NCBI GenBank assembly: GCA_963840455.1
Contig: CAWIYV010000011.1
Coordinates: 128,001-192,000, forward strand
Source of the DNA: Nitrospirota bacterium
GTDB lineage: Bacteria > Nitrospirota > UBA9217
DNA: 64,000 nt
Direction: 5' to 3'
Within the stretch, counting starts at the first letter, position 1, and each line of letters opens with the position of its first letter. The position numbers were made by a program, and so were the translations under genes. Positions 1 through 64,000 of this stretch are shown here, in pieces. The notes under the pieces were generated by a model, which had not been told where the DNA came from, made no database searches, and was given only the letters and a program-made list of their open reading frames with translations.

Positions 1-104
1 TTTCTTATCGTCGAATCTTGAATGCCGAATGATGTGTGCTTCTTTCTGCAGTTCTCTTGAATTACGCCGTTCAATCCGCAATCCGAAATCCCCCTCAATT
101 GTCA

Positions 105-1478
105 TCATTCCCCCATTGCCTTTAACAGCGCCGCTTCGGCGATCTTATAGTTCGCCAGGGCGGCAATGTAGTTCGTCTTGGCGTTGGACAGACCCACCAG
201 GGCGCTCGTCACGTCGAGGGGGCTTCCCACGCCGGCATTGTACCGTCCGTTCACGATGTCGTAGTTCTCCTGCGCCTGCTGGACCGTCAGTTCGGCCACT
301 GCAACGCCGTCTTCGAGCGCCCGCAGGTTCAAGTAGGACTGCTGCACGTCGAGCAGGATGCTTTGGCGAAGCGTTTCTTCGTTCGACTTCTGGATGTTCA
401 GGTTCTCCTTCGCTTCCTTCACCTGGTAGTTCGTAAGGAATCCATTGAACAGCGGAATGTCGACGGTCACACCGGCGCTCCACCCGCTCTTTTCGGGAAC
501 GAACTGATTGTCTGTGCGACCGTAGTTCGCGTTACCCGACAGTGTGGGATAGTAGCCGGTCCGGGCCAGGGATACCGCCTCGTTGGACGCTTCCTTCTTT
601 GACTGAACGGACTGGAGGTCCGGACGGTTCGCGTAGGCCCGCTGGATCGCGTCTTCGAAGGTAACAGAATGTTTCTGGAAGGCCAACATGTCCTCAATGG
701 CAAAATCCGGCAGGTCAGGCGCGCCAATGGCGTTCTTGAGCGTGACCTGGGAGACCGAGACCGCGTTATCCGCGCGGATCTTGGCGAGCTTGGCGTTGCT
801 CAGGTTCACCTCGGCCGACGTCACATCATATTTCGACTTGACGCCCGCATCAAAGAACCCCTTCGCCTGATCGAGCTGGTCCTGCGTCAGTTTCACCGTC
901 TCGTTCGCCACGTCCCGGTTCTTCAACGCCTGGAGCAGGCCGTAATATGCCTGTTTCACGCCAAAGACCACCTGGCTCACCGTGTTCCGCCGGTCGGAAC
1001 GGCTGGCATCCTCGTTCAGACGCTGGATACGCACCGTGCTGGGGGTCTTGCCAAAGTCGTAGATGTTCTGGGTGAGCGCAGCGTTGCCCTGGTACAGGTT
1101 CTGGGAGCCGTTGGTCGGGTCCGTATAAAGAGAATATTTGTTATAGGCTCCTGACAGACCAACCTGGGGATAGTAGGCTGATCGGGCCTGCCCCACCCGC
1201 GCGGTGGCCGCGTTCACGGAATATTCCGCCGCGGAGATTGTCGGGTTCCGCTGAAGAGCGATATCGATGCACTGCTGCAGCGTCAAAAGGTCGCCGGGCT
1301 TCATATCGCCGGCCGTCGGAGTGACCGTTCGCGGGGACACGACGGCCGATGTCGTGGCCGGTGATGTTGCCAGCGCATCTGCCGCGCGGGATGCCGAGGC
1401 TCCGGACCAGCACAGGAGGGAGCACACCGCGAGCGTCCCGACAGCGTACCGTTTCCCATTTGACCGATGGTTTGTCAT
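105..1478 (-). CDS. TolC-family outer membrane efflux protein
   Basis: Signal peptide, two OEP repeats (LTLQQCIDIALQRNP; YYPTLS), C-terminal YNAGVGSPLDV...ALLKAMGE. Confidence 0.92.
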   Translation of the reverse strand: MTNHRSNGKRYAVGTLAVCSLLCWSGASASRAADALATSPATTSAVVSPRTVTPTAGDMKPGDLLTLQQCIDIALQRNPTISAAEYSVNAATARVGQARSAYYPQVGLSGAYNKYSLYTDPTNGSQNLYQGNAALTQNIYDFGKTPSTVRIQRLNEDASRSDRRNTVSQVVFGVKQAYYGLLQALKNRDVANETVKLTQDQLDQAKGFFDAGVKSKYDVTSAEVNLSNAKLAKIRADNAVSVSQVTLKNAIGAPDLPDFAIEDMLAFQKHSVTFEDAIQRAYANRPDLQSVQSKKEASNEAVSLARTGYYPTLSGNANYGRTDNQFVPEKSGWSAGVTVDIPLFNGFLTNYQVKEAKENLNIQKSNEETLRQSILLDVQQSYLNLRALEDGVAVAELTVQQAQENYDIVNGRYNAGVGSPLDVTSALVGLSNAKTNYIAALANYKIAEAALLKAMGE

Positions 1479-1479
1479 G

Positions 1480-2091
1480 CTATTTCCTTTCCTTCATAGT
1501 CCCGTAGACGAAGATGTCCACGATCTCCCGGACCTCGCGGTCCATTTTTCCCTTTTTCGTGATGTCCAGCCCCCGCATGATCTCCTCGGAGCGGAAGTAG
1601 GCCACGAGCATGCTCAGAAAGGTTCGGGCGCCGGCCTCGGGTGATATGTTCCGGAGCCTTCCCTTTTTCCGAAGCGACAGGAAATAGTCCGCCAGGGTCG
1701 CCCGGGTCTCGTCGATGGTATCGTTATAGATCTTCCGGATCTTGCCGGGATAATGGTTCGCCTCGGAGAACATGATCTTGATGAAGGACTTCCGCTCCTT
1801 GAGGGTGAGCAGGAACCGCGTCGCGACGGTCCGCAGAGCCTCATCATAGGGAAGTTCGTCCAGCTGGGGCCGGAGCTCCTTCAGCCGCGGCAGGAAGGTG
1901 TACTGGCCCAGCATGCCCTCGAAGAGCTTTTCCTTGGAGCCGAAGTTCCGGAAGAGCGTCAGCTCCGAGACCCCGGCCTCCCGCGCGATCTCCCGCGTCG
2001 TCGCGCCGAGGTAGCCTTTTTCCGAGACGAGCTTCATGGTGGCCCCGAGCAGGCGCTCCCGGGTGTTCAGTATGGTGGATGTCTTAAGCAT
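1480..2091 (-). CDS. TetR/AcrR-family transcriptional regulator
   Basis: N-terminal HTH (GYLGATTREIAREAGVSELTLFRNFGSKEKL); ATG at 2091 preferred because it lies downstream of the promoter; abuts the tolC-like gene. Confidence 0.92.
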   Translation of the reverse strand: MLKTSTILNTRERLLGATMKLVSEKGYLGATTREIAREAGVSELTLFRNFGSKEKLFEGMLGQYTFLPRLKELRPQLDELPYDEALRTVATRFLLTLKERKSFIKIMFSEANHYPGKIRKIYNDTIDETRATLADYFLSLRKKGRLRNISPEAGARTFLSMLVAYFRSEEIMRGLDITKKGKMDREVREIVDIFVYGTMKERK

Positions 2092-2134
2092 GTAAGTAGG
2101 CACTTACTATACTGTGACCCCGGATGGTTGTCAA
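2092..2134 (-). promoter_or_regulatory. sigma-70 promoter with overlapping palindromic operator (probable TetR autoregulation)
   Basis: Minus strand TTGACA (2134-2129), 17 nt, TATAGT (2111-2106); palindrome GTAAGT-N4-ACTTAC at 2092-2107. Confidence 0.75.
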
Positions 2135-2170
2135 GGTTAAATCAAGGGCAAGAGCATCTTCACTAGTATG

Positions 2171-2207
2171 AAAAAAAAACGGGCACCACACCTCGGGGTG
2201 ATGCCCG
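2171..2207 (-). terminator. Rho-independent terminator
   Basis: CGGGCA...TGCCCG stem followed by T9 on the minus strand, after the ThiF/MoeB remnant. Confidence 0.7.
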
Positions 2208-2238
2208 CCTGACTACAATATATAGAGGCCCCCGCGGT

Positions 2239-2773
2239 CTACATTGCGCCGTTCCCGCAGGTCGGGCAGTCGGGGTCCTTGCGGATCTTGTTCTTCTTGA
2301 AGTCAGTGGACGCCCCTTCCCGGACGAGAAGCTGCCCTTTCAGGGGCGATCCCGTGCCCGAGAGGTATTTGAGCGTTTCGAGCGCCTGGAGCGAGCCGAT
2401 GACCGCGGGCGTCGCACCGATGACGGGAAAGACCCCCTTCGGCGGCGCCTCGGGGAAGATGCAGCGCAGGCAGGGCGTCTCCGGCGACTGGATGAACCAG
2501 TTCCGTCCGTCGATGCCCCAGATGCTGCCGTAGACCAGCGGGATCTTCTTGCGCCGGGCCGATTCGTTCAGGAGATACCGTGTCGGGAAGTTGGCCATGC
2601 AGTCGAGGATGATGTCCGCGTCGCCCACCAGTTCGTCAACGTTCTCGGCTACGATCTTGTCGGCGAAGGCCGTGATCATGATGTCCGGGTTCAGCCGTTC
2701 GAGCGTCATCTTGCCCGAGACAGCCTTGTTCGTGCCGATGCGCGTGTGATCATGCAGGATCTGGCGGTTCAGG
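2239..2773 (-). pseudogene. 5'-truncated ThiF/MoeB/HesA-family adenylyltransferase
   Basis: Reads LNRQILH...IGTNKA, PCLRC and CPTC Zn motifs; the N-terminal GxGGxG loop is absent and homology stops at about 2773. Confidence 0.8.
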
Positions 2774-2930
2774 GGGATATTTTTTCACTTGACTGCGCCC
2801 TTTAAATGGGTGACCTCTAAATGGGTGTACATGAACGCGCGGGTAAGCTCCATGCTTCTCTAGGAAGAAACTATCAAGATACCAAAGCCTTGAGCAATTA
2901 GAATGGAACGGCCCTCCCATGACGTTTTGG

Positions 2931-3827
2931 TCAGAACGACCGAGGACATGTCTGGCCCATGCAAATCAATCGCTCCTTCCCTATGACGGTGAGCGCAACA
3001 CCTCCGATTATGAGGACCGTGGCAATTACAAGACGTAGCGAGATGCTTTCTGAAAGAAAAATCGCCCCTCCGAAGGCTGCAAAGACAGGGACGGACAGTT
3101 GCACGGCAGCAGCCCGCGTTGCTGTGAGTCCCTGCAGTGCAGCATACCAGACCAGATAACCCACGCCCGAGGTAAGTGAGCCCGAGATGAAGGCCAACAA
3201 AAAACCCTTCGGCGATACATGCATCTGAGAAAGCATAGCAAGACTGACAACAAGCACGAACGGCACTGTACGGAGAAAATTACCCGCTGTCATGGCAGCA
3301 GGGTCCTTGATGCCCCGGCCTCGTAAAGAGTAAACGCCCCATCCGATCCCGGCAATAGCCATAAGAGCCGAACCTCCTGGTGACGGTGCTGCAAGCCCCG
3401 GTACGACGAGGTAAATAAGGCCTCCCAGCGCGAGGGACAGTCCCATCCACTGCAAAGCATGTGGTCGTTCACCAGACCAAAGCCCGTAGAGTATCATGGT
3501 CAATTGGACGGAGCAAAAGAGAATGAGCGCTCCAGTTCCCGCGCTGAGCCTAAGGTACGCGAAAGAGAATGCAGCAGCATAAAGAAACAGCATGGAGGCC
3601 GACAACCATGTACCACCACGGTGATTTGATGCTGGGCGGTTTTTTGCAATGCGTATCAGCGCCCAAAGAACCACGGCGCCGGAGATCAGGCGGACAGCAG
3701 TAAAACTTGCCGCATCTATCGCTGCGGCCCCAAGAGCCTTTCGACACAAAATCGAGTTTGCCGCGAAGGCCACAAGAGCGGAAAGCGTAAAGACTATGGT
3801 CCGAGAATTGTCGTTCATAGCAAACAT
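2931..3827 (-). CDS. DMT/EamA-family transporter
   Basis: About 10 hydrophobic segments; AFAANSILC, GYLVWYAAL, QLSVPV, FLSESISLR. Confidence 0.9.
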   Translation of the reverse strand: MFAMNDNSRTIVFTLSALVAFAANSILCRKALGAAAIDAASFTAVRLISGAVVLWALIRIAKNRPASNHRGGTWLSASMLFLYAAAFSFAYLRLSAGTGALILFCSVQLTMILYGLWSGERPHALQWMGLSLALGGLIYLVVPGLAAPSPGGSALMAIAGIGWGVYSLRGRGIKDPAAMTAGNFLRTVPFVLVVSLAMLSQMHVSPKGFLLAFISGSLTSGVGYLVWYAALQGLTATRAAAVQLSVPVFAAFGGAIFLSESISLRLVIATVLIIGGVALTVIGKERLICMGQTCPRSF

Positions 3828-3989
3828 ACCACAGAACTTCCGTTGCGTTTATTTCCTCTGCTTCTCATTACAGCAGAAGGGGATTTATGAAGGCACGACA
3901 ACAGATTCAACATGAAACATGCATCTCGATATGTCAGTCAAAGACAATAATTCCAGGAAGTTGTATGCGCTCGTATCATTACATGATGA

Positions 3990-4199
3990 TCAGGTCTTTT
4001 TTCTTCGGTCCTTGTTGGTCCTTCTCTCATTGCCGCTTCTCCGCTCCGGGCCCTTGTAGTTCGGATCGCTGCACACCCGCCGGTCACTGCCTAATCTAAT
4101 CATGTCGATGTTGCAGGCCCTGCGTTCATTCGAAGCCATGGTCCCCTCCACCCATGCCGCCGTTTTTTTAGATTGAGGAAATCGCATATTTGGGGTCAC
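3990..4199 (-). CDS. small hypothetical protein with repeated (D/E)RR motifs
   Basis: SDRR...YKGPERRSGNERR...DRR; start uncertain (ATG at 4140 possible). Confidence 0.5.
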   Translation of the reverse strand: MTPNMRFPQSKKTAAWVEGTMASNERRACNIDMIRLGSDRRVCSDPNYKGPERRSGNERRTNKDRRKKT

Positions 4200-4362
4200 C
4201 TGGAATGCTGATATATTCGCATATCCAGGTTGAAATATGCATTTTTTAATAATTTCATCGCCTCACAAGTTCACGAAGTACATTTCATCGCGACCGGGAA
4301 AAATATATCCGAAGTTACTATTACGATAAAGAACACTGGGTGCATATCTTCCCGATATGGCC

Positions 4363-4525
4363 ATTGAAGCTCCCCGCAGCAAGCGGCGGGGAATGCGCTC
4401 GCTCCTGGATTTAAGCTCCCTACAACGAACTGCATGGAGCTTCGATCCTCAAGGTTGAACTAATTATCCTAATCGCTCACTAACCCCGCAGCAAGCGGCG
4501 GGGAATGCGCTCGCTCCTGGATTCA
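4363..4525 (+). repeat. double-hairpin REP/MITE-like element, copy 1 (short unit plus full unit)
   Basis: ATTGAAGCTCCC-hairpin...CTAATCGCTC-hairpin-GAATGCGCTCGCTCCTGGATTCA; shared with copies at 50524, 52444 and 56874. Confidence 0.85.
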
Positions 4526-5386
4526 TTACCGGCGCAGTTTCACCCGCGCCTTTTTCACCATGGCATCGGGGACATAGGATGACTTGAAGATGCGCAGGTT
4601 CTCCTTGTCCAGGTCCTGCTCCAGGTTCAGGTACTTGTACTTGGGCGGCAATATCTTCGCGAAGTTGTTGAACATGAACTGGTAGACGCCTTTGAACTTC
4701 GTGAGCGCCTTGGCGAAGTGAAGGACATAGGTCTCGTCATTGACCTCCTCACCCAGCACGAACCCCGCGGGCTCGCCCTCGGCGTAGTACATGCCGCCGC
4801 ACAGGACGAGCTCTTCATACCGGTCGATCGCTTCGCGGCAGGGGCCGTAGTCCGTCTGCTCCGCATCGAGGCCCGTCTCCACAAGCCATCCCTCGAGCAC
4901 GGCGCGCGCCTGGTCCAGATGCTCGTTGGTCAGCGGACGCGCTTCGCTGGTGTACAGTTCGTTGAACTGCTTCAGCAGGTTCCTTTTCTTGTGGAGTCTC
5001 CGCCCGGCATAGGTGCTCATCTTCTCGACCGTATAGAGATAGTCCGCATCGCCTTCCGCGAAGGTAATGTCGAACCCCTCGGGGCTGAAGGCCGACAGCC
5101 ACGCTTCCGGGATGGGGAACAGGAAATCGACGCCGTCCATAAGTGCCTTGAGGACCGCGACGTCCAATGTCCGCACGTCCACCGTGGGCATAAGGTAGAC
5201 GTGCCCGTCGTACGTACGGCCCCTGATGAAGACCTCCCCGTCGATCATCACATCGTAATCATGGTTCTTGCGGAACAGATAGAGGTTCGGGAAGGTGTAT
5301 TCCGAGAGAGGGACGGTGATGTTCTTCAGGCGCTGGGGAGAGAAGGTCCTTGTGCTTGAGGCTCGAGCTTTTCGATCTGCATGCAT
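4526..5386 (-). CDS. DUF2156 (phosphatidylglycerol lysyltransferase C-terminal-like) domain protein
   Basis: LSEYTFPNLYLFR, ADYLY, LHKKRN, LHFAKA, KGVYQ, LNLEQDL..LRIFKSSY; the 5' end appears frameshifted. Confidence 0.88.
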   Translation of the reverse strand: MHADRKARASSTRTFSPQRLKNITVPLSEYTFPNLYLFRKNHDYDVMIDGEVFIRGRTYDGHVYLMPTVDVRTLDVAVLKALMDGVDFLFPIPEAWLSAFSPEGFDITFAEGDADYLYTVEKMSTYAGRRLHKKRNLLKQFNELYTSEARPLTNEHLDQARAVLEGWLVETGLDAEQTDYGPCREAIDRYEELVLCGGMYYAEGEPAGFVLGEEVNDETYVLHFAKALTKFKGVYQFMFNNFAKILPPKYKYLNLEQDLDKENLRIFKSSYVPDAMVKKARVKLRR

Positions 5387-5484
5387 TTACTATAATGGAT
5401 GTCGTCATTTTGTCAAGACCTAACAGGGACGCACCGGGAGTAAGGCATGGACAGGTGAAGGATCACCAGGCATGGTCGCAGACG

Positions 5485-5514
5485 AAAAACCCACAGGAGC
5501 GGAAACCTGTGGGT
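5485..5514 (-). terminator. Rho-independent terminator at the distal end of the eCIS-associated transcript
   Basis: ACCCACAGG-loop-CCTGTGGGT followed by a T-run on the minus strand. Confidence 0.6.
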
Positions 5515-5725
5515 CCTATGGTATTGCGAAAATAACTGCAGCCGAAATGTTCAAGGCGCACACTCCTTCTTGATCAATCCGAGTTCTTAGTTTCTCACGA
5601 ACCTGTCCTTGCCGCAAACCAGAATACAAAAACTCACTGCAGTAAAACAAGTCAACCGTCGCCGGCTGTTCATAAATAATATATGGCGTGCTGCAATTAT
5701 GTCATCCTTCATGTATGTCATGCTT

Positions 5726-5983
5726 TTACAGGGGATTCTCAGGGGGATCTTCTTCAATTTTTTTCGGCCTTCCACTTACCTCAATGTTCACCGAGAACCC
5801 TTTCCATGTCTCGGGTACGTGTCGAGTTACGGCGCTCTGCCTGTGCTCCACGTACACTACCAGTGCCGGGCGGCCGCCTTCGTCCGCAGTCACTCCTGCC
5901 CCAATGAAACCGGACTCTTTCGCCAGCAGCTTGACGATCTCCCGTTTTGCACTCAGTATCTGTGAAGCGCTCCTCTTCGGCAC
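5726..5983 (-). CDS. small protein resembling the N-terminal pro-domain of the adjacent Nal1-like protease
   Basis: GTG at 5983 with GGGGGAG RBS; GFIGAGV..ALVVYV..VPETWKGFSVNIEVSGRPKK parallels the protease N-terminus. Confidence 0.65.
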   Translation of the reverse strand: MPKRSASQILSAKREIVKLLAKESGFIGAGVTADEGGRPALVVYVEHRQSAVTRHVPETWKGFSVNIEVSGRPKKIEEDPPENPL

Positions 5984-5999
5984 TGCGTGTACTCCCCCG

Positions 6000-7037
6000 T
6001 CAGGTAGCGATCCGAACTTTGAATCTTGTGAGAATCCGCTGGATCGGGATTGCGAACGTGACAAGATCGCTTCCGGCAAAAAGAAGCGCAACCACCTTGC
6101 CTTGGGAGTCCACGATGGCCGACCCGGAATCCCCTGCCTTGCTGAAGGCTCCGTCAGTACCCTTGACGACGATCACATCATCCACGCGCACCATCCCCTG
6201 GTCGTATTCAATATCAAATATATCAGAATTCACCGCCCGCACAATGCCTTCGGTCAATCCTGTCGTCCTGCCGGACTTCCGGACTGTCATATTCAATTGC
6301 GGCTTCCCTGCGCCGGAAGGAGTTCCAATGGCAAGTATGCTTCGGTCTACTGCAATTCCCGCACTGAACTCGGCGATTGCCGCGTCCATCCAGTTCCTGC
6401 GGTTATCGTATTTAAGGGTCACGAACCGGGTCAGCGTCGCGACCCGGTCAGCATTCCTGCCGTTGTCAAGGGTTCCCGGCTGGACCACGCCCGCCCCGAT
6501 GGGAGCCAGGTTTTCGTCAGCCAATACGTGGTTGTTGCTCAATGCATACAGTCGTGAGTGGTCCTTCCGATCCATCACAACAGCCCCCAGGGTACCTGCA
6601 AAAGAATAGTCCACGGCATCATAGTCCAGACCAACGGACACACCTCCGGTCACCGGGCGATGGCGATTTCGCTGATCGATCGCGAACTTCTTCGGATATC
6701 CGATGCCTTCCACGTCCGTCGGAAAACCGTTGACCTCTCCGGGTATCTGCTGATTTCGGCCAACGCGTCCTTTCGGATATTTTTTTGCCACAAAGACCTT
6801 GACGCACATCTCGCCCGTGGGCTTCCCTGCGGTCGTCTTCTCCCCAATCCCCAAGCCCACCACGTTCACCCCGACGGCAGGCTGATACCGCTTCGCCTTC
6901 CGGAGCGCGCGGGCCTGAGGCACAGCCTCTTCAATGCGAAGGAATAGCCTGTCACGCAGATTATTTTTTGCTGCGATAAAATCCGCCGAAATCCCCTGAT
7001 GCAGGGGATTTCTCAACTTCTGATCCCTTTTTTTCAC
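6000..7037 (-). CDS. S1/trypsin-like (Nal1-type) serine protease
   Basis: Triad motifs LSNNHV, MDAAIA, GDSGS; AGTLG; KSGRTTGLTEG; AGGAGG RBS. Confidence 0.88.
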   Translation of the reverse strand: MKKRDQKLRNPLHQGISADFIAAKNNLRDRLFLRIEEAVPQARALRKAKRYQPAVGVNVVGLGIGEKTTAGKPTGEMCVKVFVAKKYPKGRVGRNQQIPGEVNGFPTDVEGIGYPKKFAIDQRNRHRPVTGGVSVGLDYDAVDYSFAGTLGAVVMDRKDHSRLYALSNNHVLADENLAPIGAGVVQPGTLDNGRNADRVATLTRFVTLKYDNRRNWMDAAIAEFSAGIAVDRSILAIGTPSGAGKPQLNMTVRKSGRTTGLTEGIVRAVNSDIFDIEYDQGMVRVDDVIVVKGTDGAFSKAGDSGSAIVDSQGKVVALLFAGSDLVTFAIPIQRILTRFKVRIAT

Positions 7038-7079
7038 TATAGCAACCTCCTTTTAGTATCCTGCTTTGCCTGAATCTCC

Positions 7080-7387
7080 CTACTTTCGCGCTTTCTCCAT
7101 AAGCCAGCAAATCAGCGCCCACTGGATACCAAGCGAGCCAAGAGATGACCAGTGCGGTCAGGAAATAGTCCAACAGCCACCATCCACCGAAGAGCCTCGG
7201 ACGATATACGGCAACCAGCTCAAAGGCCACCCAGTAGCCAAAGCAGTAGCCGCAGGAGAGCAGCTCGCCCCAGAATGCGCCTCTCGTTTTCACCCGCTCC
7301 CGCAGCAGCGCCAATAGTTTGGTTTCGGTTATCGTGAACGAGAAAGATGCAGTTACGAGTGATAAATATATTATGCGTTCGATCATT
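7080..7387 (-). pseudogene. DUF1360-like membrane protein with a probable 1-bp frameshift near the 3' end
   Basis: GELLSCGYCFGYW motif; removing one T near 7131 gives ...AGIQWALICWLMEKARK* ending at 7080 instead of reading into the protease gene. Confidence 0.6.
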
Positions 7388-7538
7388 GCGTCTTCGTCAA
7401 CACCCTCTTCGGCAGTGGACAATGGGCGGAAGCATGTATCGTCGCGTCCAGATCTTAATTATCATCTAACGATCCTGCCCTCTTTTCATTTTTACTGAGA
7501 ATCTTCTAAGGATTTTGAGTGAATAGATTATTTCATCT

Positions 7539-8132
7539 TTATTTCCTCGGATACACTTGTTCCCTGCTTATCAATGTATTAATTACCTTATGATCGCCCG
7601 ACGCCGCTTTAAATGGCTCCTGGTGTTTATAAATAGATCTGCCATCCTTCCCTGTTACAGAAAATATTATTTCCTGGTCTTTTATTTTTTCTAAGCTTTG
7701 CTTATTAAAAGCAACAGCAAAGTATCCGGACGCATCGCTTATGACAGCTTTGTCATAGGCTTTCACCCCTTTCACATTGGAAAAGAACACTTGCATACCC
7801 TCAATGCCACGACCCCATTCATCGGCGATCCTGCCGTGGATGACCATGGTGTCTTCGCTCATATCATGGGGGCTGATAGTCATCAATTCCATCTCCGCTT
7901 CTAATAAATTATCCAATTCGAGGTTTAGTTTTAATCCTAATGTCATTTCCTTTATAGCCGGATGATTTTTATCGATTTTCTTTAACTCGTAAATTTCTTC
8001 TTGTATTTGAATGTGCGAGGCTATATTGAGCGTCTTCAAAAGATTCAAAGCATTTAAATTTATTTCATCGGCTTCGTCGAAGGAGTCTCGCAACTCGTCA
8101 ATATATTTGTTTAGAGCAGTATTTTTTTTCAT
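7539..8132 (-). CDS. hypothetical protein: coiled coil plus carboxypeptidase-regulatory/Cna-B-like domain (eCIS-associated)
   Basis: IHGRIADEWGRGIEGMQVFF...SDASGYF; follows the DUF6519 gene after 4 nt; AT-rich. Confidence 0.7.
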   Translation of the reverse strand: MKKNTALNKYIDELRDSFDEADEINLNALNLLKTLNIASHIQIQEEIYELKKIDKNHPAIKEMTLGLKLNLELDNLLEAEMELMTISPHDMSEDTMVIHGRIADEWGRGIEGMQVFFSNVKGVKAYDKAVISDASGYFAVAFNKQSLEKIKDQEIIFSVTGKDGRSIYKHQEPFKAASGDHKVINTLISREQVYPRK

Positions 8133-8136
8133 AATA

Positions 8137-11100
8137 TTAATCTCCTGACATGGCCATTCTTAAACGAGATATCACAGACAATTTGTTTTCAATTTCCGCT
8201 ATATCTTTTTTTAGCTGTTCACAATACACAGGAAAAAGAACCTGATTTCCGTTATCAATGCGTTTAGTTCCAGTCACAATAATACAATGATCTCCCTGAT
8301 TATGAGTGGTATTATTTACCAGCGCCATCGTCAGCAAAGATATATATATTTCCGCCTCTATTGCCCTGGCCGCAACGAGCCCCACTGTATAAAGGGACAT
8401 AACTTTTGCTGTTCCCGTATCCTGGTCTTTCGCCATACCCTTTATGGCTTCCTTGAAGCGACTGTCAGCTGCTCTGACCGTCAACATCCCTTTCAACCAT
8501 GTATTGCCCTTCATAGTCGAGTCATAATCTAGAACATCGGACTGATTTCCATGGAAACCAATGTCATCAGAGGAGTGAATGATCTGAGAAAAGCGGCATC
8601 TTCGTGCAAGGTCTAGAATTGTATGATTGTTGGCAAAGAGAACATGTCCGCTTTTCCTCGAAGAAGATCGGATAGTTTCGATGTATTCATTGCCATTCAC
8701 TCGTGCAGAAGGGTTTACTGATGATGCTGGCTTCTGCAGAGGAGGTGCATCTGTAGTCGATCTGCCTGCGTTCAGTATAAAAACCGCACCCAGCCCGCCT
8801 GTGCTCGGATCTGACATGACGGTATGTAAATAATTGTCCGTAACGGAGACCGCGCCGATCGCTGTGATCATGAGTGTGCAGCCAATTGGCTGCTGCACGG
8901 TATTATTATGTATACTGATTGCAGGCATTATATCGCTCACTGAGACCTGCGGAACATACGGCAGTTTTTCATCGGGCTTCGTTGGTGCTGATGTGGTCCC
9001 GGCAGCGCTCGCTGCGGCCGCACGATTAGACATTGCTTTTAATTGATAATCCTCTGTTCTTACAGCGAGAGAATCCGATAATTGAGCAGCCGCTGTTTCG
9101 AGGGCAATTGCAATAATCCCCCCTCGGAGGGCCGGGTAATCCAGACGTAATTCTCCGATCAGCGCTCCATTCGCCGCAAGCACATTTCCAACTATATCTA
9201 TGTACGTACCCAGGATCAACATGCCGTATACAGGTTCCTTTGTAGTCGTGCCGTTTTGAAGGATCTGATTGTCCTTCACGATGATGAAAGTGCACCAGCC
9301 CAGAGAAATTGGCCCGAACCCGAAGTTTCGCGGTTTTCTCCGAATATCCATGGTGATCGGCGAATTGACACATCCGGTAATCCTATTTAACGTGATACTA
9401 ATATTGGATAGCCGGGGCAGTATTTTGAGTATTCTTGAATTCGGATTGGAAAGATAGAGCATTGCCAGAGAGTACTTGTTCTGGGGCGTTCCGATCCCAC
9501 AAAGCCCCATATTAGTGATTTCATTGTCAGTGATGTCCACCTTTTGGATTGGGGCCTTGATTTTTTCCGGCTCGTTTTTTCCTTCGCTTCCCTCGAACTT
9601 CTTCAGGGTTATCTTGTATTTGCAGTGAGCTTCATCAATTAGTTTCTTTTCAATGTGTTTAATAACCCAACCTGGAGATAATATGGAGACCGTAAACTCA
9701 CCGTCGGCATTAATAGTATCAAGCCGCCCATCTTCATGAGATAAAAGCGAATGTTGCCCTGCGTCGTTCTTGAACGCAACTGCGATGCTTTCCAAGGGAT
9801 TTCCGCGCTCATCTACTACTTGTACATAGGTGTATTTATAGAGCTTAATTACCTGTTCCGGTGCGCCATCTGTAGTAATCTCAATCTCATGCCCCAACGA
9901 TATGCCGTTTCCCGCTCCGCCGATTATCTTATTTGAGCATATCTTAACGTTTTTGCTTCCGCTGTAGACATGGATGCCCCCTAATGCCTTGTGCATTTTT
10001 TCTTTGGGCAGCACGGCCATCGCTTCGGCATTCCAGAGCGCCTTAGCATATCTTACAGCCCCTCGAATATGTCCATACACATCCTCGACATTGGCGCACG
10101 GGTTTGCAGGGTCTTCTTCACCCGGCTCGATGACGCCAGGCGGTGTACTTTCAGCTGGTATAACGCCAATGTCGTTTCCTTCAATCAAAACATCACGCCC
10201 CATAACATATATGGCAACGCCTGCACCTTCTTTATCAAGCATTCTGATCACATTATGATGAATCTTAATCTGTGAACCACTGAAGGTATGGATGGCACAA
10301 TCAAACGCAAGAATTCTGGTATGACGGATTTCAATATCACGCAAGAATAACCGCATAAATTGTAGTTTCCCTTGTTCGGGTCCTTCCATAAGGACCGCCT
10401 TCCCTCCCATGGCAATCATCTCAACCTGTTCCACCAGGATTCCTTGCGAATCCACGATGTAAATTATTGGTTCCGTAAGGTGTCCACCGCGGGGAATAAT
10501 CGTTGTCCGGTTACCACATCCTCTGATGGTAATATTTCGCTTTCCTTTTATATGAACATTTGCCTCGTGAACCCCTGGCATCAAGCAAATCTCGCCTCCG
10601 GTTGAGGGCAGGTGCTTGAGCGCTTCTTCGATAGAATCAAAGTCTCCATGGCTGGTTTTTCCATCGCCCACGGTGAGACTGCAGCAGCCCTGATACTGCG
10701 TAAGAGGTCTGAACCTCTTACGGCAGTCTCGGGAGACTTCACCAACCATGGTCTTGCCATCTTCCCTCGGCGACCAGTGTATTATTGCAAGAGGCGCATA
10801 GAAGCGGCGGACACCTTGAGGCGACATCCCTTCCTCGAGTCGCCAGGGAACAACCTTATTTGGTGTTTCAGGACGTGCTGCAATGATCCAGTGATCACCG
10901 GGCAATCCACCCCTGCCAGACATGGTGATCATCAAGCCTGTTTTACCGAGACGAACTTTAGTACCGGGTGAATAAGGTATCTTTGGGCTCGATTCCAAGT
11001 CCGCGCCCCGATTCCACACCCTCATGTAGAAATGGTCATTGCGTGAAGATGCGATCCATTTACGATCAAAATTCGATGGTAAAGGAGTTTCGATGACAAA

Positions 11101-12087
11101 TTGCGGCTTTTCAGGATCAGCCACAGGATCATAGGAGCTTTTGATTCTTGATAGATGCCCTGTCAATGTTGCGACCTTCTCACCATTTGGCAACACAGCG
11201 CCCCAGGGGAGGATCTCTACGATCTGACCCGCAAGTGGCCAGTGAGCCTGATCCTTCGGACGGGTGATCATCTGAACGATTGTATTATTATTTTCGTCTT
11301 TATTGATCTGTATCCGATAAATCGGCGAGGCATTATCAAAACCCCATGTAAAATGAGTGGCATCTACAATCTGAACACGGATCGCCTGGTTCTCGGCGCC
11401 CAGGTATCCGCTCAGCAGGGAGGGTCTGCAAAGATCTTCTGCTACGCCGTCTGGCTCATAATCCACTGTTAGCTTTACATATGGTATTAGTTCTCCTTCA
11501 TAATTCAATACCCGAGCTCTGGAAAATGTTTGAACGAATTGTTTCCAAACCTCAATGCAATCATCGGACTTGACTTGTTCTTTAATCAATACTCGACGCA
11601 TCGTGCGAACACGGGTTGACGTGTCAGGCCCTCCGAGGGCTTTCTCAAGAATCTCGTTATCTTCTGTTGCCGTAACAGGCTGCTGCCAGGCTTCAAGATA
11701 AACCAGATCATAACGTTCACCTTCTTTTTTCGTTGGAGCAGGTGGTAAGGGCTCAGGTCGTTGCAGGGCGTCATTTTGCGTGAGAAATACTTCAGGCGCC
11801 GGCTGTTCTTCCATTTCAAGGCGCAGGCCTCCCAGATAGAAACTTCCCGGAAGAATGTCAAAATTAACGGTTCCGTTCTCGATTCGGGGGTTTGCAATAC
11901 GAAACCCGTTATCCGGTGTCCCCTGTGGACCAATGATGTCTACGCGCGTTCTGCGACGGTCTTCGTTGTCGAGCCGCTCGTTCTCGTTCCAGTCGTCGTC
12001 GATGATCACGCGACCCTGCTGCATCCGCACTCCGGCGTAGTGTTTACGGTAATCCGTTGATGATCGGGAGATATCTTCCGCTGCCAT
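8137..12087 (-). CDS. DUF6519-domain protein with right-handed beta-helix repeats (eCIS distal baseplate/fibre candidate)
   Basis: N-terminal DISR...HYAGVRMQQGRVIIDDDWNE, GYLGAENQ, DHWIIAAR, CCSLTVG; repeated I..N.I beta-helix turns. Confidence 0.85.
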   Translation of the reverse strand: MAAEDISRSSTDYRKHYAGVRMQQGRVIIDDDWNENERLDNEDRRRTRVDIIGPQGTPDNGFRIANPRIENGTVNFDILPGSFYLGGLRLEMEEQPAPEVFLTQNDALQRPEPLPPAPTKKEGERYDLVYLEAWQQPVTATEDNEILEKALGGPDTSTRVRTMRRVLIKEQVKSDDCIEVWKQFVQTFSRARVLNYEGELIPYVKLTVDYEPDGVAEDLCRPSLLSGYLGAENQAIRVQIVDATHFTWGFDNASPIYRIQINKDENNNTIVQMITRPKDQAHWPLAGQIVEILPWGAVLPNGEKVATLTGHLSRIKSSYDPVADPEKPQFVIETPLPSNFDRKWIASSRNDHFYMRVWNRGADLESSPKIPYSPGTKVRLGKTGLMITMSGRGGLPGDHWIIAARPETPNKVVPWRLEEGMSPQGVRRFYAPLAIIHWSPREDGKTMVGEVSRDCRKRFRPLTQYQGCCSLTVGDGKTSHGDFDSIEEALKHLPSTGGEICLMPGVHEANVHIKGKRNITIRGCGNRTTIIPRGGHLTEPIIYIVDSQGILVEQVEMIAMGGKAVLMEGPEQGKLQFMRLFLRDIEIRHTRILAFDCAIHTFSGSQIKIHHNVIRMLDKEGAGVAIYVMGRDVLIEGNDIGVIPAESTPPGVIEPGEEDPANPCANVEDVYGHIRGAVRYAKALWNAEAMAVLPKEKMHKALGGIHVYSGSKNVKICSNKIIGGAGNGISLGHEIEITTDGAPEQVIKLYKYTYVQVVDERGNPLESIAVAFKNDAGQHSLLSHEDGRLDTINADGEFTVSILSPGWVIKHIEKKLIDEAHCKYKITLKKFEGSEGKNEPEKIKAPIQKVDITDNEITNMGLCGIGTPQNKYSLAMLYLSNPNSRILKILPRLSNISITLNRITGCVNSPITMDIRRKPRNFGFGPISLGWCTFIIVKDNQILQNGTTTKEPVYGMLILGTYIDIVGNVLAANGALIGELRLDYPALRGGIIAIALETAAAQLSDSLAVRTEDYQLKAMSNRAAAASAAGTTSAPTKPDEKLPYVPQVSVSDIMPAISIHNNTVQQPIGCTLMITAIGAVSVTDNYLHTVMSDPSTGGLGAVFILNAGRSTTDAPPLQKPASSVNPSARVNGNEYIETIRSSSRKSGHVLFANNHTILDLARRCRFSQIIHSSDDIGFHGNQSDVLDYDSTMKGNTWLKGMLTVRAADSRFKEAIKGMAKDQDTGTAKVMSLYTVGLVAARAIEAEIYISLLTMALVNNTTHNQGDHCIIVTGTKRIDNGNQVLFPVYCEQLKKDIAEIENKLSVISRLRMAMSGD

Positions 12088-12099
12088 GACAATATCCTC

Positions 12100-14409
12100 C
12101 TACGTCTCCTTTATGAACAATGGTATCAACCCGAACGGCATGTATTCTTCAATCTTTGTCCTCAAACCGTCGAGTTTGATAGGATTTATAAGACTACAGA
12201 ATGCCCCGATTTCAGATCCGTTCTCGGCCCCGCGCAGGATATCTTCTGGTGCGGCTTCACTCAGTTGAGCATATCCAGGATCGCCGAAGCGGCACGAAGT
12301 GAAATAATGCTTCCACTCGGTGATCCCGACGGAATGATAGGGCCGCGGTATCCTGCTCGTTTTGGGTGCGGCGCTGAATCGAAAACACCCCTGCTGCGTA
12401 TCCTCCACATCAATGTTTCCGGTTACGAGAATCTCGGACGCCCGCAGACGATGAACGCTCATGGTTCCGAAGACCGTTACACGGTTCATCGCCGTCTCGC
12501 CACTGGACAGAAACAGCGTAACCTCGTCATTAATAGATTGAATAATGGAATCACTCACCTCGCAGGATTCGATCACACCTTTATTCCCGATATGTATCGG
12601 TCCTGTAATGCAATGATCGATGATCAAATGCTTAACATGGCCTTCAATGCTCAGCACAACAGGCTCAAGCTGCTTTCGGTCCGTGGCCTTGCCTCCCGGA
12701 TCGAGCGTGGAATGCCTTATCAATACTTTTTCATAATCACCTCGCAGGATGACGTTCCGGCCTCCACCATTGCCGATCCAGACCCCCTCTATTACCAGCT
12801 CTGCATTTTCTTGATTGCCTGTGTCCAGGACCCAGTTTGTCTCAAGCTGCAAATACGGCCTTTTCCCGCTCGCTGATTGTATGGTTAGCTTGTTTACTTC
12901 CAGCACGTTGTCGATTGATGTGTACGTAGAACTGTCAGAAAGCTGTATTATCCCTTCATTCTTGAAATCCAGGGCAGTAAGTGACCTCTGATCTGATCCG
13001 GCTGTGATATCTTCGATTTGGTAACCCCCGTCGGGTTTGCGAATTTTCCGCTTCTCGCGCGTGCGGATGATGTCCGGTGGACCAGATAGGAATTGCTGGC
13101 GGTCATAGGTCCCTGCGCTGACATTGCCTGAAAAGCCATAATGATACGTAACAATAACAGGGCCGACAGGGGGACCACCTATAAACAGGATGCGCCCCAG
13201 AACGGGATCTATGATGAGACGTTTATCCTTAACAGCATTGTCCCAATTCATGAGATTGCCGGCTACAATCTGGTCAGGGAGAACGATTACGCCAGGCGCC
13301 TCTTCCACGAAGATTGCTTTCACTCTTGTCGCATCGCCTACAAGAGATTTTTTGCCGCAGTCTTCGAGAAGTGCGCCATCAAGGAGTGTATTATATATGG
13401 CAGGATCATGAATATCGCTGCTGTGCGACAGGTTCTTCAGCATTGTTTGGAGAAACATTTCGCTCGAAAACCGTATGTCTCGCAGTGAGCGAAGTTCATC
13501 GGCCGCGGACGCAGAGAGATTGTGATGGTCGCGTAAATGCTGAATAAGGTTCTCGCTGATCTCATATTCAGCATGGTTCAGAACCCGGCACTGCATGGGT
13601 GCCGGCAGTTCCCACTCCCGGGAGAGGCGCCAGCTGTCCCAGTTTTGCAGTCGACGCTCGTCCGGCTCCGCATCCTGCGGACGGTTTCTCGGCATGAAGA
13701 GCTGAATATCGCGGCCGGATGGATCAACGCTGAAGCGCTTCTTGTCCGTCCAAGCATATGGTGTGATACGCTCTGCACGGTATGCCTGCAGCCGAAACAG
13801 ATAAAAAGCCAGCTTCGGGATCCCATATCTGCCGTCACCCCCTCGATGCCGGCGCGTGTCCGCGGAATAGTGAAATTCTTCAAAAGGCCCCCCCGAAAGA
13901 TCACTACCACGCGGGTTTCTGAGATCGGCCCAGCCGCCCGGTAGTGTCCCAGTAAAACGGCCGGCAAAGGGAAGTGGCTCGGGGTCGAGACCGTGCCGCG
14001 TACGCCCTAGCCTACGGAAGTTCTCGACAACTGTACCCTCCCAGTCCGTGATGTCACTGATCAATTCTTCAAGGATCCGGAGGGTCCCTTTTCGCCGCCT
14101 GTAATAGATGGTCTTCGCTACGTCTATCCGCCGTGCACGTGCATTTAACGCCGAGATCAGCCGTGTCCCTACGAGGTCGCCGATATACGGCACAGCCCAG
14201 TCGTCACAGAGCTCTATGAATTGATCGTCCCAAAGCCGATCGTTGCTCTTTCTGAGCAGCGCCGCCTGCTGAGCGATCATCTCTATCAGCGCTCGGAGGA
14301 CACCCCGTTTGTCACCGAGGCCGTCTTCATGGCGGTACACTGCTGGGATCAATTCCCAAAGTTTCTCGGCATAGTACCGCTGATAATCAGCTCTCAGCTC
14401 ATGGGACAT
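12100..14409 (-). CDS. phage tail protein I-like baseplate wedge (eCIS)
   Basis: KLWELIPAVYRHED, LWDDQFIELCDDWAVPYIGDLVG, RRRKGT; C-terminal GDPGYAQL...GSEIGAF...EEYMPFG. Confidence 0.85.
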   Translation of the reverse strand: MSHELRADYQRYYAEKLWELIPAVYRHEDGLGDKRGVLRALIEMIAQQAALLRKSNDRLWDDQFIELCDDWAVPYIGDLVGTRLISALNARARRIDVAKTIYYRRRKGTLRILEELISDITDWEGTVVENFRRLGRTRHGLDPEPLPFAGRFTGTLPGGWADLRNPRGSDLSGGPFEEFHYSADTRRHRGGDGRYGIPKLAFYLFRLQAYRAERITPYAWTDKKRFSVDPSGRDIQLFMPRNRPQDAEPDERRLQNWDSWRLSREWELPAPMQCRVLNHAEYEISENLIQHLRDHHNLSASAADELRSLRDIRFSSEMFLQTMLKNLSHSSDIHDPAIYNTLLDGALLEDCGKKSLVGDATRVKAIFVEEAPGVIVLPDQIVAGNLMNWDNAVKDKRLIIDPVLGRILFIGGPPVGPVIVTYHYGFSGNVSAGTYDRQQFLSGPPDIIRTREKRKIRKPDGGYQIEDITAGSDQRSLTALDFKNEGIIQLSDSSTYTSIDNVLEVNKLTIQSASGKRPYLQLETNWVLDTGNQENAELVIEGVWIGNGGGRNVILRGDYEKVLIRHSTLDPGGKATDRKQLEPVVLSIEGHVKHLIIDHCITGPIHIGNKGVIESCEVSDSIIQSINDEVTLFLSSGETAMNRVTVFGTMSVHRLRASEILVTGNIDVEDTQQGCFRFSAAPKTSRIPRPYHSVGITEWKHYFTSCRFGDPGYAQLSEAAPEDILRGAENGSEIGAFCSLINPIKLDGLRTKIEEYMPFGLIPLFIKET

Positions 14410-16906
14410 TGACCGCCTCCTGTCCATTCAGCAGAAGCGCACCGGTCTCAATATCGAAATATTTCCCCGTGCCAGGTGACAGAGCATACTCTTCCCATAA
14501 TGCTCCATTCCACTGTAGGTCGTGAACGGCCACTACGCGGGGATCCGCAATGATCGCCTCATAGACCCTGCTGCGATAGAGCGGCGTCCCGATGCCAATA
14601 TTTTCCGGAGTCAAGATCCCTGTTTTCTTTCCGGTGAGCACGGTCCTTATATCACTCAGTACATCCTGTTCGGAATATCGGGTATCAACAACAACCTGTA
14701 TCGAAAATTCTACCGGCATGCCATGCGCATGCTCGACATCGATCAGAACAGAGGGATCGCTCACGTTCCGGAGCGCCGTCGCGATGCGGCGCTCCAATCC
14801 GCTATCGCCTACGTACCAGATCTGCACCACAGGACACTGCTGTGTCTCATGCCAATGCCACGCTACCCGGACAGCGCGGACGCCGCCCAGCCCCGCGGCG
14901 ACGGCCTCAAAGTCGTTCAGGGAGACGGCGCGCCCGATGATAAGTGCAGAGCGGGGCGCATTCGTGCGCATATTCTTCTCTGATTCGGCGTCATCCCCTC
15001 CGTACGCCGCGAGTGGGTTCTTCACGGCGGTGAGCCCTTTCACGGGCTTGGCAAGCTGGTTTATCGAACCGGCGGGAGGGCTCGCCGCGCCCGCACCGAA
15101 CTGGTAGTCCGCCTTCACATTCTCCGTGCCTGTCGGAAGGCGGGAGCCGTTCCGGCCGTCACCGAACGTGACTATCGTTTCATTATCGTCGGTATGGGTG
15201 ACCGCGTACACACGGTCTTCAGGACGAGCTCGCACAAAACTCTTCACCTCAGACCACCGGATCCCGTTCACCCATATCACGAGCGTGCTGGCAACACCCT
15301 GCTCGTTGTCAGCCGTTGTTGACGAAACATAGCTCAGCGGCTTTTTCTTCAACTTGAACGACTGATTGGATTGTGACGCGTTCCCGTTTCCCAGCACTTC
15401 GTCCTTGACTGTTTCACCGCGCGTAGCGCTGGCCACATTCCCGTATGCCTTTACCGGAAGCCTAAGAGCTGAATCCCAGGATGTTCCCGTCGCCACATCG
15501 AGCTTCGCCTCCGCATAATTGATGCTCCCTTCCGTCTGAACTCCCAGAACATTCTTGTCTTCGAGCAGGAACCGGACCGGGGAAGAAGCGTCTGCCGGCA
15601 GTTCTTCGATGTTTGTGAGTTCCAGGGTATCGTCCCGGGAGACCGAGGTCCCGGCTTCGGCCGTAAGTCGGCCCCCTTCCATGAATCCGAAATGGACTGC
15701 CATCGTGCAGAAATCGACTGATGGTATCGGTTTCCCTGCGACCATAATCTTACTTAGAGATATTTTCGCAGAGGGGATCTCCGGAACACTGTCGGCTCCA
15801 ATCTCCGGTTCCAATGGTTCCCGGGTTTCCATGATTTTGGTGACGGAGTATGGCTCGAATCCGGCATCCCACGTTATGATGACATAACTGCCGGGCCGAA
15901 TCTGGGGATAAAGTCCATCCAAGGTGATCGCAATGTTGCCGTTCTCGCCTTCATTGAAAACGGGAGCTTTTCTCAGATAGGCCTTTTGCGCCGGTTTGAG
16001 CAGCCTGACCTGTGCATAGGGTGTGCCAGCAGGAAAACGCACCGGCCGGTCCATCTCCACGCTGACGTACGGACAACCATCCTTGCCCGTGATTTTCGAA
16101 ACATTCACAGCTGTTGCGGCCTGATGATGGCTGTTCTTACTGTCTGCGCCGCTTCTATACATAAGCATGAGATCGCCGCGTGCTATAGCTGCGTTCTCAG
16201 GCCTGAGAAGAACGGCCTGCTGCTCGCCGTACAGCATCGAGCCGGGAAACGGAATCGGGATGGGAAGCGGCCGAACCATCGGGCCCGGTGTTCTGACAAC
16301 CGGACCGACTGCTGATGTTCTCAGCACATGAGAGGGCACGCTTCCGCCATTGACAATAACGTCTCCGAACGTGGACCTTCGCGGCGGTTTGATTGACCAG
16401 CGATTGAACGCAGGATGTACGATGGTTTGCCGCCGGAGTTCAAAGACCTGGGGTGGCTCTCCATCAAAGGCTCCCGACCGGAAGGCCGTGCCCGGAGGGA
16501 GGATCACGGGCTGGCGGCCTTCCGCTAGGACGGCAAGATCAACGCTCGCGGATACAGCGGGTTTCGGTTTATATCCGAGCAGGCCGATGAGCTTACGCAG
16601 GGACGGGTTCCTTCTCGCGGTGCGCACATAGCATTCGTGTGCGATCACCTCGTCGTAGAACGCGAGCACGTCGCACACATAGGCCCACATTTCCAGCAGC
16701 ATGATGCCGAAGTCGTCTTTTCCCTGCACGCGCCATCCGGCTAGGGCGGGTTTGGTCGGCGTCATTGCCAGCATTGCCCGCCGGAACTCAGGAAAACCGG
16801 CAATTTGTCTCGGTAATCGGTCAAGCCCGGCCGGGATAGTCAAGTTCGGCGGATGAACGAACGTGCCGCAGATACACTCACGATATGGATCACAGGAAGA
16901 CGTCAT
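14399..16906 (-). CDS. baseplate J-like protein (Afp11-type)
   Basis: DFGIMLLEMWAYVCDVLAFY, TFGDGRNGSRLPTG, RAVSLNDFE. Confidence 0.88.
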   Translation of the reverse strand: MTSSCDPYRECICGTFVHPPNLTIPAGLDRLPRQIAGFPEFRRAMLAMTPTKPALAGWRVQGKDDFGIMLLEMWAYVCDVLAFYDEVIAHECYVRTARRNPSLRKLIGLLGYKPKPAVSASVDLAVLAEGRQPVILPPGTAFRSGAFDGEPPQVFELRRQTIVHPAFNRWSIKPPRRSTFGDVIVNGGSVPSHVLRTSAVGPVVRTPGPMVRPLPIPIPFPGSMLYGEQQAVLLRPENAAIARGDLMLMYRSGADSKNSHHQAATAVNVSKITGKDGCPYVSVEMDRPVRFPAGTPYAQVRLLKPAQKAYLRKAPVFNEGENGNIAITLDGLYPQIRPGSYVIITWDAGFEPYSVTKIMETREPLEPEIGADSVPEIPSAKISLSKIMVAGKPIPSVDFCTMAVHFGFMEGGRLTAEAGTSVSRDDTLELTNIEELPADASSPVRFLLEDKNVLGVQTEGSINYAEAKLDVATGTSWDSALRLPVKAYGNVASATRGETVKDEVLGNGNASQSNQSFKLKKKPLSYVSSTTADNEQGVASTLVIWVNGIRWSEVKSFVRARPEDRVYAVTHTDDNETIVTFGDGRNGSRLPTGTENVKADYQFGAGAASPPAGSINQLAKPVKGLTAVKNPLAAYGGDDAESEKNMRTNAPRSALIIGRAVSLNDFEAVAAGLGGVRAVRVAWHWHETQQCPVVQIWYVGDSGLERRIATALRNVSDPSVLIDVEHAHGMPVEFSIQVVVDTRYSEQDVLSDIRTVLTGKKTGILTPENIGIGTPLYRSRVYEAIIADPRVVAVHDLQWNGALWEEYALSPGTGKYFDIETGALLLNGQEAVNVP

Positions 16907-19416
16907 GCCCCGCCTTTCATGATGAGCTGCAGTGACCCGTGTTCGGGTTTTGACGGATCATTTTCGAGCCGGATCACTTCATCCGAACCCACAGGATAGA
17001 ATGATTCTGTAAATTCGCGCCATTCAAACCAGCCGCTACGCCTGAGCTCCGTACTGACAACGCCCCTTACGCCCGGGGTCTCCTGGATGCGAGCCTCTAA
17101 AACCGAGCGCTCGAGCGGCGTCCCGAAGGTGAAGTTGTCCGGGGAGAAGAAGCCCGGTTGTTGCTGAATCCCGCGTTTTCCAAGAAGGGCCTCCATGACC
17201 CGTTCCTTCACCTGTGTAGCATAGGCGTGCGGCACCACGCAGATGGTGATCCTCAAGTGCAGGTCAGCATACTTGGGATCGAGTACGTACACCTCTCGGC
17301 CTGCCTGGCGGAAACGGTCCATCTGGTCGCAGAGTTCCACACGCTGGACCTCCGAAAGAGTCACCGCGCCAAGCGGGTCCGGCGTCACGAACGCCGAAAG
17401 CCAACTGCCTGTCCAGCGAAAGATGGCCCCGGCCCGCTGGACCCAGGAAAGCCGTTCCGCGGCTTCGGCGTAATCTTCCGGCCGCACTGCCCGTAGAGGA
17501 AGCTCGCTGAACACATGGGGAGCCCGCAGTCGGATCTCTTCCGGCGTTTCAGGGTCTGTTCCGTTGGTTACGGGGAAGGGATTCGTAACCGTTTCGATAA
17601 AAACACCGAACATTCCGTCATCTATATCAAAATGCGTTATTGAATCCGCAGGCACATTCGTTTGCCGTCCGGTTCCGACACGATACATGACCTGGAAAAC
17701 CGTCCCCGGAGAGGGTATCGCACCAAACTCCTGGTCACCGAATCGAAGCGTGGTCCCTCTGCCATCGGCAAAGTCATAATGCACAATTTCCTGGCCATCC
17801 CGTCTGAATCCTACAACGCGCTTCCATGTCCCGTCATCAAGAGTAAAATGTTTTTCCATCGGATCTGATGCAAAGCGTTGGTCGTCCATTAAGGAAGACG
17901 GCATCCCCAGTAGTGAACGCCTCCATGTCCATGCTTCCTTCAGAGGCCATTCACGCTCCTTTTCGTCATACTCGACCTCGGCGATGCTGATCTCCGGGCA
18001 TGCCGTCTGTGGATCGCTGCCGAGCCAGTCCGCCCCCCGCCATACGAGCCCCTTGGCCTCTGCTCCGGACAGGCTGTAGAGATATGCGACCCTTCCGTTC
18101 GGGCCGACACGATTGACGGCCTGCTCAATTTTTTCGCGTTCTGCCACCGGCAGATCTACAGGCTCGGGGGCGTTACCAACAAAGAATTTCTCCTCCTGAG
18201 TCTTTCCCGCTGTAACGGGTACCATATTGGCATGAACTGACATGATACTCATGTCCATCTCAAATGGCAGGGCCTGTGCGTCCTCCCATTTGATCCGGGT
18301 AAGCTCATCACCCGTCAGCCTGTCTCGGATCTTTTTGTTTTTTATCTTGTCTTCGACCTCGATCAGACGTACCATCCACATCCGGGGCAGTGTTCCCGTC
18401 GTCTTAAGGAGCACCCACTTGCCTGGGAGTCTGTCCGGAGTAAGATCATCAAAAGGAAGATCTTTTTTGTATGAACCCTTTATATACAATTCGGTTGTGC
18501 CTGGGCTGAGACAAGGTTTATCGTTGTCCCAAATGTGGGGCTTAAATTCGTTCCGTAGGGCATCAACATCGTACGTTATAACAGATCGCGTCTCTGATAA
18601 ACCTTTCCCGATCTCAAAATCGATCTGCTCACCATTGTCAGCAATGGCCCACACATCCGCTCCTGCCGCTACTGTGGTCTTCTGCCCCTGCTTTACTTGC
18701 ACGTCGAGCCATGTCGATGATCCCAGACCGTCATGGACCGGATAATCCACCAGCCGGGCATGGCGCCGAAGCGATCGCCGCTGAGTTGCTGTTTCGAGAT
18801 AAGCCTCCCTGCCGATCCTGTCCTGATAGTATGCGAACTCGTCCCCCAAGGCGCTCATGACTTCCGCGAGCATCACTCCGGCATCCGCCTCGAGCCGGTC
18901 TTTCCAATCAGGATATCGCTGGGAAGCAAAATCGAGCAGTGCCCGCCGCAGGCTCCAGAAGTCCCGCGCCTGGTATTCTATCGTCACGTCATCTTGCGCT
19001 TCAGAGGGACATTCCGGATTTCTTTTCCTGCAGTCAACATCACTGCGACAGTTGGCCTTGAAGCTGAAGCAGACATCGTTGTAGTAGGGATCGATGCGGT
19101 CATCATCTATGTACAGCTTATAGATTGTAAAATCCCCTCGCATCTTGGTCAGTATTCGCAGCACAGGAATACCGTTCACTTCCGGCCATTCGAGCCCATT
19201 AACGGGGATAGGCGACAAGTTTGTGTCATTCTGCAGGCTGTAAATGCGGATCTTCTCTGGTTTCAAATCATCTATCAAAGGAACATCCAAGTCCGCCGGT
19301 GAAACAAGAAAATGCACTTCGAGCGTCATTTGCGAAGGATGGACATACACAAAATCAATCCCCGTAAGAGAGGTCTGTTGCTGAAGCAATGCAAGACGGC
19401 TCTGTGCATCCATCAC
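16903..19416 (-). CDS. baseplate J-like protein (second paralog)
   Basis: YQARDFWSLRRALLDF, EAYLETATQRRS, LRFGDQEFG, RAVRPEDYA. Confidence 0.88.
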   Translation of the reverse strand: MMDAQSRLALLQQQTSLTGIDFVYVHPSQMTLEVHFLVSPADLDVPLIDDLKPEKIRIYSLQNDTNLSPIPVNGLEWPEVNGIPVLRILTKMRGDFTIYKLYIDDDRIDPYYNDVCFSFKANCRSDVDCRKRNPECPSEAQDDVTIEYQARDFWSLRRALLDFASQRYPDWKDRLEADAGVMLAEVMSALGDEFAYYQDRIGREAYLETATQRRSLRRHARLVDYPVHDGLGSSTWLDVQVKQGQKTTVAAGADVWAIADNGEQIDFEIGKGLSETRSVITYDVDALRNEFKPHIWDNDKPCLSPGTTELYIKGSYKKDLPFDDLTPDRLPGKWVLLKTTGTLPRMWMVRLIEVEDKIKNKKIRDRLTGDELTRIKWEDAQALPFEMDMSIMSVHANMVPVTAGKTQEEKFFVGNAPEPVDLPVAEREKIEQAVNRVGPNGRVAYLYSLSGAEAKGLVWRGADWLGSDPQTACPEISIAEVEYDEKEREWPLKEAWTWRRSLLGMPSSLMDDQRFASDPMEKHFTLDDGTWKRVVGFRRDGQEIVHYDFADGRGTTLRFGDQEFGAIPSPGTVFQVMYRVGTGRQTNVPADSITHFDIDDGMFGVFIETVTNPFPVTNGTDPETPEEIRLRAPHVFSELPLRAVRPEDYAEAAERLSWVQRAGAIFRWTGSWLSAFVTPDPLGAVTLSEVQRVELCDQMDRFRQAGREVYVLDPKYADLHLRITICVVPHAYATQVKERVMEALLGKRGIQQQPGFFSPDNFTFGTPLERSVLEARIQETPGVRGVVSTELRRSGWFEWREFTESFYPVGSDEVIRLENDPSKPEHGSLQLIMKGGA

Positions 19417-19790
19417 ACTGTTACCTCCACATTGAGGTATCGCCGTTCCTGACGCGACTTCACTACGTAGGCAATTTGCACTATGAGCTTTTCCTCGACG
19501 GCCTCCGCCTTAACCCTATCAACACTGATCACACTGCCCAGCCATTTGTCCAGGGCCTGCAGGATCGTCACCTGCATGAGGCTCGCCGTGACGTCACTAT
19601 TGGGCGCGAAGATCATATTCCTCAGTCCACAGCCGAAATCAGGCCTATTGATCCGCTCACCCGATGAGGTAAGGAGCACCTGTTTGATCATTTGTTCGAC
19701 ATGCTGTGCATAGTCCGTTTCCTGCAGCAGGCGTCCCAGCCCGGTGTCGATCCCTATGGGATAATGAATAGATTGAATGTTCTTGCTCAT
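19413..19790 (-). CDS. GPW/gp25-family baseplate protein (Afp9-type)
   Basis: IKQVLLTSSGERINRPDFGCGL. Confidence 0.92.
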   Translation of the reverse strand: MSKNIQSIHYPIGIDTGLGRLLQETDYAQHVEQMIKQVLLTSSGERINRPDFGCGLRNMIFAPNSDVTASLMQVTILQALDKWLGSVISVDRVKAEAVEEKLIVQIAYVVKSRQERRYLNVEVTV

Positions 19791-19839
19791 ACACTGTTAC
19801 CGTCAAGCGATCAGGGAGCAAACACCGGCACGGGGCCGT

Positions 19840-20268
19840 TCACGACAAATCCATTACTTCTATTTCCTCGACTTCCGCTTTATGGACATTGCCGACTTGG
19901 TCCTGATATTGTTCCACGCTGATACCATGCCACTTTATCTTCCCGAGTTTTTGCGAAATTCCTCCGAAATTATCCGCAAGATCGTACACATCCACTTCTG
20001 ACTCGTTATTGCTCAAAACTTTGTGCTGGTTCGCCTGACTTTCGTCCTGTTCAACATACACCTTCAGTTTAAAGGCCTCTGATGAGTAGTCCTTCAGATG
20101 TTTAAGCACTCCTTGCGCGATCGCGGAAAATAAGATCCGCCGCTCAACCTGGCCAAGTGCGGTCATGGTTGTCCCGGTATATGCCTCCCATGCTGCCCGA
20201 AAGGCTTCTTCCATGGCCTCTGCCATGCTGCCGGAGTAATCTGATACCGTCCCTGCTTTAAATGCCAT
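19840..20268 (-). CDS. hypothetical protein at the position often held by a PAAR-like gene
   Basis: Intact ORF with RBS between spike and gp25; no PAAR motif. Confidence 0.7.
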   Translation of the reverse strand: MAFKAGTVSDYSGSMAEAMEEAFRAAWEAYTGTTMTALGQVERRILFSAIAQGVLKHLKDYSSEAFKLKVYVEQDESQANQHKVLSNNESEVDVYDLADNFGGISQKLGKIKWHGISVEQYQDQVGNVHKAEVEEIEVMDLS

Positions 20269-20288
20269 GACACAATTCTCCGTTTATG

Positions 20289-20993
20289 CTATCCGGTTTT
20301 GACCCTCATCGATACAAGCTGCAAAGTAGCCGGTGGAAACGGCGGTACGGGAGGCGCCGGCGTGACCGGCAGCACGCCGAGCGCGAGCTGTCCCGGATGG
20401 ATGTGGCTCTGATACAGCGACACGAGCTGGTTCAGATAGGTGATCAGCTCGTCGCCGAACACCACGGGGTGCGTGGAGTTCTCCACCAGCTCGATCTGCG
20501 GCGCTTCTACGACTGCTTTGACAGCCCCTTTCACGGTGATCTTGCTCTGTTGGACCTCGATGGTCAGCATGTTGTTGCCGTTCTCGTCGCTTAAGCTGAT
20601 CTTCTGGCCGTCGTCGTCGAGAGTGACCATCAGACCCTGCCTGGTCCTGATGATCTTGAGCGGCGGCGTGGCTCCGGCGCCTGACTCGTTCTTCGGGAGT
20701 TGGTTATCGGCCCAGAAAAAACCTGTCCAAATGGGATACGACGGGTCACCAGCCTCGAATTCAACAAAAATACCTGTGCCCGTTTCCGGCTGCGCATAAA
20801 ACCCCATGCCGTCCCCTGCATAGGGTGTACACGGCATCGCCCATACCTCGAGGCCGCCCAGTACCGCCGGCACGCGGACCTTGATCCGTCCGCGCGATGT
20901 TGGATCATTATTGTCAGTGACCGTTCCCCGGTACTTTCCAAAATAACGGCTGCGCACCCAGTCAAGCAATTGTTCCTGCGAATCCTCGTTCAT
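20289..20993 (-). CDS. baseplate assembly protein V / gp5-like spike (OB fold)
   Basis: RYFGKYRGTVTDNNDP..GRIKVRVP, VEFEAGDPSYPIWTG; C-terminal HIH. Confidence 0.92.
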   Translation of the reverse strand: MNEDSQEQLLDWVRSRYFGKYRGTVTDNNDPTSRGRIKVRVPAVLGGLEVWAMPCTPYAGDGMGFYAQPETGTGIFVEFEAGDPSYPIWTGFFWADNQLPKNESGAGATPPLKIIRTRQGLMVTLDDDGQKISLSDENGNNMLTIEVQQSKITVKGAVKAVVEAPQIELVENSTHPVVFGDELITYLNQLVSLYQSHIHPGQLALGVLPVTPAPPVPPFPPATLQLVSMRVKTG

Positions 20994-20994
20994 A

Positions 20995-22053
20995 TCAACT
21001 TCCCCACCCGTTTCGCCACAATTCCATTTCCATGCGGTGCGATTCTGCATCGATGGTGTGCCGCACACCGGCTACGAAATAATCGCCGCTGTGCCTGCTG
21101 CCTGCCCCGCGGACCTTCACGAGCGTATGTGCGCGGACCAGCGTGCCGAGGGTGTCCAAGCTTGTCTGGCACGTGGCCTGGGTGAACCAGTCTGCCTCTA
21201 TCAGCGCCCCCTCACCTCGCGCCGTCAGATCGCCGGTGTCGTCTGCCGGAGCTGCCAGATGAATGGATCGGGTGTCGCCGGTGATCGCCTGTAGGCCCTG
21301 GGTACCCAGAATAGGCTGTGGTGTAGTAGCAACAGCGCCGTTCATCTCGGACAAGGTGTTCAGGTCCAGTTGGGACCCCTCTATGCTCGTTGGCCGCTCT
21401 GCATCCCAGGTGATGTCGAGCGTCTGTATTCTGGGCGAAGCCAGGTTGATCACCAACTCCGCGCTCGGCCCTCCTCTCAATGGCGGGCGCTTGAAGTGTG
21501 CGGTCTCTGTTCCCTGGGCGTCGCAGCTGATCCAGAACAGATAGCCGTTGCGCCGCGCCAGTCGGCGGACGAACCGAAGGTCGCTGTCGCGCTGAACGAG
21601 CGTGTGCTTCGCTTCGTAATGTCCCGCGCTGGTCGTTTGCACATCAGACGTGTACCCATACTTGCTGAGAATCGTCTGCACTGCATCGCTGTCGGTCAGG
21701 TCGGCCCAGATGGCTGACCTCGTCTCCCGGTCCATGATGATCGATGTGTCCGAGCCGAAGACTTCCAGTGTGGAACCCGCGCCTCCGTGCCGGAGCCGGA
21801 CCTGCTGTTTATGGACCGGACCCTTGACCAGGCAGTGGATCTGGCCGTCAATAGGAACCAGGACTGAGAGTTCGGAGCCGGCGTCGAGCCTGCCGTCTGT
21901 AAGGAGCGGGATGTCGCCCTCACTGATATCCAGATCGTATTGAATCTGGAACGTTGTTGCCTCGCTGATCCGTTCGCTTACAATCAATTTTCGCGCTTGA
22001 ATAAGCTCTGGATCCGGTTTGCCTTTGATGGCTATCGCAATGCCCAGTCCCAC
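20995..22053 (-). CDS. late control D / gp27-like hub protein
   Basis: VQRDSDLRFVRRLARRNG, VRGAGSRHSGDYFVAGVRHTI. Confidence 0.88.
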   Translation of the reverse strand: MGLGIAIAIKGKPDPELIQARKLIVSERISEATTFQIQYDLDISEGDIPLLTDGRLDAGSELSVLVPIDGQIHCLVKGPVHKQQVRLRHGGAGSTLEVFGSDTSIIMDRETRSAIWADLTDSDAVQTILSKYGYTSDVQTTSAGHYEAKHTLVQRDSDLRFVRRLARRNGYLFWISCDAQGTETAHFKRPPLRGGPSAELVINLASPRIQTLDITWDAERPTSIEGSQLDLNTLSEMNGAVATTPQPILGTQGLQAITGDTRSIHLAAPADDTGDLTARGEGALIEADWFTQATCQTSLDTLGTLVRAHTLVKVRGAGSRHSGDYFVAGVRHTIDAESHRMEMELWRNGWGS

Positions 22054-22331
22054 TACCGCACCTTCCTCGGGATCTCAATTTCGCGCTGCTCTGCCAGGGC
22101 ATCAGGGAGCATCACATCGTTCAGCTCGCAGATCCGCCAGAATCCTGCCGCATCATCCAGGTAACCCTTGGCCAGATGGTCCATCCGCTGGCCCTGACGC
22201 ACGAGGTGAGTGCCCAATGCGGTCTGGCCGGGCGTCTCAGGCACTGGAACAACCTTGACCTTCCGGCCCCGCCGGTCAACGACCTCGTAGGGTTCGAGCT
22301 TCGCATAGCGGCTTTTGGGATCGAACAACAT
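22053..22331 (-). CDS. LysM/tail-X-like baseplate protein
   Basis: HLVRQGQRMDHLAKGYLDD..FWRICELN...IEIP. Confidence 0.8.
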   Translation of the reverse strand: MLFDPKSRYAKLEPYEVVDRRGRKVKVVPVPETPGQTALGTHLVRQGQRMDHLAKGYLDDAAGFWRICELNDVMLPDALAEQREIEIPRKVR

Positions 22332-22340
22332 AACTACCTC

Positions 22341-23039
22341 CTATAACGGAAGCATGTCCAGGATCGATTCAGCGGTATTTGCAAGGTTCAGCCGGGCCAG
22401 TACCTCTTTCTGCGTCCGGGTGTATTTATAGGCCTTGATCGCAAGCTCCTCGCCCATCGAGAGCTTCCGCCCAAGCTTCTTGAACGAATCCTCGGTGAGC
22501 ACCGTGAGCCCCACCGAGACCGTGGCCCGGATCGGGTAGAGTGTGGGCAGGAACTCCTGCTCGTCCACGGAGAAGCTTGTGACACGCACCGGCAGAACGC
22601 GTCCCGGCCCCCAGATGAAGAGCACGATCGGCACGCTCCCCCGCGGCACTACGTCACCTGAGCCGAAGATCTCGGGAAGCAGTTGACCCAGGAGTGAATC
22701 GCCCACCGGATAGAGCAACATTTCGAGGGCGCTGATCCGGTCAGCAACGCCGGATATCTTCGCCGCCGGGTGTTTCTCCGGTTCTTCCAGGGCGTCCGTG
22801 GCATCGAGCTCAAGCTTCAGCTCGAATGACTCTCCCGGATCATAGGGCTCTGCCGTGGTCTCCTTGGCTTGGCCGCCTCCTTCTTCTGTGGAGGCTGAAG
22901 AGGGTGTCATGGTCCTGCTTATGGTCTCCGGGTTGTATTGGAAAACGATCACGTTCGGGATCGGTCCCAGAAAATCCTCGGATAGCTTCACGAGGGCGCC
23001 TTTCACCAGTTTCGGGCTTCTCGAATATCCATTCGGCAT
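22341..23039 (-). CDS. CIS tube-initiator protein (Afp7-like)
   Basis: VFQYNPETISRT, VLFIWG..RVLPVRVTSFSVDEQEF...PIRATV. Confidence 0.85.
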   Translation of the reverse strand: MPNGYSRSPKLVKGALVKLSEDFLGPIPNVIVFQYNPETISRTMTPSSASTEEGGGQAKETTAEPYDPGESFELKLELDATDALEEPEKHPAAKISGVADRISALEMLLYPVGDSLLGQLLPEIFGSGDVVPRGSVPIVLFIWGPGRVLPVRVTSFSVDEQEFLPTLYPIRATVSVGLTVLTEDSFKKLGRKLSMGEELAIKAYKYTRTQKEVLARLNLANTAESILDMLPL

Positions 23040-23051
23040 ACTGTAACCTCG

Positions 23052-23645
23052 CTAAGTTCTGGACTTCTTACCGGCCAAGCTCTTTTTTGCGTTATTGATC
23101 TTGTCCGCGGCCGCAGGATGACGCTCAAGGATCAACTTTTCCCATGGAGCATAGAGATCTTCTTGCAGTTTGCCAGGTGTTGGCTCCAAATGTTCAACTA
23201 TATTTATTAGATGGATGCACCACTGACCGCCATATTCACCAATATCTGTCATCTCGCTCTCGGTCAACTTCTCTTTCTTCTTCTCATTGTCGCATCGAGT
23301 CCCTAATGCTTTGTCGAAGTTAATCCAAAGTTGCGCCTCATGATAGGCAAGATCCGGGTTGAGACTGAGGATAAAGTCACGGTTCTCCGACGGATTGCGA
23401 AAGATCTCCTCGTGGATGAATCGCTTCCGAAGATAGTCGGTCCATACTACCTGCTCTTTCTGGTTCTCTGGTTCGTGCGGCTCCATCTCTTGCATCTCAC
23501 GGTAGATTAACTTTTCAAACTCCTTTTTACGCTGTTCAGACTTCAGCTTCTCTATGCGCTTTGGCAACCAAACACCAAGAACAAAGAGGACTGAAGGCAT
23601 GAAAACAACATCGATAAAATCTTTCAAATTATCGAATCCCCCCAT
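23052..23645 (-). CDS. hypothetical protein with an N-terminal transmembrane segment
   Basis: Intact ORF with RBS; FIDVVFMPSVLFVLGVWL. Confidence 0.7.
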   Translation of the reverse strand: MGGFDNLKDFIDVVFMPSVLFVLGVWLPKRIEKLKSEQRKKEFEKLIYREMQEMEPHEPENQKEQVVWTDYLRKRFIHEEIFRNPSENRDFILSLNPDLAYHEAQLWINFDKALGTRCDNEKKKEKLTESEMTDIGEYGGQWCIHLINIVEHLEPTPGKLQEDLYAPWEKLILERHPAAADKINNAKKSLAGKKSRT

Positions 23646-23664
23646 AATATTCCTTCCCGTCCGG

Positions 23665-24780
23665 CTACGAAAACACGGGCTTCTTGAAGTTTATGTGAAC
23701 GCAATGATTTGGCGGCTCCGGCTGCGTGCTGTTTATGGAAAATTCACCCTGTTCGCCGAATTCCGGGATCTGCGTTTTCAGGATATCGTCGAGAACCTTG
23801 AGATCGAGCCCGGAAACATCCATCGCTTTCCCGATTAGATGCGGCGAAGCATTCACCGCCTTGCCCTTCCAGGTGGTATTAGCAGGCGCGGCCACAAGCG
23901 GAAGCGTACGCTTATCAGAAGGGACACCCGGCCCTCCCCCGCCCCAGTATAAAGCCAGGAAAAACGGGACCCAAACATCCATATCCGCCACCGTGCACGA
24001 TGCGAATTTCTCCCAGTCAAGCGTACCCTTGAGCCAATCCGTCTTCTCGGCATAGGCATTAACGCTCTTTTTATTCTGTTTACAATACCCCCTGAGAATG
24101 TCGAGCTGTTTTTTCTGGTCTCGCTTTGCAGATCCGACCGTAGCCTTCTTTCCTTTCCCGAAGGTTCCAAGCTCATTGTGTTTCTCAATAACGTCTTTTG
24201 GGTTTTTCGCTGCGGCCGCTGCCGGTGTCTGTACTGCCGGCACCGGAGCTGCTTTTGGTGCTTTACCTTTCTCTTCACCGCCTGTTATAGATTTGATCAA
24301 TTCCCTTGCGTATTCTATGAGATCAGCTCCGAAACCTTTCTCTTTTTTCTCCGCTGCAGTAGGAATAAGGATGGTCTCACTTGCATTAAACCCGATTTTC
24401 TTCCCTTTGGCTGTTGACCAGGTCTTCACCTTTGAAGCATTCTTCTTTATCAAGTCCTCTGCCTTGACGTTGAATTTCGCCGCGATCCGTTCGATCGTAT
24501 CTCCGGACTTGACTTTGTATGTTTGTTCTTTCTGCGCAACGGGTGTCGCATTTGCCGGGCTGCCGCTATCCTTATCATATGCATCACCGACCGAAGCGAT
24601 TTTCTGCCCCGATGGAGCAATGGGACGGTAAGAGCCTTTAATCACACTATGATTGCCTAGACTATCCCGGGAAGTCTGTGCAGTTTGAAGTGACTTGCGT
24701 TGCAGCGTACTTGTCTCGCTTATTTGATAGGCCTTAATTTGACCTTTCGTCTGTTTCTTCTTAGTAGTTAGCTGTTTCAT
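23665..24780 (-). CDS. LysM domain plus M15-type zinc peptidase (putative eCIS cargo or lysin)
   Basis: LysM YKVKSGDTIERIAAKFNV; SAKRDQKKQ, SPHLIGKAMD (SxHxxGxAxD) and HCVH. Confidence 0.75.
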   Translation of the reverse strand: MKQLTTKKKQTKGQIKAYQISETSTLQRKSLQTAQTSRDSLGNHSVIKGSYRPIAPSGQKIASVGDAYDKDSGSPANATPVAQKEQTYKVKSGDTIERIAAKFNVKAEDLIKKNASKVKTWSTAKGKKIGFNASETILIPTAAEKKEKGFGADLIEYARELIKSITGGEEKGKAPKAAPVPAVQTPAAAAAKNPKDVIEKHNELGTFGKGKKATVGSAKRDQKKQLDILRGYCKQNKKSVNAYAEKTDWLKGTLDWEKFASCTVADMDVWVPFFLALYWGGGGPGVPSDKRTLPLVAAPANTTWKGKAVNASPHLIGKAMDVSGLDLKVLDDILKTQIPEFGEQGEFSINSTQPEPPNHCVHINFKKPVFS

Positions 24781-24843
24781 GCGGCTCTACACCTCATCAC
24801 GCACCAAGTCCCATTAACACGAAAGCTCTGAACTTAAGGTGTT

Positions 24844-25299
24844 CTAAAGTGTTTGCGAACCACGCGCAGTGGCTATCAATTCATCTTCCCAAAAATACCG
24901 GACCTCAATCGGCTTTTCAGCCTTGAGAGCAGTCAGTGGCACGACGAACTTCAGTCTGTACTGCTCAGGGCCCACTGCATCCCACCCCTCCTCTCCTTCT
25001 CTGGATATAGTGGTGATCTGACTGCCAGTCACTGACTGTCCGTCTTGAAAGATCTGAACCTTGTTTGTCGTGCCCCGCTCCTTTTCAGATCTCCAGATGT
25101 AATCCCATATGTCTGATTTACCGGTTGGTACAAGCAGATCGAAGACCACATTTGACTTCAAGACACTCAGATTGATCACTCGAAGCTCACCTTCCGGTAA
25201 CCAGTACTTCTTGCTCTGTGCAACCACGGGTGCCCCATTCAGTTGCATGATGATTTCCACAGCTTCCATCCCGGTCTCCTTCTGCTGTTGTAACGTCAA
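24844..25299 (-). CDS. hypothetical protein (5' end uncertain)
   Basis: Open frame continues upstream to an in-frame TGA at 25353-25351, preceded by ATG at 25362. Confidence 0.55.
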   Translation of the reverse strand: MTLQQQKETGMEAVEIIMQLNGAPVVAQSKKYWLPEGELRVINLSVLKSNVVFDLLVPTGKSDIWDYIWRSEKERGTTNKVQIFQDGQSVTGSQITTISREGEEGWDAVGPEQYRLKFVVPLTALKAEKPIEVRYFWEDELIATARGSQTL

Positions 25300-25609
25300 C
25301 TCACCTATGCGAATTACCGGCCTGATGTTTATCTTTATGTCGCGGATCCTTCAATAATTCATCGAGTGCTTTCTGCGCAGTTCTTCCGAGCAACTTTTGT
25401 TTTTGCATCCTTTATCGGTTCACGTAGAAATTCTGGAGCTCCTTAAGATTCAAAAGAGTGAAAAACTTATTCACAATATCTTTTTTAGGTTCTTCTTTTA
25501 GTTGTCCAATTCATTTATGAGTGTCAATATGTGCCTAACTGAGCACACCAGCGGGAAACTGGCACGATTCTGCCTGTTCCATTATTTACCGTTCAGCATT
25601 TTCCCCACT

Positions 25610-27829
25610 CTAACGAGTTACTCCAGCCTTCTTTATAAGTTTAGGATCCGCGATAACGCTTGGTGGGCTTCCATCCTTATGAAAGACCCGCCAAATCCGG
25701 CCTTCTTCGTCAAAGACGAAAAGGTCTTGCTTCAGATTCAAAGCCTGCTTCTGAAAGAACTCCACACAATCCTGGCACATCCACTTATCAACGGATATTG
25801 GCTGTCCAGGGTTGGCAACAGCTAACTGCTTCTCTGCATGACTCGCGTTCCATTCGCCGACAAAATTTTTGTCTCGGGGATGTGGTTTCAATTTATGTCC
25901 GATTTTCTCAGCTCGTTCCGCTACTGCCTCAGAACTTACTCTCTTTAATGGTTTTCGGCTGACCGCCCTCCTGTAGATGGTAACTCCTCCAGGTTGCTGT
26001 TCAATGCTCACCGCGACGGTCGCACCTTTCTTTGCTCGTTTCTGCGGTAACTTCTCACGCATTCGAGCAGTCGCTCCTGGTGCTGGTTCCTGCCCCGCAC
26101 CCACTGTTTTTGGTACCCTGCCTTTTTCGACTATTACCTTGGCAGGTTTAACACGTTTGCCTTCGACATAGCTTCCGCCTGTTTCTATTTGTCGGGGGGC
26201 ATCTCCTAGGCGGGCTGTTTTCGCACCTTCTTCTATTTCACCACCGACGCGCGTAACAGTACCGCCAGCCTTCTCAGCCTCACGTATTTTGCCTACGTAG
26301 CGATTGGCCTGTAGGATGCGCCGTAAACCGGGAATGTGCTCCAATAAGTCTATCAATCTCCTCGCGAATCGACTCGTTCTCAATGCTTTGCCAGCCGCCG
26401 ATACTCCGCGCGCCACCCACGCTTCTGGGCCAAGAAACAGCAAGGCGATCTCGAACACCACATAACCCTCTACTCTCCCAACCTTGAAACCCTTCCAAAA
26501 AGGGCTCGCTTTTTTGAAGTCGGTATTATACCAGCGGCCGGCCATTTGCCCAACTTGCTGCCCTATCTCGTATCCAAATTCGATTAGAAACGCTGGATAT
26601 CGACGCATCTGCTCGATGAATTCAGTTAGTCCCCTCTTCACTTCTTGGGCGTAACGTGCTTGCGCCGCCCGCTTAGCTTTATATCCCTGAGGATCCTGCA
26701 AAAACTCGATTCCTTCTTTGATCCCCAATTGGAGCAATCCCTGAGGGGTCAGATATTTAGCAACAAAAGAGGCAAGTTCTGCAATTCCAACGACATTGTC
26801 TTTCAGGCTCTCAAGCGCTCCTACTGGAGCGCCCAACTGAACACCACCGTTGAAAGCCAAAAGGTTCATTGTCTCGCTCAGTTCGTTACTTAGAGTAGCC
26901 CACTCGTCCGCATGAATCGTCTGTCGCGCCCCTATCAAGAAGCCTTGAGCAAAGCCAGTGGTTATTGTGGCTAGCCGATAGGCAGCCTTCAGTTCGCCTG
27001 GCATCCAGGCTGATATCTTTTCCCCGTACTTTCGTTCGTAAGCCACCAACATCCGCTGTGCTGCGGATTGCATCAGTATTCCGAGCTGGTTTTCAAGCTC
27101 TGCTCGTTCTGAACTCTGTCCCGGGTTATCTCGGAGCCATTTTTTGATGAGCTTTATTTCCCGCTGAAGCTTCTCGTCTGACATCAGTTGCACGTTTGGT
27201 GACTGATTAAGCGAGAGTGGTTGTCGCGCCAGTCTAACTCCGGATGAACCCCACACTCGTATCGGCCCTCTCCCTTTTATGGCGGCCCCAGCCGCCCAAT
27301 CAGCCGCCTGTTCCAAGGCACCGCTCTGAGAGAGGGAAAGCGATGTCGTCCCGCCACGTGACTGTTGTATTACGTGTGCCAACTCGTGAGCCACAAGGCG
27401 ATATCCTTCGCTACTTTCGAGTTTGTACCGGCCATATCCAAAGACTAGATCTTGACCCACCGTGTAAGCTGATGCGTTTACCGTTCGCGCCGACTTCGCT
27501 GCCCTCGCATCAGTATGCACCCTCACGTTACTGAAATCATGCCCGAAGCGCGGTTCAAAATGCGCGCGCGTTTTCGGATCAATCGGTTGGCCGGGAGAGC
27601 GCAGGACCTCCTGTATAATGGGCGGTACTGCTTTTGGCCTGTTTTCATTATGCGGCTTGTGTTTCGCAATGTTATTGCCAAAACTTCGCAGCACGCCATG
27701 ATTCCCCATTGTGCCTTGAAGATCATGACCCGAATGCGCAAAGCCCTGCTGCTGCGACGAAATTTCAGCATTCTGCACTTTCCGTGCATTACGCTCTGTC
27801 TGCTTCTTCTTGACTGCGACCTGTTTCAC
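25610..27829 (-). CDS. DUF4157 (eCIS core) protein with a C-terminal Zn-dependent nucleic-acid deaminase toxin domain
   Basis: FEPRFGHDFSNVRVHTD...LVAHELAHVIQQ; C-terminal SHAEKQL...MCQDC; GTG start overlaps the upstream stop (GTGA). Confidence 0.88.
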   Translation of the reverse strand: MKQVAVKKKQTERNARKVQNAEISSQQQGFAHSGHDLQGTMGNHGVLRSFGNNIAKHKPHNENRPKAVPPIIQEVLRSPGQPIDPKTRAHFEPRFGHDFSNVRVHTDARAAKSARTVNASAYTVGQDLVFGYGRYKLESSEGYRLVAHELAHVIQQSRGGTTSLSLSQSGALEQAADWAAGAAIKGRGPIRVWGSSGVRLARQPLSLNQSPNVQLMSDEKLQREIKLIKKWLRDNPGQSSERAELENQLGILMQSAAQRMLVAYERKYGEKISAWMPGELKAAYRLATITTGFAQGFLIGARQTIHADEWATLSNELSETMNLLAFNGGVQLGAPVGALESLKDNVVGIAELASFVAKYLTPQGLLQLGIKEGIEFLQDPQGYKAKRAAQARYAQEVKRGLTEFIEQMRRYPAFLIEFGYEIGQQVGQMAGRWYNTDFKKASPFWKGFKVGRVEGYVVFEIALLFLGPEAWVARGVSAAGKALRTSRFARRLIDLLEHIPGLRRILQANRYVGKIREAEKAGGTVTRVGGEIEEGAKTARLGDAPRQIETGGSYVEGKRVKPAKVIVEKGRVPKTVGAGQEPAPGATARMREKLPQKRAKKGATVAVSIEQQPGGVTIYRRAVSRKPLKRVSSEAVAERAEKIGHKLKPHPRDKNFVGEWNASHAEKQLAVANPGQPISVDKWMCQDCVEFFQKQALNLKQDLFVFDEEGRIWRVFHKDGSPPSVIADPKLIKKAGVTR

Positions 27830-28062
27830 TTCAAAACCCTCAGGATTGCATCGGAGATCATTGTCACCAGTCGTTCCCGTGTTGCTCCCGTCGTGACGGG
27901 AATTTTCAATTCTATTGCGCCGAGACGGCGGTCCTTTTGCTGTGGAGGGAGTTTATCCGCCACGCGACGCATCACGTCCGCGCCCAGCCTCTGTGCTTCG
28001 CCCTTGCTGTGTCCGGGCAGCCGCAAAATAAAATCTTCTATCTTCACCTCATCCTTTTGCAT
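27826..28062 (-). CDS. small eCIS-associated hypothetical protein
   Basis: Overlaps both the ATPase and the DUF4157 gene; IEDFILRLPG. Confidence 0.7.
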   Translation of the reverse strand: MQKDEVKIEDFILRLPGHSKGEAQRLGADVMRRVADKLPPQQKDRRLGAIELKIPVTTGATRERLVTMISDAILRVLK

Positions 28063-30154
28063 AGCTCCGCAGCCGATCCCGCTCCCGCCCGCTCAGGACC
28101 CGGCCTTCCTTCATGAGCTCTCGCTCCACGCCCCGGAGGAGATGGGTCAGGCCCATGGGTCTACGGTCCCGGCGTGCCACAAACAGGGCCGTGAGTATTG
28201 CGAACTTGATTTGTGCTCCGGTCAGCTCCAGGTGCTCGGCGAGCGCAGTGACCTCGTGTTCCAGCTTTTTAGTGTGCTCCGGCCCCGCCAGTTCTTCGGC
28301 TATCTTCCGCCAGATCTCTCCGCGCTGGGCCGAGTTCGGTTTCGGAAACTCCAGCACATAGCGGATTCGTCTGAGGAAGGCGGGATCGATGTTGCTTTTC
28401 CGATTTGTCGCGAGGATCGCGACGCCGCGGTAGTTCTCAACGGCCTGGAGCAGGTATCCCGTATCGGTATTTGCAAATCGGTCATGGGCGTCTTTAATTT
28501 CCGTCCTCTTGCCGAACAGGGCGTCCGCCTCGTCGAAGAGCAGCACGATGTCCATGGTGGCTGCGCGGGAAAGGATGCGTTCCAGGTTCTGGGAGGTCTC
28601 GCCGACATACTTGCTGACCACTGCGGAAAGGTCCACGCGAAACACATCAAGCCCTAGACTCGCGGCAATGACCTGGGCCGCCATGGTCTTGCCCGTTCCC
28701 GGCGGGCCGCTGAACAAGGTCAGTAGTCCTCTGCCTTGGGGAAAGAGGCGACGTCTTTTCGGCTGCTCCCAGAATTCAACGCGTTCCCGGGCCTCGAAGG
28801 CAAGATCTTCCAGGGTGTCGCGGAGATGGTCCGGAACGACGATGTCGTCCCACGTGAAGGGGCACTCGAGCATCTGGGCGAGACTGTCGAGCTTCTTTCG
28901 GTTGGACTCACGCACGAAGGTAAGAGCGGTCTCAGCGCTCTGGATGTTCTGCCGCGCCGCTGATGCGATTTCACCTATCTGCACCCGGTGCTGGGACACA
29001 AGCGTGTCGAACTCCTCGGATTCCCACGATTCCGATTGGGGCACAAAGTGCCGCCAGAGAAGGCGTCGTTCCTCCTGGGATAGTTCCGGCAGTTCGACAC
29101 GGAGGTCTGCGACTCCCGGAACAGGGGGGACCTGCTGCGCTGCTTCCGCAATGACGAACTGCAGGGGAAAAAGAGGAACCGTTACTGGCCATGCCCTCCG
29201 AAGCGGGTTCTCGCCATGCCACGCAAGGGCGCACCGTTCGAGATACGCTTGCCGCTGCGCATGCAAGAACGCCGTATGCCAGGTCTGATCGTCAACCAGG
29301 TCTGTATCGATCGCGAGCAGCGGAAGGCCGAGTCGCGAGCAGATTCCCGCGGCAAAAGTGCGCCGGCCGCTGCTGGATGGTCCGGTAATGTGCAGCCGCA
29401 CGGTCTGGGGAGCTTTTCCCTGGAGCAGTTCCTTGATCGTCGATGCGGTCTCGCTCATCGGCCAGTTCTTCAGGGGCTCAAGGGGATCTTGGAAACGGCT
29501 GATTCCCGCGAGCCGTTCATCAAGATAATCCTCGCCTGCCAGCCAGTCGCAGATGAAGGGGTCACAGATCAGCCTGGCGGGCTCGCCGGAACCGACCTCG
29601 TATTGCCTTACTAGGCCCCACCGCCTGAGCGCAGACTCAGGGCTCCAATGACTTCGATGAACATGTCCGAAGAGCCGCGCGGCCAGTTCCGCAGTCGCGT
29701 ACCCCCGTCCTGCGTGGTCGTGCAGGTAGGCATAAACGCGGGAGAGCGCGGGATCAAGGGCCGGAGCCAGACAGAGCTGTAAAAGGTCTGATTCCGCTGG
29801 GCTGATGTCGAAAAGGGCATGGAGCTGCGCAAAGCGGGACTTGGTGTCCGCAGCTATGGCTGCTTCGAGTCGATCTATTTCATAGTTCAACTGTTTCATA
29901 CCGGCGTCAGATGCAAACCACGCTGCCTCCGCTTCGGGCGAGTCCCGGTTGTCAAGATAGGTGTCGATCTCGGCATGGGTCACTGCCACCGTGCCACCCG
30001 GCGCTCCTTCCTCTGCCCAGAGTTTCCTGAGCCAGGCGACGCGCCGCTTTGCGAGGAGACGCATCCGCGACAACACCCGATCGAGCGCTGCATCGAGCTT
30101 CTCCTGTCCCCTTTCGAATTCCCTGATGGCATGTTGCTGTCGTGTTCGCGTCAT
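28049..30154 (-). CDS. AAA+ ATPase (Afp15/Pvc15-type)
   Basis: GPPGTGKT, VSKYVGET, LLFDEADALFGKR, DAHDRFAN, ATNRKSNIDPAFLRR; ATG at 30154 overlaps the upstream stop. Confidence 0.93.
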   Translation of the reverse strand: MTRTRQQHAIREFERGQEKLDAALDRVLSRMRLLAKRRVAWLRKLWAEEGAPGGTVAVTHAEIDTYLDNRDSPEAEAAWFASDAGMKQLNYEIDRLEAAIAADTKSRFAQLHALFDISPAESDLLQLCLAPALDPALSRVYAYLHDHAGRGYATAELAARLFGHVHRSHWSPESALRRWGLVRQYEVGSGEPARLICDPFICDWLAGEDYLDERLAGISRFQDPLEPLKNWPMSETASTIKELLQGKAPQTVRLHITGPSSSGRRTFAAGICSRLGLPLLAIDTDLVDDQTWHTAFLHAQRQAYLERCALAWHGENPLRRAWPVTVPLFPLQFVIAEAAQQVPPVPGVADLRVELPELSQEERRLLWRHFVPQSESWESEEFDTLVSQHRVQIGEIASAARQNIQSAETALTFVRESNRKKLDSLAQMLECPFTWDDIVVPDHLRDTLEDLAFEARERVEFWEQPKRRRLFPQGRGLLTLFSGPPGTGKTMAAQVIAASLGLDVFRVDLSAVVSKYVGETSQNLERILSRAATMDIVLLFDEADALFGKRTEIKDAHDRFANTDTGYLLQAVENYRGVAILATNRKSNIDPAFLRRIRYVLEFPKPNSAQRGEIWRKIAEELAGPEHTKKLEHEVTALAEHLELTGAQIKFAILTALFVARRDRRPMGLTHLLRGVERELMKEGRVLSGRERDRLRSYAKG

Positions 30155-31446
30155 GGCATCTTGATCCACTGCGGAGAAGACTCCGCGCCGTTCACGAAAA
30201 TCCGCAGCGGATAATTTTTACCCGGCTCCAGCGTGGTCGGCAGCTGCACGGTGATCTGGGACGTGGAATCGATTGTGAACTCGCCGCTTGCGAGCGGCCC
30301 GCCAGAGGAGAGCGCCAGTCTTATCTGCCCCACATATACCTGCACGCCCCCCGTGGGAATGTCTGCGTGCCGGAAGAGATATCCGGTTATGACGACCTTA
30401 TGGACAGCATCGGGTGGAGCAACAGAATCAATCCGCGGAGTAATGGTGAAAGGGCAAGCGTTGGATCGATGTTCGATATCCTGCGTCCCCGATGGTGTGG
30501 CCAGTTTTCTGGTGACTTTTGCAATTACAGCGTATACTCCTGGAATCACATCGTTTCCGTTGGCCTTTTCCTGTGCCACGGACGAAAGCTCGATGGCTGT
30601 TGCAGCAAGGCTCCATGAAGCGGTAACGTCAACCGGATCGCTCCAGCGCTGATGACACAGCAATAAAGACGTCCGCTCGCCGGTAAAGCCTGCACCTTTA
30701 AATTTGATCCTGCTCTTTTCGATTGCCGGGTCGTTAGGTGGCAATCCTGTTTTTACAGAAGGCGCCTGGGCGGGTTGAAGCGTCAGGTTTTGTGTTGCTA
30801 ATGTGCCTGGTATTAGGAAGGACATAGTGCTTTGACTGCTGTCTATCCTCGGAGCCCCGTTGACAAAGGTCTGAATCCCGTATGCCAAGACTCGGCCAGC
30901 CCGGGATTTCGACTCCTCCGGCTCAAGCAGAGCGACAGAAACCTGGTAATAGGCGGCAAGACGGAGGGGCGATGATCCGGCTGTCCAGTAGCTCACGGCA
31001 TCATGGTGTGCAACAGGCTGAAGCACGATCCGCAGACGGTTATTATCCCCTTGGAGGTCCGCGGGATAAATGCTCGTTCCGTCAATCGCTGTTGCATCGT
31101 CTATGATCGGATAATCGCGAAGGGCCTTAATAGCAATGCCCATCATCTGCTGTTCAAGAAGACTGTCTTCAGAAGTGCTGCGAGCGGTAAGCTGGTAAAA
31201 GAGATTCAGCCCCATGGGCGTATAACGGACGGGTGGTGTGTCGTTGCCTAGTGCAGGCAGATTTTTGTAATGCGCATCCTCTGCTATGTGATAGAGATAC
31301 AGGCCGATGGAGTCGCCGGTCAGCAGGTTCGGCGGCTGGGGTGAAACAGTAGGAGCAGTAGCACCCCATGCCGGCGATGCTCTGAAATATTCCGAGATCA
31401 GTGTGGTGAGCGCCTGGGTCACCAGGCTGATATTCAGCAATGCCAT
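30151..31446 (-). CDS. DUF4255 (Pvc16/Afp16-like) cap/terminator protein with C-terminal Ig-like domains
   Basis: IGLYLYHIAEDAHYKN, LNLFYQLTA, LAAYYQVSVALLE. Confidence 0.88.
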   Translation of the reverse strand: MALLNISLVTQALTTLISEYFRASPAWGATAPTVSPQPPNLLTGDSIGLYLYHIAEDAHYKNLPALGNDTPPVRYTPMGLNLFYQLTARSTSEDSLLEQQMMGIAIKALRDYPIIDDATAIDGTSIYPADLQGDNNRLRIVLQPVAHHDAVSYWTAGSSPLRLAAYYQVSVALLEPEESKSRAGRVLAYGIQTFVNGAPRIDSSQSTMSFLIPGTLATQNLTLQPAQAPSVKTGLPPNDPAIEKSRIKFKGAGFTGERTSLLLCHQRWSDPVDVTASWSLAATAIELSSVAQEKANGNDVIPGVYAVIAKVTRKLATPSGTQDIEHRSNACPFTITPRIDSVAPPDAVHKVVITGYLFRHADIPTGGVQVYVGQIRLALSSGGPLASGEFTIDSTSQITVQLPTTLEPGKNYPLRIFVNGAESSPQWIKMP

Positions 31447-31448
31447 GG

Positions 31449-32279
31449 CTACATTTGCCCCAGACCGAAACGCAGAGGAGAACGTAATCGGCCTTTCTGA
31501 TCAGATGGTTCCGTTTTTGTCATCGACGATCCATCATGTCCATGCCGCCGTTCATGCCGCGGTGACGGCGCTTGTGCAACGACCTCAACCTTCATCTGCT
31601 CGATAATAAGCTTGTTTGTTGCCTTTACTTCCTCTCGCGTGATTGACTGGTGCCGCGTCGTCTCTTGCAGAGCCACCGGTGACAGTGTCGGCACGATCTC
31701 GGTCACTATGCTAATCGATCTGTCTGCATTGTCACGGTCATCGAGCGATCTCCTGGTTTCCTGTGTGTCCTGGGTTGACTTTTCCAGTGTTCGCTGTGTA
31801 ACTTCTTCATGCTCGTTGAAGCTATGTTTCTGAATCAAGTTTGATTTATCATAATCAAAACCCTTTAATTGCTGGAATGTTCGAACTTCTGGAGGTGTTG
31901 TATCTTTTCGCTCGATATTTCCAACGGATGTGTTTACCTGGATAGTATTCATTCTGTCGAGTACCACTGCCGGGGAATCCGACACCTTCTCATGGGATAC
32001 AGAAATAGCATCGTTCTCTTTAATATGATCTGTCTTGCCCTTTGCGTTCTCATTCAGGTGCGGAATCGCGGATTCAGGAGGAGGAACTAGATAAGATGTG
32101 CCTTCCTCCTTACGCTGGTTGCGAAGAACGTTATCGGAAATGGTTTCCTCTCCCTTTGTTTGTTCCGGGGAAAGCTCCTCAGTATTGGTCCATAGAGCAT
32201 TGTGGACAGACGGACTTATGGAGAAATGATGGCAACTTCCGTTGATCCTGCTCACGATTTGTCGTAAATATCCGCTCAT
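31449..32279 (-). CDS. hypothetical low-complexity eCIS protein
   Basis: MSGYLRQIV start, charged and disordered-looking middle, LIIEQMKVEVV and LRFGLGQM end; in operon. Confidence 0.7.
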   Translation of the reverse strand: MSGYLRQIVSRINGSCHHFSISPSVHNALWTNTEELSPEQTKGEETISDNVLRNQRKEEGTSYLVPPPESAIPHLNENAKGKTDHIKENDAISVSHEKVSDSPAVVLDRMNTIQVNTSVGNIERKDTTPPEVRTFQQLKGFDYDKSNLIQKHSFNEHEEVTQRTLEKSTQDTQETRRSLDDRDNADRSISIVTEIVPTLSPVALQETTRHQSITREEVKATNKLIIEQMKVEVVAQAPSPRHERRHGHDGSSMTKTEPSDQKGRLRSPLRFGLGQM

Positions 32280-33076
32280 GAATGCCCCCTTTGTCGGACT
32301 GAGGATCCGGTGTCGGCCAGGTCCACATACATGAGCCTCACGCTCCGGGGCAACGATAGGATCTCGTTGAGGCTCCAGCCATAGGTGCGTGCGAGCCGGT
32401 CCACTTCACGGGCAAGAAGCTTTTTGCCGCTTCCAAGGGCAGTAAGGAGGAAATACTGGATGTCGAAATGTACTACCTGTTGCTCACCACACTCAGGACA
32501 TCGTGCGTCCATATCAAGATCCAGCAGGGGGGCCGCTTCTTCCATCGCGCGCTCTATGGCATCCGGGTCGTCTTGAGTTTGTCTGTTAATGACACAGCGC
32601 TGGAGTAGCACGTTAATAGCTCGGTCTGGTTCTATTTCCAACACGGCGCATTCATCCTCTCCGGTAGGAAGCCGGAAGCAGGTGCCTTCCGGCAGGGTAA
32701 AAACGCCGTCATGCTCCTGCTGAGTATGCGCGTGTTTCACGTTCCGGGCCAAGTGGTCAAGCAGGGCGCCAAGGTCAAAGCCCACATCAAAGGGGGCCTT
32801 GCATTTCCTGCACATCACAGTACTTTCGATTGTTGACCCGTATGTGCGCGAATATATCTCGGCCAACAGCCGATCCCGCTCTGCTGTTGGCAATTTCTTG
32901 GCAGTGCCAGATACAACATTGGAGCCTGGATCATTCACGAGGAGTCGATCCAGCAGGTGGATGGCCTCCATCGTCCCAAGGCCGCCCATATCCTGTTCGT
33001 CATGGCCGCATATTTCCCTCAAAGTTGCCCAGTGACAGTTCGGCATGAAGCATATTGGCACTTGATAGATCGACAT
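32276..33076 (-). CDS. T4 gp26-like baseplate/tail assembly protein
   Basis: Two CxxC motifs (CRKC, CPEC), FRLPTGED, LARTYGWSLNEILSLP. Confidence 0.8.
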   Translation of the reverse strand: MSIYQVPICFMPNCHWATLREICGHDEQDMGGLGTMEAIHLLDRLLVNDPGSNVVSGTAKKLPTAERDRLLAEIYSRTYGSTIESTVMCRKCKAPFDVGFDLGALLDHLARNVKHAHTQQEHDGVFTLPEGTCFRLPTGEDECAVLEIEPDRAINVLLQRCVINRQTQDDPDAIERAMEEAAPLLDLDMDARCPECGEQQVVHFDIQYFLLTALGSGKKLLAREVDRLARTYGWSLNEILSLPRSVRLMYVDLADTGSSVRQRGHS

Positions 33077-33099
33077 GACACCTTTTTACTCGTGATCGA

Positions 33100-33606
33100 T
33101 TACTTCTCTGTTGGTTCGGGAACTTCGACATCGCGCTCCCAACCTTCATTCTGCACGACCATGGATTCGATGGCCACGGAGTTTCCTCCGGCATCCAGCT
33201 CCGGCAATGCCGTATACTCGGAAACCCAGCAGCGATACACCTTGTACGCCTTTGCCACGCTTCCTTGCTCGTTCAGAAGCTCAATGATGATGTCTTTGCG
33301 GAAGTTCTTGAGAGAGATGGCGGCGTCGCCTCCGGTGTTGTAGATGAGCTTTGCCCAGTTCTCGAACTCCACATCGTGCGTCACGCCGCGCTCAAGGTGG
33401 ATGGGCTCAAATTTCCATTTCGACGGTGCAACGCGTGAAGTACTTGGATCGCCTCCCTCGCGGTGCGTGACCGGCTCCGTCGACTGCTTCAGAGCGCCGA
33501 TCTTGCTGACACCCGCGACGTATTTGCCGTCCCACTTGATCCGGAACTTGAAGTTCTTGTACGGATCGAATCGATGCGCATTAACGGGGAATTGTGGCGC
33601 GCCCAT
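33100..33606 (-). CDS. phage tail tube protein (T4 gp19 family)
   Basis: RFDPYKNFKFRIKWDG, HREGGD, IHLERGVT, ELDAGGNSVAIE. Confidence 0.95.
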   Translation of the reverse strand: MGAPQFPVNAHRFDPYKNFKFRIKWDGKYVAGVSKIGALKQSTEPVTHREGGDPSTSRVAPSKWKFEPIHLERGVTHDVEFENWAKLIYNTGGDAAISLKNFRKDIIIELLNEQGSVAKAYKVYRCWVSEYTALPELDAGGNSVAIESMVVQNEGWERDVEVPEPTEK

Positions 33607-33633
33607 ATCATTTTCTCCTTTTTTTACAGTATG

Positions 33634-36180
33634 TTAGACTTGGACCTGTCCAGCCATCTGCTGTAGTTTGATAATTACGAATTCTGCCGGCTTGAGAGGT
33701 GCAAAGCCCACGTGAATGTTGACTATGCCAAGATTGATGTCATTCTGCGTCGTCGTCTCCTTGTCGCATTTGACAAAATAGGCATCTCGCGGCACCTGGC
33801 CCTGGAACGCTCCCTGCCGGAAGAGATCGTGCATGAACGCCCCGACGTTGAGGCGAATCTGCGACCAGAGTGGCTCGTCGTTGGGTTCAAAGACAACCCA
33901 TTTTAGATTTCGATAGAGAGTTTCTTCTATGAAGAGAGCCAATCTCTTAACGGGTATATATTTATACTCGCTCGCAAAACTGTCATCGCCATCCATGGTG
34001 CGTGCGCCCCAATTGACAATGCCGTTGGGGAATAGTCGCAAGGTATTGACCGCTTTGGGATTCATGTAACCATTTTCTGTATCTGAAAAATTATACTCTA
34101 GGCCTTGTACACCTCTCAGATCGGCTTCGGTTCCTGCCGGGGCTTTCCACACGCCACGGGCGCTATCGATGCGCGCCATGAGTCCGGCAATGGCACCACT
34201 CGGGCCGATTGTTACAGTACCACCGTTTTCACGCACTTTGATTCTTGGAAAAAATACAGCACTCGAGTTCTTTACTAGTCCAATTCGCAGTGAATTTACT
34301 CCATCAGTGGGACTGACAGCGATATTAGAATCCTTCCATTTCTCAGGTGGATCAATCAGGAGGAACGCTCGACGTTTTTCACAAAAAACACTTGCAGGCG
34401 GCCAAAGACTTGCTGATGTCTTATCATCATGATCTCTATCTTTTGGCAAAACCATTATATTGAACAAATCCACTTCGCTGTCGATAATCTTAAAAGCTTT
34501 TTCATAATCAGGCAACTGAGGTGTGCCGCCATCATTTCCCGCTATCCCGGGAACAACCTGACATGCGCTGGATCCGCTGGTGCCGAGGCAATAGCATCGC
34601 GTATTTTTTATGAAGCTTGGACCGACATCTTTTCCTCCACCTGCTATGCTGCTCGTGCTGATATTCGTTGATATGTTTTCAGTTTTTTCAGTGCTCTTTA
34701 TTACGAGGCGTGCGCCCCACACCTCAGCACTCCAGACAAAATCCCGTTTTTTTACCCGCACGCTGTTAATTGCTTCCGCAATTATATTCAGCTTTTCTCT
34801 GACACCCCGGGCACCATTATTTACGTTTGTCGCGCTACTATCGTGATACATACTTGCCACGTTACCCGACGGCAAGGGAGGGGTCGTCGTGAGTTTGTAA
34901 GGCCCTGTTAAATCAATATCGGTTCCAGCAATCGTAATTCTGTCAAAAGCTGTTTGATCAGATTGGGAAAATTCATCGAGATCATCTATGTTAAACGTGC
35001 CTCCTGATGGATCTGTCGGGCGAAAGACGATTCCGTTTGGGGCCGGTCGCTTTTTAGCATATTTAGATATTTCAAGCCCACCTAGAGCCGGACCCAGCAT
35101 CAGAGGGGCGGCGAGGTCTTTATCAGCCGCCGGCTCAATAAGTACATCTCCTTTGGCTGATGCGATAATAATGTAGTAAGTAATTTGATTATCCTGACCT
35201 GGATAGCTGTTCGGGCCTGTATAGAAGGGAAGTGCAGTAAGCCCGGCCGGGGTATAACTAGAATTTATGCATACGTATACCTTCGCTCCAAATGCGAGAC
35301 TGTCGTTAATAGTCTTCTCGACCACACCCCCTATGTTATTCCATATTGTATCGTTAGTATATAATTGCATATTCGCGGCGCCACCGCTCCCGTAAATGGG
35401 ATGAGCCGCATCAAGAAATGTAATAGCGGATAGATCGACATCTACAAAAGGATTACCGTCAACGCTGATTCTGAATTTATTTCCAAGTGCATTAGCATTG
35501 GCCCCAAACAGTTGTGAAATTTGTTGGGCAAAAAAAGGATGGTCATTGTTTTTAGCGGAAATCGGTCTCCCCGATTGTGAGTACCCATAAGCCGCTTCAG
35601 TTCCGGGGCCGCCGCTGACATCTGTAATGTCGACTAAGGCCGAGTTTTGAGTTACAAGCGTCGGTGCAAATCGTGGGCTATTCGGATCCATGCATAATTC
35701 TCGATATATCTCGCTCTCAGATTCAGAGAGAGAATCTCCTCTCTTTATCATTCGGAATACTCTGAGATTGAAAGTGGACTCTGGTCGTTGGGTATTGTAG
35801 TCAACGGCAATACGAATTTCATCTCCGGCAACACCCGCTGATTTAGCAGTGATCTTTATAGAGTCGGCACTGGCATCTTCGTTTTTTATTGTTATTTCAG
35901 ACTTTCTCCATGTGTTATCTGCGATGCGCATGACATAACAATCTGTCCCGCCGTTCATAAAAAACATTTTCACCGCTCTCACGAGGTCGCTTCCGGCGTC
36001 AAGAGCTGTAAATTTCCGTTCGAACGCATCAAAGCTTGAACATCGATTCGGTTTGAACAATTCGCCTTTCTTCGCTCGGCCAATGAACATCGCAGTTGAA
36101 GTTCCAACTCCTACAATGGTTCTTACTCCACTTGGGATTTCTTCTACATAAACGCCCGGATACGTCGGATTTACTGGCAT
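33634..36180 (-). CDS. contractile tail sheath protein with a large internal insertion
   Basis: YPGVYVEEIPSG, RGVWKAPAG, WGARTM, WVVFEPNDEPLW, VGFAPLKPAEFVII. Confidence 0.95.
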   Translation of the reverse strand: MPVNPTYPGVYVEEIPSGVRTIVGVGTSTAMFIGRAKKGELFKPNRCSSFDAFERKFTALDAGSDLVRAVKMFFMNGGTDCYVMRIADNTWRKSEITIKNEDASADSIKITAKSAGVAGDEIRIAVDYNTQRPESTFNLRVFRMIKRGDSLSESESEIYRELCMDPNSPRFAPTLVTQNSALVDITDVSGGPGTEAAYGYSQSGRPISAKNNDHPFFAQQISQLFGANANALGNKFRISVDGNPFVDVDLSAITFLDAAHPIYGSGGAANMQLYTNDTIWNNIGGVVEKTINDSLAFGAKVYVCINSSYTPAGLTALPFYTGPNSYPGQDNQITYYIIIASAKGDVLIEPAADKDLAAPLMLGPALGGLEISKYAKKRPAPNGIVFRPTDPSGGTFNIDDLDEFSQSDQTAFDRITIAGTDIDLTGPYKLTTTPPLPSGNVASMYHDSSATNVNNGARGVREKLNIIAEAINSVRVKKRDFVWSAEVWGARLVIKSTEKTENISTNISTSSIAGGGKDVGPSFIKNTRCYCLGTSGSSACQVVPGIAGNDGGTPQLPDYEKAFKIIDSEVDLFNIMVLPKDRDHDDKTSASLWPPASVFCEKRRAFLLIDPPEKWKDSNIAVSPTDGVNSLRIGLVKNSSAVFFPRIKVRENGGTVTIGPSGAIAGLMARIDSARGVWKAPAGTEADLRGVQGLEYNFSDTENGYMNPKAVNTLRLFPNGIVNWGARTMDGDDSFASEYKYIPVKRLALFIEETLYRNLKWVVFEPNDEPLWSQIRLNVGAFMHDLFRQGAFQGQVPRDAYFVKCDKETTTQNDINLGIVNIHVGFAPLKPAEFVIIKLQQMAGQVQV

Positions 36181-36220
36181 GGGAAAACCTCCTTAACTTA
36201 TGGCTGATTAGTATCAGAAT

Positions 36221-36514
36221 TTACTTATCATGTTCGATGTCATTTAGGATCTTATGTATTACCTCAGCCTTATGTTCGTTAAGTCGATAGCGTATTCGTG
36301 AATACGAATCCTTCCATGTCAGAATGAACTTTTGGTCGACAAGTCTGGCAATCGCCTCTTCGACCAAGTCTCGCTGATACTTGATCTTCCTTTCCAGCAG
36401 CCACCACTGAACGATACCCTCCAAGGTATCCTGTGCATCAGGGTGGTCTGCCAGATACGCCAGGATCTCCTGTGCTATCTGTGTTTTGTCGGGAAGACAG
36501 AGGTCGCCTTTCAC
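36221..36514 (-). CDS. small winged-helix-like hypothetical protein at the head of the eCIS operon
   Basis: EILAYLADHPDAQDTLEGIVQWWL...VEEAIARLV; the track's TTG start at 36532 lies inside the promoter, so GTG at 36514 is preferred. Confidence 0.7.
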   Translation of the reverse strand: MKGDLCLPDKTQIAQEILAYLADHPDAQDTLEGIVQWWLLERKIKYQRDLVEEAIARLVDQKFILTWKDSYSRIRYRLNEHKAEVIHKILNDIEHDK

Positions 36515-36527
36515 GATATTATCTATT

Positions 36528-36543
36528 TGCAACTGATATGCCG
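36528..36543 (-). promoter_or_regulatory. sigma-54 (-24/-12) promoter for the eCIS operon
   Basis: Minus strand CGGCATATCAGTTGCA = GG-N10-GC with TTGCA; adjacent to an enhancer-binding protein gene. Confidence 0.8.
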
Positions 36544-36780
36544 TACAACATTGGGAGAAAGCGCGCGCCTCGCAAAACCATTTTATTGTTAAGAATCAAC
36601 GCGGAAAGGGTAAGTCTAAAAGCGGAAGGATCGCAAAGGATCGCAACTGAATGACTCTCGACGACAAGCTGCCAGATGACAGGTGGAGGTTTTTATCCGG
36701 GTGATTGTGCTGCAGATTGCGCAAGAGGCTGATGATCAAGGAGATTGCTGCTAGGACAGAAATGTCATGGTACGGCGTAT

Positions 36781-38205
36781 CTATATCCTGGATTTTGGCG
36801 AATGTGGCTTGAAAGTTTCTCCATCGATCTCGTACTTCCGCATGAGTTCCCAGAAGGCACGGCGGTTTTTCTGTGCGGCCTGCGCTGCTTTCGTTATATT
36901 TCCCTGATAGGTCTGCAGCAGTCCCTGCATATATCGTTTCTCGAAATCCGCGATCACTTTCGCTTTTTCCGCCCGGAACGAGTCTCGTTGGTTTTCGGTA
37001 TCCGCATGAGGAAGACAAATATCTGTTTCCTTCAGACTGTTGCCCTGAGAGAAGATCACTGCTCGTTTTATTATATTTTCCAACTCCCGCACGTTGCCCG
37101 GCCAGTCGTATCTACAGAGCTTCTGTATCGCCCTGGGCGTCAGATCATTGATCTGTTTTCCCGCTTCATCCGCTGACTCTTCAAGAAAATGGCGTGTCAG
37201 GAGCGGCAGGTCGTCTATCCGCTCCCTGAGAGGCGGCAGCGGTACATGTATGATGCTCAGCCGATAGAAGAGATCCTGCCGGAACCTGCCGGTCTTCACT
37301 GCCTGATCAAGCTCCGTGTTTGCCGCAACAATGATACGCACGTCGGCCCGCTGCACTTTTGACGACCCAAGCTTTCTATATTCTTTTTCCTGAAGGAAGC
37401 GAAGGAGCTTGACCTGGGCCTGGAGCGGCAGGCAGTCTATCTCATCAAGGAACAGCGTTCCCTCGTCAGCCTCGCTGATCAGCCCGTCATGAGAATGGGT
37501 CGCACCCGTATAGGCCCCGCGGACATGGCCGAAGAGCTCGTTTTCCACAAGGTCGGTGGGAATGGCGCCGCAGTTCACCGGCAGGAAAGGCTTACCCGCC
37601 CGGGGGCCAAGGTAGTGAATCGCACGAGCGCACAGTTCCTTGCCGGTACCGGTCTCGCCTGATATTTGCACACAAACGTCGCTCTGAGCTATCAAGGGGA
37701 TCGTATTGATGACCTCCCGGAACACGGCGCTTTCGCCGATCATTTGCTGCAGACCGATTTTCGTTTTGAGCGTGTGCGTGAGCGTCGTTCTTCGTTGTGC
37801 GTGATCGACCAATCGCCACAAGCGCGGAAGGATATCAACAGCTCTCAGAGGGCCAGGAATATAGTCGGCCGCACCGAGCTTGAGATATTCTATGGCCTCA
37901 TCGGGATCACTCGCTTCGCTTACAATAACGAGTGGAACATTGGGCTTCTTCTTGTTTAATATTGAGATTATACGGCCGACCTCGGCAGGTGGTATTGAGG
38001 AAGAAACGAGGAAATGAACATCGCCGTCTTCGATGTATTTTTTTGCATGGCTATTTATGTGGTCAACCAGGTCTGATGCAGTTGTATACGGGCATTTGAG
38101 ATGATTTACTAGAATGTTCGGTGAGCTCGCAAGAATATCGTCGAGAGTGATCCCTAGCTCAGCAGATGGGTGAATATCCAGTAGGAGTATCCTCATATTT
38201 TTCAT
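36781..38205 (-). CDS. sigma-54-dependent enhancer-binding protein (NtrC-like) with an atypical receiver domain
   Basis: GETGTGKE, ELFGHVRGAYTGA, LFLDEI, FRQDLFYRL, WPGNVREL, Fis-type HTH. Confidence 0.93.
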   Translation of the reverse strand: MKNMRILLLDIHPSAELGITLDDILASSPNILVNHLKCPYTTASDLVDHINSHAKKYIEDGDVHFLVSSSIPPAEVGRIISILNKKKPNVPLVIVSEASDPDEAIEYLKLGAADYIPGPLRAVDILPRLWRLVDHAQRRTTLTHTLKTKIGLQQMIGESAVFREVINTIPLIAQSDVCVQISGETGTGKELCARAIHYLGPRAGKPFLPVNCGAIPTDLVENELFGHVRGAYTGATHSHDGLISEADEGTLFLDEIDCLPLQAQVKLLRFLQEKEYRKLGSSKVQRADVRIIVAANTELDQAVKTGRFRQDLFYRLSIIHVPLPPLRERIDDLPLLTRHFLEESADEAGKQINDLTPRAIQKLCRYDWPGNVRELENIIKRAVIFSQGNSLKETDICLPHADTENQRDSFRAEKAKVIADFEKRYMQGLLQTYQGNITKAAQAAQKNRRAFWELMRKYEIDGETFKPHSPKSRI

Positions 38206-39656
38206 GGTGTCTGCCTTGGATTAATTTGCATAGGTTAGGTACCTGCCTGCGAGATAGGCATCCGGCAGGAGGCTTCGGAATGCTTCGTCCGAAGTGCATG
38301 AATTGTTTTTCGCTGCTAGCGGGTTATTTGTGCTTGCAATTCAGGAGACAATGCCCTCCTGGGTTTCTCAATATATCCGACTCGGCGATCCAGTCATGGC
38401 CGTCGGGTCTTCAACAAGTGAAGACGAACACATGCACCTAGATGCTCGGTTTCCTGTCCAGCATGATCAGCGCCTGCGCTTCGCAGATCGCCTTGTGGAT
38501 TCAGAGCATTCGACCCACCAGCCCAAGCGCGCACTTTTTCGCATACCACGCCCGGAATTATTCCGTTCAAATGCCGGTAATCTCTTGGGTAGGCATCATA
38601 GGCCTCCTAGCGGGGCCATGCCTCGTCTTAAGTGTGACGGATTGCGGAACGCTTGCAGGCGATAGAGAAAGAGCCGTCCCGTAGCCCGTTCGCAATATTT
38701 GGGGCGTGACCGCATGGACCTCCTGAGCGCGTATGCGATCGTTTTTTAAAAGGGCAGCAAGGTAACATCTACTGCTATAAATGCCATGATTCTTATACAT
38801 CCACGATTCACAGTATCTCCAGTATCCGTCTTTATTGCACGTAGTTGTGGTGCATAGGAGACACCCGCACCCAATACGATAGGAGATTTTTTAATATTCA
38901 CGTGAGGAAAGACTCCCAATGATATCACTTGCGGCCAACCAATATCAGATTTGGTATCCATTTGATCATCATTGGTATAACGCGCACTTGCGAAATTTCC
39001 AAGGTCGATAACTGACGTGAATACACCCCAAGACCCAAATGTGTTGGTATACCAATTGGTAAACCCATTGCTAAGCTTGGTCAACCAACTGGTATCACGT
39101 GTATTTCTATATGATTGGGGAATGATATTTGTTGTGAAATCGAGGCCAACAGGGGCAAAGATTCCCATGGCGTTTCCGTCAGGCGCATCAACCGTAAATT
39201 CATAAGAGATTTGGCCGCCTACCAAGGCACCGATGGCGCTCACATTCTTCTTTTCTTTCATTGACCAGGCGCCCACGGGGGACGAAACATTGTTCAGCAC
39301 CGTCTTAACATCTTCTTTCGTTTTTACGTTTGCGAGTTCGGCCATTACGGGAATATACGTATAGAGAGGTTGCAGCGCCTCGAAGTTCTCCATGGTTTTA
39401 TTATTTTTAGGATCATACTTGTCGATTGCGCTTACGTTATCAGCTTTTAGCTGGCAAAGAATACATTCATCATTATCGTTGACCTTCTTTTTCTCTAAAC
39501 ACTTATTTTCTTCGTAGCAGGTATCCCGTTCCTTTTCATAATCCTTCTTCTGTTTCTTGTACTGATCCACGATCCATTTTGTTTTAAAAGTACAATCCAT
39601 ATCTGGAATACGCATGCGCATATCCTCGCAGAATTTAGTACTGCTGTAATTAATCA

Positions 39657-41034
39657 GGGTCTTCCGGGTTTAGTGTGGGTCCTTTTTGGCATCTGGGAGG
39701 AAGGAAGTCAGCACTTTGAGTCGCAGATACTCCCTGTCCTTGATGCCGTAGGCCCGACGTTGAATCACTCGTATCTTGTTGTTTAATCCCTCCATGAAGC
39801 CGAGGGAGACTTTGTGATCGGGATGGCAGTAGCTGATGATGCCATCCCAATGCCGCTCGATCATTGCAGCGAATTTCTGAAAGGGTTCCAAGCGGCTCCA
39901 TCGGAGCTGCGCTTTCCAGTTCTCAAAGAACTTCCGCGCCCAGGTCGGATTGTTGTACGACCAGAGCTGGCTGAAAGACTCTTTGAGAAGATAGGCCTTG
40001 TGGATACGGCTGTTGGCCTTGAGCAGGAGCGTCAAGGCCCGCTTGCCGTCCAAATCCAGGTTCTCCCGGTTGGAAAGCAGCGTGTACCGCTGGCCCTTGA
40101 TGAACCGTCGTTCTTTCTCACTGACACGTTTGTACTCGCGCCGCCTGACGTCATCCATGGCTCTTGAAAGATGATTCAGCACATGGAACTTATCGAAGAC
40201 AAGCTGGGCGGATGGCGCATGGTTCAGCGTGGAGTTTCTGAAGGGCTTCCACATGTCCATGACTGCGAGTTGGATGCTTTTCGCTCGATCCGGCCCGATT
40301 TCCTTGAAGAAGAGGTCCATATCCTCTTCCTTGCGGCCTTCGCCGCCAAGCCAGATCGGGCGCTGCTGATCCATGTCGGCGACGACGATCGCATAGGTAT
40401 GGCCCTTGGAGATGGAAACCTCGTCGATTCCGATGGCCCGAAGATTATCTGACGGCGGATGCTGGGCAACGAGCTGGCGCATATAGTTCTTCTCGATGCG
40501 CTGGACCTGGTCCCAGCTTAAGCGATTCATCTCGGCCACTCGGGCAATGGACATCTCCCGGCACTGGCGGCCGATGGCCTGCTCGAACCGCCCGGTAAAG
40601 CGCTTGGAGGATGCAAGCCATGCCAAGGTCTCTCGCTTCACGGCCTGGCACCTCTTGCAGCGCACCCGGCGGTACTCGAACTCCAAGTAGATGCTGATGC
40701 CGCCAGCGTCCAGGTCCCGGATCCGATGGGTCGTCCGATCGTAGAAGCCCTTTTGACGGTGCCCGCAGGAACAGGTCGTTTTTTTTGCCGCCGTCGAAGA
40801 ACAATAACGCGGCCACTTGGATCACCAGGGGCTTCCTTGAGCGTGGCGAGAGCTCGAAAACCGGGAAAACTGTAGAGCGACTGGAGCGAGGTCCTTTTCA
40901 TGAGACAAGACCTTACTCCCTGCACCCAAACGTGTCAAGTTTTCAAAGAACAAGCAAAGCGAGTTAACCGCACCAGTGGCGGATGAAATTGCTATCAGGG
41001 CCTAATTTAGGCCCATTGAAAAGTCGGAAGAGCC
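39657..41034 (-). mobile_element. ISL3-family insertion sequence (1378 bp)
   Basis: Imperfect terminal IRs GGGTCTTCCG / CGGAAGAGCC; 8-bp target duplication ATTAATCA at 39649-39656 and 41035-41042. Confidence 0.95.
39670..40901 (-). CDS. ISL3 transposase, two frames joined at an A8 run (-1 frameshift)
   Basis: IGIDE, VMDMW, FDKFHV, EGLNNKIRVIQRRAYG; N-terminal ORF MKRTSL...RRRQKK; A8 at 40786-40779. Confidence 0.9.
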
Positions 41035-44000
41035 ATTAATCATATCGCGTATGCTTTTTGCGGCATCTGCATATTGCCCGGATACCAGCGCTGCGGTCGA
41101 ATTCGACATCAAGCGCGCATATTCGAGCGATTCGAGCGTGTCCGGTCTGATGTCCATCACAGGACGCATACTACTTACGATCTCCACGACGCTTCGGCTC
41201 ATCCTGATGGCCAGCAAGAGACGATCGGCATATGCACTCTTAGCAGTATCCGATGTCAATCGCTCGAGGTCTCGGGCAATTATTTGCTGATTCTGCAGAA
41301 GGTCGTTATATCTCGTGAGTGCTCTTGTGATCTCCACATGCTTTCGCACAAGCCGAAGTTTAAGGTCGTCAAGTTTTTCTTTGTTCGTCGGACGGTCATC
41401 AAGCTTTTCTTTGTTCTTCGGATCGATCTTTAAATCATGATCGAGTTTTTCATTCGCTTGGAGAAATACATCATTCCAGTATATCTTTTTGTGGTTTCGC
41501 GCTTCGGCGGCGCCCAGATACGCCTGCATGATAACGCCGGACATATACAAACTGCATGCTAATGGTCGTCTCCTACCATCGAAACACTCTTTCCGCACAT
41601 CTTCACTTTCACCAAGGCCGGCAATCATATTGGCAGGTACTGCACCTCTGCTGACCTTCTTTAACAAATCAATCATCACGTAGGAAAAGAATTGCTGGTC
41701 CCGGTTCATGTTCAAATTACATACGATCCCAGCGGGCATATTTTCCAAATCATTACGGATGGCTTGATATAGGTCTGATCTAGAAATGATTTCGTGTTCC
41801 TTCGAGTCTGTTCTTAATTTACAAAGCTCCCATGAATTCATATTGCTGCTGCCATCCCGGCAAAAATGCTCCGTCCACTGAGCCACATACCACCGTATCA
41901 ATTCTTGCTCAGCACGTTCGAAAATAAAATCAGTAACACCCGCTAGTAGTTCGGTGTCCCATGAACCCCTAGTTGCCACGGTGATGTTCGGTACCACGAT
42001 CTTTTCTCCCTCGTTGGTACGGGTCCTCATTTTTTCGTCATCTAGCCTGTAGAGTGTAAGTTGCGCGCTCTGTGGTTTTGTTGTAGCGGTTGTGGTTGGA
42101 TAACTTCTTAAATCGGCACTGAGATCATCAACCTGGCTCTTTAGATCTTTGAGTAATTCCTTTGCTCGTACTATCTTGACCTTGTTCTTTCTAATTTTAA
42201 TATTTTCAAAAGTGATATCTTCATTTTTCAGTAAGGTCGCAAGCGGACTCTTTTCGCACTTACTTTGAGCGGCATCGATCTTGATCGTGTCATTACCCGA
42301 GTCGTGTTCACATATTTCTATAAGTTTCTCGAAATCTTCTGTCTCCTCCTTAAGCTTCTCTAGATAAGATAATGCCTTATCTCTCCATTCAGCATAATTA
42401 GTTAACCGGTCCTTCATTTCAGGGAACCAGGGGGATATCTGCGGCCATTCCCCTTTTCTACATTCTGATAGTTCCTGGAATCGGATTTTTTCGAGAGCTT
42501 GGTCCTCGTCCAGCGTTTCCAATATCCATCTAAAGAACGTATTCCCTTGTCTTCTTCGTCCATAGCTACTTTCAAATTTCTCATCACAACATGATTGAAA
42601 TCCCACAAGCTCGTCTTTTGAAAGATTATTATGAAAACCGAAATCGGCAAACTCTTTAATGTTAGTCGCGAAGTAGCCTGAAGGAGTCCAGAAAATACCA
42701 GCTACTTCACCGTTCTTAGGGAAGAATGACAATATTTCTACCAGATTTTTCTTTTCGGTAATCCGATACCATCTGATCGTCCCGTCGCCTAAAGCTGCAA
42801 CGGCAACCTTGTCATTCTGAACTAATTTTAGTGAGTATACAGGCGCTGGCAGAGACAGACGACTTTTCAGTTCTTCTTTGCCGTCTTTGTTATATACACG
42901 AAAGTTCCATCTGGTCCCGATAAGATAGAAATCATCTTTTACTAACACACCTAAGCATCCAAACTCCTGCACTTCTCCTGTGTTTAAGGCCTGTTCTAGT
43001 GTTATAGTAGTTGAATTGCCTATCGTAGTTGTATTGCAACTAATTATCTTTGCACGGTTTTTTGCGATGTAGTCTGATGCGTTATATGTGTATGTTTGTT
43101 TAGTATCAACAGTATCATCAATCGTCGCGTGGTATCTAGTTGAGGTATTAGCTGAATACCATATAGCCATCCCATCATCAGAAACTATTAAATCTTTCTG
43201 CGGGTCGCGCTTCATTTCAGCGGCAAGTTTATCGAAATTTATCGCCTTCGAATCTATCTTATTATTCTTTGTCTTGTTCTTATAGTAGCCTAAATCAACT
43301 CTATTAAATACGAATATAATATTGTCTTCGACTTCATCTTTGCTATTGTCTTCGACTTCACCTTTGCTCATGATAAAATTATCGATATATTGTATCTCCT
43401 TATTATCAATCGTGATGCTATCTCCTATATCTTTGACTATAATTATCTCTTTGCCCTGATAGGTCACCCCATGCTTATAGATTTTTTTTTCATCGCCGCC
43501 CAAAACATACAGGGCCTTTCCGCTCGTCGACCACACCACTTTTTCCGGCTGCGGAATCTGTTGGTAGGGCGTTGTTGGTTCTCTAAATACTTTCGCCTCG
43601 ATGTTTTTCAGTGCATCTTCATCGAACGCACTGATATAATATTTCCCTTTTGACTTAACCTGATCAAGCCAACCGATAGCGATACGACCGCGCTTTTCAT
43701 GAAAACTGTAGCTAGCCGCTTTTATATCAATTCCTGGAATCTTAATGGGAACGGGTTCTATGTATGATTTTTTCACTTCATCAAGTTTCATCCAATCGAG
43801 ATCATACAGCCGCATGGTACCCTTATTAGAAAGCGTTAGTATTCCTTTTTTCGTTAGATTTATGGTTTTTATGCGTTCGTCTTCAGCATATTGTTTATCT
43901 TTCTCATCTTTTTTATCTGACGCCACCAAAGCAGCATCGGATAATCGATAGATTTGAAGCTCTGTTTTTGGACTCAATCCCACAATCAAGTACCTCTCGT

Positions 44001-44597
44001 TGAACGCTAAGTGTATCATCGAATTTGGTAGCCCGGAGATTGCCTTTAAGAATTCGAACTTGTCCTTGTCTCGCTGCTTCCTATAGATATAAATACTGAA
44101 TTTTTCATTCTCTACCGTCCATCCGCCGCAGGCGATCAACTTACCGTTGGGTGAGATTGCGACCGCATAAATATGTCCAACGCCGCCGTTGCCCAAAGGC
44201 GGACGTATCGTGTCCACCAGTTCCAGTGCATTTTCCCCATTATCTACTTTCCAGACCCTTACTGTCTTATCAATCGATCCAGTCACAATAAAATGAGGGC
44301 TCTTGTCCGTTGATACTGCCATGCTCATGATTCTGGCAGTATGTGTCCCTGTCTCGATGCTAAGCTTCGGCCCTATTATCATATCTGCAGAGAATCCCAT
44401 CGTTGCGAAGGTAATCATCAGAATACTGCTCAGTAAGAACAGGAGGTTTCGGAGAGATCGCTGAATATTGATAGCCATTTTTATATCCTCTCATGTTTAT
44501 GCAAAGAGCTTATTACACCCACGTATGCCTGGGCACAATGAAGCGGCTCTCCGGCCCATTCCCTCAAACAATGATCACGCGGCAGTTGATCAGCGAA

Positions 44598-45437
44598 TTA
44601 CTTATCCTTTCCACCACCTGCTGCGGCACTTGCCTGCGTCCCGGGTACACTCCGCTTCAGCACGGTCTGCCAGAAAAAGCCGTTCTGAAACGCCAGAAGA
44701 CACAAGACGACGAATGTTTGCGTTGAAGCCGAAAATTGGCCTGCGCTCAGGAAACCGAGAAACACGATGGGCGATACTAGGATGGCAACGAAGGCATTTC
44801 TTATATGCTGTTTCACCAGGACCTTATCTGATGAATCGAGCCAATCAACGCCGGCTTTTGCCAGCATCCCGAACAGCATCGCGATGAAGAGCGGCCAGTA
44901 GAGCTCGCCGAGATCGCTCAGCGATGCGGAACTGGGCTCCCTGGCTAAGGATGCGGATTTTTCCTCCCTCTGCGGCGCGGGCACCGGGGGTGGCGGACCG
45001 AGTGCCCACGCGGGCTTGTCCTTACCTCCCGCAGGCGAATCTGCTGCTAAGGCGACAGCAATCAGCGAATAGCCGAGAACATCGGTCTCGCGAAGGCTGC
45101 TGTTCAAGCCTGTAGTGCTGTCCTTTAGAACCCAGCCGTATTGCCATGCGTTCGCGCCGCTCATAAAGGCGATCTGGACCCATGCTTTTGTGGAAAATCC
45201 GAACGCCGCGCTCTGTTCTCCGCAAATGTACACTTGGGTGTTCTTGCTGAGCCGGGCGATCCGTTCCCCTTGCCATCCGCTGCCGGTTACGAATCTCGGC
45301 ACCTGTTTATACACGTCGGTATCCTGCTGTATCATGCCTTTTTGATTGCACTTCTGCTGTGCTGTCGCCGCTGATGGAAGAAAAAACATGATGGTGCTTA
45401 CGGCGAATAGGCAACTGTTTCGAATAGTATTTCTCAT
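44598..45437 (-). CDS. hypothetical exported/membrane protein (SH3-like N-terminal domain, about 3 C-terminal TM helices)
   Basis: AAGGAGG RBS before ATG at 45437; signal peptide; WVQI...YGWV; hydrophobic C-terminus. Confidence 0.7.
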   Translation of the reverse strand: MRNTIRNSCLFAVSTIMFFLPSAATAQQKCNQKGMIQQDTDVYKQVPRFVTGSGWQGERIARLSKNTQVYICGEQSAAFGFSTKAWVQIAFMSGANAWQYGWVLKDSTTGLNSSLRETDVLGYSLIAVALAADSPAGGKDKPAWALGPPPPVPAPQREEKSASLAREPSSASLSDLGELYWPLFIAMLFGMLAKAGVDWLDSSDKVLVKQHIRNAFVAILVSPIVFLGFLSAGQFSASTQTFVVLCLLAFQNGFFWQTVLKRSVPGTQASAAAGGGKDK

Positions 45438-45489
45438 CCCTGACCTCCTTGACTGAGAACGTCTATGGTTTGTTTTCCTGATGAAACGG

Positions 45490-46326
45490 TCAGATCGTAA
45501 AAGGCTTCTGACCCTCGAACTCGGCATTCACCGGCCCAACCCGGTAGTAATTCGGCGTCTGGTCAGGCGGCATTCGCTGCACGATGGTTTTACAGAACTT
45601 CCGGTAAGCACCCGAGAATTTCCCCTGGTTCCAGACCCGGAGCATCGTTCCGGTGAAAAGGCCGTTGAAATCACCGTCGCTCGAGAGCTGGTTGTCCTGG
45701 CATCCGGAGAGGAGAAGCACTGATGCATGGACTGCCTGCTGCGACTTCGCTAGATCGGCCTTTCTGAGGATCGGGTCATAGAATTTCCTGTTCAAGCGAT
45801 AGGTGCGCAGCGCTACGTCCGGCGGCATGGCGCGGTAACGGACCTGCGCGGTCACTGCGCCCGCGCTCCGGGCCGCGGCAGTCCTGTAATAGTAGACGGC
45901 CTTGACGACCGTGCCGCTGTGGCAGCTGTCGGAAAATACCAGGACGCGCACGCCTTTGGCGAATTTTCCCAGCAGGCTGTAAAGCTCGTCGTCCACGAGC
46001 TCTCCATTGTAGAGGCACCACGTTTCATCCTGTCCGTCGGGCTCGTCGCCGTTCAGGTCCGGGAGCTGCCCCCCGTGTCCGGAATAGGTCAGCAGAAAGA
46101 TGTCCCCGGCTTTGAGCGCCTTTGCCGCCGTCGTGATCTCCGCCGACACCTTAGCGCGCGTGGCGGCTTTCGTGAGCAGGGTCCTGACTGTGAACTTCTG
46201 CGACTGCGCAATGTCCGCCATGTCCGCGGCATCCGCTTCGCAGGCGGTCAACACACCGCTCCATCCTCCGTAGTGTTTCGGATCGACCGCGTTCAAGCCT
46301 ATCGTGAGAGCACGTCCCTTTGGCAT
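45490..46326 (-). CDS. caspase-family (C14, metacaspase) protease
   Basis: YSGHGG (His), DEPDGQDETWC, SDSCHSG (Cys), SGCQDNQLSSD. Confidence 0.93.
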   Translation of the reverse strand: MPKGRALTIGLNAVDPKHYGGWSGVLTACEADAADMADIAQSQKFTVRTLLTKAATRAKVSAEITTAAKALKAGDIFLLTYSGHGGQLPDLNGDEPDGQDETWCLYNGELVDDELYSLLGKFAKGVRVLVFSDSCHSGTVVKAVYYYRTAAARSAGAVTAQVRYRAMPPDVALRTYRLNRKFYDPILRKADLAKSQQAVHASVLLLSGCQDNQLSSDGDFNGLFTGTMLRVWNQGKFSGAYRKFCKTIVQRMPPDQTPNYYRVGPVNAEFEGQKPFTI

Positions 46327-46419
46327 ATCCATTCCTCCTTCGTCATGATGGCGCCGCACCAGGCACGCTGCTGCGGGAGCTTCGCTGCAATGCGGCGCAA
46401 CGGCGGCCTTTCGATCTGT

Positions 46420-48354
46420 CTAGAGCTTCAACCGCTGTTCACGGAGCGACGATGCCGACCGGTTGAACTTCATGCCTGCACCGGCCTGCCCGTGGCCGAG
46501 TATCCTGGCCAGCGTTGCCTTGACCGTTGGTTCATCATCATCGAAATCTCCGTGGTGCCGCGCGGTCGACAGGCGGTTCGGATCTTTTTCAGTGTTCGGT
46601 GCCAGGACCCAGTCCGCGGTCCCGTCGCTGAACATCGATTTAAGGTCTTTGTCTGCGGCGATGAACTTTTCCATGCCGAGCAGCGGTTCCCCGGCCTGGA
46701 AAAGGGGAATGCGCTCCCGCTCCTCGAAAGCGTTCGACACGAGATAGAGGAGGGATTTGTTGTAAATATTGGCGCAATTGTCATCCTGCTCGGCCTTGTC
46801 CGTCAGCGTGAACAGGCTGAAGTGCTGGATTTTCTGGTTCATAATGGCGGGTAGATACGCTTCCTTGAACAAACCAGTCGTACACGCGGGAGCCCAGAGC
46901 GTGCAGGTGGACACCGGGAGGTTGTAGTCCTTGTTGGTGAGGAGCCTGAGAAGAAAGCCGAGAAAAATGCTCCCTGCGCTGTGACCGACCATGTGTATCT
47001 CGACATCCCGGTCGTTCTCGACGAGCTTCTTCAGATACCCGGCGACAATTTCAGCGCCGCCCTTCTGCTTCGATGCGCCTTCCGCGTTCTCCTTCATCTC
47101 TTTCCACAGGATCTTCCCGCCCAGCGCACGGGACAGGGGTTCGAGGACATCATCGAGACGGTCGAGCATGAAATCCTTAGCAAGATCGAGGACGCCTTCA
47201 GGCCTGCGTTGCCTGACGGCATCCTTCAGCAGGTTCGTGACCGTCGACCAGAAATCGGTGTGCCAGATGAAAAACAGGGGATAGACTTCCGACGCGAGCA
47301 TGGTCGGCCGGTAATCGATAAGGCGCTGTACCGCGGAGGCCTCATCAACGAGGCCGCCATGGGCATAGAGCAAAAGTCTTTTTCTTTTCCAATTCCGGGT
47401 CGTCTCCCGGAAATAATCGTCGACGATATGCCGGACATCATCCTCGCCGGTACCGTAGGTTCCGCTGGGGCTCAGGAACCCGTCGTTGCCGATGCTGATG
47501 ATGTGACGGCGCAACTCATAGTTGTCGAGCGCATCGGCGCGGGAGACCGTCCCGGAATACCGCGAAGCGACCGCGTCCGGACCGGTCAAGGACACCGGGA
47601 CGCCGAGCCGTGCGACCCACACGTCGGTCGCATTCGCAAGCCAGTCGTCATAACTGATATGACCGAACCCGCCCTTTCCCCAGCCGTCTGTCCAGGAATT
47701 TTGCAGCCAGAAGCCATCGGCATCATAGGCAACGATCGCAAAGGCATGGCCACCCAGCATGTTCTCGCTGAACCGGATGATGCCATTGGATTTGACCTCG
47801 TCCCATCCCTCATGGACCGAGGCGGTAGCGTAAAGGACGCCCACTTCGGCAATCGCGCTATGCATTGCCACCAGGTCCTTGTGGTTCACGCGGTAGTATG
47901 CGCCCAGAGGGCGTTTCGTCGCCTCTTTCGCCGCCTGCGGCTTCAATTGCGTTTCTTTCTTCGAATACAGCTTCTCGGCACAGACGCCGTGCTTATGCCA
48001 CCCCTTCATCGCGCCCCGCGCACTCGATCCCTCGTAACGTTCTCCCGGCCATTCGTCGTATCGCTTGGCCAACTGGTAGAGCATCCACGGACTGACCCGC
48101 GTCGTATCGCGTACTTTTTTTCTCGTACGCAGAAGATAATTCACCACCGTTGCAAGCCCGAAGCCCGTACAGGCGCCCTCTTTCCCCTGGTCCAGGACCG
48201 GTATTCGTTTTTGCTGGTAGCTCCTCAGGTCGATATTCGTGGGGACCTCGACCAGAGTCGGCTCGAACATCTTGTCGCGGAAATCAAGCGTATCCGGCCT
48301 CACATTGACCTTTCGGCCGCTTCTGGTCTTGAAGGGCAAACCGCCGTTATGCAT
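46420..48354 (-). CDS. C1 (papain-like) peptidase fused to an alpha/beta-hydrolase domain
   Basis: DQGKEGACTGF, GGHAF, QNSW; YAHGGL, GHSAG (GxSxG), HHGDFDDD. Confidence 0.88.
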   Translation of the reverse strand: MHNGGLPFKTRSGRKVNVRPDTLDFRDKMFEPTLVEVPTNIDLRSYQQKRIPVLDQGKEGACTGFGLATVVNYLLRTRKKVRDTTRVSPWMLYQLAKRYDEWPGERYEGSSARGAMKGWHKHGVCAEKLYSKKETQLKPQAAKEATKRPLGAYYRVNHKDLVAMHSAIAEVGVLYATASVHEGWDEVKSNGIIRFSENMLGGHAFAIVAYDADGFWLQNSWTDGWGKGGFGHISYDDWLANATDVWVARLGVPVSLTGPDAVASRYSGTVSRADALDNYELRRHIISIGNDGFLSPSGTYGTGEDDVRHIVDDYFRETTRNWKRKRLLLYAHGGLVDEASAVQRLIDYRPTMLASEVYPLFFIWHTDFWSTVTNLLKDAVRQRRPEGVLDLAKDFMLDRLDDVLEPLSRALGGKILWKEMKENAEGASKQKGGAEIVAGYLKKLVENDRDVEIHMVGHSAGSIFLGFLLRLLTNKDYNLPVSTCTLWAPACTTGLFKEAYLPAIMNQKIQHFSLFTLTDKAEQDDNCANIYNKSLLYLVSNAFEERERIPLFQAGEPLLGMEKFIAADKDLKSMFSDGTADWVLAPNTEKDPNRLSTARHHGDFDDDEPTVKATLARILGHGQAGAGMKFNRSASSLREQRLKL

Positions 48355-48452
48355 GGTACCTCCCGTCCTCGATATCAATCATCATCCCTGGCAGGAAACG
48401 AGGCAGCTCAGCGCAGTATATTGATATTAATACATAAAAGGTAATCGTTGTC

Positions 48453-48489
48453 TCGGCATCCGTTGCTGAAACATTCGGCATTTATTGCT
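48453..48489 (-). promoter_or_regulatory. direct repeat, candidate AraC-family binding site
   Basis: TCGGCATCCGTTGCT and TCGGCATTTATTGCT with a 22-bp period, upstream of the C1 gene. Confidence 0.45.
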
Positions 48490-48640
48490 ATTTCACCTTT
48501 TTTTCACAAATAAAACCGTGACGTAACTCTTAAAGGCGGAGCTCATGGTTCTCCTCTGTTCAACAATGACACAGTGAGACGTACTGCAATAGAGAAAGAG
48601 AGGTGTGGGGAGTGAGGCCGGAGGGGAGCTGCGGCGGATC

Positions 48641-49480
48641 CTACCGGTGGTCCCAGAGGGCAGAAGGAAGAGACAATGTTTGTCGTCGATACTGGGAAGG
48701 AGTAGTGCCGGCAAGTTTCTTGAATATTCTTTCGAAGTGTGTAAGGTCGGAATAACCGACGGCATACCCCGTGTCTGTGATGGACAGGGCGCCATCATTC
48801 AGTATTTTTTTTGCCTGCTCTATCCTGATGCGATTGACATAACTTTGATAGGTCAGACCGGTCATCTCTTTAAAGAGGCGGGAGAAGTGATATTTGGATA
48901 TACCGGCCGTGCCTGCCACGCGATCGAGACTGATATCGGTCGCAAAGTTGTTGTGGATATATTTAAGGGCCTGGTGCAGGTGATGGCTTTTCCTGCCTGT
49001 CTTCGTACCGGGAATGCCGTCATCGGCAAATGCATCGGCTTCGCTGGTCAATGCCTTTCTGCGTTCGGCCTGTTCGATGATATTCAGCGACAGGCAGAAC
49101 TTGATCCGCCTCACCAATTCATCATACTTGAACGGTTTTTTGACATAATCCCGCGCCCCGCATCTGAAGGCCTTCACGGCCACATCTTCGTTCCCGAATG
49201 CGGTCATGATGATCGTGGGAACACAAGGCTTCTTCAATTTTATTTCCTTCAGGACTTCGATACCCGATATGTCCGGCAGCTTGATGTCGATGAGCGCGAG
49301 ATCAATATCAGGATCATCCCTCAGATAGTTGATGGCATCCATGCCCGAGGACGCTATGATGACCGTGAAGTGATCTGAAAGCAGATCCTGGTGGACTTTG
49401 ATGATTTTGGGATCATCTTCGACAACAAGAATCCTTTTCTTATTTTCAATTACCCGCGCGCGAGCACTCATCTGGTGCAC
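48641..49480 (-). CDS. response regulator with AraC-type HTH (YesN-like)
   Basis: LVVEDD, LIDIKLPD, MTAFG, YVKKPF; SKYHFSRLFK, VGYSDLTHFERIFKK. Confidence 0.92.
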   Translation of the reverse strand: MHQMSARARVIENKKRILVVEDDPKIIKVHQDLLSDHFTVIIASSGMDAINYLRDDPDIDLALIDIKLPDISGIEVLKEIKLKKPCVPTIIMTAFGNEDVAVKAFRCGARDYVKKPFKYDELVRRIKFCLSLNIIEQAERRKALTSEADAFADDGIPGTKTGRKSHHLHQALKYIHNNFATDISLDRVAGTAGISKYHFSRLFKEMTGLTYQSYVNRIRIEQAKKILNDGALSITDTGYAVGYSDLTHFERIFKKLAGTTPSQYRRQTLSLPSALWDHR

Positions 49481-50056
49481 TCCTCAAACATGAAGAAACA
49501 TGAAGAACTACTCAGCAGGATCTCGTTATTAATTTAATTAAGTGCTCTGAGACACCTTCTGCAGATTGACAGACAAACAAACTACAGGCGGGCACTAAAG
49601 GCAAGAAAAAGAACAGGTGATCTACCTGAATCAGTATTTTGATTTAATCAAATATTTTCTTATATGTCAATATATTATAGTTGATGATGCTTTATGGGTT
49701 GTTACTGAATTACCCACAGGATGCGTCTTTTGAGAGAGAGCGGCATTATTGCCTGTAGAGGTCTCGATGGTCAATCCTGAGCAACCAGCCGAGACAAGGG
49801 GGCAGCAATCTTTGGCAGGGGGCCAGCGATACGCTATGGTCAGTATCGCCATGCAAAGCCTGTGATGAAAACCTAAGAGGATGTTCTCATCTTCGATCAT
49901 CCTTTTGTTCATCGAACGGTCATAACGATGATGTCGCAGCCAAGGGGTGTTCACACCGGTGCCCAGGGGGGTCTGCATACGGAACAGCAATGGACAATTC
50001 CTTGCATTTTAGCAGCCGTTATGAGATAAGAGAATGTTCGGAAATCAGGAGGCACC

Positions 50057-50416
50057 ATGGAACGCATCCAGTTCATCCAGCACAAGGGGAAGAAGATCCT
50101 GCATCTCAATTTCGCGAACTGCTCGATCGATGAGGTCCTCCAGACCGTCGAGATGGCCAAGGCTGCCATCCGGACCCAGTCCCCCGGTTCCGTTCTCACG
50201 CTCACCGATGTGACGAACACCGCCTTCAATAGCAAGGTGTCCGAGGCCATGAAGGAGTTCGTGATCCACAACAAGCCCTATGTCGTTGCCGCCGCCGTCG
50301 TGGGCGTGACCGGCCTCAAGCAGGTCATCCTTAACGCCGTCATGAAGCTGAGCGGCAGGAAGCTCACCGCCTTCAATACCCTTGCCGAGGCAAAGGACTG
50401 GCTCGCAGTGCAGTAG
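50057..50416 (+). CDS. hypothetical protein (STAS/SpoIIAA-like)
   Basis: AGGAGG RBS; HKGKKILHLNF, LTLTDV, FNTLAEAKDWL. Confidence 0.75.
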   Translation: MERIQFIQHKGKKILHLNFANCSIDEVLQTVEMAKAAIRTQSPGSVLTLTDVTNTAFNSKVSEAMKEFVIHNKPYVVAAAVVGVTGLKQVILNAVMKLSGRKLTAFNTLAEAKDWLAVQ

Positions 50417-50523
50417 CCCCGCTATGCCCCCCGACTACGCCGATCTCGCCAACATCAAGGGAAAGGCTTTTTACCACAGAGATCATGAAAAGCACGAAGT
50501 ACTGCGAAAGAGCGGATTCCTGT

Positions 50524-50641
50524 ATTGAAGCTCCCTGCAGCAAGCTGCAGGGAATCTTCGATCCTCAAGGTAGTACGATTTATTCTAATCGCTCGCTAAC
50601 CCCGCAGCAAGCTACGGGGAATGCGCTCGCTCCTGGATTCA
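50524..50641 (+). repeat. double-hairpin REP/MITE-like element, copy 2
   Basis: CCCTGCAGCAAGCTGCAGGG and CCCCGCAGCAAGCTACGGGG hairpins. Confidence 0.88.
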
Positions 50642-50713
50642 GGCTTTCCTTCGTGACCTTCGTGGGCTTTGTGGTGAAGGTTCTCCTCGTCACCCCGCCC
50701 CGGCTGTTCCGCA

Positions 50714-52294
50714 TCAACGGCCCTTCGGCGATATCATGCTCATCGCCCGTTCTGCCAGCGCCGCGATGGTGAGTGACGGGTTCACACCCGGGTTCGCCGA
50801 TACCACTGATCCGTCGCAGATGTACAGTTCCTTGTAGCCGAACACGCGGTTGCCGCTGTCGATGACCCCTTCGCTCCGGTCCCTGCCCATCACCGCGCCG
50901 CCCAGGATGTGCGCCGTCGTCGGGATGCCGAGCAGCGTCTCGGAAAGCAGCACCATGGGCTTGCCTTTCACGATCCGGGCGTATTGCTCCGCCAGTTCCT
51001 TCGCCTCGGGGATGAACGCCGTGGGGGGATCGCCCCTGTCCTTCTCGGACCGAAGGCGCCAACGCCCGGCAACGAGTCGCAAGGTGCTGTCGATGGTGCG
51101 CATGTACAGCAGGATCTGCGTCTTCTCAGCCCAGTTACCGACGGAGTAAATTCTCAAATTTTCGACCGGATGGCGGACAAGGTCGTAGAGCATCTTCGCG
51201 ATGCGCGTGACCACGCTCTTGCCATGGGCCAGGGGAGCCATGAACAGCCGCCAGAATCCCGACCCCGACGGGTAGCGCACCGGTTCAAGGAAACTATGCT
51301 CGTCTGTTTGTAGGATGGACCCGATCGCGACGCCGTCGGAGAACTTCGTGGCCTTGTCGAAGGTCATGATGCCCATGAGGCTCTCGGAGTTCGTCCGCAC
51401 CCCCTGGCCGACGCGCCCCGAGAGCTCCGGCAGGGACGACTTCCCGAGCTTCGCCAGGAGCTTCACCGTGCCGAGCACTCCGCCGCTGAACACCACGCCG
51501 CGGCAGGTAGCGGATCCCTGCCTCCCCATCCATGCGGTCGATGATCGCCACCTGACGCAATATCCCTCGGATCCGTCCGCCTTCCCCAAGGGTGCCACGT
51601 CCACGGCCTCTGATTCCGGCTGGATCTTTACGCCATGCTGTTCCGCAAGGTAGAGGTAGTTCTTGTCCAGGGTGTTCTTGGCATTGAAGCGGCAGCCTAC
51701 CATGCAGCCGCCGCAGAAGCTGCATCCTGCCCGCTCCGGCCCCTTTCCGCCGAAGTAGGGGTCGGGCACTGTTACCTCGGGCTCGCCGAAGAACACCGCT
51801 GTCGTCGTCGGGCCGAACGTGCCGGCCTGCCCCCTGTCTGCGGCGAGCTTTTCCAGCGCCCGGTCTCCGGGCTCGAGGCGCGGATTCGGCACGGCGCCGA
51901 GCATGGTGAGCACGGTCTGATAATGCGGGGCAAGCTCTTGCTCCCAGTCTGCCAGGCCCGCCCAGCTAGCCGACCGGAAGAACTCCTTCGGCGGCACCTG
52001 CAGCGCGTTGGCGTACACCAGGGAGCCGCCGCCCACACCAACGCCGGAAAGCACCGTGAGGTGCCGGAACAGGGTGATGCGGAAGAACCCGAAGAACCGC
52101 AGGGCCGGGACCCACAGCCACTTCCGGAGGTTCCAGTTCCGTTTCGGGAAGTCCTGTGCCGACAGCCGCTTTCCCTTTTCGAGGACCAGCACCCGGTAGC
52201 CCTTTTCGGACAGGCGGAGCGCCGCCACCGAGCCGCCGAAGCCGGAACCAATGACAATGTAGTCATGATCGTATAGCCGTCCTGGGGTCATCAT
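50714..52294 (-). CDS. GMC oxidoreductase (cholesterol oxidase ChoD-like)
   Basis: VIGSGFGG, GVGGGSLVYAN, CGGCMVGC, TAHILGG, PGVNPSLTIAALAER. Confidence 0.92.
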   Translation of the reverse strand: MMTPGRLYDHDYIVIGSGFGGSVAALRLSEKGYRVLVLEKGKRLSAQDFPKRNWNLRKWLWVPALRFFGFFRITLFRHLTVLSGVGVGGGSLVYANALQVPPKEFFRSASWAGLADWEQELAPHYQTVLTMLGAVPNPRLEPGDRALEKLAADRGQAGTFGPTTTAVFFGEPEVTVPDPYFGGKGPERAGCSFCGGCMVGCRFNAKNTLDKNYLYLAEQHGVKIQPESEAVDVAPLGKADGSEGYCVRWRSSTAWMGRQGSATCRGVVFSGGVLGTVKLLAKLGKSSLPELSGRVGQGVRTNSESLMGIMTFDKATKFSDGVAIGSILQTDEHSFLEPVRYPSGSGFWRLFMAPLAHGKSVVTRIAKMLYDLVRHPVENLRIYSVGNWAEKTQILLYMRTIDSTLRLVAGRWRLRSEKDRGDPPTAFIPEAKELAEQYARIVKGKPMVLLSETLLGIPTTAHILGGAVMGRDRSEGVIDSGNRVFGYKELYICDGSVVSANPGVNPSLTIAALAERAMSMISPKGR

Positions 52295-52381
52295 ACCGGC
52301 TGCAATTCTATCACTTGCGCGAGTTCTTTGCCAAGAGGAAAGGCGCAGGCCTTTGTCTTTCAAAAACCCCCTGCATCCCAG

Positions 52382-52932
52382 TGAATCCAGGAGCGAGCAA
52401 CGGCATCCTGCATGCTTAGTACAGCGGAGTTTCAGCGGTCCGGTTGAAGCTCCCAATTGAAACTGCTTTGGAGCTTCGATCCCCAAGGCATTAAGCTATT
52501 CTAATCGCTCGCTATTCCCACAAAGAACAGCCGGGAATGCGCTCGCTCCTGGATTCGCACTGCGCTGCAGGCATGCAGTTTGTCTGTGGTTTCCTTTTCT
52601 ACTCTATCCTATCCTCAGGCACTTCCGCTGACGCACGCGCTGGAAGCGATACGGTGATTCTGCCGATGCTGCTCCGCGATGCATGCTTGTGCGCGGACAG
52701 TGCTCACGGACCGCAGGGGCTTTTGGAACTGCGAGAATCTAAGGTCTTGAACCTGCCCCACCCCAACACCGGGCAGCCCGGCTGCGACGACTGTGCGTAT
52801 GCATGCCCTTTCACGGATCGAACAGGAACAGATCCCAAAGCAGCGCGGCCGCAGGGGAAGCGCTGCAGGAAATGCAAGATCAGGATAGAGCGAGCAACGG
52901 CATCCTGCATGCTGAGCACAGCGGAGCAGCGG
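52382..52932. repeat. mosaic repeat cluster including degenerate copy 3 (52444-52556)
   Basis: Inverted element end GAATCCAGGAGCGAGC near 52383; GAGCGAGCAACGGCATCCTGCATGCT repeated near 52391 and 52888. Confidence 0.75.
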
Positions 52933-53039
52933 GCTGCCCAAAAAAGAGCCCTGTTTTTTCGACGGTCTGCGTCATTGCTGCGCATGCGGATATCATCGCC
53001 GGCGTTGCGTAAACGGTATTCCGGTGCTATCTTTGAACC

Positions 53040-53876
53040 ATGTACCGCAAGGTCCTCGCCGCCGTGAACGAGCATGTGAACTCCGAGGTGGCCGCCCGCT
53101 ATGCCATGCACCTGGCCAGGGCCGCCGGGGCCAAACTCTTCCTCTACTCTGTCAGGCAGCCGGGACAGACGGAGGCGGCCTTCGAGCTCGCCCGGGACGC
53201 ATCGAAGCGCCTCCAGCACCGTGCACGGGAGATTGACATCGATGCCGAGTGCCTGTTCGAGGCGGGCGATCCTGTGGAGAAGATCCGCGCGATCGTCCTC
53301 GCCGAAGGCATCGACCTCGTCTTCACCGCCACCCGCCGGGAGGACGTCAACCACCATCTCATCAAGGGGGGCACCACGGCGCGGAGGCTCCTGCCCGGCC
53401 TCCCCTGCTCCGTGGCGCTCGTCCGTGTCGTGCACATGGGCAGGACCCACCCCCGGGAGATCCTCGTCGCACTCAAGAAACAGATCGATCACATCCCCGA
53501 GCGCTCCGAGTTCACCGCCCTGCTTGCAAAGGCCTTCGAGGCCAGGGTCCATCTCTTTCATGTGACCAGGCCTGTGAAGAAGTTCTTCCACGGCGAGATG
53601 CACCTGACCCCCGTGGAATGGGAGGAAAAGGTCCCACCCGACATGTCCCGCTTCATCAGCCACCTTGATGGCTACGGTGTGGATCACGAGAAGCGGCTTT
53701 CGCCGGGCAAGGCGGGAAAGAGCATCGCCATCGAGGCCGCGTCCCGAAGGCGGGACCTGATCGTCATGGGCGCCAGCGAGCGGGGTATCATTGACCAGCT
53801 CCTGCACCGGACGCCGGTGGAGGAGGTCCTGCGGGAAACGCCGTGCAATCTCATCATCCTGAAGCCGGGTGTGTGA
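53040..53876 (+). CDS. tandem universal stress protein
   Basis: MYRKVLAAV, DLIVMGA, VEEVLRETPCNLIILK. Confidence 0.9.
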   Translation: MYRKVLAAVNEHVNSEVAARYAMHLARAAGAKLFLYSVRQPGQTEAAFELARDASKRLQHRAREIDIDAECLFEAGDPVEKIRAIVLAEGIDLVFTATRREDVNHHLIKGGTTARRLLPGLPCSVALVRVVHMGRTHPREILVALKKQIDHIPERSEFTALLAKAFEARVHLFHVTRPVKKFFHGEMHLTPVEWEEKVPPDMSRFISHLDGYGVDHEKRLSPGKAGKSIAIEAASRRRDLIVMGASERGIIDQLLHRTPVEEVLRETPCNLIILKPGV

Positions 53877-54096
53877 CGTGAAAACTGACACGGGGACACG
53901 GGGACGCGGGGACGGGGAGAAACAATAATACCGTTTGCTCTTTGAACACCAATGAACGTTCTTCCGAATTCTCAAATGCTCATGTACCTTCCTGCATTAC
54001 CACTACAAACCGTGTTTATCCATTGTTACTCATGTTGTATTTCGCTTTCTCTCTGCGCCTCTGTGACTCTGTGGCAGACGGTAATATCCTGATACC

Positions 54097-56733
54097 ATGA
54101 AGATCAACGAACTCACCCGGGAAGATATCTTCCGCACTCTCGTCACCTCCGAACAGGGGTTGTCCGAGGATGAGGCAGGCCGGCGCCTTGCCGAGTTCGG
54201 GCCGAACGCCATCACGGCTGCCCGGAAGCGTCCGCTCTGGCTCCGGTTCCTCGGCCAGTTCACTCATTTCCTCGCCGTGCTCCTTTGGGTCGCCGCGGGC
54301 CTATCGTTCCTTTCGGAATATCTGCACCCCGGCGAAGGCATGTATACCCTGGGCTTTGCCATCTTCGGCGTCATCGTGATCAACGCCGTCTTTACCTTCA
54401 TCCAGGAATACCGCGCCGAAAAAGCGCTCGAGGCGCTCAAGAAGCTCTTGCCCTTCCATGTCACGGTCTGCCGCGGCGGCCAAGAACGCGAGCTCCCTGC
54501 TGAGAATGTGGTCCCGGGGGATATCATCAGGATCGCCGAGGGCGACAAGGTCCCGGCGGACCTCCGGCTCATTGAAGCCAATGACCTCCGGGCGAACAAC
54601 GCGTCGCTCACCGGCGAGTCCGAGCCGGTACTGCGCGAGACCAGGCCGTCCCCGGGCGACCCCATTAACAGCCCAAACATTGCCTTCGCCGGCACCACGG
54701 TGGTGAACGGCAGCGGCAGCGGCGTGGTATACGCAACAGGCATGCGAACGGAGTTCGGCAGGATCGCCCAGCTGACAGGCACCGTGACCCCCGGGCTCTC
54801 GCCCCTCCAGAAGGAGATCGTGAGGGCGACGCGGCTCGTTGCCGCCATTGCCGGGGGCGTAGGCATCCTTTTTTTCATCATTGGATTCTTCATCGGCCGG
54901 GACTTCTGGGACAATTTCATCTTCGGCGTGGGCATCAGTGTTGCGCTCATCCCGGAGGGCATGCTGCCCACGGTCACGCTCGCCCTGGCAATGGGCAGCC
55001 AGCGCATGGCAAAGCGCAACGCGCTCATCAAGACCCTTACGTCCGTGGAGACCCTCGGCTCGGTCTCGGTCATCTGCACCGACAAGACCGGCACCCTCAC
55101 GCAGAACCGCATGGAGGTCAAGGAGGCCACGGGTCTCGGGAAGATGAACGGGTCAGCGAGGGAGATGCTCTTCACGGTGGCTTTGCACTGCAACAATACG
55201 AAGGAGGTAGCAGGCGAGCTCAAGGGCGAACCCACCGAGATGGCGCTGTATCGCGCCGCCCGCGAGGTGCTGGGGAGCAAGCCCGGTAGGCGGGTCCGCG
55301 AGTTCCCCTTCGACCCTGACCGCAAGAGAATGAGCACCGTTATCGAGATGAACAGTTCGACCTTCGTCCTGGCCAAGGGTGCGCCGGAAAGCGTCCTGGC
55401 GGTCTGCACCCATGCCCGCAAGGACGGGGGGACGGTCCCCTTCGACGAGGCGCTGAAGCAGGAGGCCACGCGCCTGTTCCATGCCCTCATGGACAAGGGA
55501 CTTCGCGTTCTTGCTTTCGCCGAGCGTGAGAGCAGGACAGGAGAGGACGTAGCGAACAAGGAAACCGCCGAGCAGGCCATGGTCTTTGACGGCTTCATCG
55601 GCCTCGAAGACCCGCCACGGCCCGAGGTGCCCGACGCGCTCCGGAAGTGCCGCGAAGCAGGCGTCCGCATCATCATGATCACCGGCGATGCGTCGAGGAC
55701 GGCCGTTGCCATCGCCCGCGAGATCGGGCTCGTTACGCGCGAACCCGTGGTGGTCGAGGGCGCGGAGTTCACGCGCCTATCGGACCAGGACCTGCGGAAC
55801 GTACTTGCGAAACCCGAGGTGCTCTTCACCCGCATGACGCCCAAGTACAAGCTCCGGGTGGTGAACACGCTCAAGGACCAGGGCGAGCGCGTTGCCGTGA
55901 CCGGCGATGGAGTGAACGACGCGCCGGCGCTGAAGCGCGCCGATATCGGCATCGCCATGGGAATCACCGGCACGGACGTCGCGAAGGAATCCGCGGACAT
56001 GGTTCTGCTGGACGACAACTTCGCCACGATCGTGAACGCCATCGAAGAGGGCAGGGGCGTTTACGAGAACATCAAGAAGTTCATCACCTACATCTTCGCG
56101 TCCAATATCCCCGAGGCGGTGCCGTACCTCGCTTATATCCTGTTCCGCATCCCGCTGCCGCTGACGATCATGCAGATCCTCGCCGTTGACCTCGGCACGG
56201 ACATGCTCCCTGCCCTCGCCCTGGGCTCGGAAAAACCCACGCCCGGCGTGATGAAGCTTCCGCCGCGCAAACCAGATGAGCGGCTCATCGGGCTTGCGCT
56301 CATCTCGCGGGCATACCTCTTCCTCGGCATGATCGAGGCGGTTGCCTGCATGTTCGGATTCTTCTGGATCCTCCGGAAAGGCGGATGGGCATGGGGAACG
56401 GACCTTCCAGGGACGGACCCGCTCTATCTCCAGGCGACCACAGCCTGCCTCACGGCCATCATCGTGACCCAGATGGCGAACGTCTTCGCTTGCCGGTCAC
56501 TGCGGGAATCGATATTTACCGTCGGCTGGACGACCAACCGGCTCATCTTCCTCGGTCTCGCTGTAGAGCTCGGACTCCAGCTCTTCATCGTCTACCATCC
56601 CTGGGGCCATGCGGTCTTCAGCACTGCGCCGCTGCCGTTCAGCGCCTGGCTCGTGCTCATCCCCTTTGCCGCCGCGCTGCTGCTGGCCGAAGAGACGCGG
56701 AAGTTCGCCGTCCGGCGCATAGCAGTGCGATGA
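54097..56733 (+). CDS. type II cation-transporting P-type ATPase
   Basis: LTGES, IPEGML, DKTGTLT, KGAPE, MITGD, TGDGVNDAPAL. Confidence 0.95.
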   Translation: MKINELTREDIFRTLVTSEQGLSEDEAGRRLAEFGPNAITAARKRPLWLRFLGQFTHFLAVLLWVAAGLSFLSEYLHPGEGMYTLGFAIFGVIVINAVFTFIQEYRAEKALEALKKLLPFHVTVCRGGQERELPAENVVPGDIIRIAEGDKVPADLRLIEANDLRANNASLTGESEPVLRETRPSPGDPINSPNIAFAGTTVVNGSGSGVVYATGMRTEFGRIAQLTGTVTPGLSPLQKEIVRATRLVAAIAGGVGILFFIIGFFIGRDFWDNFIFGVGISVALIPEGMLPTVTLALAMGSQRMAKRNALIKTLTSVETLGSVSVICTDKTGTLTQNRMEVKEATGLGKMNGSAREMLFTVALHCNNTKEVAGELKGEPTEMALYRAAREVLGSKPGRRVREFPFDPDRKRMSTVIEMNSSTFVLAKGAPESVLAVCTHARKDGGTVPFDEALKQEATRLFHALMDKGLRVLAFAERESRTGEDVANKETAEQAMVFDGFIGLEDPPRPEVPDALRKCREAGVRIIMITGDASRTAVAIAREIGLVTREPVVVEGAEFTRLSDQDLRNVLAKPEVLFTRMTPKYKLRVVNTLKDQGERVAVTGDGVNDAPALKRADIGIAMGITGTDVAKESADMVLLDDNFATIVNAIEEGRGVYENIKKFITYIFASNIPEAVPYLAYILFRIPLPLTIMQILAVDLGTDMLPALALGSEKPTPGVMKLPPRKPDERLIGLALISRAYLFLGMIEAVACMFGFFWILRKGGWAWGTDLPGTDPLYLQATTACLTAIIVTQMANVFACRSLRESIFTVGWTTNRLIFLGLAVELGLQLFIVYHPWGHAVFSTAPLPFSAWLVLIPFAAALLLAEETRKFAVRRIAVR

Positions 56734-56873
56734 TACTGGCTATCTCCGAGCTCGAAGAATGACATGACCGGTCATTTTCTCCATAATAAGGAATGAAAAA
56801 GATCTACTTCCCCGTCGAAGCCCGACCTCGAAAGCTTGCATCGGGGGCGCCTTCGCGGTAAAATACTTCTGCC

Positions 56874-56991
56874 ATTGAAGCTCCCTGCAGCAAGCTGCAG
56901 GGAATCTTCGATCCTCATGGTAGTAATATGTGTCCTAATCGCTTGCTAATCCCTGCATGAAGCTGCGGGGAATGCGCTCGCTCCTGGATTC
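56874..56991 (+). repeat. double-hairpin REP/MITE-like element, copy 4
   Basis: Highly similar to 50524-50641. Confidence 0.88.
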
Positions 56992-57032
56992 TTTTGAGAA
57001 CATATCATCCCCGGAAGCCGGTATCGCACCCC

Positions 57033-57854
57033 ATGTCCCAGATCAAGAACCCCCTTGAACTCTACAAACATCTGCCGAAGACCAACTGCGGCGACTGCGG
57101 GATATCGACCTGCCTTGCCTTTGCCGCTGCAATCATCAAAAAGGAAAAACAGCTCGCCGACTGCCCCCATATCCACCGGGACCTTGCTGCCGGCCTCGAG
57201 GGACGGGTCGGCAGACAGGTGAATATCGAGAGCATCCGGGAGGAACAGGTGAAGGAGCTGAGGAAGAAGATCGAGACCATCGATATTGGTTCTCGGGCGA
57301 AGCTGCTGGGAGCGAGAAACAACGGCAGGACGATAACCATCAAATGCCTTGGCAAGGACTTCGAGGTCGATGGGCAGGGCCATGTGGCCTCGCAGTGCCA
57401 TACCCATGCGTGGTTCTCGTTGCCGCTGCTCGACTACATCCTGCATGCCCAGGGCAGGGACATAGCCGGAAGGTGGGTCCCCTTCCGGGAACTGGAGAAC
57501 GGCAAGACCTGGAACCCGCTGTTCGAGCAGCGGTGCGAGAAGCCGCTGAAGCTGATCGCAGACGCCTACAGCGACCTTTTCGAGGACCTGGTGACGATGT
57601 TCAGCGGCACATCGTCCTTCAATAATTTCAGCTCCGATATCTCCGTGGTGCTCTATCCCTTTCCCAAGGTGCCGGTCCTGATCTGCTACTGGAAACCCGA
57701 GGACGACATCGGGTCGAAGCTCCACCTGTTCTTCGACGACACCGCCGAAAAGAACCTGCACATCGAGTCGCTCTTCACGCTCGGGACCGGCCTGGTCCGC
57801 ATGTTAGAGAAGATCATGCACCGGCATACGGACGGCAAGAGCGACTTGTCCTGA
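57033..57854 (+). CDS. DUF3786 protein with an N-terminal Fe-S cluster domain
   Basis: LPKTNCGDCG..TCLAFA...CP; WVPFREL; PFPKVP..W..EDD. Confidence 0.85.
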   Translation: MSQIKNPLELYKHLPKTNCGDCGISTCLAFAAAIIKKEKQLADCPHIHRDLAAGLEGRVGRQVNIESIREEQVKELRKKIETIDIGSRAKLLGARNNGRTITIKCLGKDFEVDGQGHVASQCHTHAWFSLPLLDYILHAQGRDIAGRWVPFRELENGKTWNPLFEQRCEKPLKLIADAYSDLFEDLVTMFSGTSSFNNFSSDISVVLYPFPKVPVLICYWKPEDDIGSKLHLFFDDTAEKNLHIESLFTLGTGLVRMLEKIMHRHTDGKSDLS

Positions 57855-58162
57855 TAAAATACTTCCTCATAAATCAGCTTATACCTCACCTCTTTTATTC
57901 CTTTCCCCCCTTTCCTGATCTGCAAACCGGTATATGGGGAGATCCAATTTACCTAACCGGCCATGAATGCGACCTGTTATTTATCAACAGCTTACGATGT
58001 ACATTTCTCCATTTCACGATAGGAAAAGACAAAAGTGGCCGTTGAACAAGACTCCTGTGCCTACCCTTTGTTAACTAGTTGCGCACATGCTTGACAATTG
58101 CCAATTCGGTGCTAAACTTGAACCAGGCAACAAAGGCTGTCGGGAAAGAGAGGTAATTAAAC

Positions 58163-58543
58163 ATGAAAAAGCTATTTACTTTTATAACACTGATGGTTTT
58201 CACTATAGCGATCAGCGTGGCGTATGCTGATGAGATAATTGCGTTCGGCAGCAATAAAGACATCGGCACCTTTCTCTATGAAGATACCTTTGCACCACGT
58301 GACACGGTTTTGGCAGACAAAGAGGCAGTAAGCTCGACTCCGGGAGGAGATGAAATACCCATGTTTGGTAGCAACAAAGATATTGGCACCATGCTCTATG
58401 AGGATGCATTTGCCGTACATGAGACGGCTATGGCGGGAAGAGACGCAAGAGGTTCTGCCGCGGGTGGTGTGGCAAATGTTGACGAGAACACCAGGATCTG
58501 GGATACACTTCTCAGCCCGGTGGGAGGTTCAGACCTTCCGTAG
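58163..58543 (+). CDS. small secreted hypothetical protein with an internal repeat
   Basis: Signal peptide ending AYA; two FGSNKDIGT.LYED.FA repeats; GSAAGG..DENTRIWD. Confidence 0.8.
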   Translation: MKKLFTFITLMVFTIAISVAYADEIIAFGSNKDIGTFLYEDTFAPRDTVLADKEAVSSTPGGDEIPMFGSNKDIGTMLYEDAFAVHETAMAGRDARGSAAGGVANVDENTRIWDTLLSPVGGSDLP

Positions 58544-58571
58544 TTAGATTATGTGCACCAAATGATTGATC

Positions 58572-58602
58572 AAAAGCAGGCCGGTTTCCGGCCTGCTTTT
58601 TT
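58572..58602. terminator. bidirectional Rho-independent terminator
   Basis: AAAAGCAGGCCGG-TTT-CCGGCCTGCTTTTTT. Confidence 0.85.
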
Positions 58603-58688
58603 ATTCTCCCGGATTTCGTGAGGCCTCCCGATTTATCAACGGTCCCCGTCCTTTGCCCTGCCTTTGCGATCCCCTCAGCCTGTCTATC

Positions 58689-58787
58689 CTACCACCGCTC
58701 CTTGTGCACCCGCGCTACGCCGAACCGGTCCGCCGGCTTTGCTGGGACAATCTTCTCGGCGCCCCCGGTGGATCTGATCTGCCATAG
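58689..58787. pseudogene. fused gene remnants (nitroreductase 3' end, minus strand; secreted-protein 3' end, plus strand)
   Basis: Minus strand PADRFGVARVHKERW* and plus strand WDNLLGAPGGSDLP*. Confidence 0.75.
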
Positions 58788-59286
58788 TTGGTCCACAGCC
58801 ATCTGATCAGGATCAGACGGGAACAACAGAGAAACATAACAGTTGATCATCGAGCAGACCGGATATCTAGCCTGCTTTTCTTTTGGAATACCGTGCTGCG
58901 ATCACGGGAAAAAACGTCCCGAACAGCCTTTTATAAGATTATCCGGTCAGTACCGTTAATGGTCTGTATTTTACCGGCCGAATCCAATGCCCTTTGATAG
59001 CACGTCCATTGATGTATCTGTTACTTTAGCTGCACTGATTTTTCCGTCTAATTCTCGGGTTCCCTAACAAGGTAAGCATGATCATTTTTTGCGCATTGTT
59101 AACATGCTATTACAAGCACAACAAGGGGGGTCCGACTAATGCATTACCCATCAATGACCGTTCCAAGAACTGCCCTTGACAAACTGTAAGTAAGTGCTAA
59201 CATTACATTAGACTATAATATACAGTTAAGAAAAGAGGTGAGGAAAGCTGAATAACTGCATAGTTAAGGAAAAGAGGTGATTTGTA

Positions 59287-59675
59287 TGAAGAGGACCATA
59301 ACCATAGTAGCAGCAATGGTGCTCGTCCTCGCCTTCGTGACGGCCTTCGCAGATGAAATGCCGATCTTGACGACGGTGAGCAAGGATGCCGGGAACATGC
59401 TGTACCTTGAAGAGGCGCCGGGACACGCGCACACAAAGCGGTTCCAGGGGGACCTTTTTTACGAACCCAAGGATGTTCTCAGGCCAACGGCCAAGAAGGA
59501 TTTCAGCGCTCCTATCGTTGAGGAAAAACTCGTCGATTCGGGCACCGCTCTCTACGAGTCAGCATTCGAAACGAAGCCGGTAGGCATCACCGGAATGGCG
59601 GCAGGAGGTGTTGCTAGAGAGGACGAGAACACCAGGATCTGGGACAATCTCATGGGACCTCCAGGGGGTAATTAG
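59287..59675 (+). CDS. small secreted hypothetical protein, paralog of 58163-58543
   Basis: Signal peptide ending AFA-DE; GMAAGGVAREDENTRIWDNLM. Confidence 0.8.
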
Positions 59676-59730
59676 TAGCCCCAGAACCGCCATGAGCGAG
59701 GCGGTGAACAAATAACGCTCAGTGATGATC

Positions 59731-59823
59731 AAGCAGGCAGATGGTTGCCTGCTTTTTCTATTCTCTGAAAGCGCCCGGACCTTTCAAAAAAAAACGGCCG
59801 GCGATGGTCGCCCGGCCGTGTTT
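59731..59823. terminator. pair of terminators between convergent genes
   Basis: AGCAGGCA..TGCCTGCTTTTT and AAAAAAAACGGCCGG..CCGGCCGT. Confidence 0.7.
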
Positions 59824-59847
59824 TCATTCTCGTTCCATTCCCGACGA

Positions 59848-60483
59848 TCAGGGGAAAACGGCGCCTTGCTCAGCTCCGTGGAGGGTCGCAGCGTCGTACT
59901 CCTTTGCATCGTCGTTCAGCTTCGCCATCCGCTCATGACACAGGGACCGGACCCGCCGGTCGAGCTCGGCACAGGTCGGTGCGGCAGGCAGCAGCGCTAC
60001 CGCGCGGGTAAGGTCCTCGACCGCCTCCACCACCATGTCGCGATGCCCCTGCTCATGCTCGATGAGACTCGCCAGGTACCCGTCCCATTTGTCCGCGAGC
60101 TCCTGCGGGGCAGCGTCGGTCCGGACCCACTTGGGATACCGGATTGTTATCTCGGCGGTCGCCTGGAATGTCTCGGCGCTGCAGGACTGCAATGACCGTT
60201 CGTGCTCGTAATCCCATGTCACGTGCCAGCTGGTGACGGAGTCATACTTTTTCCCGTCGCTCCACGCAATGCCCTGACGGTTCATCTGGTCACGAAGATC
60301 CTTTTCCCCGTATCCCGTGATCTCGTAGAGCACGTGCTTTTCGCGCACCGCCGGGGCCAGGACGACCCGTTCCTGGTGGCGATAGATGTCGCGGTCCACG
60401 CTGGCGATGTCGATCCGGCCGTCGTCCGCGAAGGCCGGGAGTGCGGTGAGATATACGAGTGAAATAACAATGGCTTTCTTCAA
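59848..60483 (-). CDS. DUF922-family secreted Zn-dependent protease
   Basis: Signal peptide, YEITG, YPKW, HEQGH, YDAATLHG. Confidence 0.88.
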   Translation of the reverse strand: MKKAIVISLVYLTALPAFADDGRIDIASVDRDIYRHQERVVLAPAVREKHVLYEITGYGEKDLRDQMNRQGIAWSDGKKYDSVTSWHVTWDYEHERSLQSCSAETFQATAEITIRYPKWVRTDAAPQELADKWDGYLASLIEHEQGHRDMVVEAVEDLTRAVALLPAAPTCAELDRRVRSLCHERMAKLNDDAKEYDAATLHGAEQGAVFP

Positions 60484-60768
60484 GAACGTTCGCCCCCTAT
60501 TGTTACCCGGCCGCCATGACCGTCAAAACGTTTGGGCATATTACGACTCTATGAATTTGATTTCAAGAGGGAAAATGAGTGAAGGGAAGACGTGAGGAAC
60601 AATGCAACCGGGCAGGGAACGCACATCCGGTGCGCTTCATTCGCGGTGATGTGCCGAAGGGTCTTTCGGGGACCTCGCCGGCAAAACAACGGGGAGAGAT
60701 GAGGTGCCAGAACCTGTCCGCTCGCGCGATGCGTGTTGTCTGCCAAGTGCGGTCAGCGCTCACGCGTC

Positions 60769-61278
60769 TTACCACCGATCCTTGTGCACGCTCGCTGCGT
60801 CGAACCGGTCCGCCGGCCCTGGATGTTCGTCCGGGTAGCCGATGGGAACGAGCGCAAGCGGTATGATGTGCTCCGGAAGGCCGAGGAGCTTCCGCATGCC
60901 TACAACACGGTCCTCTATGGGGTGGAAGGCGGTCCATACCGCGCCGAGGCCACGTGCCGTGGCCGCAAGCAGGATATTCTGCGTGGCAGCCGAGCAGTCT
61001 TGCACCCAGAAGTCCTTGAACTTCTCCCGGGACAGGTCCCCGCAGACCAGGATCGCCACCGATGCGTACTTCAACATGGCCGAGTAGGGATGGAACTTCG
61101 GCACGGCGTCGAGGAGCGCCCGGTCCCGGATCACCATGAACTGCCAGGCCTGCTCGTTCCCGGCCGAGGGTGCAGCCATGGCCGCTTTCAGAAGCTCGGT
61201 GACCAGCTCCTCCGGCACCGGCTGGGGCGTGTACTTCCTGATGCTCCGTCTGGTGAAGATCGCGTCAAAGGTGTTCAT
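60769..61278 (-). CDS. nitroreductase family protein
   Basis: RRSIRKY, APSAGNEQAWQF, DCSAATQNILLAA..GLG. Confidence 0.93.
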   Translation of the reverse strand: MNTFDAIFTRRSIRKYTPQPVPEELVTELLKAAMAAPSAGNEQAWQFMVIRDRALLDAVPKFHPYSAMLKYASVAILVCGDLSREKFKDFWVQDCSAATQNILLAATARGLGAVWTAFHPIEDRVVGMRKLLGLPEHIIPLALVPIGYPDEHPGPADRFDAASVHKDRW

Positions 61279-61281
61279 GGC

Positions 61282-62262
61282 TCACTCCTTTCTCTTCGCG
61301 TACCACGCCGCCATGTCGCGCATGGCTTCGCTGAGATCGCGGTACGACGGCTCCCATCCCAGGACGGACTTCGCGCGGCCGCAGTCGAAGTGGACATCGC
61401 GGGATACGTAGGAAACGAACGCCGGGAGGTCCAGCGACTGCCCGAAGATGCCGGTGAACAGGTCGACGAACATGGCGGGGAACTTCGCCAGCGCGGGATG
61501 GACGGGGATCAGCCGGAATCGCTTGCGCTGCGCTTCGGCGATGGCAGTGAAGAGTCCGAGCCAGGTGCGGCGCTCGCCGTCGGTGACGTTCAGGGTCTGG
61601 TTTGCGGCACCGGGGACCGTGCCCGCAAGATAGACAGCGCGGGCCAGGTCCTTCACGTGGATGAGCGGCATGAGGTTCATCCCGGCGCCGATGAACGGCA
61701 GGCCGAGCGGCCCGAACCGGCGGATGGCGTCGATCATGCTGCCAAGGTGCCGCGAGCCGGGTCCGTACACCACGCCGGGCCGCACGATGACGTGCTCCAC
61801 CCCGCTCGGAGACTGCCGTATGACCTCCTCGGCCTTCCGCTTGTATTCCGTGTACTGGTCGCGAAGGTCCTGGAACGCTGGCGTGTCCTCGGTGGCGGGT
61901 ATAACCAGCGGAATGCCGGCGACGGAAATGGAGCTCACGAACACCAGCCGTTTCACCCCTGACGGCTTCAGTGCCATGACCATGCGCTCCACCAGACCGA
62001 CATTCAGTGCGGCATTGCCCGCCGTCGTGCTCCTGACCTCGCCGATGTGGAAGACCGTGTCCATGCCCTTCATGGCGTCGACCACCGGTCCGGGGTCACG
62101 GAGGTCTCCCAGCACGACCGTGACATCCCTGCCTTTCCATGCTGCGGGCACGTCCTCCCTCCGCGACAGGAGCCTGACGGAATGGCCGTTCTCCAGGAGA
62201 AGATCCACGACATGGCTGCCGATGAAACCCGTACCACCCGTGACAAGCGTCTGCATGGTCAT
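61282..62262 (-). CDS. NAD-dependent epimerase/dehydratase
   Basis: LVTGGTGFIG, YTEYK, VRPGVVYGPG. Confidence 0.9.
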   Translation of the reverse strand: MTMQTLVTGGTGFIGSHVVDLLLENGHSVRLLSRREDVPAAWKGRDVTVVLGDLRDPGPVVDAMKGMDTVFHIGEVRSTTAGNAALNVGLVERMVMALKPSGVKRLVFVSSISVAGIPLVIPATEDTPAFQDLRDQYTEYKRKAEEVIRQSPSGVEHVIVRPGVVYGPGSRHLGSMIDAIRRFGPLGLPFIGAGMNLMPLIHVKDLARAVYLAGTVPGAANQTLNVTDGERRTWLGLFTAIAEAQRKRFRLIPVHPALAKFPAMFVDLFTGIFGQSLDLPAFVSYVSRDVHFDCGRAKSVLGWEPSYRDLSEAMRDMAAWYAKRKE

Positions 62263-62287
62263 CTCCCCGCTGCCGATCAATTGCAAA

Positions 62288-63034
62288 TCAGTCCCCGGTG
62301 CTGAGCAGGCTCGCGGCTTTGCCATCAAGGTACCAGAAGAGCTCCCCTTTTACGGGCAGGACCAGCCCGGCAGGATAGCCCTTCGGATTCCCCTCGTCCA
62401 GGATCTCGCGGACCGTCGCAGCCTTTTCCGGACCCGCAACGAGGAACAATGCCGTTACGACATGGTTCAGGACCGGCATCGTGACGGAGATCCGTCGGTG
62501 CTGCTGTCCCTTGGGCTGCACAACAACAGCAACCTGTTCGGTCTCGGACACCGCGGGGTCCCCGGGGAAAAGCGACGCCGTGTGGCCGTCGATGCCCATA
62601 CCAAGGACCGCCAGGTCAAAGGTAAACAGGCTCTTGGACATATAGTTCGATACTTCCATCCCATAGTATTTTGCAGCTATCTCCGGATCTTCCTCCCCCC
62701 GGATGCGATGGACCTGTTTTTCCTCAAGGGGCACCTTTGACAGCAGCAGCTCGTTCGCCATCCGGTAGTTGCTCTCCGAATGCTCCGGCGGAACGCATTG
62801 TTCGTCCACCCAGAACACCTCGGTCTTCTTCCAGTCCACCCGGTCGCTGTATGCCGGCGAGGCCAGGAGCGCATAGAGCCGGCGAGGCGTCGTCCCCCCC
62901 GAAAGCGCGACCAGGAACCGCCCGCGCCTCCTGAGGGCCTGTTCGCTCCGCTCCACGAAAAGATCGGCGGCCACAGCGGCCAGCTCCTCCTCGTCATCGC
63001 ACACCTTGATCTCAATTTCATACTGTTGCGTCAT
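62288..63034 (-). CDS. pgl: 6-phosphogluconolactonase
   Basis: ALSGGTTP, SNY, LGMGIDGHTASLFP. Confidence 0.9.
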   Translation of the reverse strand: MTQQYEIEIKVCDDEEELAAVAADLFVERSEQALRRRGRFLVALSGGTTPRRLYALLASPAYSDRVDWKKTEVFWVDEQCVPPEHSESNYRMANELLLSKVPLEEKQVHRIRGEEDPEIAAKYYGMEVSNYMSKSLFTFDLAVLGMGIDGHTASLFPGDPAVSETEQVAVVVQPKGQQHRRISVTMPVLNHVVTALFLVAGPEKAATVREILDEGNPKGYPAGLVLPVKGELFWYLDGKAASLLSTGD

Positions 63035-63170
63035 AAGTTCCCTCCAACCGTTGTCGTCCCCAAGGACGCAGTCGATGATGGTCACGTAGGATCCCCGAAT
63101 GGGGATGGGAGATAGTATAGCAAATGTAACGGGAACTGAACAGGGACAAGAGGGGGCAAAAAGGAGTCGG

Positions 63171-64000
63171 TCAATGGGAAAGGCTGTTGACCTGGGGGAC
63201 GAGGCGCTGGTACTCCTCGTAGGGGATCTGGGAATGCCACTTGCCGGCAAGCACACCGATGCCGATGACGAGGTAGAACAGCACGACGAGAAGGACGGGA
63301 TAGAGATAGGGCTTGAGCACGGACACGCGCTTCCCCGCCTTGACCGTCATGTCCAGGGCGCCCGGTGCAGGGCAGTGGCTCACGCAGGTCATGCAGCCGA
63401 AGCACTCTCCGGACTTGATGACGTCCTTCTTTTCCACGTCGATGAGCGCGGGGCAGTGCTTTGTGCAGGCGTGGCAATGGATGCACTTCTCCTCGTTCCG
63501 CCGGACCTTGACGGGGCTTAAGCGGCTTACGATCCCGAGGAGCGCGCCGTAGGGGCAAAGGTAGCGGCACCAGACGTTCTTGTACAGGAGGGAAAGGATG
63601 CCCAGAGCAACAAGGACCCAGAAGGTGAGCGAGGACATGTCGGTGAAGAACTTGAGCATCTTCACGTCCGCCACCTTGTAGTAGTCGGACCCGAAGAACA
63701 TGAGGATCATGGTGCTGCCCATGGCGACGACGATGACCCAGAAGAACAGGGAGAGCAGGACATATTTGATGGACCGGAGGCCGATGTCGGTGTACTGCTC
63801 CACCCGGAAGTTCCTGCCGAAGATCTTCTCGCCGGCCATCCAGACATACTGCGACAGCGTGCCCACGGGGCAGATCCACCCGCAGAAGCCCTTTTTCAGG
63901 GACAGCGATACGCCGGTTATGGCGATGAACAGGATGAGGCCCGAGGGATGGAGGGGCTCCACGAGGCCGGTGACGGCGAAGAACTTGAAGGCCATCAGCC
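63171..64000 (-). CDS. 4Fe-4S binding membrane protein (YccM/NapH-like), 5' end outside the window
   Basis: FCGWICPVG, WCRYLCPYG, CIHCHACTKHCP, CFGCMTCVSHCP. Confidence 0.88.
   Translation of the reverse strand, partial: LMAFKFFAVTGLVEPLHPSGLILFIAITGVSLSLKKGFCGWICPVGTLSQYVWMAGEKIFGRNFRVEQYTDIGLRSIKYVLLSLFFWVIVVAMGSTMILMFFGSDYYKVADVKMLKFFTDMSSLTFWVLVALGILSLLYKNVWCRYLCPYGALLGIVSRLSPVKVRRNEEKCIHCHACTKHCPALIDVEKKDVIKSGECFGCMTCVSHCPAPGALDMTVKAGKRVSVLKPYLYPVLLVVLFYLVIGIGVLAGKWHSQIPYEEYQRLVPQVNSLSH

Follow-up and report, generated by a model that had tools for sequence, protein, structure and literature searches.

Organization of the eCIS operon

The 64,000-nucleotide stretch analysed here (the window; positions 128,001 to 192,000 of contig CAWIYV010000011.1 from a Nitrospirota bacterium) encodes an eCIS in which two otherwise unrelated predicted cargo proteins, A and B, begin with a similar N-terminus, although only A carries the cargo marker DUF4157. 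What does this common N-terminus do? An earlier note, made from the sequence alone, had proposed that it is the packaging signal of the system, working with or without DUF4157.

The operon is intact, with genes for sheath, tube, Pvc16_N, AAA+ ATPase, CIS_tube, gpD, spike, gp25 and Baseplate_J around A and B. All features described below are on the minus strand. The structural genes comprise the sheath (33634-36180), the inner tube (33100-33606), the Pvc16_N cap/terminator protein identified by profile match (30151-31446), the tube-initiator-like CIS_tube protein (22341-23039), the gpD hub (20995-22053), the spike OB domain (20289-21068) and gp25 (19413-19790). The presumed loader, a Pvc15/Alg15-like AAA+ ATPase (28049-30169), combines a variant winged-helix N-domain (PF22977, E 9.3e-20) with an AAA domain (PF00004, E 3.3e-27). 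Its Walker motifs are invariant across a 24-sequence alignment, and its nearest relatives, 45-56% identical, belong to MAGs of many phyla recovered from soil and sediment.

A and B are encoded downstream of this ATPase, in the slot that holds DUF4157 cargo genes in related loci. Between the ATPase and A lies the gene of a 78-aa protein (27826-28062) whose position is conserved in related loci. An accessory role of this protein in loading is possible; its model gave no fold match, and the Atlas entries for it and for a 141-aa protein are unnamed clusters only. A 151-aa ORF after the deaminase gene (24844-25299, probable ATG start at 25269) is a candidate immunity protein, and a 197-aa ORF after B (23052-23645), with one N-terminal hydrophobic helix, is a further, unsupported candidate. 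Neither has homologues in the fetched related loci.

Domain content of proteins A and B

Both ORFs are present on the minus strand as the earlier note described them. In protein A (25610-27829, 739 aa), the GTG start and the stop codon of the preceding 78-aa gene overlap (GTGA), and GAGGG lies 7 nt upstream of the start. Residues 82-159 of A (27353-27586) form an eCIS_core/DUF4157 domain (PF13699, E 3.1e-31, 107.8 bits against a cut-off of 22) with an intact HExxH motif (HELAH). Residues 629-670 (25820-25945) match the SsdA_C deaminase profile (PF24120, E 6e-12, 46.4 bits against a cut-off of 27). The HAE and CQDC visible in this segment are presumably the zinc-binding HxE and CxxC residues of the SsdA_C motif. 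From the profile match and these motif residues, A is predicted to be an SsdA-type deaminase toxin. The part of A that follows DUF4157 has no homologues in the fetched related loci.

Protein B (23665-24780, 371 aa), a predicted cargo protein, starts with ATG, with GAGGTG 9 nt upstream, and comprises a LysM domain (residues 86-140) and a C-terminal domain (residues 190-371). No PF13699 match was obtained at E <= 0.01, and the 37 residues between leader and LysM are too few for a 79-residue DUF4157 domain. As signature of a LAS-type peptidase we took H-x6-D and a distal H as zinc ligands, together with the LAS fold. H314, D321 and H362 of the C-terminal domain are invariant in 11/11 family sequences. 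VIA-align comparison of the B model gave a Z-score of 6.7 to 9flh (VldE C-domain; rmsd 2.4, 73 residues aligned), 5.3 to 2ibg and 5.0 to 1lbu, and Foldseek returned LysM matches plus weak VanY rows at E 0.6-1.2. The B-family profile found LysM matches only among PDB sequences, and the C-terminal domain has no LAS-peptidase sequence match in Pfam or PDB. The model thus weakly suggests a LAS-type zinc-peptidase-like domain (VanY/M15, zinc D-Ala-D-Ala peptidase, Hedgehog N-domain fold).

Five of the 10 B homologues contain DUF4157 and five do not, and all family members keep an N-terminal region in either case. One homologue is encoded directly after the ATPase in a related locus (L068), and another in a Modestobacter CIS contig. 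Judged from domain content and gene position, the B family is predicted eCIS cargo.

A and B share a 48-residue N-terminal leader

The leaders of A (27686-27829) and B (24637-24780) have the same layout, with MKQ and KKKQT, a 30-residue spacer, and GNHGV in A or GNHSV in B. The gap-free likeness over 48 residues claimed earlier, with 16/48 identities and MKQ, KKKQT and GNH.V in register, was recovered by BLASTP (16/48 identities, 28/48 positives, 0 gaps, E 8e-6), and no remaining A-B segment fell below E 1. Scored in register with BLOSUM62, the two leaders reach 79; composition-preserving shuffles gave -16.6 +/- 12.7, and none of 200,000 attained the observed value (shuffle maximum 56, z = 7.5). 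The next-best N-terminus among 8,277 ORFs of the same genome scores 17 for A and 21 for B. The likeness is gone past residue 48, again as claimed, with 4/48 residues identical over codons 49-96. Identities are unevenly spread within the leader: 8/11 at residues 1-11, 4/30 at residues 12-41 and 4/7 at residues 42-48. Two conserved patches thus stand at fixed spacing on either side of a variable spacer that has no indel.

Nucleotide identity between the leaders is 25, 27 and 15 of 48 at codon positions 1, 2 and 3, different codons are used at 8/16 identical residues, and the 60 nt upstream of the two starts are identical at 15/60 positions. Third positions and upstream DNA thus show no more identity than expected at random, whereas conservation is seen at first and second positions, a pattern that argues for an old conservation at the protein level and against a recent DNA duplication. 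A recombination handle was also considered and rejected, as the leaders are merely 67/144 identical in DNA. It is scarcely credible that two Lys/Gln-rich N-termini resemble each other by chance or composition, or through a DNA-level signal for translation initiation or regulation. Both leaders are indeed compositionally biased (K+R 8 and 10 of 48 residues, Q 7 in each), but the shuffles kept that composition and never reached the observed score, and the pattern of codon positions contradicts a DNA signal.

Over residues 1-35, A has a mean Kyte-Doolittle hydropathy of -1.28 and B of -1.21; values of -1.2 or lower occur in 4.8% of 3,718 genome ORFs. Net charge over residues 6-21 is +5 in both leaders, their most hydrophobic 15-residue window reaches 0.11-0.16, and neither has an aromatic residue in its first eight positions. 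By these measures the leader is hydrophilic and basic, lacks a hydrophobic core and has no predicted Sec/Tat signal. The structure model of B shows no secondary structure over residues 1-82, where pLDDT stays below 50. The proposed extent of 48 residues therefore stands for the conserved part, which ends there, and not necessarily for the whole signal, since predicted disorder in B continues to about residue 82.

Search for the leader in other genomes

A profile of the two leaders was scanned for further effectors, as the earlier note had proposed, and none was found in the own genome or in 60 relatives. A and B are the only carriers among 41,545 six-frame ORFs of the genome and among 1,750 window ORFs of at least 20 aa. 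The profile also found nothing in 62 ATPase-related loci or in a word-indexed library of 5.8 billion proteins. In a library of 1.84 billion representative proteins it matched A plus one other protein, a beta-helix-like one of 2,077 aa, in which the hit falls within an internal repeat; we read it as a chance match. With phmmer, each leader alone gave nothing below E 3 in the related loci. Just 3 of the 60 relatives have a Pvc16_N gene, and the CIS of a same-genus relative is of a different type, with no ATPase, DUF4157 or 78-aa gene within 40 kb, so that the blank in relatives says little. As the leader has no detectable relative, its conservation rests on the single pair of A and B.

Two candidates that looked leader-like by eye were rejected. 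The DUF4157 giants of three related loci (L005, L006 and L009) have N-termini of the form M[KST]Q..., K[KR].T, [GS]NH, but a three-sequence profile of them ranks neither A nor B, and a five-sequence profile finds its own members only. A 35-codon ORF at 25301-25408 went unscored by either of the profiles used to scan the window.

Common N-terminal regions in related loci and the LQRxxGN motif

Co-encoded cargo proteins with common N-terminal regions were found in related loci as 20 BLAST pairs in 6 loci. All 20 pairs join two DUF4157 proteins, and a DUF4157-independent leader is thus not the rule there. The claim that the leader works with or without DUF4157 stood in part: these pairs speak against its generality, whereas B itself, half of its homologues, and a Modestobacter and a Cohnella CIS cluster fit it. 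Each of these two clusters encodes one DUF4157 and one DUF4157-less protein with an N-terminal motif in both partners.

This motif, [LM]Q[RQG]xxGN about 35-55 residues from the start and ahead of variable domains, defines what we call here the LQRxxGN family. In B homologues LQRxxGN is located roughly 44 residues into the protein, whether or not DUF4157 is present. The motif occurs in about 85 proteins (85-86) of many architectures, 62/86 of them without DUF4157; its distance from the N-terminus is constant, and it co-occurs with CIS genes across 151 Actinomycetota genomes. A has LQGTMGN at residues 37-43, one match to a family pattern that occurs 38 times genome-wide in 5.10 million residues. 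Of the motif, B retains only GN (residues 42-43), which falls in the same alignment columns as the GN in its homologues. In the wider motif this place reads GN[RA], and the His of the leader GNH is not kept. A motif profile ranks A 25th and B 991st among 8,277 N-termini, and profiles from B homologues and from 84 motif proteins scored neither protein significantly. No NCBIfam model covers the N-terminal regions, and a literature search for the motif strings gave no match. The sequence tie between the A/B leaders and LQRxxGN is thus suggestive, not statistically proven. We consider it possible, at slightly worse than even odds, that the leader is a diverged member of a widespread CIS cargo tag, (V)L-x-LQR-x-x-GN-x-A-V-x-x-LL, located about 44 residues from the N-terminus and found at the head of toxin-like proteins, hundreds in number and otherwise unrelated, whether these carry DUF4157 or not.

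Comparison with known loading systems

PVC effectors are reported to need Pvc15 for loading through their N50 signal peptides (PMC9054023), and the precedent invoked earlier, N-terminal leaders of about 50 aa acting in a Pvc15-dependent manner, is thus published. In the description of PVC (PMC9054023, PMC11495950), a stretch of about 50 residues at the N-terminus brings otherwise unrelated effectors into the tube in an AAA+ ATPase-dependent process, and the PVC effectors described lack DUF4157, as does B. The present eCIS lineage differs from PVC. In addition, PVC signals are described as having few conserved residues and as tolerating single alanine changes (PMC9054023), whereas the A/B leaders have two sharply conserved patches.

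A parallel in organization is AlgoCIS (PMC8894135; preprint 10.64898/2026.05.27.728243), which as described has two cargos with a common disordered N-terminus and different C-terminal domains, and a cognate AAA+ ATPase in the cluster. According to the preprint (10.64898/2026.05.27.728243), the disordered NTD of both Cgo1 and Cgo2 and Alg15 are required for loading and DUF4157 is dispensable: cargo without DUF4157 was still loaded and cargo without the NTD was not. The likeness considered here is one of organization; both AlgoCIS cargos are described with DUF4157 whereas one of the two cargos here lacks it, and the present case is computational only. The preprint (10.64898/2026.05.27.728243) also describes NTDs as alike within one system and not between systems; the present leader is likewise shared by A and B and has no relative in the other systems searched.

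The signal model of Danov et al. 2024 (PMC11297309), as outlined there, combines very hydrophilic first 35-50 residues, positive charge at residues 6-21, disorder and early aromatics. The A/B leaders agree with it in hydrophilicity, charge and, as modelled for B, disorder. They differ in having no aromatic among the first eight residues; early aromatics are one of three statistical features of that model and reflect a propensity rather than a requirement. That work (PMC11297309) found no specific conserved sequence in eCIS signals, and the corresponding statements in PMC9054023 and preprint 10.64898/2026.05.27.728243 agree. In the description of Streptomyces lividans Sle1/Sle2 (PMC13277306), a DUF4157-less effector also lies beside a DUF4157 protein in a CIS cluster, the N-terminal region of Sle1 matters for association, and the DUF4157 protein is proposed to be an adaptor. 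The Sle1 N-terminus is described as a 440-residue coiled coil related to tape-measure proteins, in contrast to the short disordered tag here, and its DUF4157 partner as a small separate adaptor (PMC13277306).

Proposed function of the leader and alternatives

We propose, with a probability of roughly 0.6, that this eCIS loads its cargo by means of a system-specific, intrinsically disordered sequence, of which the common 48 residues are the conserved core. This reading is based on the intact operon, the position of A and B after the ATPase, the N-terminal-only similarity, the PVC and AlgoCIS precedents, and the occurrence of a hydrophilic, basic, disordered, non-Sec/Tat leader on two unrelated toxin-like proteins, one of them lacking DUF4157. 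We infer the following mechanism. A and B would be made in the producer cytoplasm with an N-terminal tag composed of a basic patch, M-K-Q-x3-K-K-K-Q-T, and a G-N-H-x-V patch, exactly 30 residues apart. This tag would be recognized by the loading machinery, most likely the Pvc15/Alg15-type AAA+ ATPase two genes upstream, possibly joined by the conserved 78-aa protein. [quoted passage not shown] Once expelled, A would act as an SsdA-type deaminase and B as a LysM-anchored peptidoglycan peptidase, DUF4157 of A being accessory and not the address. A complex prediction that paired a 24-row ATPase alignment with only 2 rows for the leader scored 0.00, which is evidence neither way.

Alternatively, the leader might dock onto a structural or adaptor protein, such as DUF4157 of A, the tube initiator or the spike complex, and not onto the ATPase, with B entering via A or the baseplate as proposed for Sle1/Sle2. 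This model would fit the window as well as the Modestobacter, Cohnella and G071 clusters, where a DUF4157-less motif-bearing gene and a DUF4157 gene are neighbours. We nevertheless regard it as unlikely, for A combines the leader with a DUF4157 of its own on one polypeptide, an arrangement not required under an adaptor model, the reported AlgoCIS deletions point to the NTD, and motif-bearing ORFs of G195 lie more than 500 kb from DUF4157 genes. Still less probable is a pro-peptide or processing site for the DUF4157 zincin, which would hold the toxins silent in the producer until its removal, for example by a cut near GNH.V, during or after delivery. The HExxH of A is intact, the GNH.V patch could be a recognition site, and a maturation or processing role for DUF4157 has been suggested by Geller et al. 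and the PROCIS preprint. The missing His in the wider motif argues against this idea, as does the majority of motif-bearing proteins without DUF4157; such a role would in any case be compatible with loading and would not exclude it.

It is very improbable that B is a lysis or release enzyme of the producer, perhaps paired with the 197-aa membrane protein, and that the common N-terminus serves regulation or timing. B does have a peptidoglycan-peptidase-like domain besides LysM, that small protein is encoded next to it, and eCIS particles are described as being released by lysis. However, half of the B homologues contain the cargo marker DUF4157, homologues are found at the cargo position of eCIS loci, an export signal is absent from B, and no homologue of the 197-aa protein is found next to other B-family members.

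The cargo-loading reading would, by analogy, add a further case to a principle known from two studied systems, PVC and AlgoCIS; as this principle is already published, the finding is less novel than first rated. New here are a natural cargo, B, that has the leader but no DUF4157, the motif of the B homologues, and its co-occurrence with CIS. The A/B operon resembles a natural counterpart of the AlgoCIS deletion experiment, in that DUF4157 was retained in one cargo and lost from the other, and the same tag on both speaks for the tag as the address and against DUF4157 in that role. The two sharp patches at fixed spacing also define a precise and cheap set of mutants, which PVC signal peptides, as described, did not offer. 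The LQRxxGN side result may matter more: if upheld, the motif would provide a sequence handle for mining DUF4157-less CIS cargo that the DUF4157 marker misses.

Two predicted cargo genes of one eCIS operon share an N-terminal leader

The minus strand of the window carries an intact eCIS operon, with genes for the sheath (33634-36180), the tube (33100-33606), the Pvc16_N cap (30151-31446) and an AAA+ ATPase with a variant winged-helix N-domain (28049-30169), as well as for the gpD hub, the spike OB domain, gp25 and baseplate J. From the ATPase, the gene order is a 78-aa gene (27826-28062), gene A, a 151-aa ORF, gene B, a 197-aa ORF and CIS_tube (22341-23039). Gene A (25610-27829) encodes 739 residues from a GTG start that overlaps the stop codon of the preceding gene (GTGA) and has GAGGG 7 nt upstream. 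Gene B (23665-24780) encodes 371 residues and starts at an ATG that GAGGTG precedes by 9 nt. Protein A comprises an eCIS_core/DUF4157 domain (residues 82-159, E 3.1e-31) and an SsdA_C deaminase domain (residues 629-670, E 6e-12), and is the sole DUF4157 protein of its genome. LysM was the only domain matched in B, in which the domain search gave no match to DUF4157.

The earlier note had described these two ORFs as sharing a gap-free 48-aa N-terminus beyond which their similarity ends. Both ORFs were found, and the description holds. BLASTP aligns residues 1-48 with 16 identities and 28 positives, without gaps (E 8e-6), and returns no segment with E < 1 outside the leader; codons 49-96 have only 4 of 48 residues in common. 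The in-register BLOSUM62 score of the two leaders is 79. Composition-keeping shuffles gave -16.6 +/- 12.7, with none of 200,000 reaching 79, and the runner-up N-termini among the 8,277 ORFs of the genome score 17 against A and 21 against B. Identities amount to 8/11 in residues 1-11, 4/30 in residues 12-41 and 4/7 in residues 42-48; by these counts, the leader architecture is one of two conserved patches and a variable spacer free of indels. At the DNA level, 25, 27 and 15 of 48 positions are identical at first, second and third codon positions, half of the identical residues (8/16) are encoded by different codons, and the 60 nt upstream of A and B match at 15 positions. As judged from these comparisons, the leader similarity is old and kept at the protein level.

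Between A and the 151-aa ORF, a gap of 311 nt contains a 35-codon ORF (25301-25408, minus strand; MQKQK...AGNSHR) that looks leader-like by eye. Its frame differs from that of the following ORF, its ribosome-binding site is poor and it is scored by neither leader profile. It could represent the decayed remains of a third leader, or have no meaning.

Protein B is predicted to be a peptidase with a disordered N-terminus

Protein B was modelled with AlphaFold2 from an 11-row alignment. The model leaves residues 1-82 without secondary structure, at pLDDT < 50, and continues with a confidently modelled LysM (residues 86-140) and a confident C-terminal domain (residues 190-371, pLDDT about 90). His314, Asp321 and His362 are invariant in all 11 aligned sequences. 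The top structural matches of the C-terminal domain (9flh, Z 6.7; 2ibg, Z 5.3; 1lbu, Z 5.0) are LAS-type zinc peptidoglycan peptidases and Hedgehog N-domains, and Foldseek returned weak VanY rows, all below the level that proves a fold. B is predicted, with moderate confidence, to be a LysM-anchored, LAS-like peptidoglycan peptidase. Its ten homologues are 41-51% identical; DUF4157 is present in five (P0002-P0005, P0009) and absent from the other five (P0006-P0008, P0010, P0011). One homologue lies directly after an eCIS ATPase, ahead of sheath and tube genes (locus L068), and another is an orphan that adjoins a transposase (L067).

In the sequences searched, the leader is confined to A and B

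A search profile built from both leaders did not yield the further leader-bearing effectors that the earlier note had proposed to look for. It matched A and B only, both in their own genome (41,545 six-frame ORFs) and in the window (1,750 ORFs), and gave no match in 60 relatives or in the 12,775 ORFs of 62 loci that surround related ATPases. A library of 5.8 billion proteins returned A only, and one of 1.84 billion returned A and one other match, which sits in an internal repeat and was rejected as chance. The absence from relatives weighs little, since just 3 of the 60 have a Pvc16_N gene and the system of a same-genus genome is of a different CIS type (L076/L077, G001:C70), with sheath, tube, cap and hub and with no ATPase, DUF4157 or 78-aa gene within 40 kb. 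The closest ATPases, 45-56% identical, are scattered over MAGs of many phyla, so that the operon looks horizontally acquired and its leader system-specific.

The 62 related loci contain 47 DUF4157 domains. In six of them (L007, L013, L014, L015, L022 and L027) co-encoded proteins share their pre-DUF4157 regions, which indicates that N-terminal sharing among the cargos of one system is common. All 20 significant BLAST pairs with a shared N-terminus join two DUF4157 proteins, and no DUF4157-less partner was seen by BLAST in these loci. In the closest loci (L006, L009, L011, L019, L021 and L029), the cargo slot downstream of the ATPase holds a single giant of 2,189-2,450 aa, whose two DUF4157 domains are separated by about 1,450 residues, whereas the window has two smaller genes there.

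An LQRxxGN-type motif among B homologues

The pattern [LM]Q[RQG]xxGN occurs in the N-terminal region of 8 of the 10 B homologues. MAFFT aligned Gly42-Asn43 of B onto the GN of this motif, and residues 37-43 of A read LQGTMGN. The pattern has 38 occurrences in the 5.10 million six-frame residues of the genome, the bulk of which come from a single DNA repeat family, perhaps REP- or MITE-like, that translates to SSLQQAAGNLRSS. Copies of this repeat lie beyond the window, as at G000:C11:4028-4258 and C11:248510-248725.

We searched the 5.8-billion library with a motif profile of 41 columns built from 12 proteins, with A and B left out and no DUF4157 residues inside. With a cut-off of E <= 10, the search gave 86 proteins, of which 21 reached E <= 1e-3; among the 86 are the 8 training proteins and a few that are almost the same as training loci. 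PF13699 was found in 23 (precomputed Pfam) or 24 (local profile); other domains were VanY, SH3_3, PG_binding_1, Endonuclea_NS_2 and Aspzincin_M35, one protein is annotated at source as a YwqJ-like deaminase, and the majority lack any Pfam domain. Of the 86, 85 contain the pattern, a count that the word index partly forces. Its position is unforced by that index and always falls inside the first 100 residues of proteins of 84-1,695 aa, with the GN at a median residue of 44 (quartiles 39 and 49.5) and at residues 35-55 in 60/85; the GN of A and B is at residues 42-43.

Run against the 8,277 N-termini of the genome, a profile built from 84 motif proteins ranks A 25th and B 991st and does not place the leaders in the motif family; earlier motif profiles gave A an E of 1.9 within the window. 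The link is made by transitivity, A being significantly similar to B and B a true homologue of motif-bearing proteins, and by the aligned GN and its matching distance from the N-terminus. Together these are suggestive of a relationship between the window leaders and the motif family. The strings LQRTAGN, QRTAGN, LQRxxGN and AGNRAV were not found in the literature searched, where figures or supplements could already show such a motif. This candidate general motif is one of two additions made here, the other being B itself, a natural DUF4157-less predicted cargo that keeps the leader.

The motif co-occurs with CIS genes in Actinomycetota

Among 151 Actinomycetota genomes, the motif matched at E <= 0.01 in 9, Pvc16_N in 15 and both in 8. 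With genomes counted as both, motif only, cap only and neither, the values are 8, 1, 7 and 135 (one-sided Fisher p 1e-8), or 7, 1, 7 and 135 without the seed genome G064 (p 9e-8), 7, 1, 6 and 135 without the unpublished G211 and G153 (p 5e-8), and 6, 1, 6 and 135 without all three (p 5e-7), p-values that overstate the case because related genomes are not independent. In the readable assemblies, the rest being fragmented, motif and cap lie from < 1 kb to ~30 kb apart on the same contig in G064, G071 (2/7 matches) and G211 (2/3), and > 500 kb apart in G195. In five of these genomes, DUF4157 is inside 5 of 14 motif ORFs and absent from the other 9, one of which adjoins a small DUF4157 gene.

On sequence grounds, two clusters are independent replicates of the window's arrangement. 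The Modestobacter marinus contig (G064:C181; L074/L075; L039) encodes an ATPase, Pvc16_N and baseplate J. It also encodes a homologue of B, identical at 44% of 331 aligned columns (E 6e-78), that has LysM and lacks DUF4157, and nearby a DUF4157 protein of 1,408 aa or more. The N-terminal regions of this pair are identical at 18/41 positions (E 0.007), with the GN motif at the end. In Cohnella, a 664-aa DUF4157-less protein adjoins a 210-aa DUF4157 protein, and the two have the 17-residue motif in common (10/17 identities, E 8e-4). The Modestobacter marinus genome is from a cultured organism, which could serve to test the same cargo-leader question.

Interpretation of the leader

At a probability of roughly 0.6, we read the leader as a disordered signal for loading that is specific to this system and that would be recognised by the loading machinery, with the AAA+ ATPase as the most likely recogniser. 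Precedent for this reading comes from the N-terminal loading sequences shown for PVC (PMC9054023) and AlgoCIS (10.64898/2026.05.27.728243; see also PMC8894135); PMC8213781 and PMC11297309 were consulted as well. A packaging leader is plausible and agrees with these published experiments. The leader could instead dock to a DUF4157 adaptor or to the spike complex, as PMC13277306 describes for Sle1/Sle2, which we consider unlikely although it is the strongest of the alternatives.

A pro-peptide or processing site at the N-terminus is less probable still, and that B, the predicted peptidase, acts as a release enzyme is quite improbable. Least credible is a similarity that arose by chance or from a DNA-level signal: chance is countered by the shuffles and by the low runner-up scores, and a DNA-level signal by the low identity at third codon positions and upstream of the genes.

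Other genes in and around the operon

The 78-aa gene is kept after the ATPase in all 32 loci inspected (L004-L035). Its product belongs to no family of Pfam or NCBIfam; a model (pLDDT 85) built of two helices plus two extended segments gave no match in the fold search. The protein may be an accessory of this eCIS clade that has gone unrecognised. A sigma-54-dependent activator (36781-38205, minus strand) just upstream of the sheath gene may regulate the operon, and beyond it lies an ISL3 transposase (39670-40686, minus strand), which fits horizontal acquisition. The operon has at its distal end a gene for a trypsin-like peptidase without the leader (6000-7037, minus strand). A 1,316-aa DUF6519/beta-helix protein (8137-12087, minus strand) is probably the tail fibre.

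Follow-up and report, generated by a model that had tools for sequence, protein, structure and literature searches.

A gene of the Nitrospirota bacterium studied here probably encodes an eCIS cargo toxin with an SsdA-type deaminase end, which would be injected and most likely convert C to U in the target DNA. Judged from sequence, the gene lies within a complete eCIS operon, and the resemblance of its C-terminal domain to SsdA of Pseudomonas syringae is true homology, far above chance. As the alignments indicate, the real oddity of the domain is the change of SsdA's Lys289 and SGW motif and not Trp683. Coordinates refer to the window, i.e. the whole 64,000-nucleotide stretch of DNA that was analysed.

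The cargo gene within the injection-system operon

The operon and the two genes considered first are as follows.

8137..36180, minus strand: contractile-injection operon, all genes on one strand (Pfam and NCBIfam)
28049..30169, minus strand: AAA+ ATPase with a winged-helix domain, Pvc15-type (Pfam AAA, E 3.3e-27; WHD, E 9.3e-20)
25610..27829, minus strand: whole cargo-toxin gene, 739 aa, GTG start, without internal stop (ORF list and translation)

The operon parts are the sheath, tube, Pvc16_N, ATPase, cargo block, tube-like protein, hub, spike, gp25 and baseplate J. Further baseplate proteins and a large DUF6519/beta-helix fibre-like protein are also encoded, and NCBIfam identifies a TIGR02243 baseplate assembly protein (E 4e-45). 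By analogy with the published Pvc15/Alg15 work, as far as its available text goes (PMC11495950; preprint 10.64898/2026.05.27.728243), the Pvc15-type ATPase is likely the cargo loader.

No sigma-54 promoter could be assigned to the operon: the two consensus matches, each allowed one mismatch, compare with 2.0 expected, and neither is near the operon start. Neither promoter nor terminator was found in the 310-bp gap after the deaminase gene. A 78-aa ORF upstream was considered as a conserved partner of DUF4157 genes, but this idea was dropped because only one convincing case (L028, E 3e-4) occurred among 160 loci.

Layout of the 739-aa protein

The protein runs from an N-terminal leader through DUF4157 and a helical middle region to the SsdA-like deaminase. 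An identical copy exists in a public collection (P0002), and the C-terminus reads ...RVSSEAVAERAEKIGHKLKPHPRDKNFVGEWNASHAEKQLAVANPGQPISVDKWMCQDCVEFFQKQ... The parts before the deaminase are the following.

27590..27829, minus strand: N-terminal region of roughly the first 80 residues, with a composition rich in K/R/Q/S/G; candidate cargo-loading leader
27353..27586, minus strand: DUF4157/eCIS_core domain, residues 82-159 (Pfam PF13699, E 3.1e-31, 107.8 bits against a cut-off of 22)
26081..27304, minus strand: middle region, residues 176-583, of no known family, with one strongly hydrophobic stretch at about residues 448-480 (hydropathy)

The PF13699 match and the gene's place in a full contractile-injection operon bear out the preliminary description, which had called the product a DUF4157 eCIS protein. 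The HExxH of the domain, read from the translation, is intact as H148-E149-x-x-H152 (HELAH), and the domain is N-terminal to the toxin domain. About 80 polar residues lie upstream of it.

This arrangement resembles the AlgoCIS cargoes, in which a disordered N-terminal region is followed by DUF4157 and a variable C-terminal domain. According to the available part of that preprint (10.64898/2026.05.27.728243), AlgoCIS loading depends on the N-terminal region and an AAA+ ATPase, and two cargoes of one system have similar N-termini. By this analogy, the leader of the 739-aa protein is a candidate for the loading role. The AlgoCIS C-terminal domains described there are not deaminases, whereas the system here has a deaminase and a second candidate cargo without DUF4157.

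The middle region has no match in Pfam or NCBIfam. Over 319 aa it shares 29% identity with its counterpart in a metagenomic DUF4157 protein with a nuclease end (L002), and it is also kept in a listed relative, P0152. L002 combines DUF4157 and the homologous middle region with an Endonuclea_NS_2 end, and its gene is beside those for an ATPase, Pvc16 and a sheath. A variable C-terminal toxin on a conserved front part, as these comparisons suggest, is the behaviour of polymorphic toxins. Separately, the Protein Atlas places the middle region in an eCIS_core cluster at 0.81, which serves as a lead only.

The SsdA-like deaminase domain

The C-terminal domain and its zinc site are located as follows.

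25613..26080, minus strand: SsdA-like cytosine deaminase domain, residues 584-739 (sequence and predicted-fold match to SsdA)
25832..25840, minus strand: H664-A665-E666, zinc ligand His and catalytic Glu, equal to SsdA H346/E348 (alignment)
25766..25783, minus strand: W683-M-C685-Q-D-C688, zinc-binding CxxC, equal to SsdA C367/C370, with Trp in place of SsdA Pro365

When the last 156 aa were searched against all PDB chains by phmmer, SsdA was matched over 140 residues (7jtu, E 1.4e-20; 9c63, E 9.9e-20), and the next match after the SsdA chains was at E 0.47. Pfam assigns the domain to SsdA_C (PF24120, E 6e-12, 46.4 bits against a cut-off of 27). Its AlphaFold2 model has a pLDDT of 88.7 and a pTM of 0.83, and the best three Foldseek matches of the model are SsdA chains (9c63/7jtu) with a TM of 0.75 and an E of 1e-12. 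The likeness to SsdA that had been noted in the preliminary description is thus confirmed as homology by the PDB, PF24120 and Foldseek matches, and the comparison of the C-terminal domain with SsdA that it called for returned a deaminase fold.

The residues quoted there are also present. H664-A665-E666, C685 and C688 were all found, with W683 two positions before the first Cys, and the interval 25610-25990 covers about the last 126 residues; the codons of C685 and C688 fall within 25766-25777. Among the 149 other listed representatives of the family, the HAE His is kept in 147 and the Glu in 146, and the two CxxC cysteines in 149 and 148. All four catalytic and zinc residues are intact in the alignments.

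The tryptophan had been taken as a change that may alter activity or specificity. In the family alignment, however, this position is Pro in just 70 of the 149, while 20 have Ala, 15 Glu, 11 Val and 3 Trp. Since Pro is not conserved there, the Trp means little.

Other deaminases are more distant. In Foldseek, DYW domains match much more weakly (E 8e-5 to 0.06) and DddA is far weaker (E 0.03, TM 0.40); DYW1 was reached by profile search at E 0.002 only, over the CxDC stretch. DddA (BaDTF1) and the plant DYW domains belong to the same deaminase superfamily and share the zinc HxE and CxxC chemistry.

A plant-type DYW RNA-editing deaminase was considered and rejected. The translation has no Cys after C688, no CxC and no DYW tail, ending in ...KKAGVTR, and the fold likeness is weak. 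A possible echo of the plant PG box in the Pro-Gly-Gly stretch was also set aside; the profile search returned no alignment there.

A rebuilt loop in place of Lys289 and SGW

The departure from SsdA is concentrated in one element.

25967..25990, minus strand: G614-G615-V616-T-I-Y-R-R, in place of the SsdA-type SGW motif, with an extra IYRR (pairwise and family alignments)

An SGW motif near the active site is a named hallmark of the SsdA-like toxins in the available text of three papers (PMC7901873, PMC12494967, PMC11789416). Here the pairwise alignment and the alignment of 150 rows alike show Gly-Gly-Val. Because Gly alone is retained, the sequence is best called an SGW-less offshoot of the SsdA-like family, not a typical member. 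The four-residue insertion IYRR after GGV adds one aromatic and two basic side chains.

By position, SsdA Lys289 is Ala here (Lys in 122 of 131 others), Ser300 is Gly (Ser in 128 of 132) and Trp302 is Val (aromatic in 120 of 134). In SsdA, the K289A, S300A and W302A mutants are reported to have no or little activity (PMC12494967, in the part available). With Ala, Gly and Val at these SsdA-essential positions, the domain may differ in activity or in substrate. At SsdA Y334 and F343, two positions that vary across the family, it has Arg and Asn. The preliminary description had overlooked the Lys289 to Ala change and the SGW to Gly-Gly-Val change with the insertion.

If the loop with which SsdA clamps the DNA on the downstream side of its target base has been rebuilt here, the domain could have the same fold and zinc chemistry with a substrate preference unlike that of SsdA, for example for dsDNA, RNA, modified cytosines or another sequence context. 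We regard this as rather unlikely. It would fit the three replaced positions and the IYRR insertion, a GGV-x-IYRR pattern that among the listed relatives is common to only P0003 and P0152. It would also fit the variation of other SsdA-like enzymes in ssDNA/dsDNA and modified-cytosine preference, reported in the accessible text of a preprint (10.1101/2023.06.29.547047), and the fourth Foldseek match, an RNA-bound PPR-DYW RNA editor (9kfx, E 8e-5). Part of the DNA-binding cluster of SsdA is nevertheless retained, with His332, Lys for Arg336 and Trp for Tyr342, and in the tree the domain groups most closely with SsdA itself and the PAAR-bearing homologue of SsdA.

In a more specific form, the subgroup of this protein, P0003 and P0152 would have swapped the Lys289/SGW DNA clamp for a Pro-Gly-Gly-Val...Ile-Tyr-Arg-Arg hairpin. 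On that reading of the alignments, which we hold doubtful, its substrate range would be unlike SsdA's, e.g. including dsDNA, RNA or modified cytosine. Deamination of target DNA remains our preferred reading.

Downstream genes and the question of immunity

Two genes follow the deaminase gene.

24844..25269, minus strand: 141-aa gene directly downstream of the deaminase gene, ATG start and AGGAGA ribosome site; possibly an immunity or accessory protein
23665..24780, minus strand: 371-aa LysM protein, two genes downstream (LysM match, E 1.4e-6), whose leader resembles the one of the deaminase protein

Among 5.8 billion proteins, the 141-aa protein and its relatives make up five clusters; one is that of the window, and the other four are 58-69% identical. 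The Protein Atlas clusters for it are unnamed, a lead only. No sequence match was found in Pfam, immunity families included, NCBIfam or PDB. Its model is beta-rich with a pLDDT of 82, and a Foldseek search of the model against PDB gave nothing at E <= 0.001. In a wide VIA fold search the top hit was a phiKZ baseplate protein at a Z of 6.5, within the background range of the tool.

When the deaminase domain and the 141-aa protein were modelled as a complex, without control runs, the score of 0.00 spoke neither for nor against a pairing. A first metagenome scan for synteny of the 141-aa and deaminase genes found no relative. Likewise by tblastn, none of the 160 loci from DUF4157-pattern scans of metagenomes and genomes had an SsdA-like domain or a 141-aa homologue. 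By Pfam and PDB searches, no recognisable immunity protein, and no relative of SsdAI, adjoins the deaminase gene.

The LysM protein is probably a second cargo, as its sequence suggests. The first 55 residues of the deaminase protein and the LysM protein leader are reciprocal best matches in the 4.03-Mb genome, a weak match at 31% identity and E 0.004. Ten proteins match the C-terminal 182 aa of the LysM protein at 52-61% identity, and five of them carry DUF4157. This end domain has an invariant S-P-H-x-x-G-x-A-M-D and a later His, and a sequence search of the C-terminal 211 aa against PDB gave no match. A second cargo acting on the cell wall would point to bacteria as the targets.

These neighbours bear on where the machine acts. 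It might work inside the producer, as reported for the Streptomyces CIS, and the deaminase would then hit the producer's own DNA in stress-induced death or differentiation. DUF4157 proteins are tied to the cytoplasmic Streptomyces CIS in the available text of two sources (PMC11126660; 10.1101/2025.11.06.686954), and such a use is consistent with the lack of a clear immunity gene next to the deaminase gene, as many PVC/eCIS toxins are reported without immunity genes (Zhang 2012, PMC3482391; Geller 2021, PMC8213781, in the parts available). But the large fibre-like protein and the full baseplate are expected of a target-binding particle, the probable cell-wall-acting second cargo fits an outside attack, and the host is a Nitrospirota bacterium, not a sporulating actinomycete. 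We consider action in the producer improbable.

Family spread

The family comparisons used the 149 other listed representatives, an alignment of 150 rows and a FastTree of 150 domains. A DUF4157 segment is present in 29 of the 149, all of them among the 62 of at least 400 aa (29/62), which makes DUF4157 the commonest front end found among the listed representatives of that length. The build of DUF4157 with an SsdA-like domain is confirmed by Pfam for P0005, P0126 and P0152.

In the tree, the SsdA pair P0006/P0009 is the sister group of this sequence plus P0003, with an SH-like support of 95. The DUF4157 label needs 18 changes on the domain tree, at least six of which are forced by well-supported branches.

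Among related genomes, SsdA_C was found in 0 of 60 and DUF4157 in 2 of 40, so lineage conservation gives the function no support. The rarity of the domain and the three lost positions that SsdA requires for activity would also suit a weakened or inactive domain, a decaying toxin module that is a mere passenger on the cargo protein. Against this, the four catalytic and zinc residues are intact, the frame is open across 739 codons and the structure model is confident. P0003 and P0152 moreover match the domain, unusual loop included, at 66-67% identity. Decay is thus the least expected of the readings and very improbable.

Comparison with known systems

Among the closest known systems is SsdA (BaDTF2; 7jtu, 9c63, 9c64), to which the toxin domain is homologous with about 40% identity to an SsdA fragment (P0009). 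The two have in common the HAE and CxDC zinc site together with IGH and HP-x-D stretches, and neither has a DYW tail or a second Cys motif. SsdA is, however, a 409-aa PAAR protein of type VI secretion, whereas the eCIS operon here encodes a DUF4157 cargo of 739 aa. They differ also in Lys289/Ser300/Trp302 to Ala/Gly/Val with the four-residue insertion, and in Pro365 to Trp. No relative of SsdAI, the helical immunity protein of SsdA, was recognised beside the gene here.

EAT11 of Amycolatopsis nigrescens (PMC8213781) is likewise eCIS-associated and joins a DUF4157 at its N-terminus to a predicted deaminase. It comes from a different phylum and is likened here by domain layout, its deaminase family not being named in the portion of the text available. 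When expressed, EAT11 was toxic to E. coli and yeast (Geller 2021, PMC8213781, same portion). Earlier, a computational study counted deaminases among the toxin domains of PVC-metallopeptidase (DUF4157) proteins (Zhang 2012, PMC3482391, in part).

DUF4157-deaminase cargo toxins are hence already in print, and the protein here adds to a known kind. SsdA-like enzymes, too, have been screened and engineered as base editors, according to the available text of two sources (10.1101/2023.06.29.547047; PMC11789416). SsdA, for its part, already serves in base editors. The novelty claimed in the preliminary description, an eCIS-delivered DNA deaminase as a possible new editing enzyme, was therefore overrated. 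The SsdA paper (PMC7901873) mentions neither DUF4157 nor contractile systems, and the text of PMC11789416 has no match to 'eCIS' concerning injection systems.

Proposed function and implications

In the preferred reading, for which we infer loading, delivery, activity and substrate, residues 1 to about 80 would be the leader via which the Pvc15-type ATPase probably threads the protein into the tail tube. DUF4157 with its intact HExxH may have an accessory role, possibly self-processing, and the middle region of about 400 residues would be a spacer. The final stretch of about 150 residues is predicted to adopt the fold of a zinc cytosine deaminase of the SsdA type. Once injected, it would most likely turn cytosine to uracil in the target-cell DNA, leading to death or mutagenesis.

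The finding opens no long-standing question. Its practical interest is the rebuilt DNA-binding loop. If the altered-substrate reading is true, the domain would provide editing or sequencing chemistry with a small new scaffold, and the SGW motif would not be essential to the activity of the fold. If the domain is active without Lys289, Ser300 and Trp302, it would show which contacts the fold can spare, maybe with a different substrate preference. For the organism, it would be one more natural cytosine deaminase toxin, in Nitrospirota, where the toxin and the injection system are both uncommon among the relatives searched.

The deaminase gene in its injection operon

The deaminase gene has a GTG start and carries the deaminase domain at its 3′ end. 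It lies in a block of cargo genes inside an operon for an extracellular contractile injection system (eCIS), which was annotated with Pfam plus TIGR02243.

36180 down to 8137, minus strand: injection operon
36781-38205, minus strand: sigma-54-dependent activator, upstream of the operon
39670-40686, minus strand: ISL3 transposase, upstream of the operon
41002-44478, minus strand: WD40 protein of 1158 aa, upstream of the operon
27826-28062, minus strand: 78-aa ORF, its stop overlapping the deaminase gene's GTG start codon
25610-27829, minus strand: deaminase gene, 739 codons
24844-25269, minus strand: 141-aa ORF, the next gene after the deaminase gene, with a good ribosome site
23665-24780, minus strand: LysM protein, with a leader like that of the deaminase protein

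The operon begins with the sheath, a gp19-type tube, a T4-baseplate-like protein, Pvc16_N and an AAA+ ATPase with a winged-helix domain. Next come the 78-aa ORF, the deaminase gene, the 141-aa ORF, the LysM protein and a 197-aa ORF, followed by a CIS tube-like protein, a GPD-type hub, a spike OB domain, gp25, baseplate J and the TIGR02243 baseplate protein. A 1316-aa DUF6519/beta-helix protein ends it. A search for the sigma-54 promoter consensus gave nothing near the operon start.

The 78-aa ORF has a single weak homologue (E 3e-4), in one scanned locus, L028, where it precedes the DUF4157 match by about 400 bp. As a general DUF4157 partner it is ruled out, with 1 convincing case among 160 loci. 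Base composition gives a mixed signal. From the deaminase gene to the 197-aa ORF (23052-27829), the genes have 46–53% G+C and a 310-bp gap has 40%, compared with 59–61% in the flanking ATPase and tube-like genes and 57.9% in the genome, and the sheath gene is likewise low at 47%.

An SsdA-type toxin end

The preliminary description had read an SsdA-like cytosine deaminase fused to a DUF4157 eCIS protein. All the residues that it quoted are found in the ORF, including H664-A-E666 and C685-x-x-C688, with W683 two residues ahead of C685. An identical 739-aa protein is contained in public protein collections. The front end is DUF4157 (eCIS_core) at residues 82–159 (E 3.1e-31) with H148-E-x-x-H152, and with the gene inside the injection operon the fusion is borne out.

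Among all PDB sequences, the last 156 residues match the SsdA chains 7jtu (E 1.4e-20) and 9c63 (E 9.9e-20), and the next match reaches only E 0.47. The domain passes the Pfam SsdA_C cut-off of 27 bits with 46.4. The AlphaFold2 comparison with SsdA agreed: the domain model, from an alignment of 75 sequences, has a mean pLDDT of 88.7 and a pTM of 0.83, and its top three Foldseek matches are SsdA chains at TM 0.75 and E ~1e-12. Below them rank a PPR-DYW editor (E 8e-5), plant DYW domains and then DddA (E ~0.03). The deaminase end is of the SsdA kind by homology, and the core reading of an eCIS cargo toxin with such an end holds.

A changed loop beside an intact catalytic centre

The SsdA residues of Yin et al. 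2025 (PMC12494967) were mapped onto the deaminase protein through pairwise and 150-row alignments. Conservation was counted over the other rows of the latter, that is, the best 150 of 273 representatives of the family, with totals differing by position. Unchanged are T290, G301, H332, H346, E348, C367 and C370; R336 to Lys and Y342 to Trp are conservative swaps, and Y334 to Arg and F343 to Asn fall at positions variable across the family. Trp in place of P365, ahead of the CxxC, had been singled out as a departure that may alter activity, but it is not a meaningful one because only 70 of the 149 others listed have Pro and 3 have Trp, at a family-variable position.

Three other changes affect nearly invariant positions among the listed representatives. 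K289 is replaced by Ala (Lys in 122/131 others), S300 by Gly (Ser in 128/132) and W302 by Val (aromatic in 120/134), and four additional residues, IYRR, come after the altered W302 position. In SsdA, K289A, S300A and W302A leave little or no activity, and the SGW motif is termed a family hallmark (PMC12494967).

The Ala and the GGV-x-IYRR pattern recur in two listed proteins, the 148-aa fragment P0003 (66% identical) and the 700-aa P0152 with DUF4157 and SsdA_C (domain 67% identical). A third, P0007, departs partially, with TGA replacing SGW and Lys289 retained. The conservation of the odd loop in three sequences and the intact catalytic residues argue, we infer, for a functional enzyme with a remodelled DNA-binding edge. 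The sole unusual trait of this toxin is that Lys289 and, from SGW, Ser and Trp are lost, and its substrate preference may therefore differ from that of SsdA.

Front ends of the SsdA family

A cluster search of 1.84 billion representatives gave 273 at E <= 0.001, of which the best 150 were listed. By phmmer with the DUF4157 segment of the deaminase protein as query, DUF4157 is N-terminal to the deaminase domain in 29 of the 149 other listed representatives. Among those of at least 400 aa it is the commonest front end found (29/62). The remaining 33 long representatives, together with P0004 and P0005, were scanned with Pfam (n=35), yielding SsdA_C in all 35, PAAR in 8, RHS repeats in 4 and T7SS signals in 2; the sole eCIS_core match was P0005, one of those counted by phmmer. 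Both domains were confirmed by Pfam in P0126 and P0152.

In a FastTree of the 150 domains (121 columns, most other forks unresolved), the deaminase protein and P0003 are sister to the SsdA pair, P0006/P0009, with an SH-like support of 95. The DUF4157 label requires 18 changes on this tree, of which well-supported branches force at least 6; the deaminase module has therefore switched its delivery front end on several occasions.

The reverse exchange, of the toxin end, is seen in a metagenomic locus, L002.

5360-7387, plus strand (L002): sibling cargo with DUF4157, a homologous middle region and an Endonuclea_NS_2 end

Its middle region is 29% identical to that of the deaminase protein over 319 aa, and at its end a non-specific endonuclease domain takes the place of the deaminase. 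The gene adjoins AAA ATPase, Pvc16_N and sheath genes. This pair displays standard polymorphic-toxin behaviour.

DUF4157, the deaminase domain and the 141-aa ORF each occur once in the genome. Across this lineage the injection system and its toxin have a sporadic distribution, since none of 60 related genomes yielded SsdA_C and 2 of 40 yielded a DUF4157 relative (G001:C52, L164; G042:C83, L163). The similarity of these two is confined to the DUF4157 domain itself.

Relation to published systems

An eCIS cargo toxin ending in an SsdA-type deaminase is of an overall type already known. In Zhang et al. 2012 the ‘PVC-metallopeptidase’ (now DUF4157) is an N-terminal domain, probably self-cleaving, that fronts toxins with nucleic-acid deaminases among their ends; many of these toxins were reported to have no immunity gene (PMC3482391). 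Geller et al. 2021 established DUF4157 as an eCIS core and toxin marker, and showed killing of E. coli and yeast by EAT11, which combines an N-terminal DUF4157 with a predicted deaminase (PMC8213781). De Moraes et al. 2021 defined BaDTF2 and SsdA in a paper from which ‘contractile’ and ‘DUF4157’ are absent (PMC7901873). Base editors have since been built from engineered SsdA, and a set of 175 deaminases screened in vitro includes SsdA-like enzymes.

Neighbouring genes: self-protection and a second cargo

The 141-aa ORF stands between the two candidate cargo genes. Its family is tiny, with five clusters including its own among 5.8 billion proteins, the other four being 58–69% identical. The protein has no match in Pfam, NCBIfam or PDB sequences. 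Its model (pLDDT 82) is beta-rich, whereas SsdAI, the SsdA immunity protein, is helical, and fold searches with it gave no match above background. That it is an immunity protein is a guess, and a rather doubtful one.

On cargo loading, the AlgoCIS 2026 preprint reports that a disordered N-terminal region is needed rather than DUF4157, that the AAA+ ATPase mediates it and that N-termini are alike in cargo pairs of one system. The leaders of the deaminase and LysM proteins (27665-27829 and 24616-24780, both minus strand) are genome-wide reciprocal best matches, with 31% identity over 55 ungapped residues (E 0.004). Both have G-N-H about 42 residues in, with the Gly invariant in the relatives of the LysM protein. 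The first 55 residues are thus a candidate system-specific loading leader.

The C-terminal 182 aa of the LysM protein are 52–61% identical to 10 proteins, and DUF4157 is present in 5 of these. This part has no match in Pfam or PDB sequence searches. All 11 sequences (the LysM protein and the 10 relatives) share an invariant S-P-H-x-x-G-x-A-M-D motif and an invariant His further on, an arrangement that we take to resemble the zinc site of LAS-type cell-wall peptidases. As a whole, the LysM protein seems to be a second cargo and not a component of the structure. If it is such a peptidase, the particle would be aimed at bacteria.
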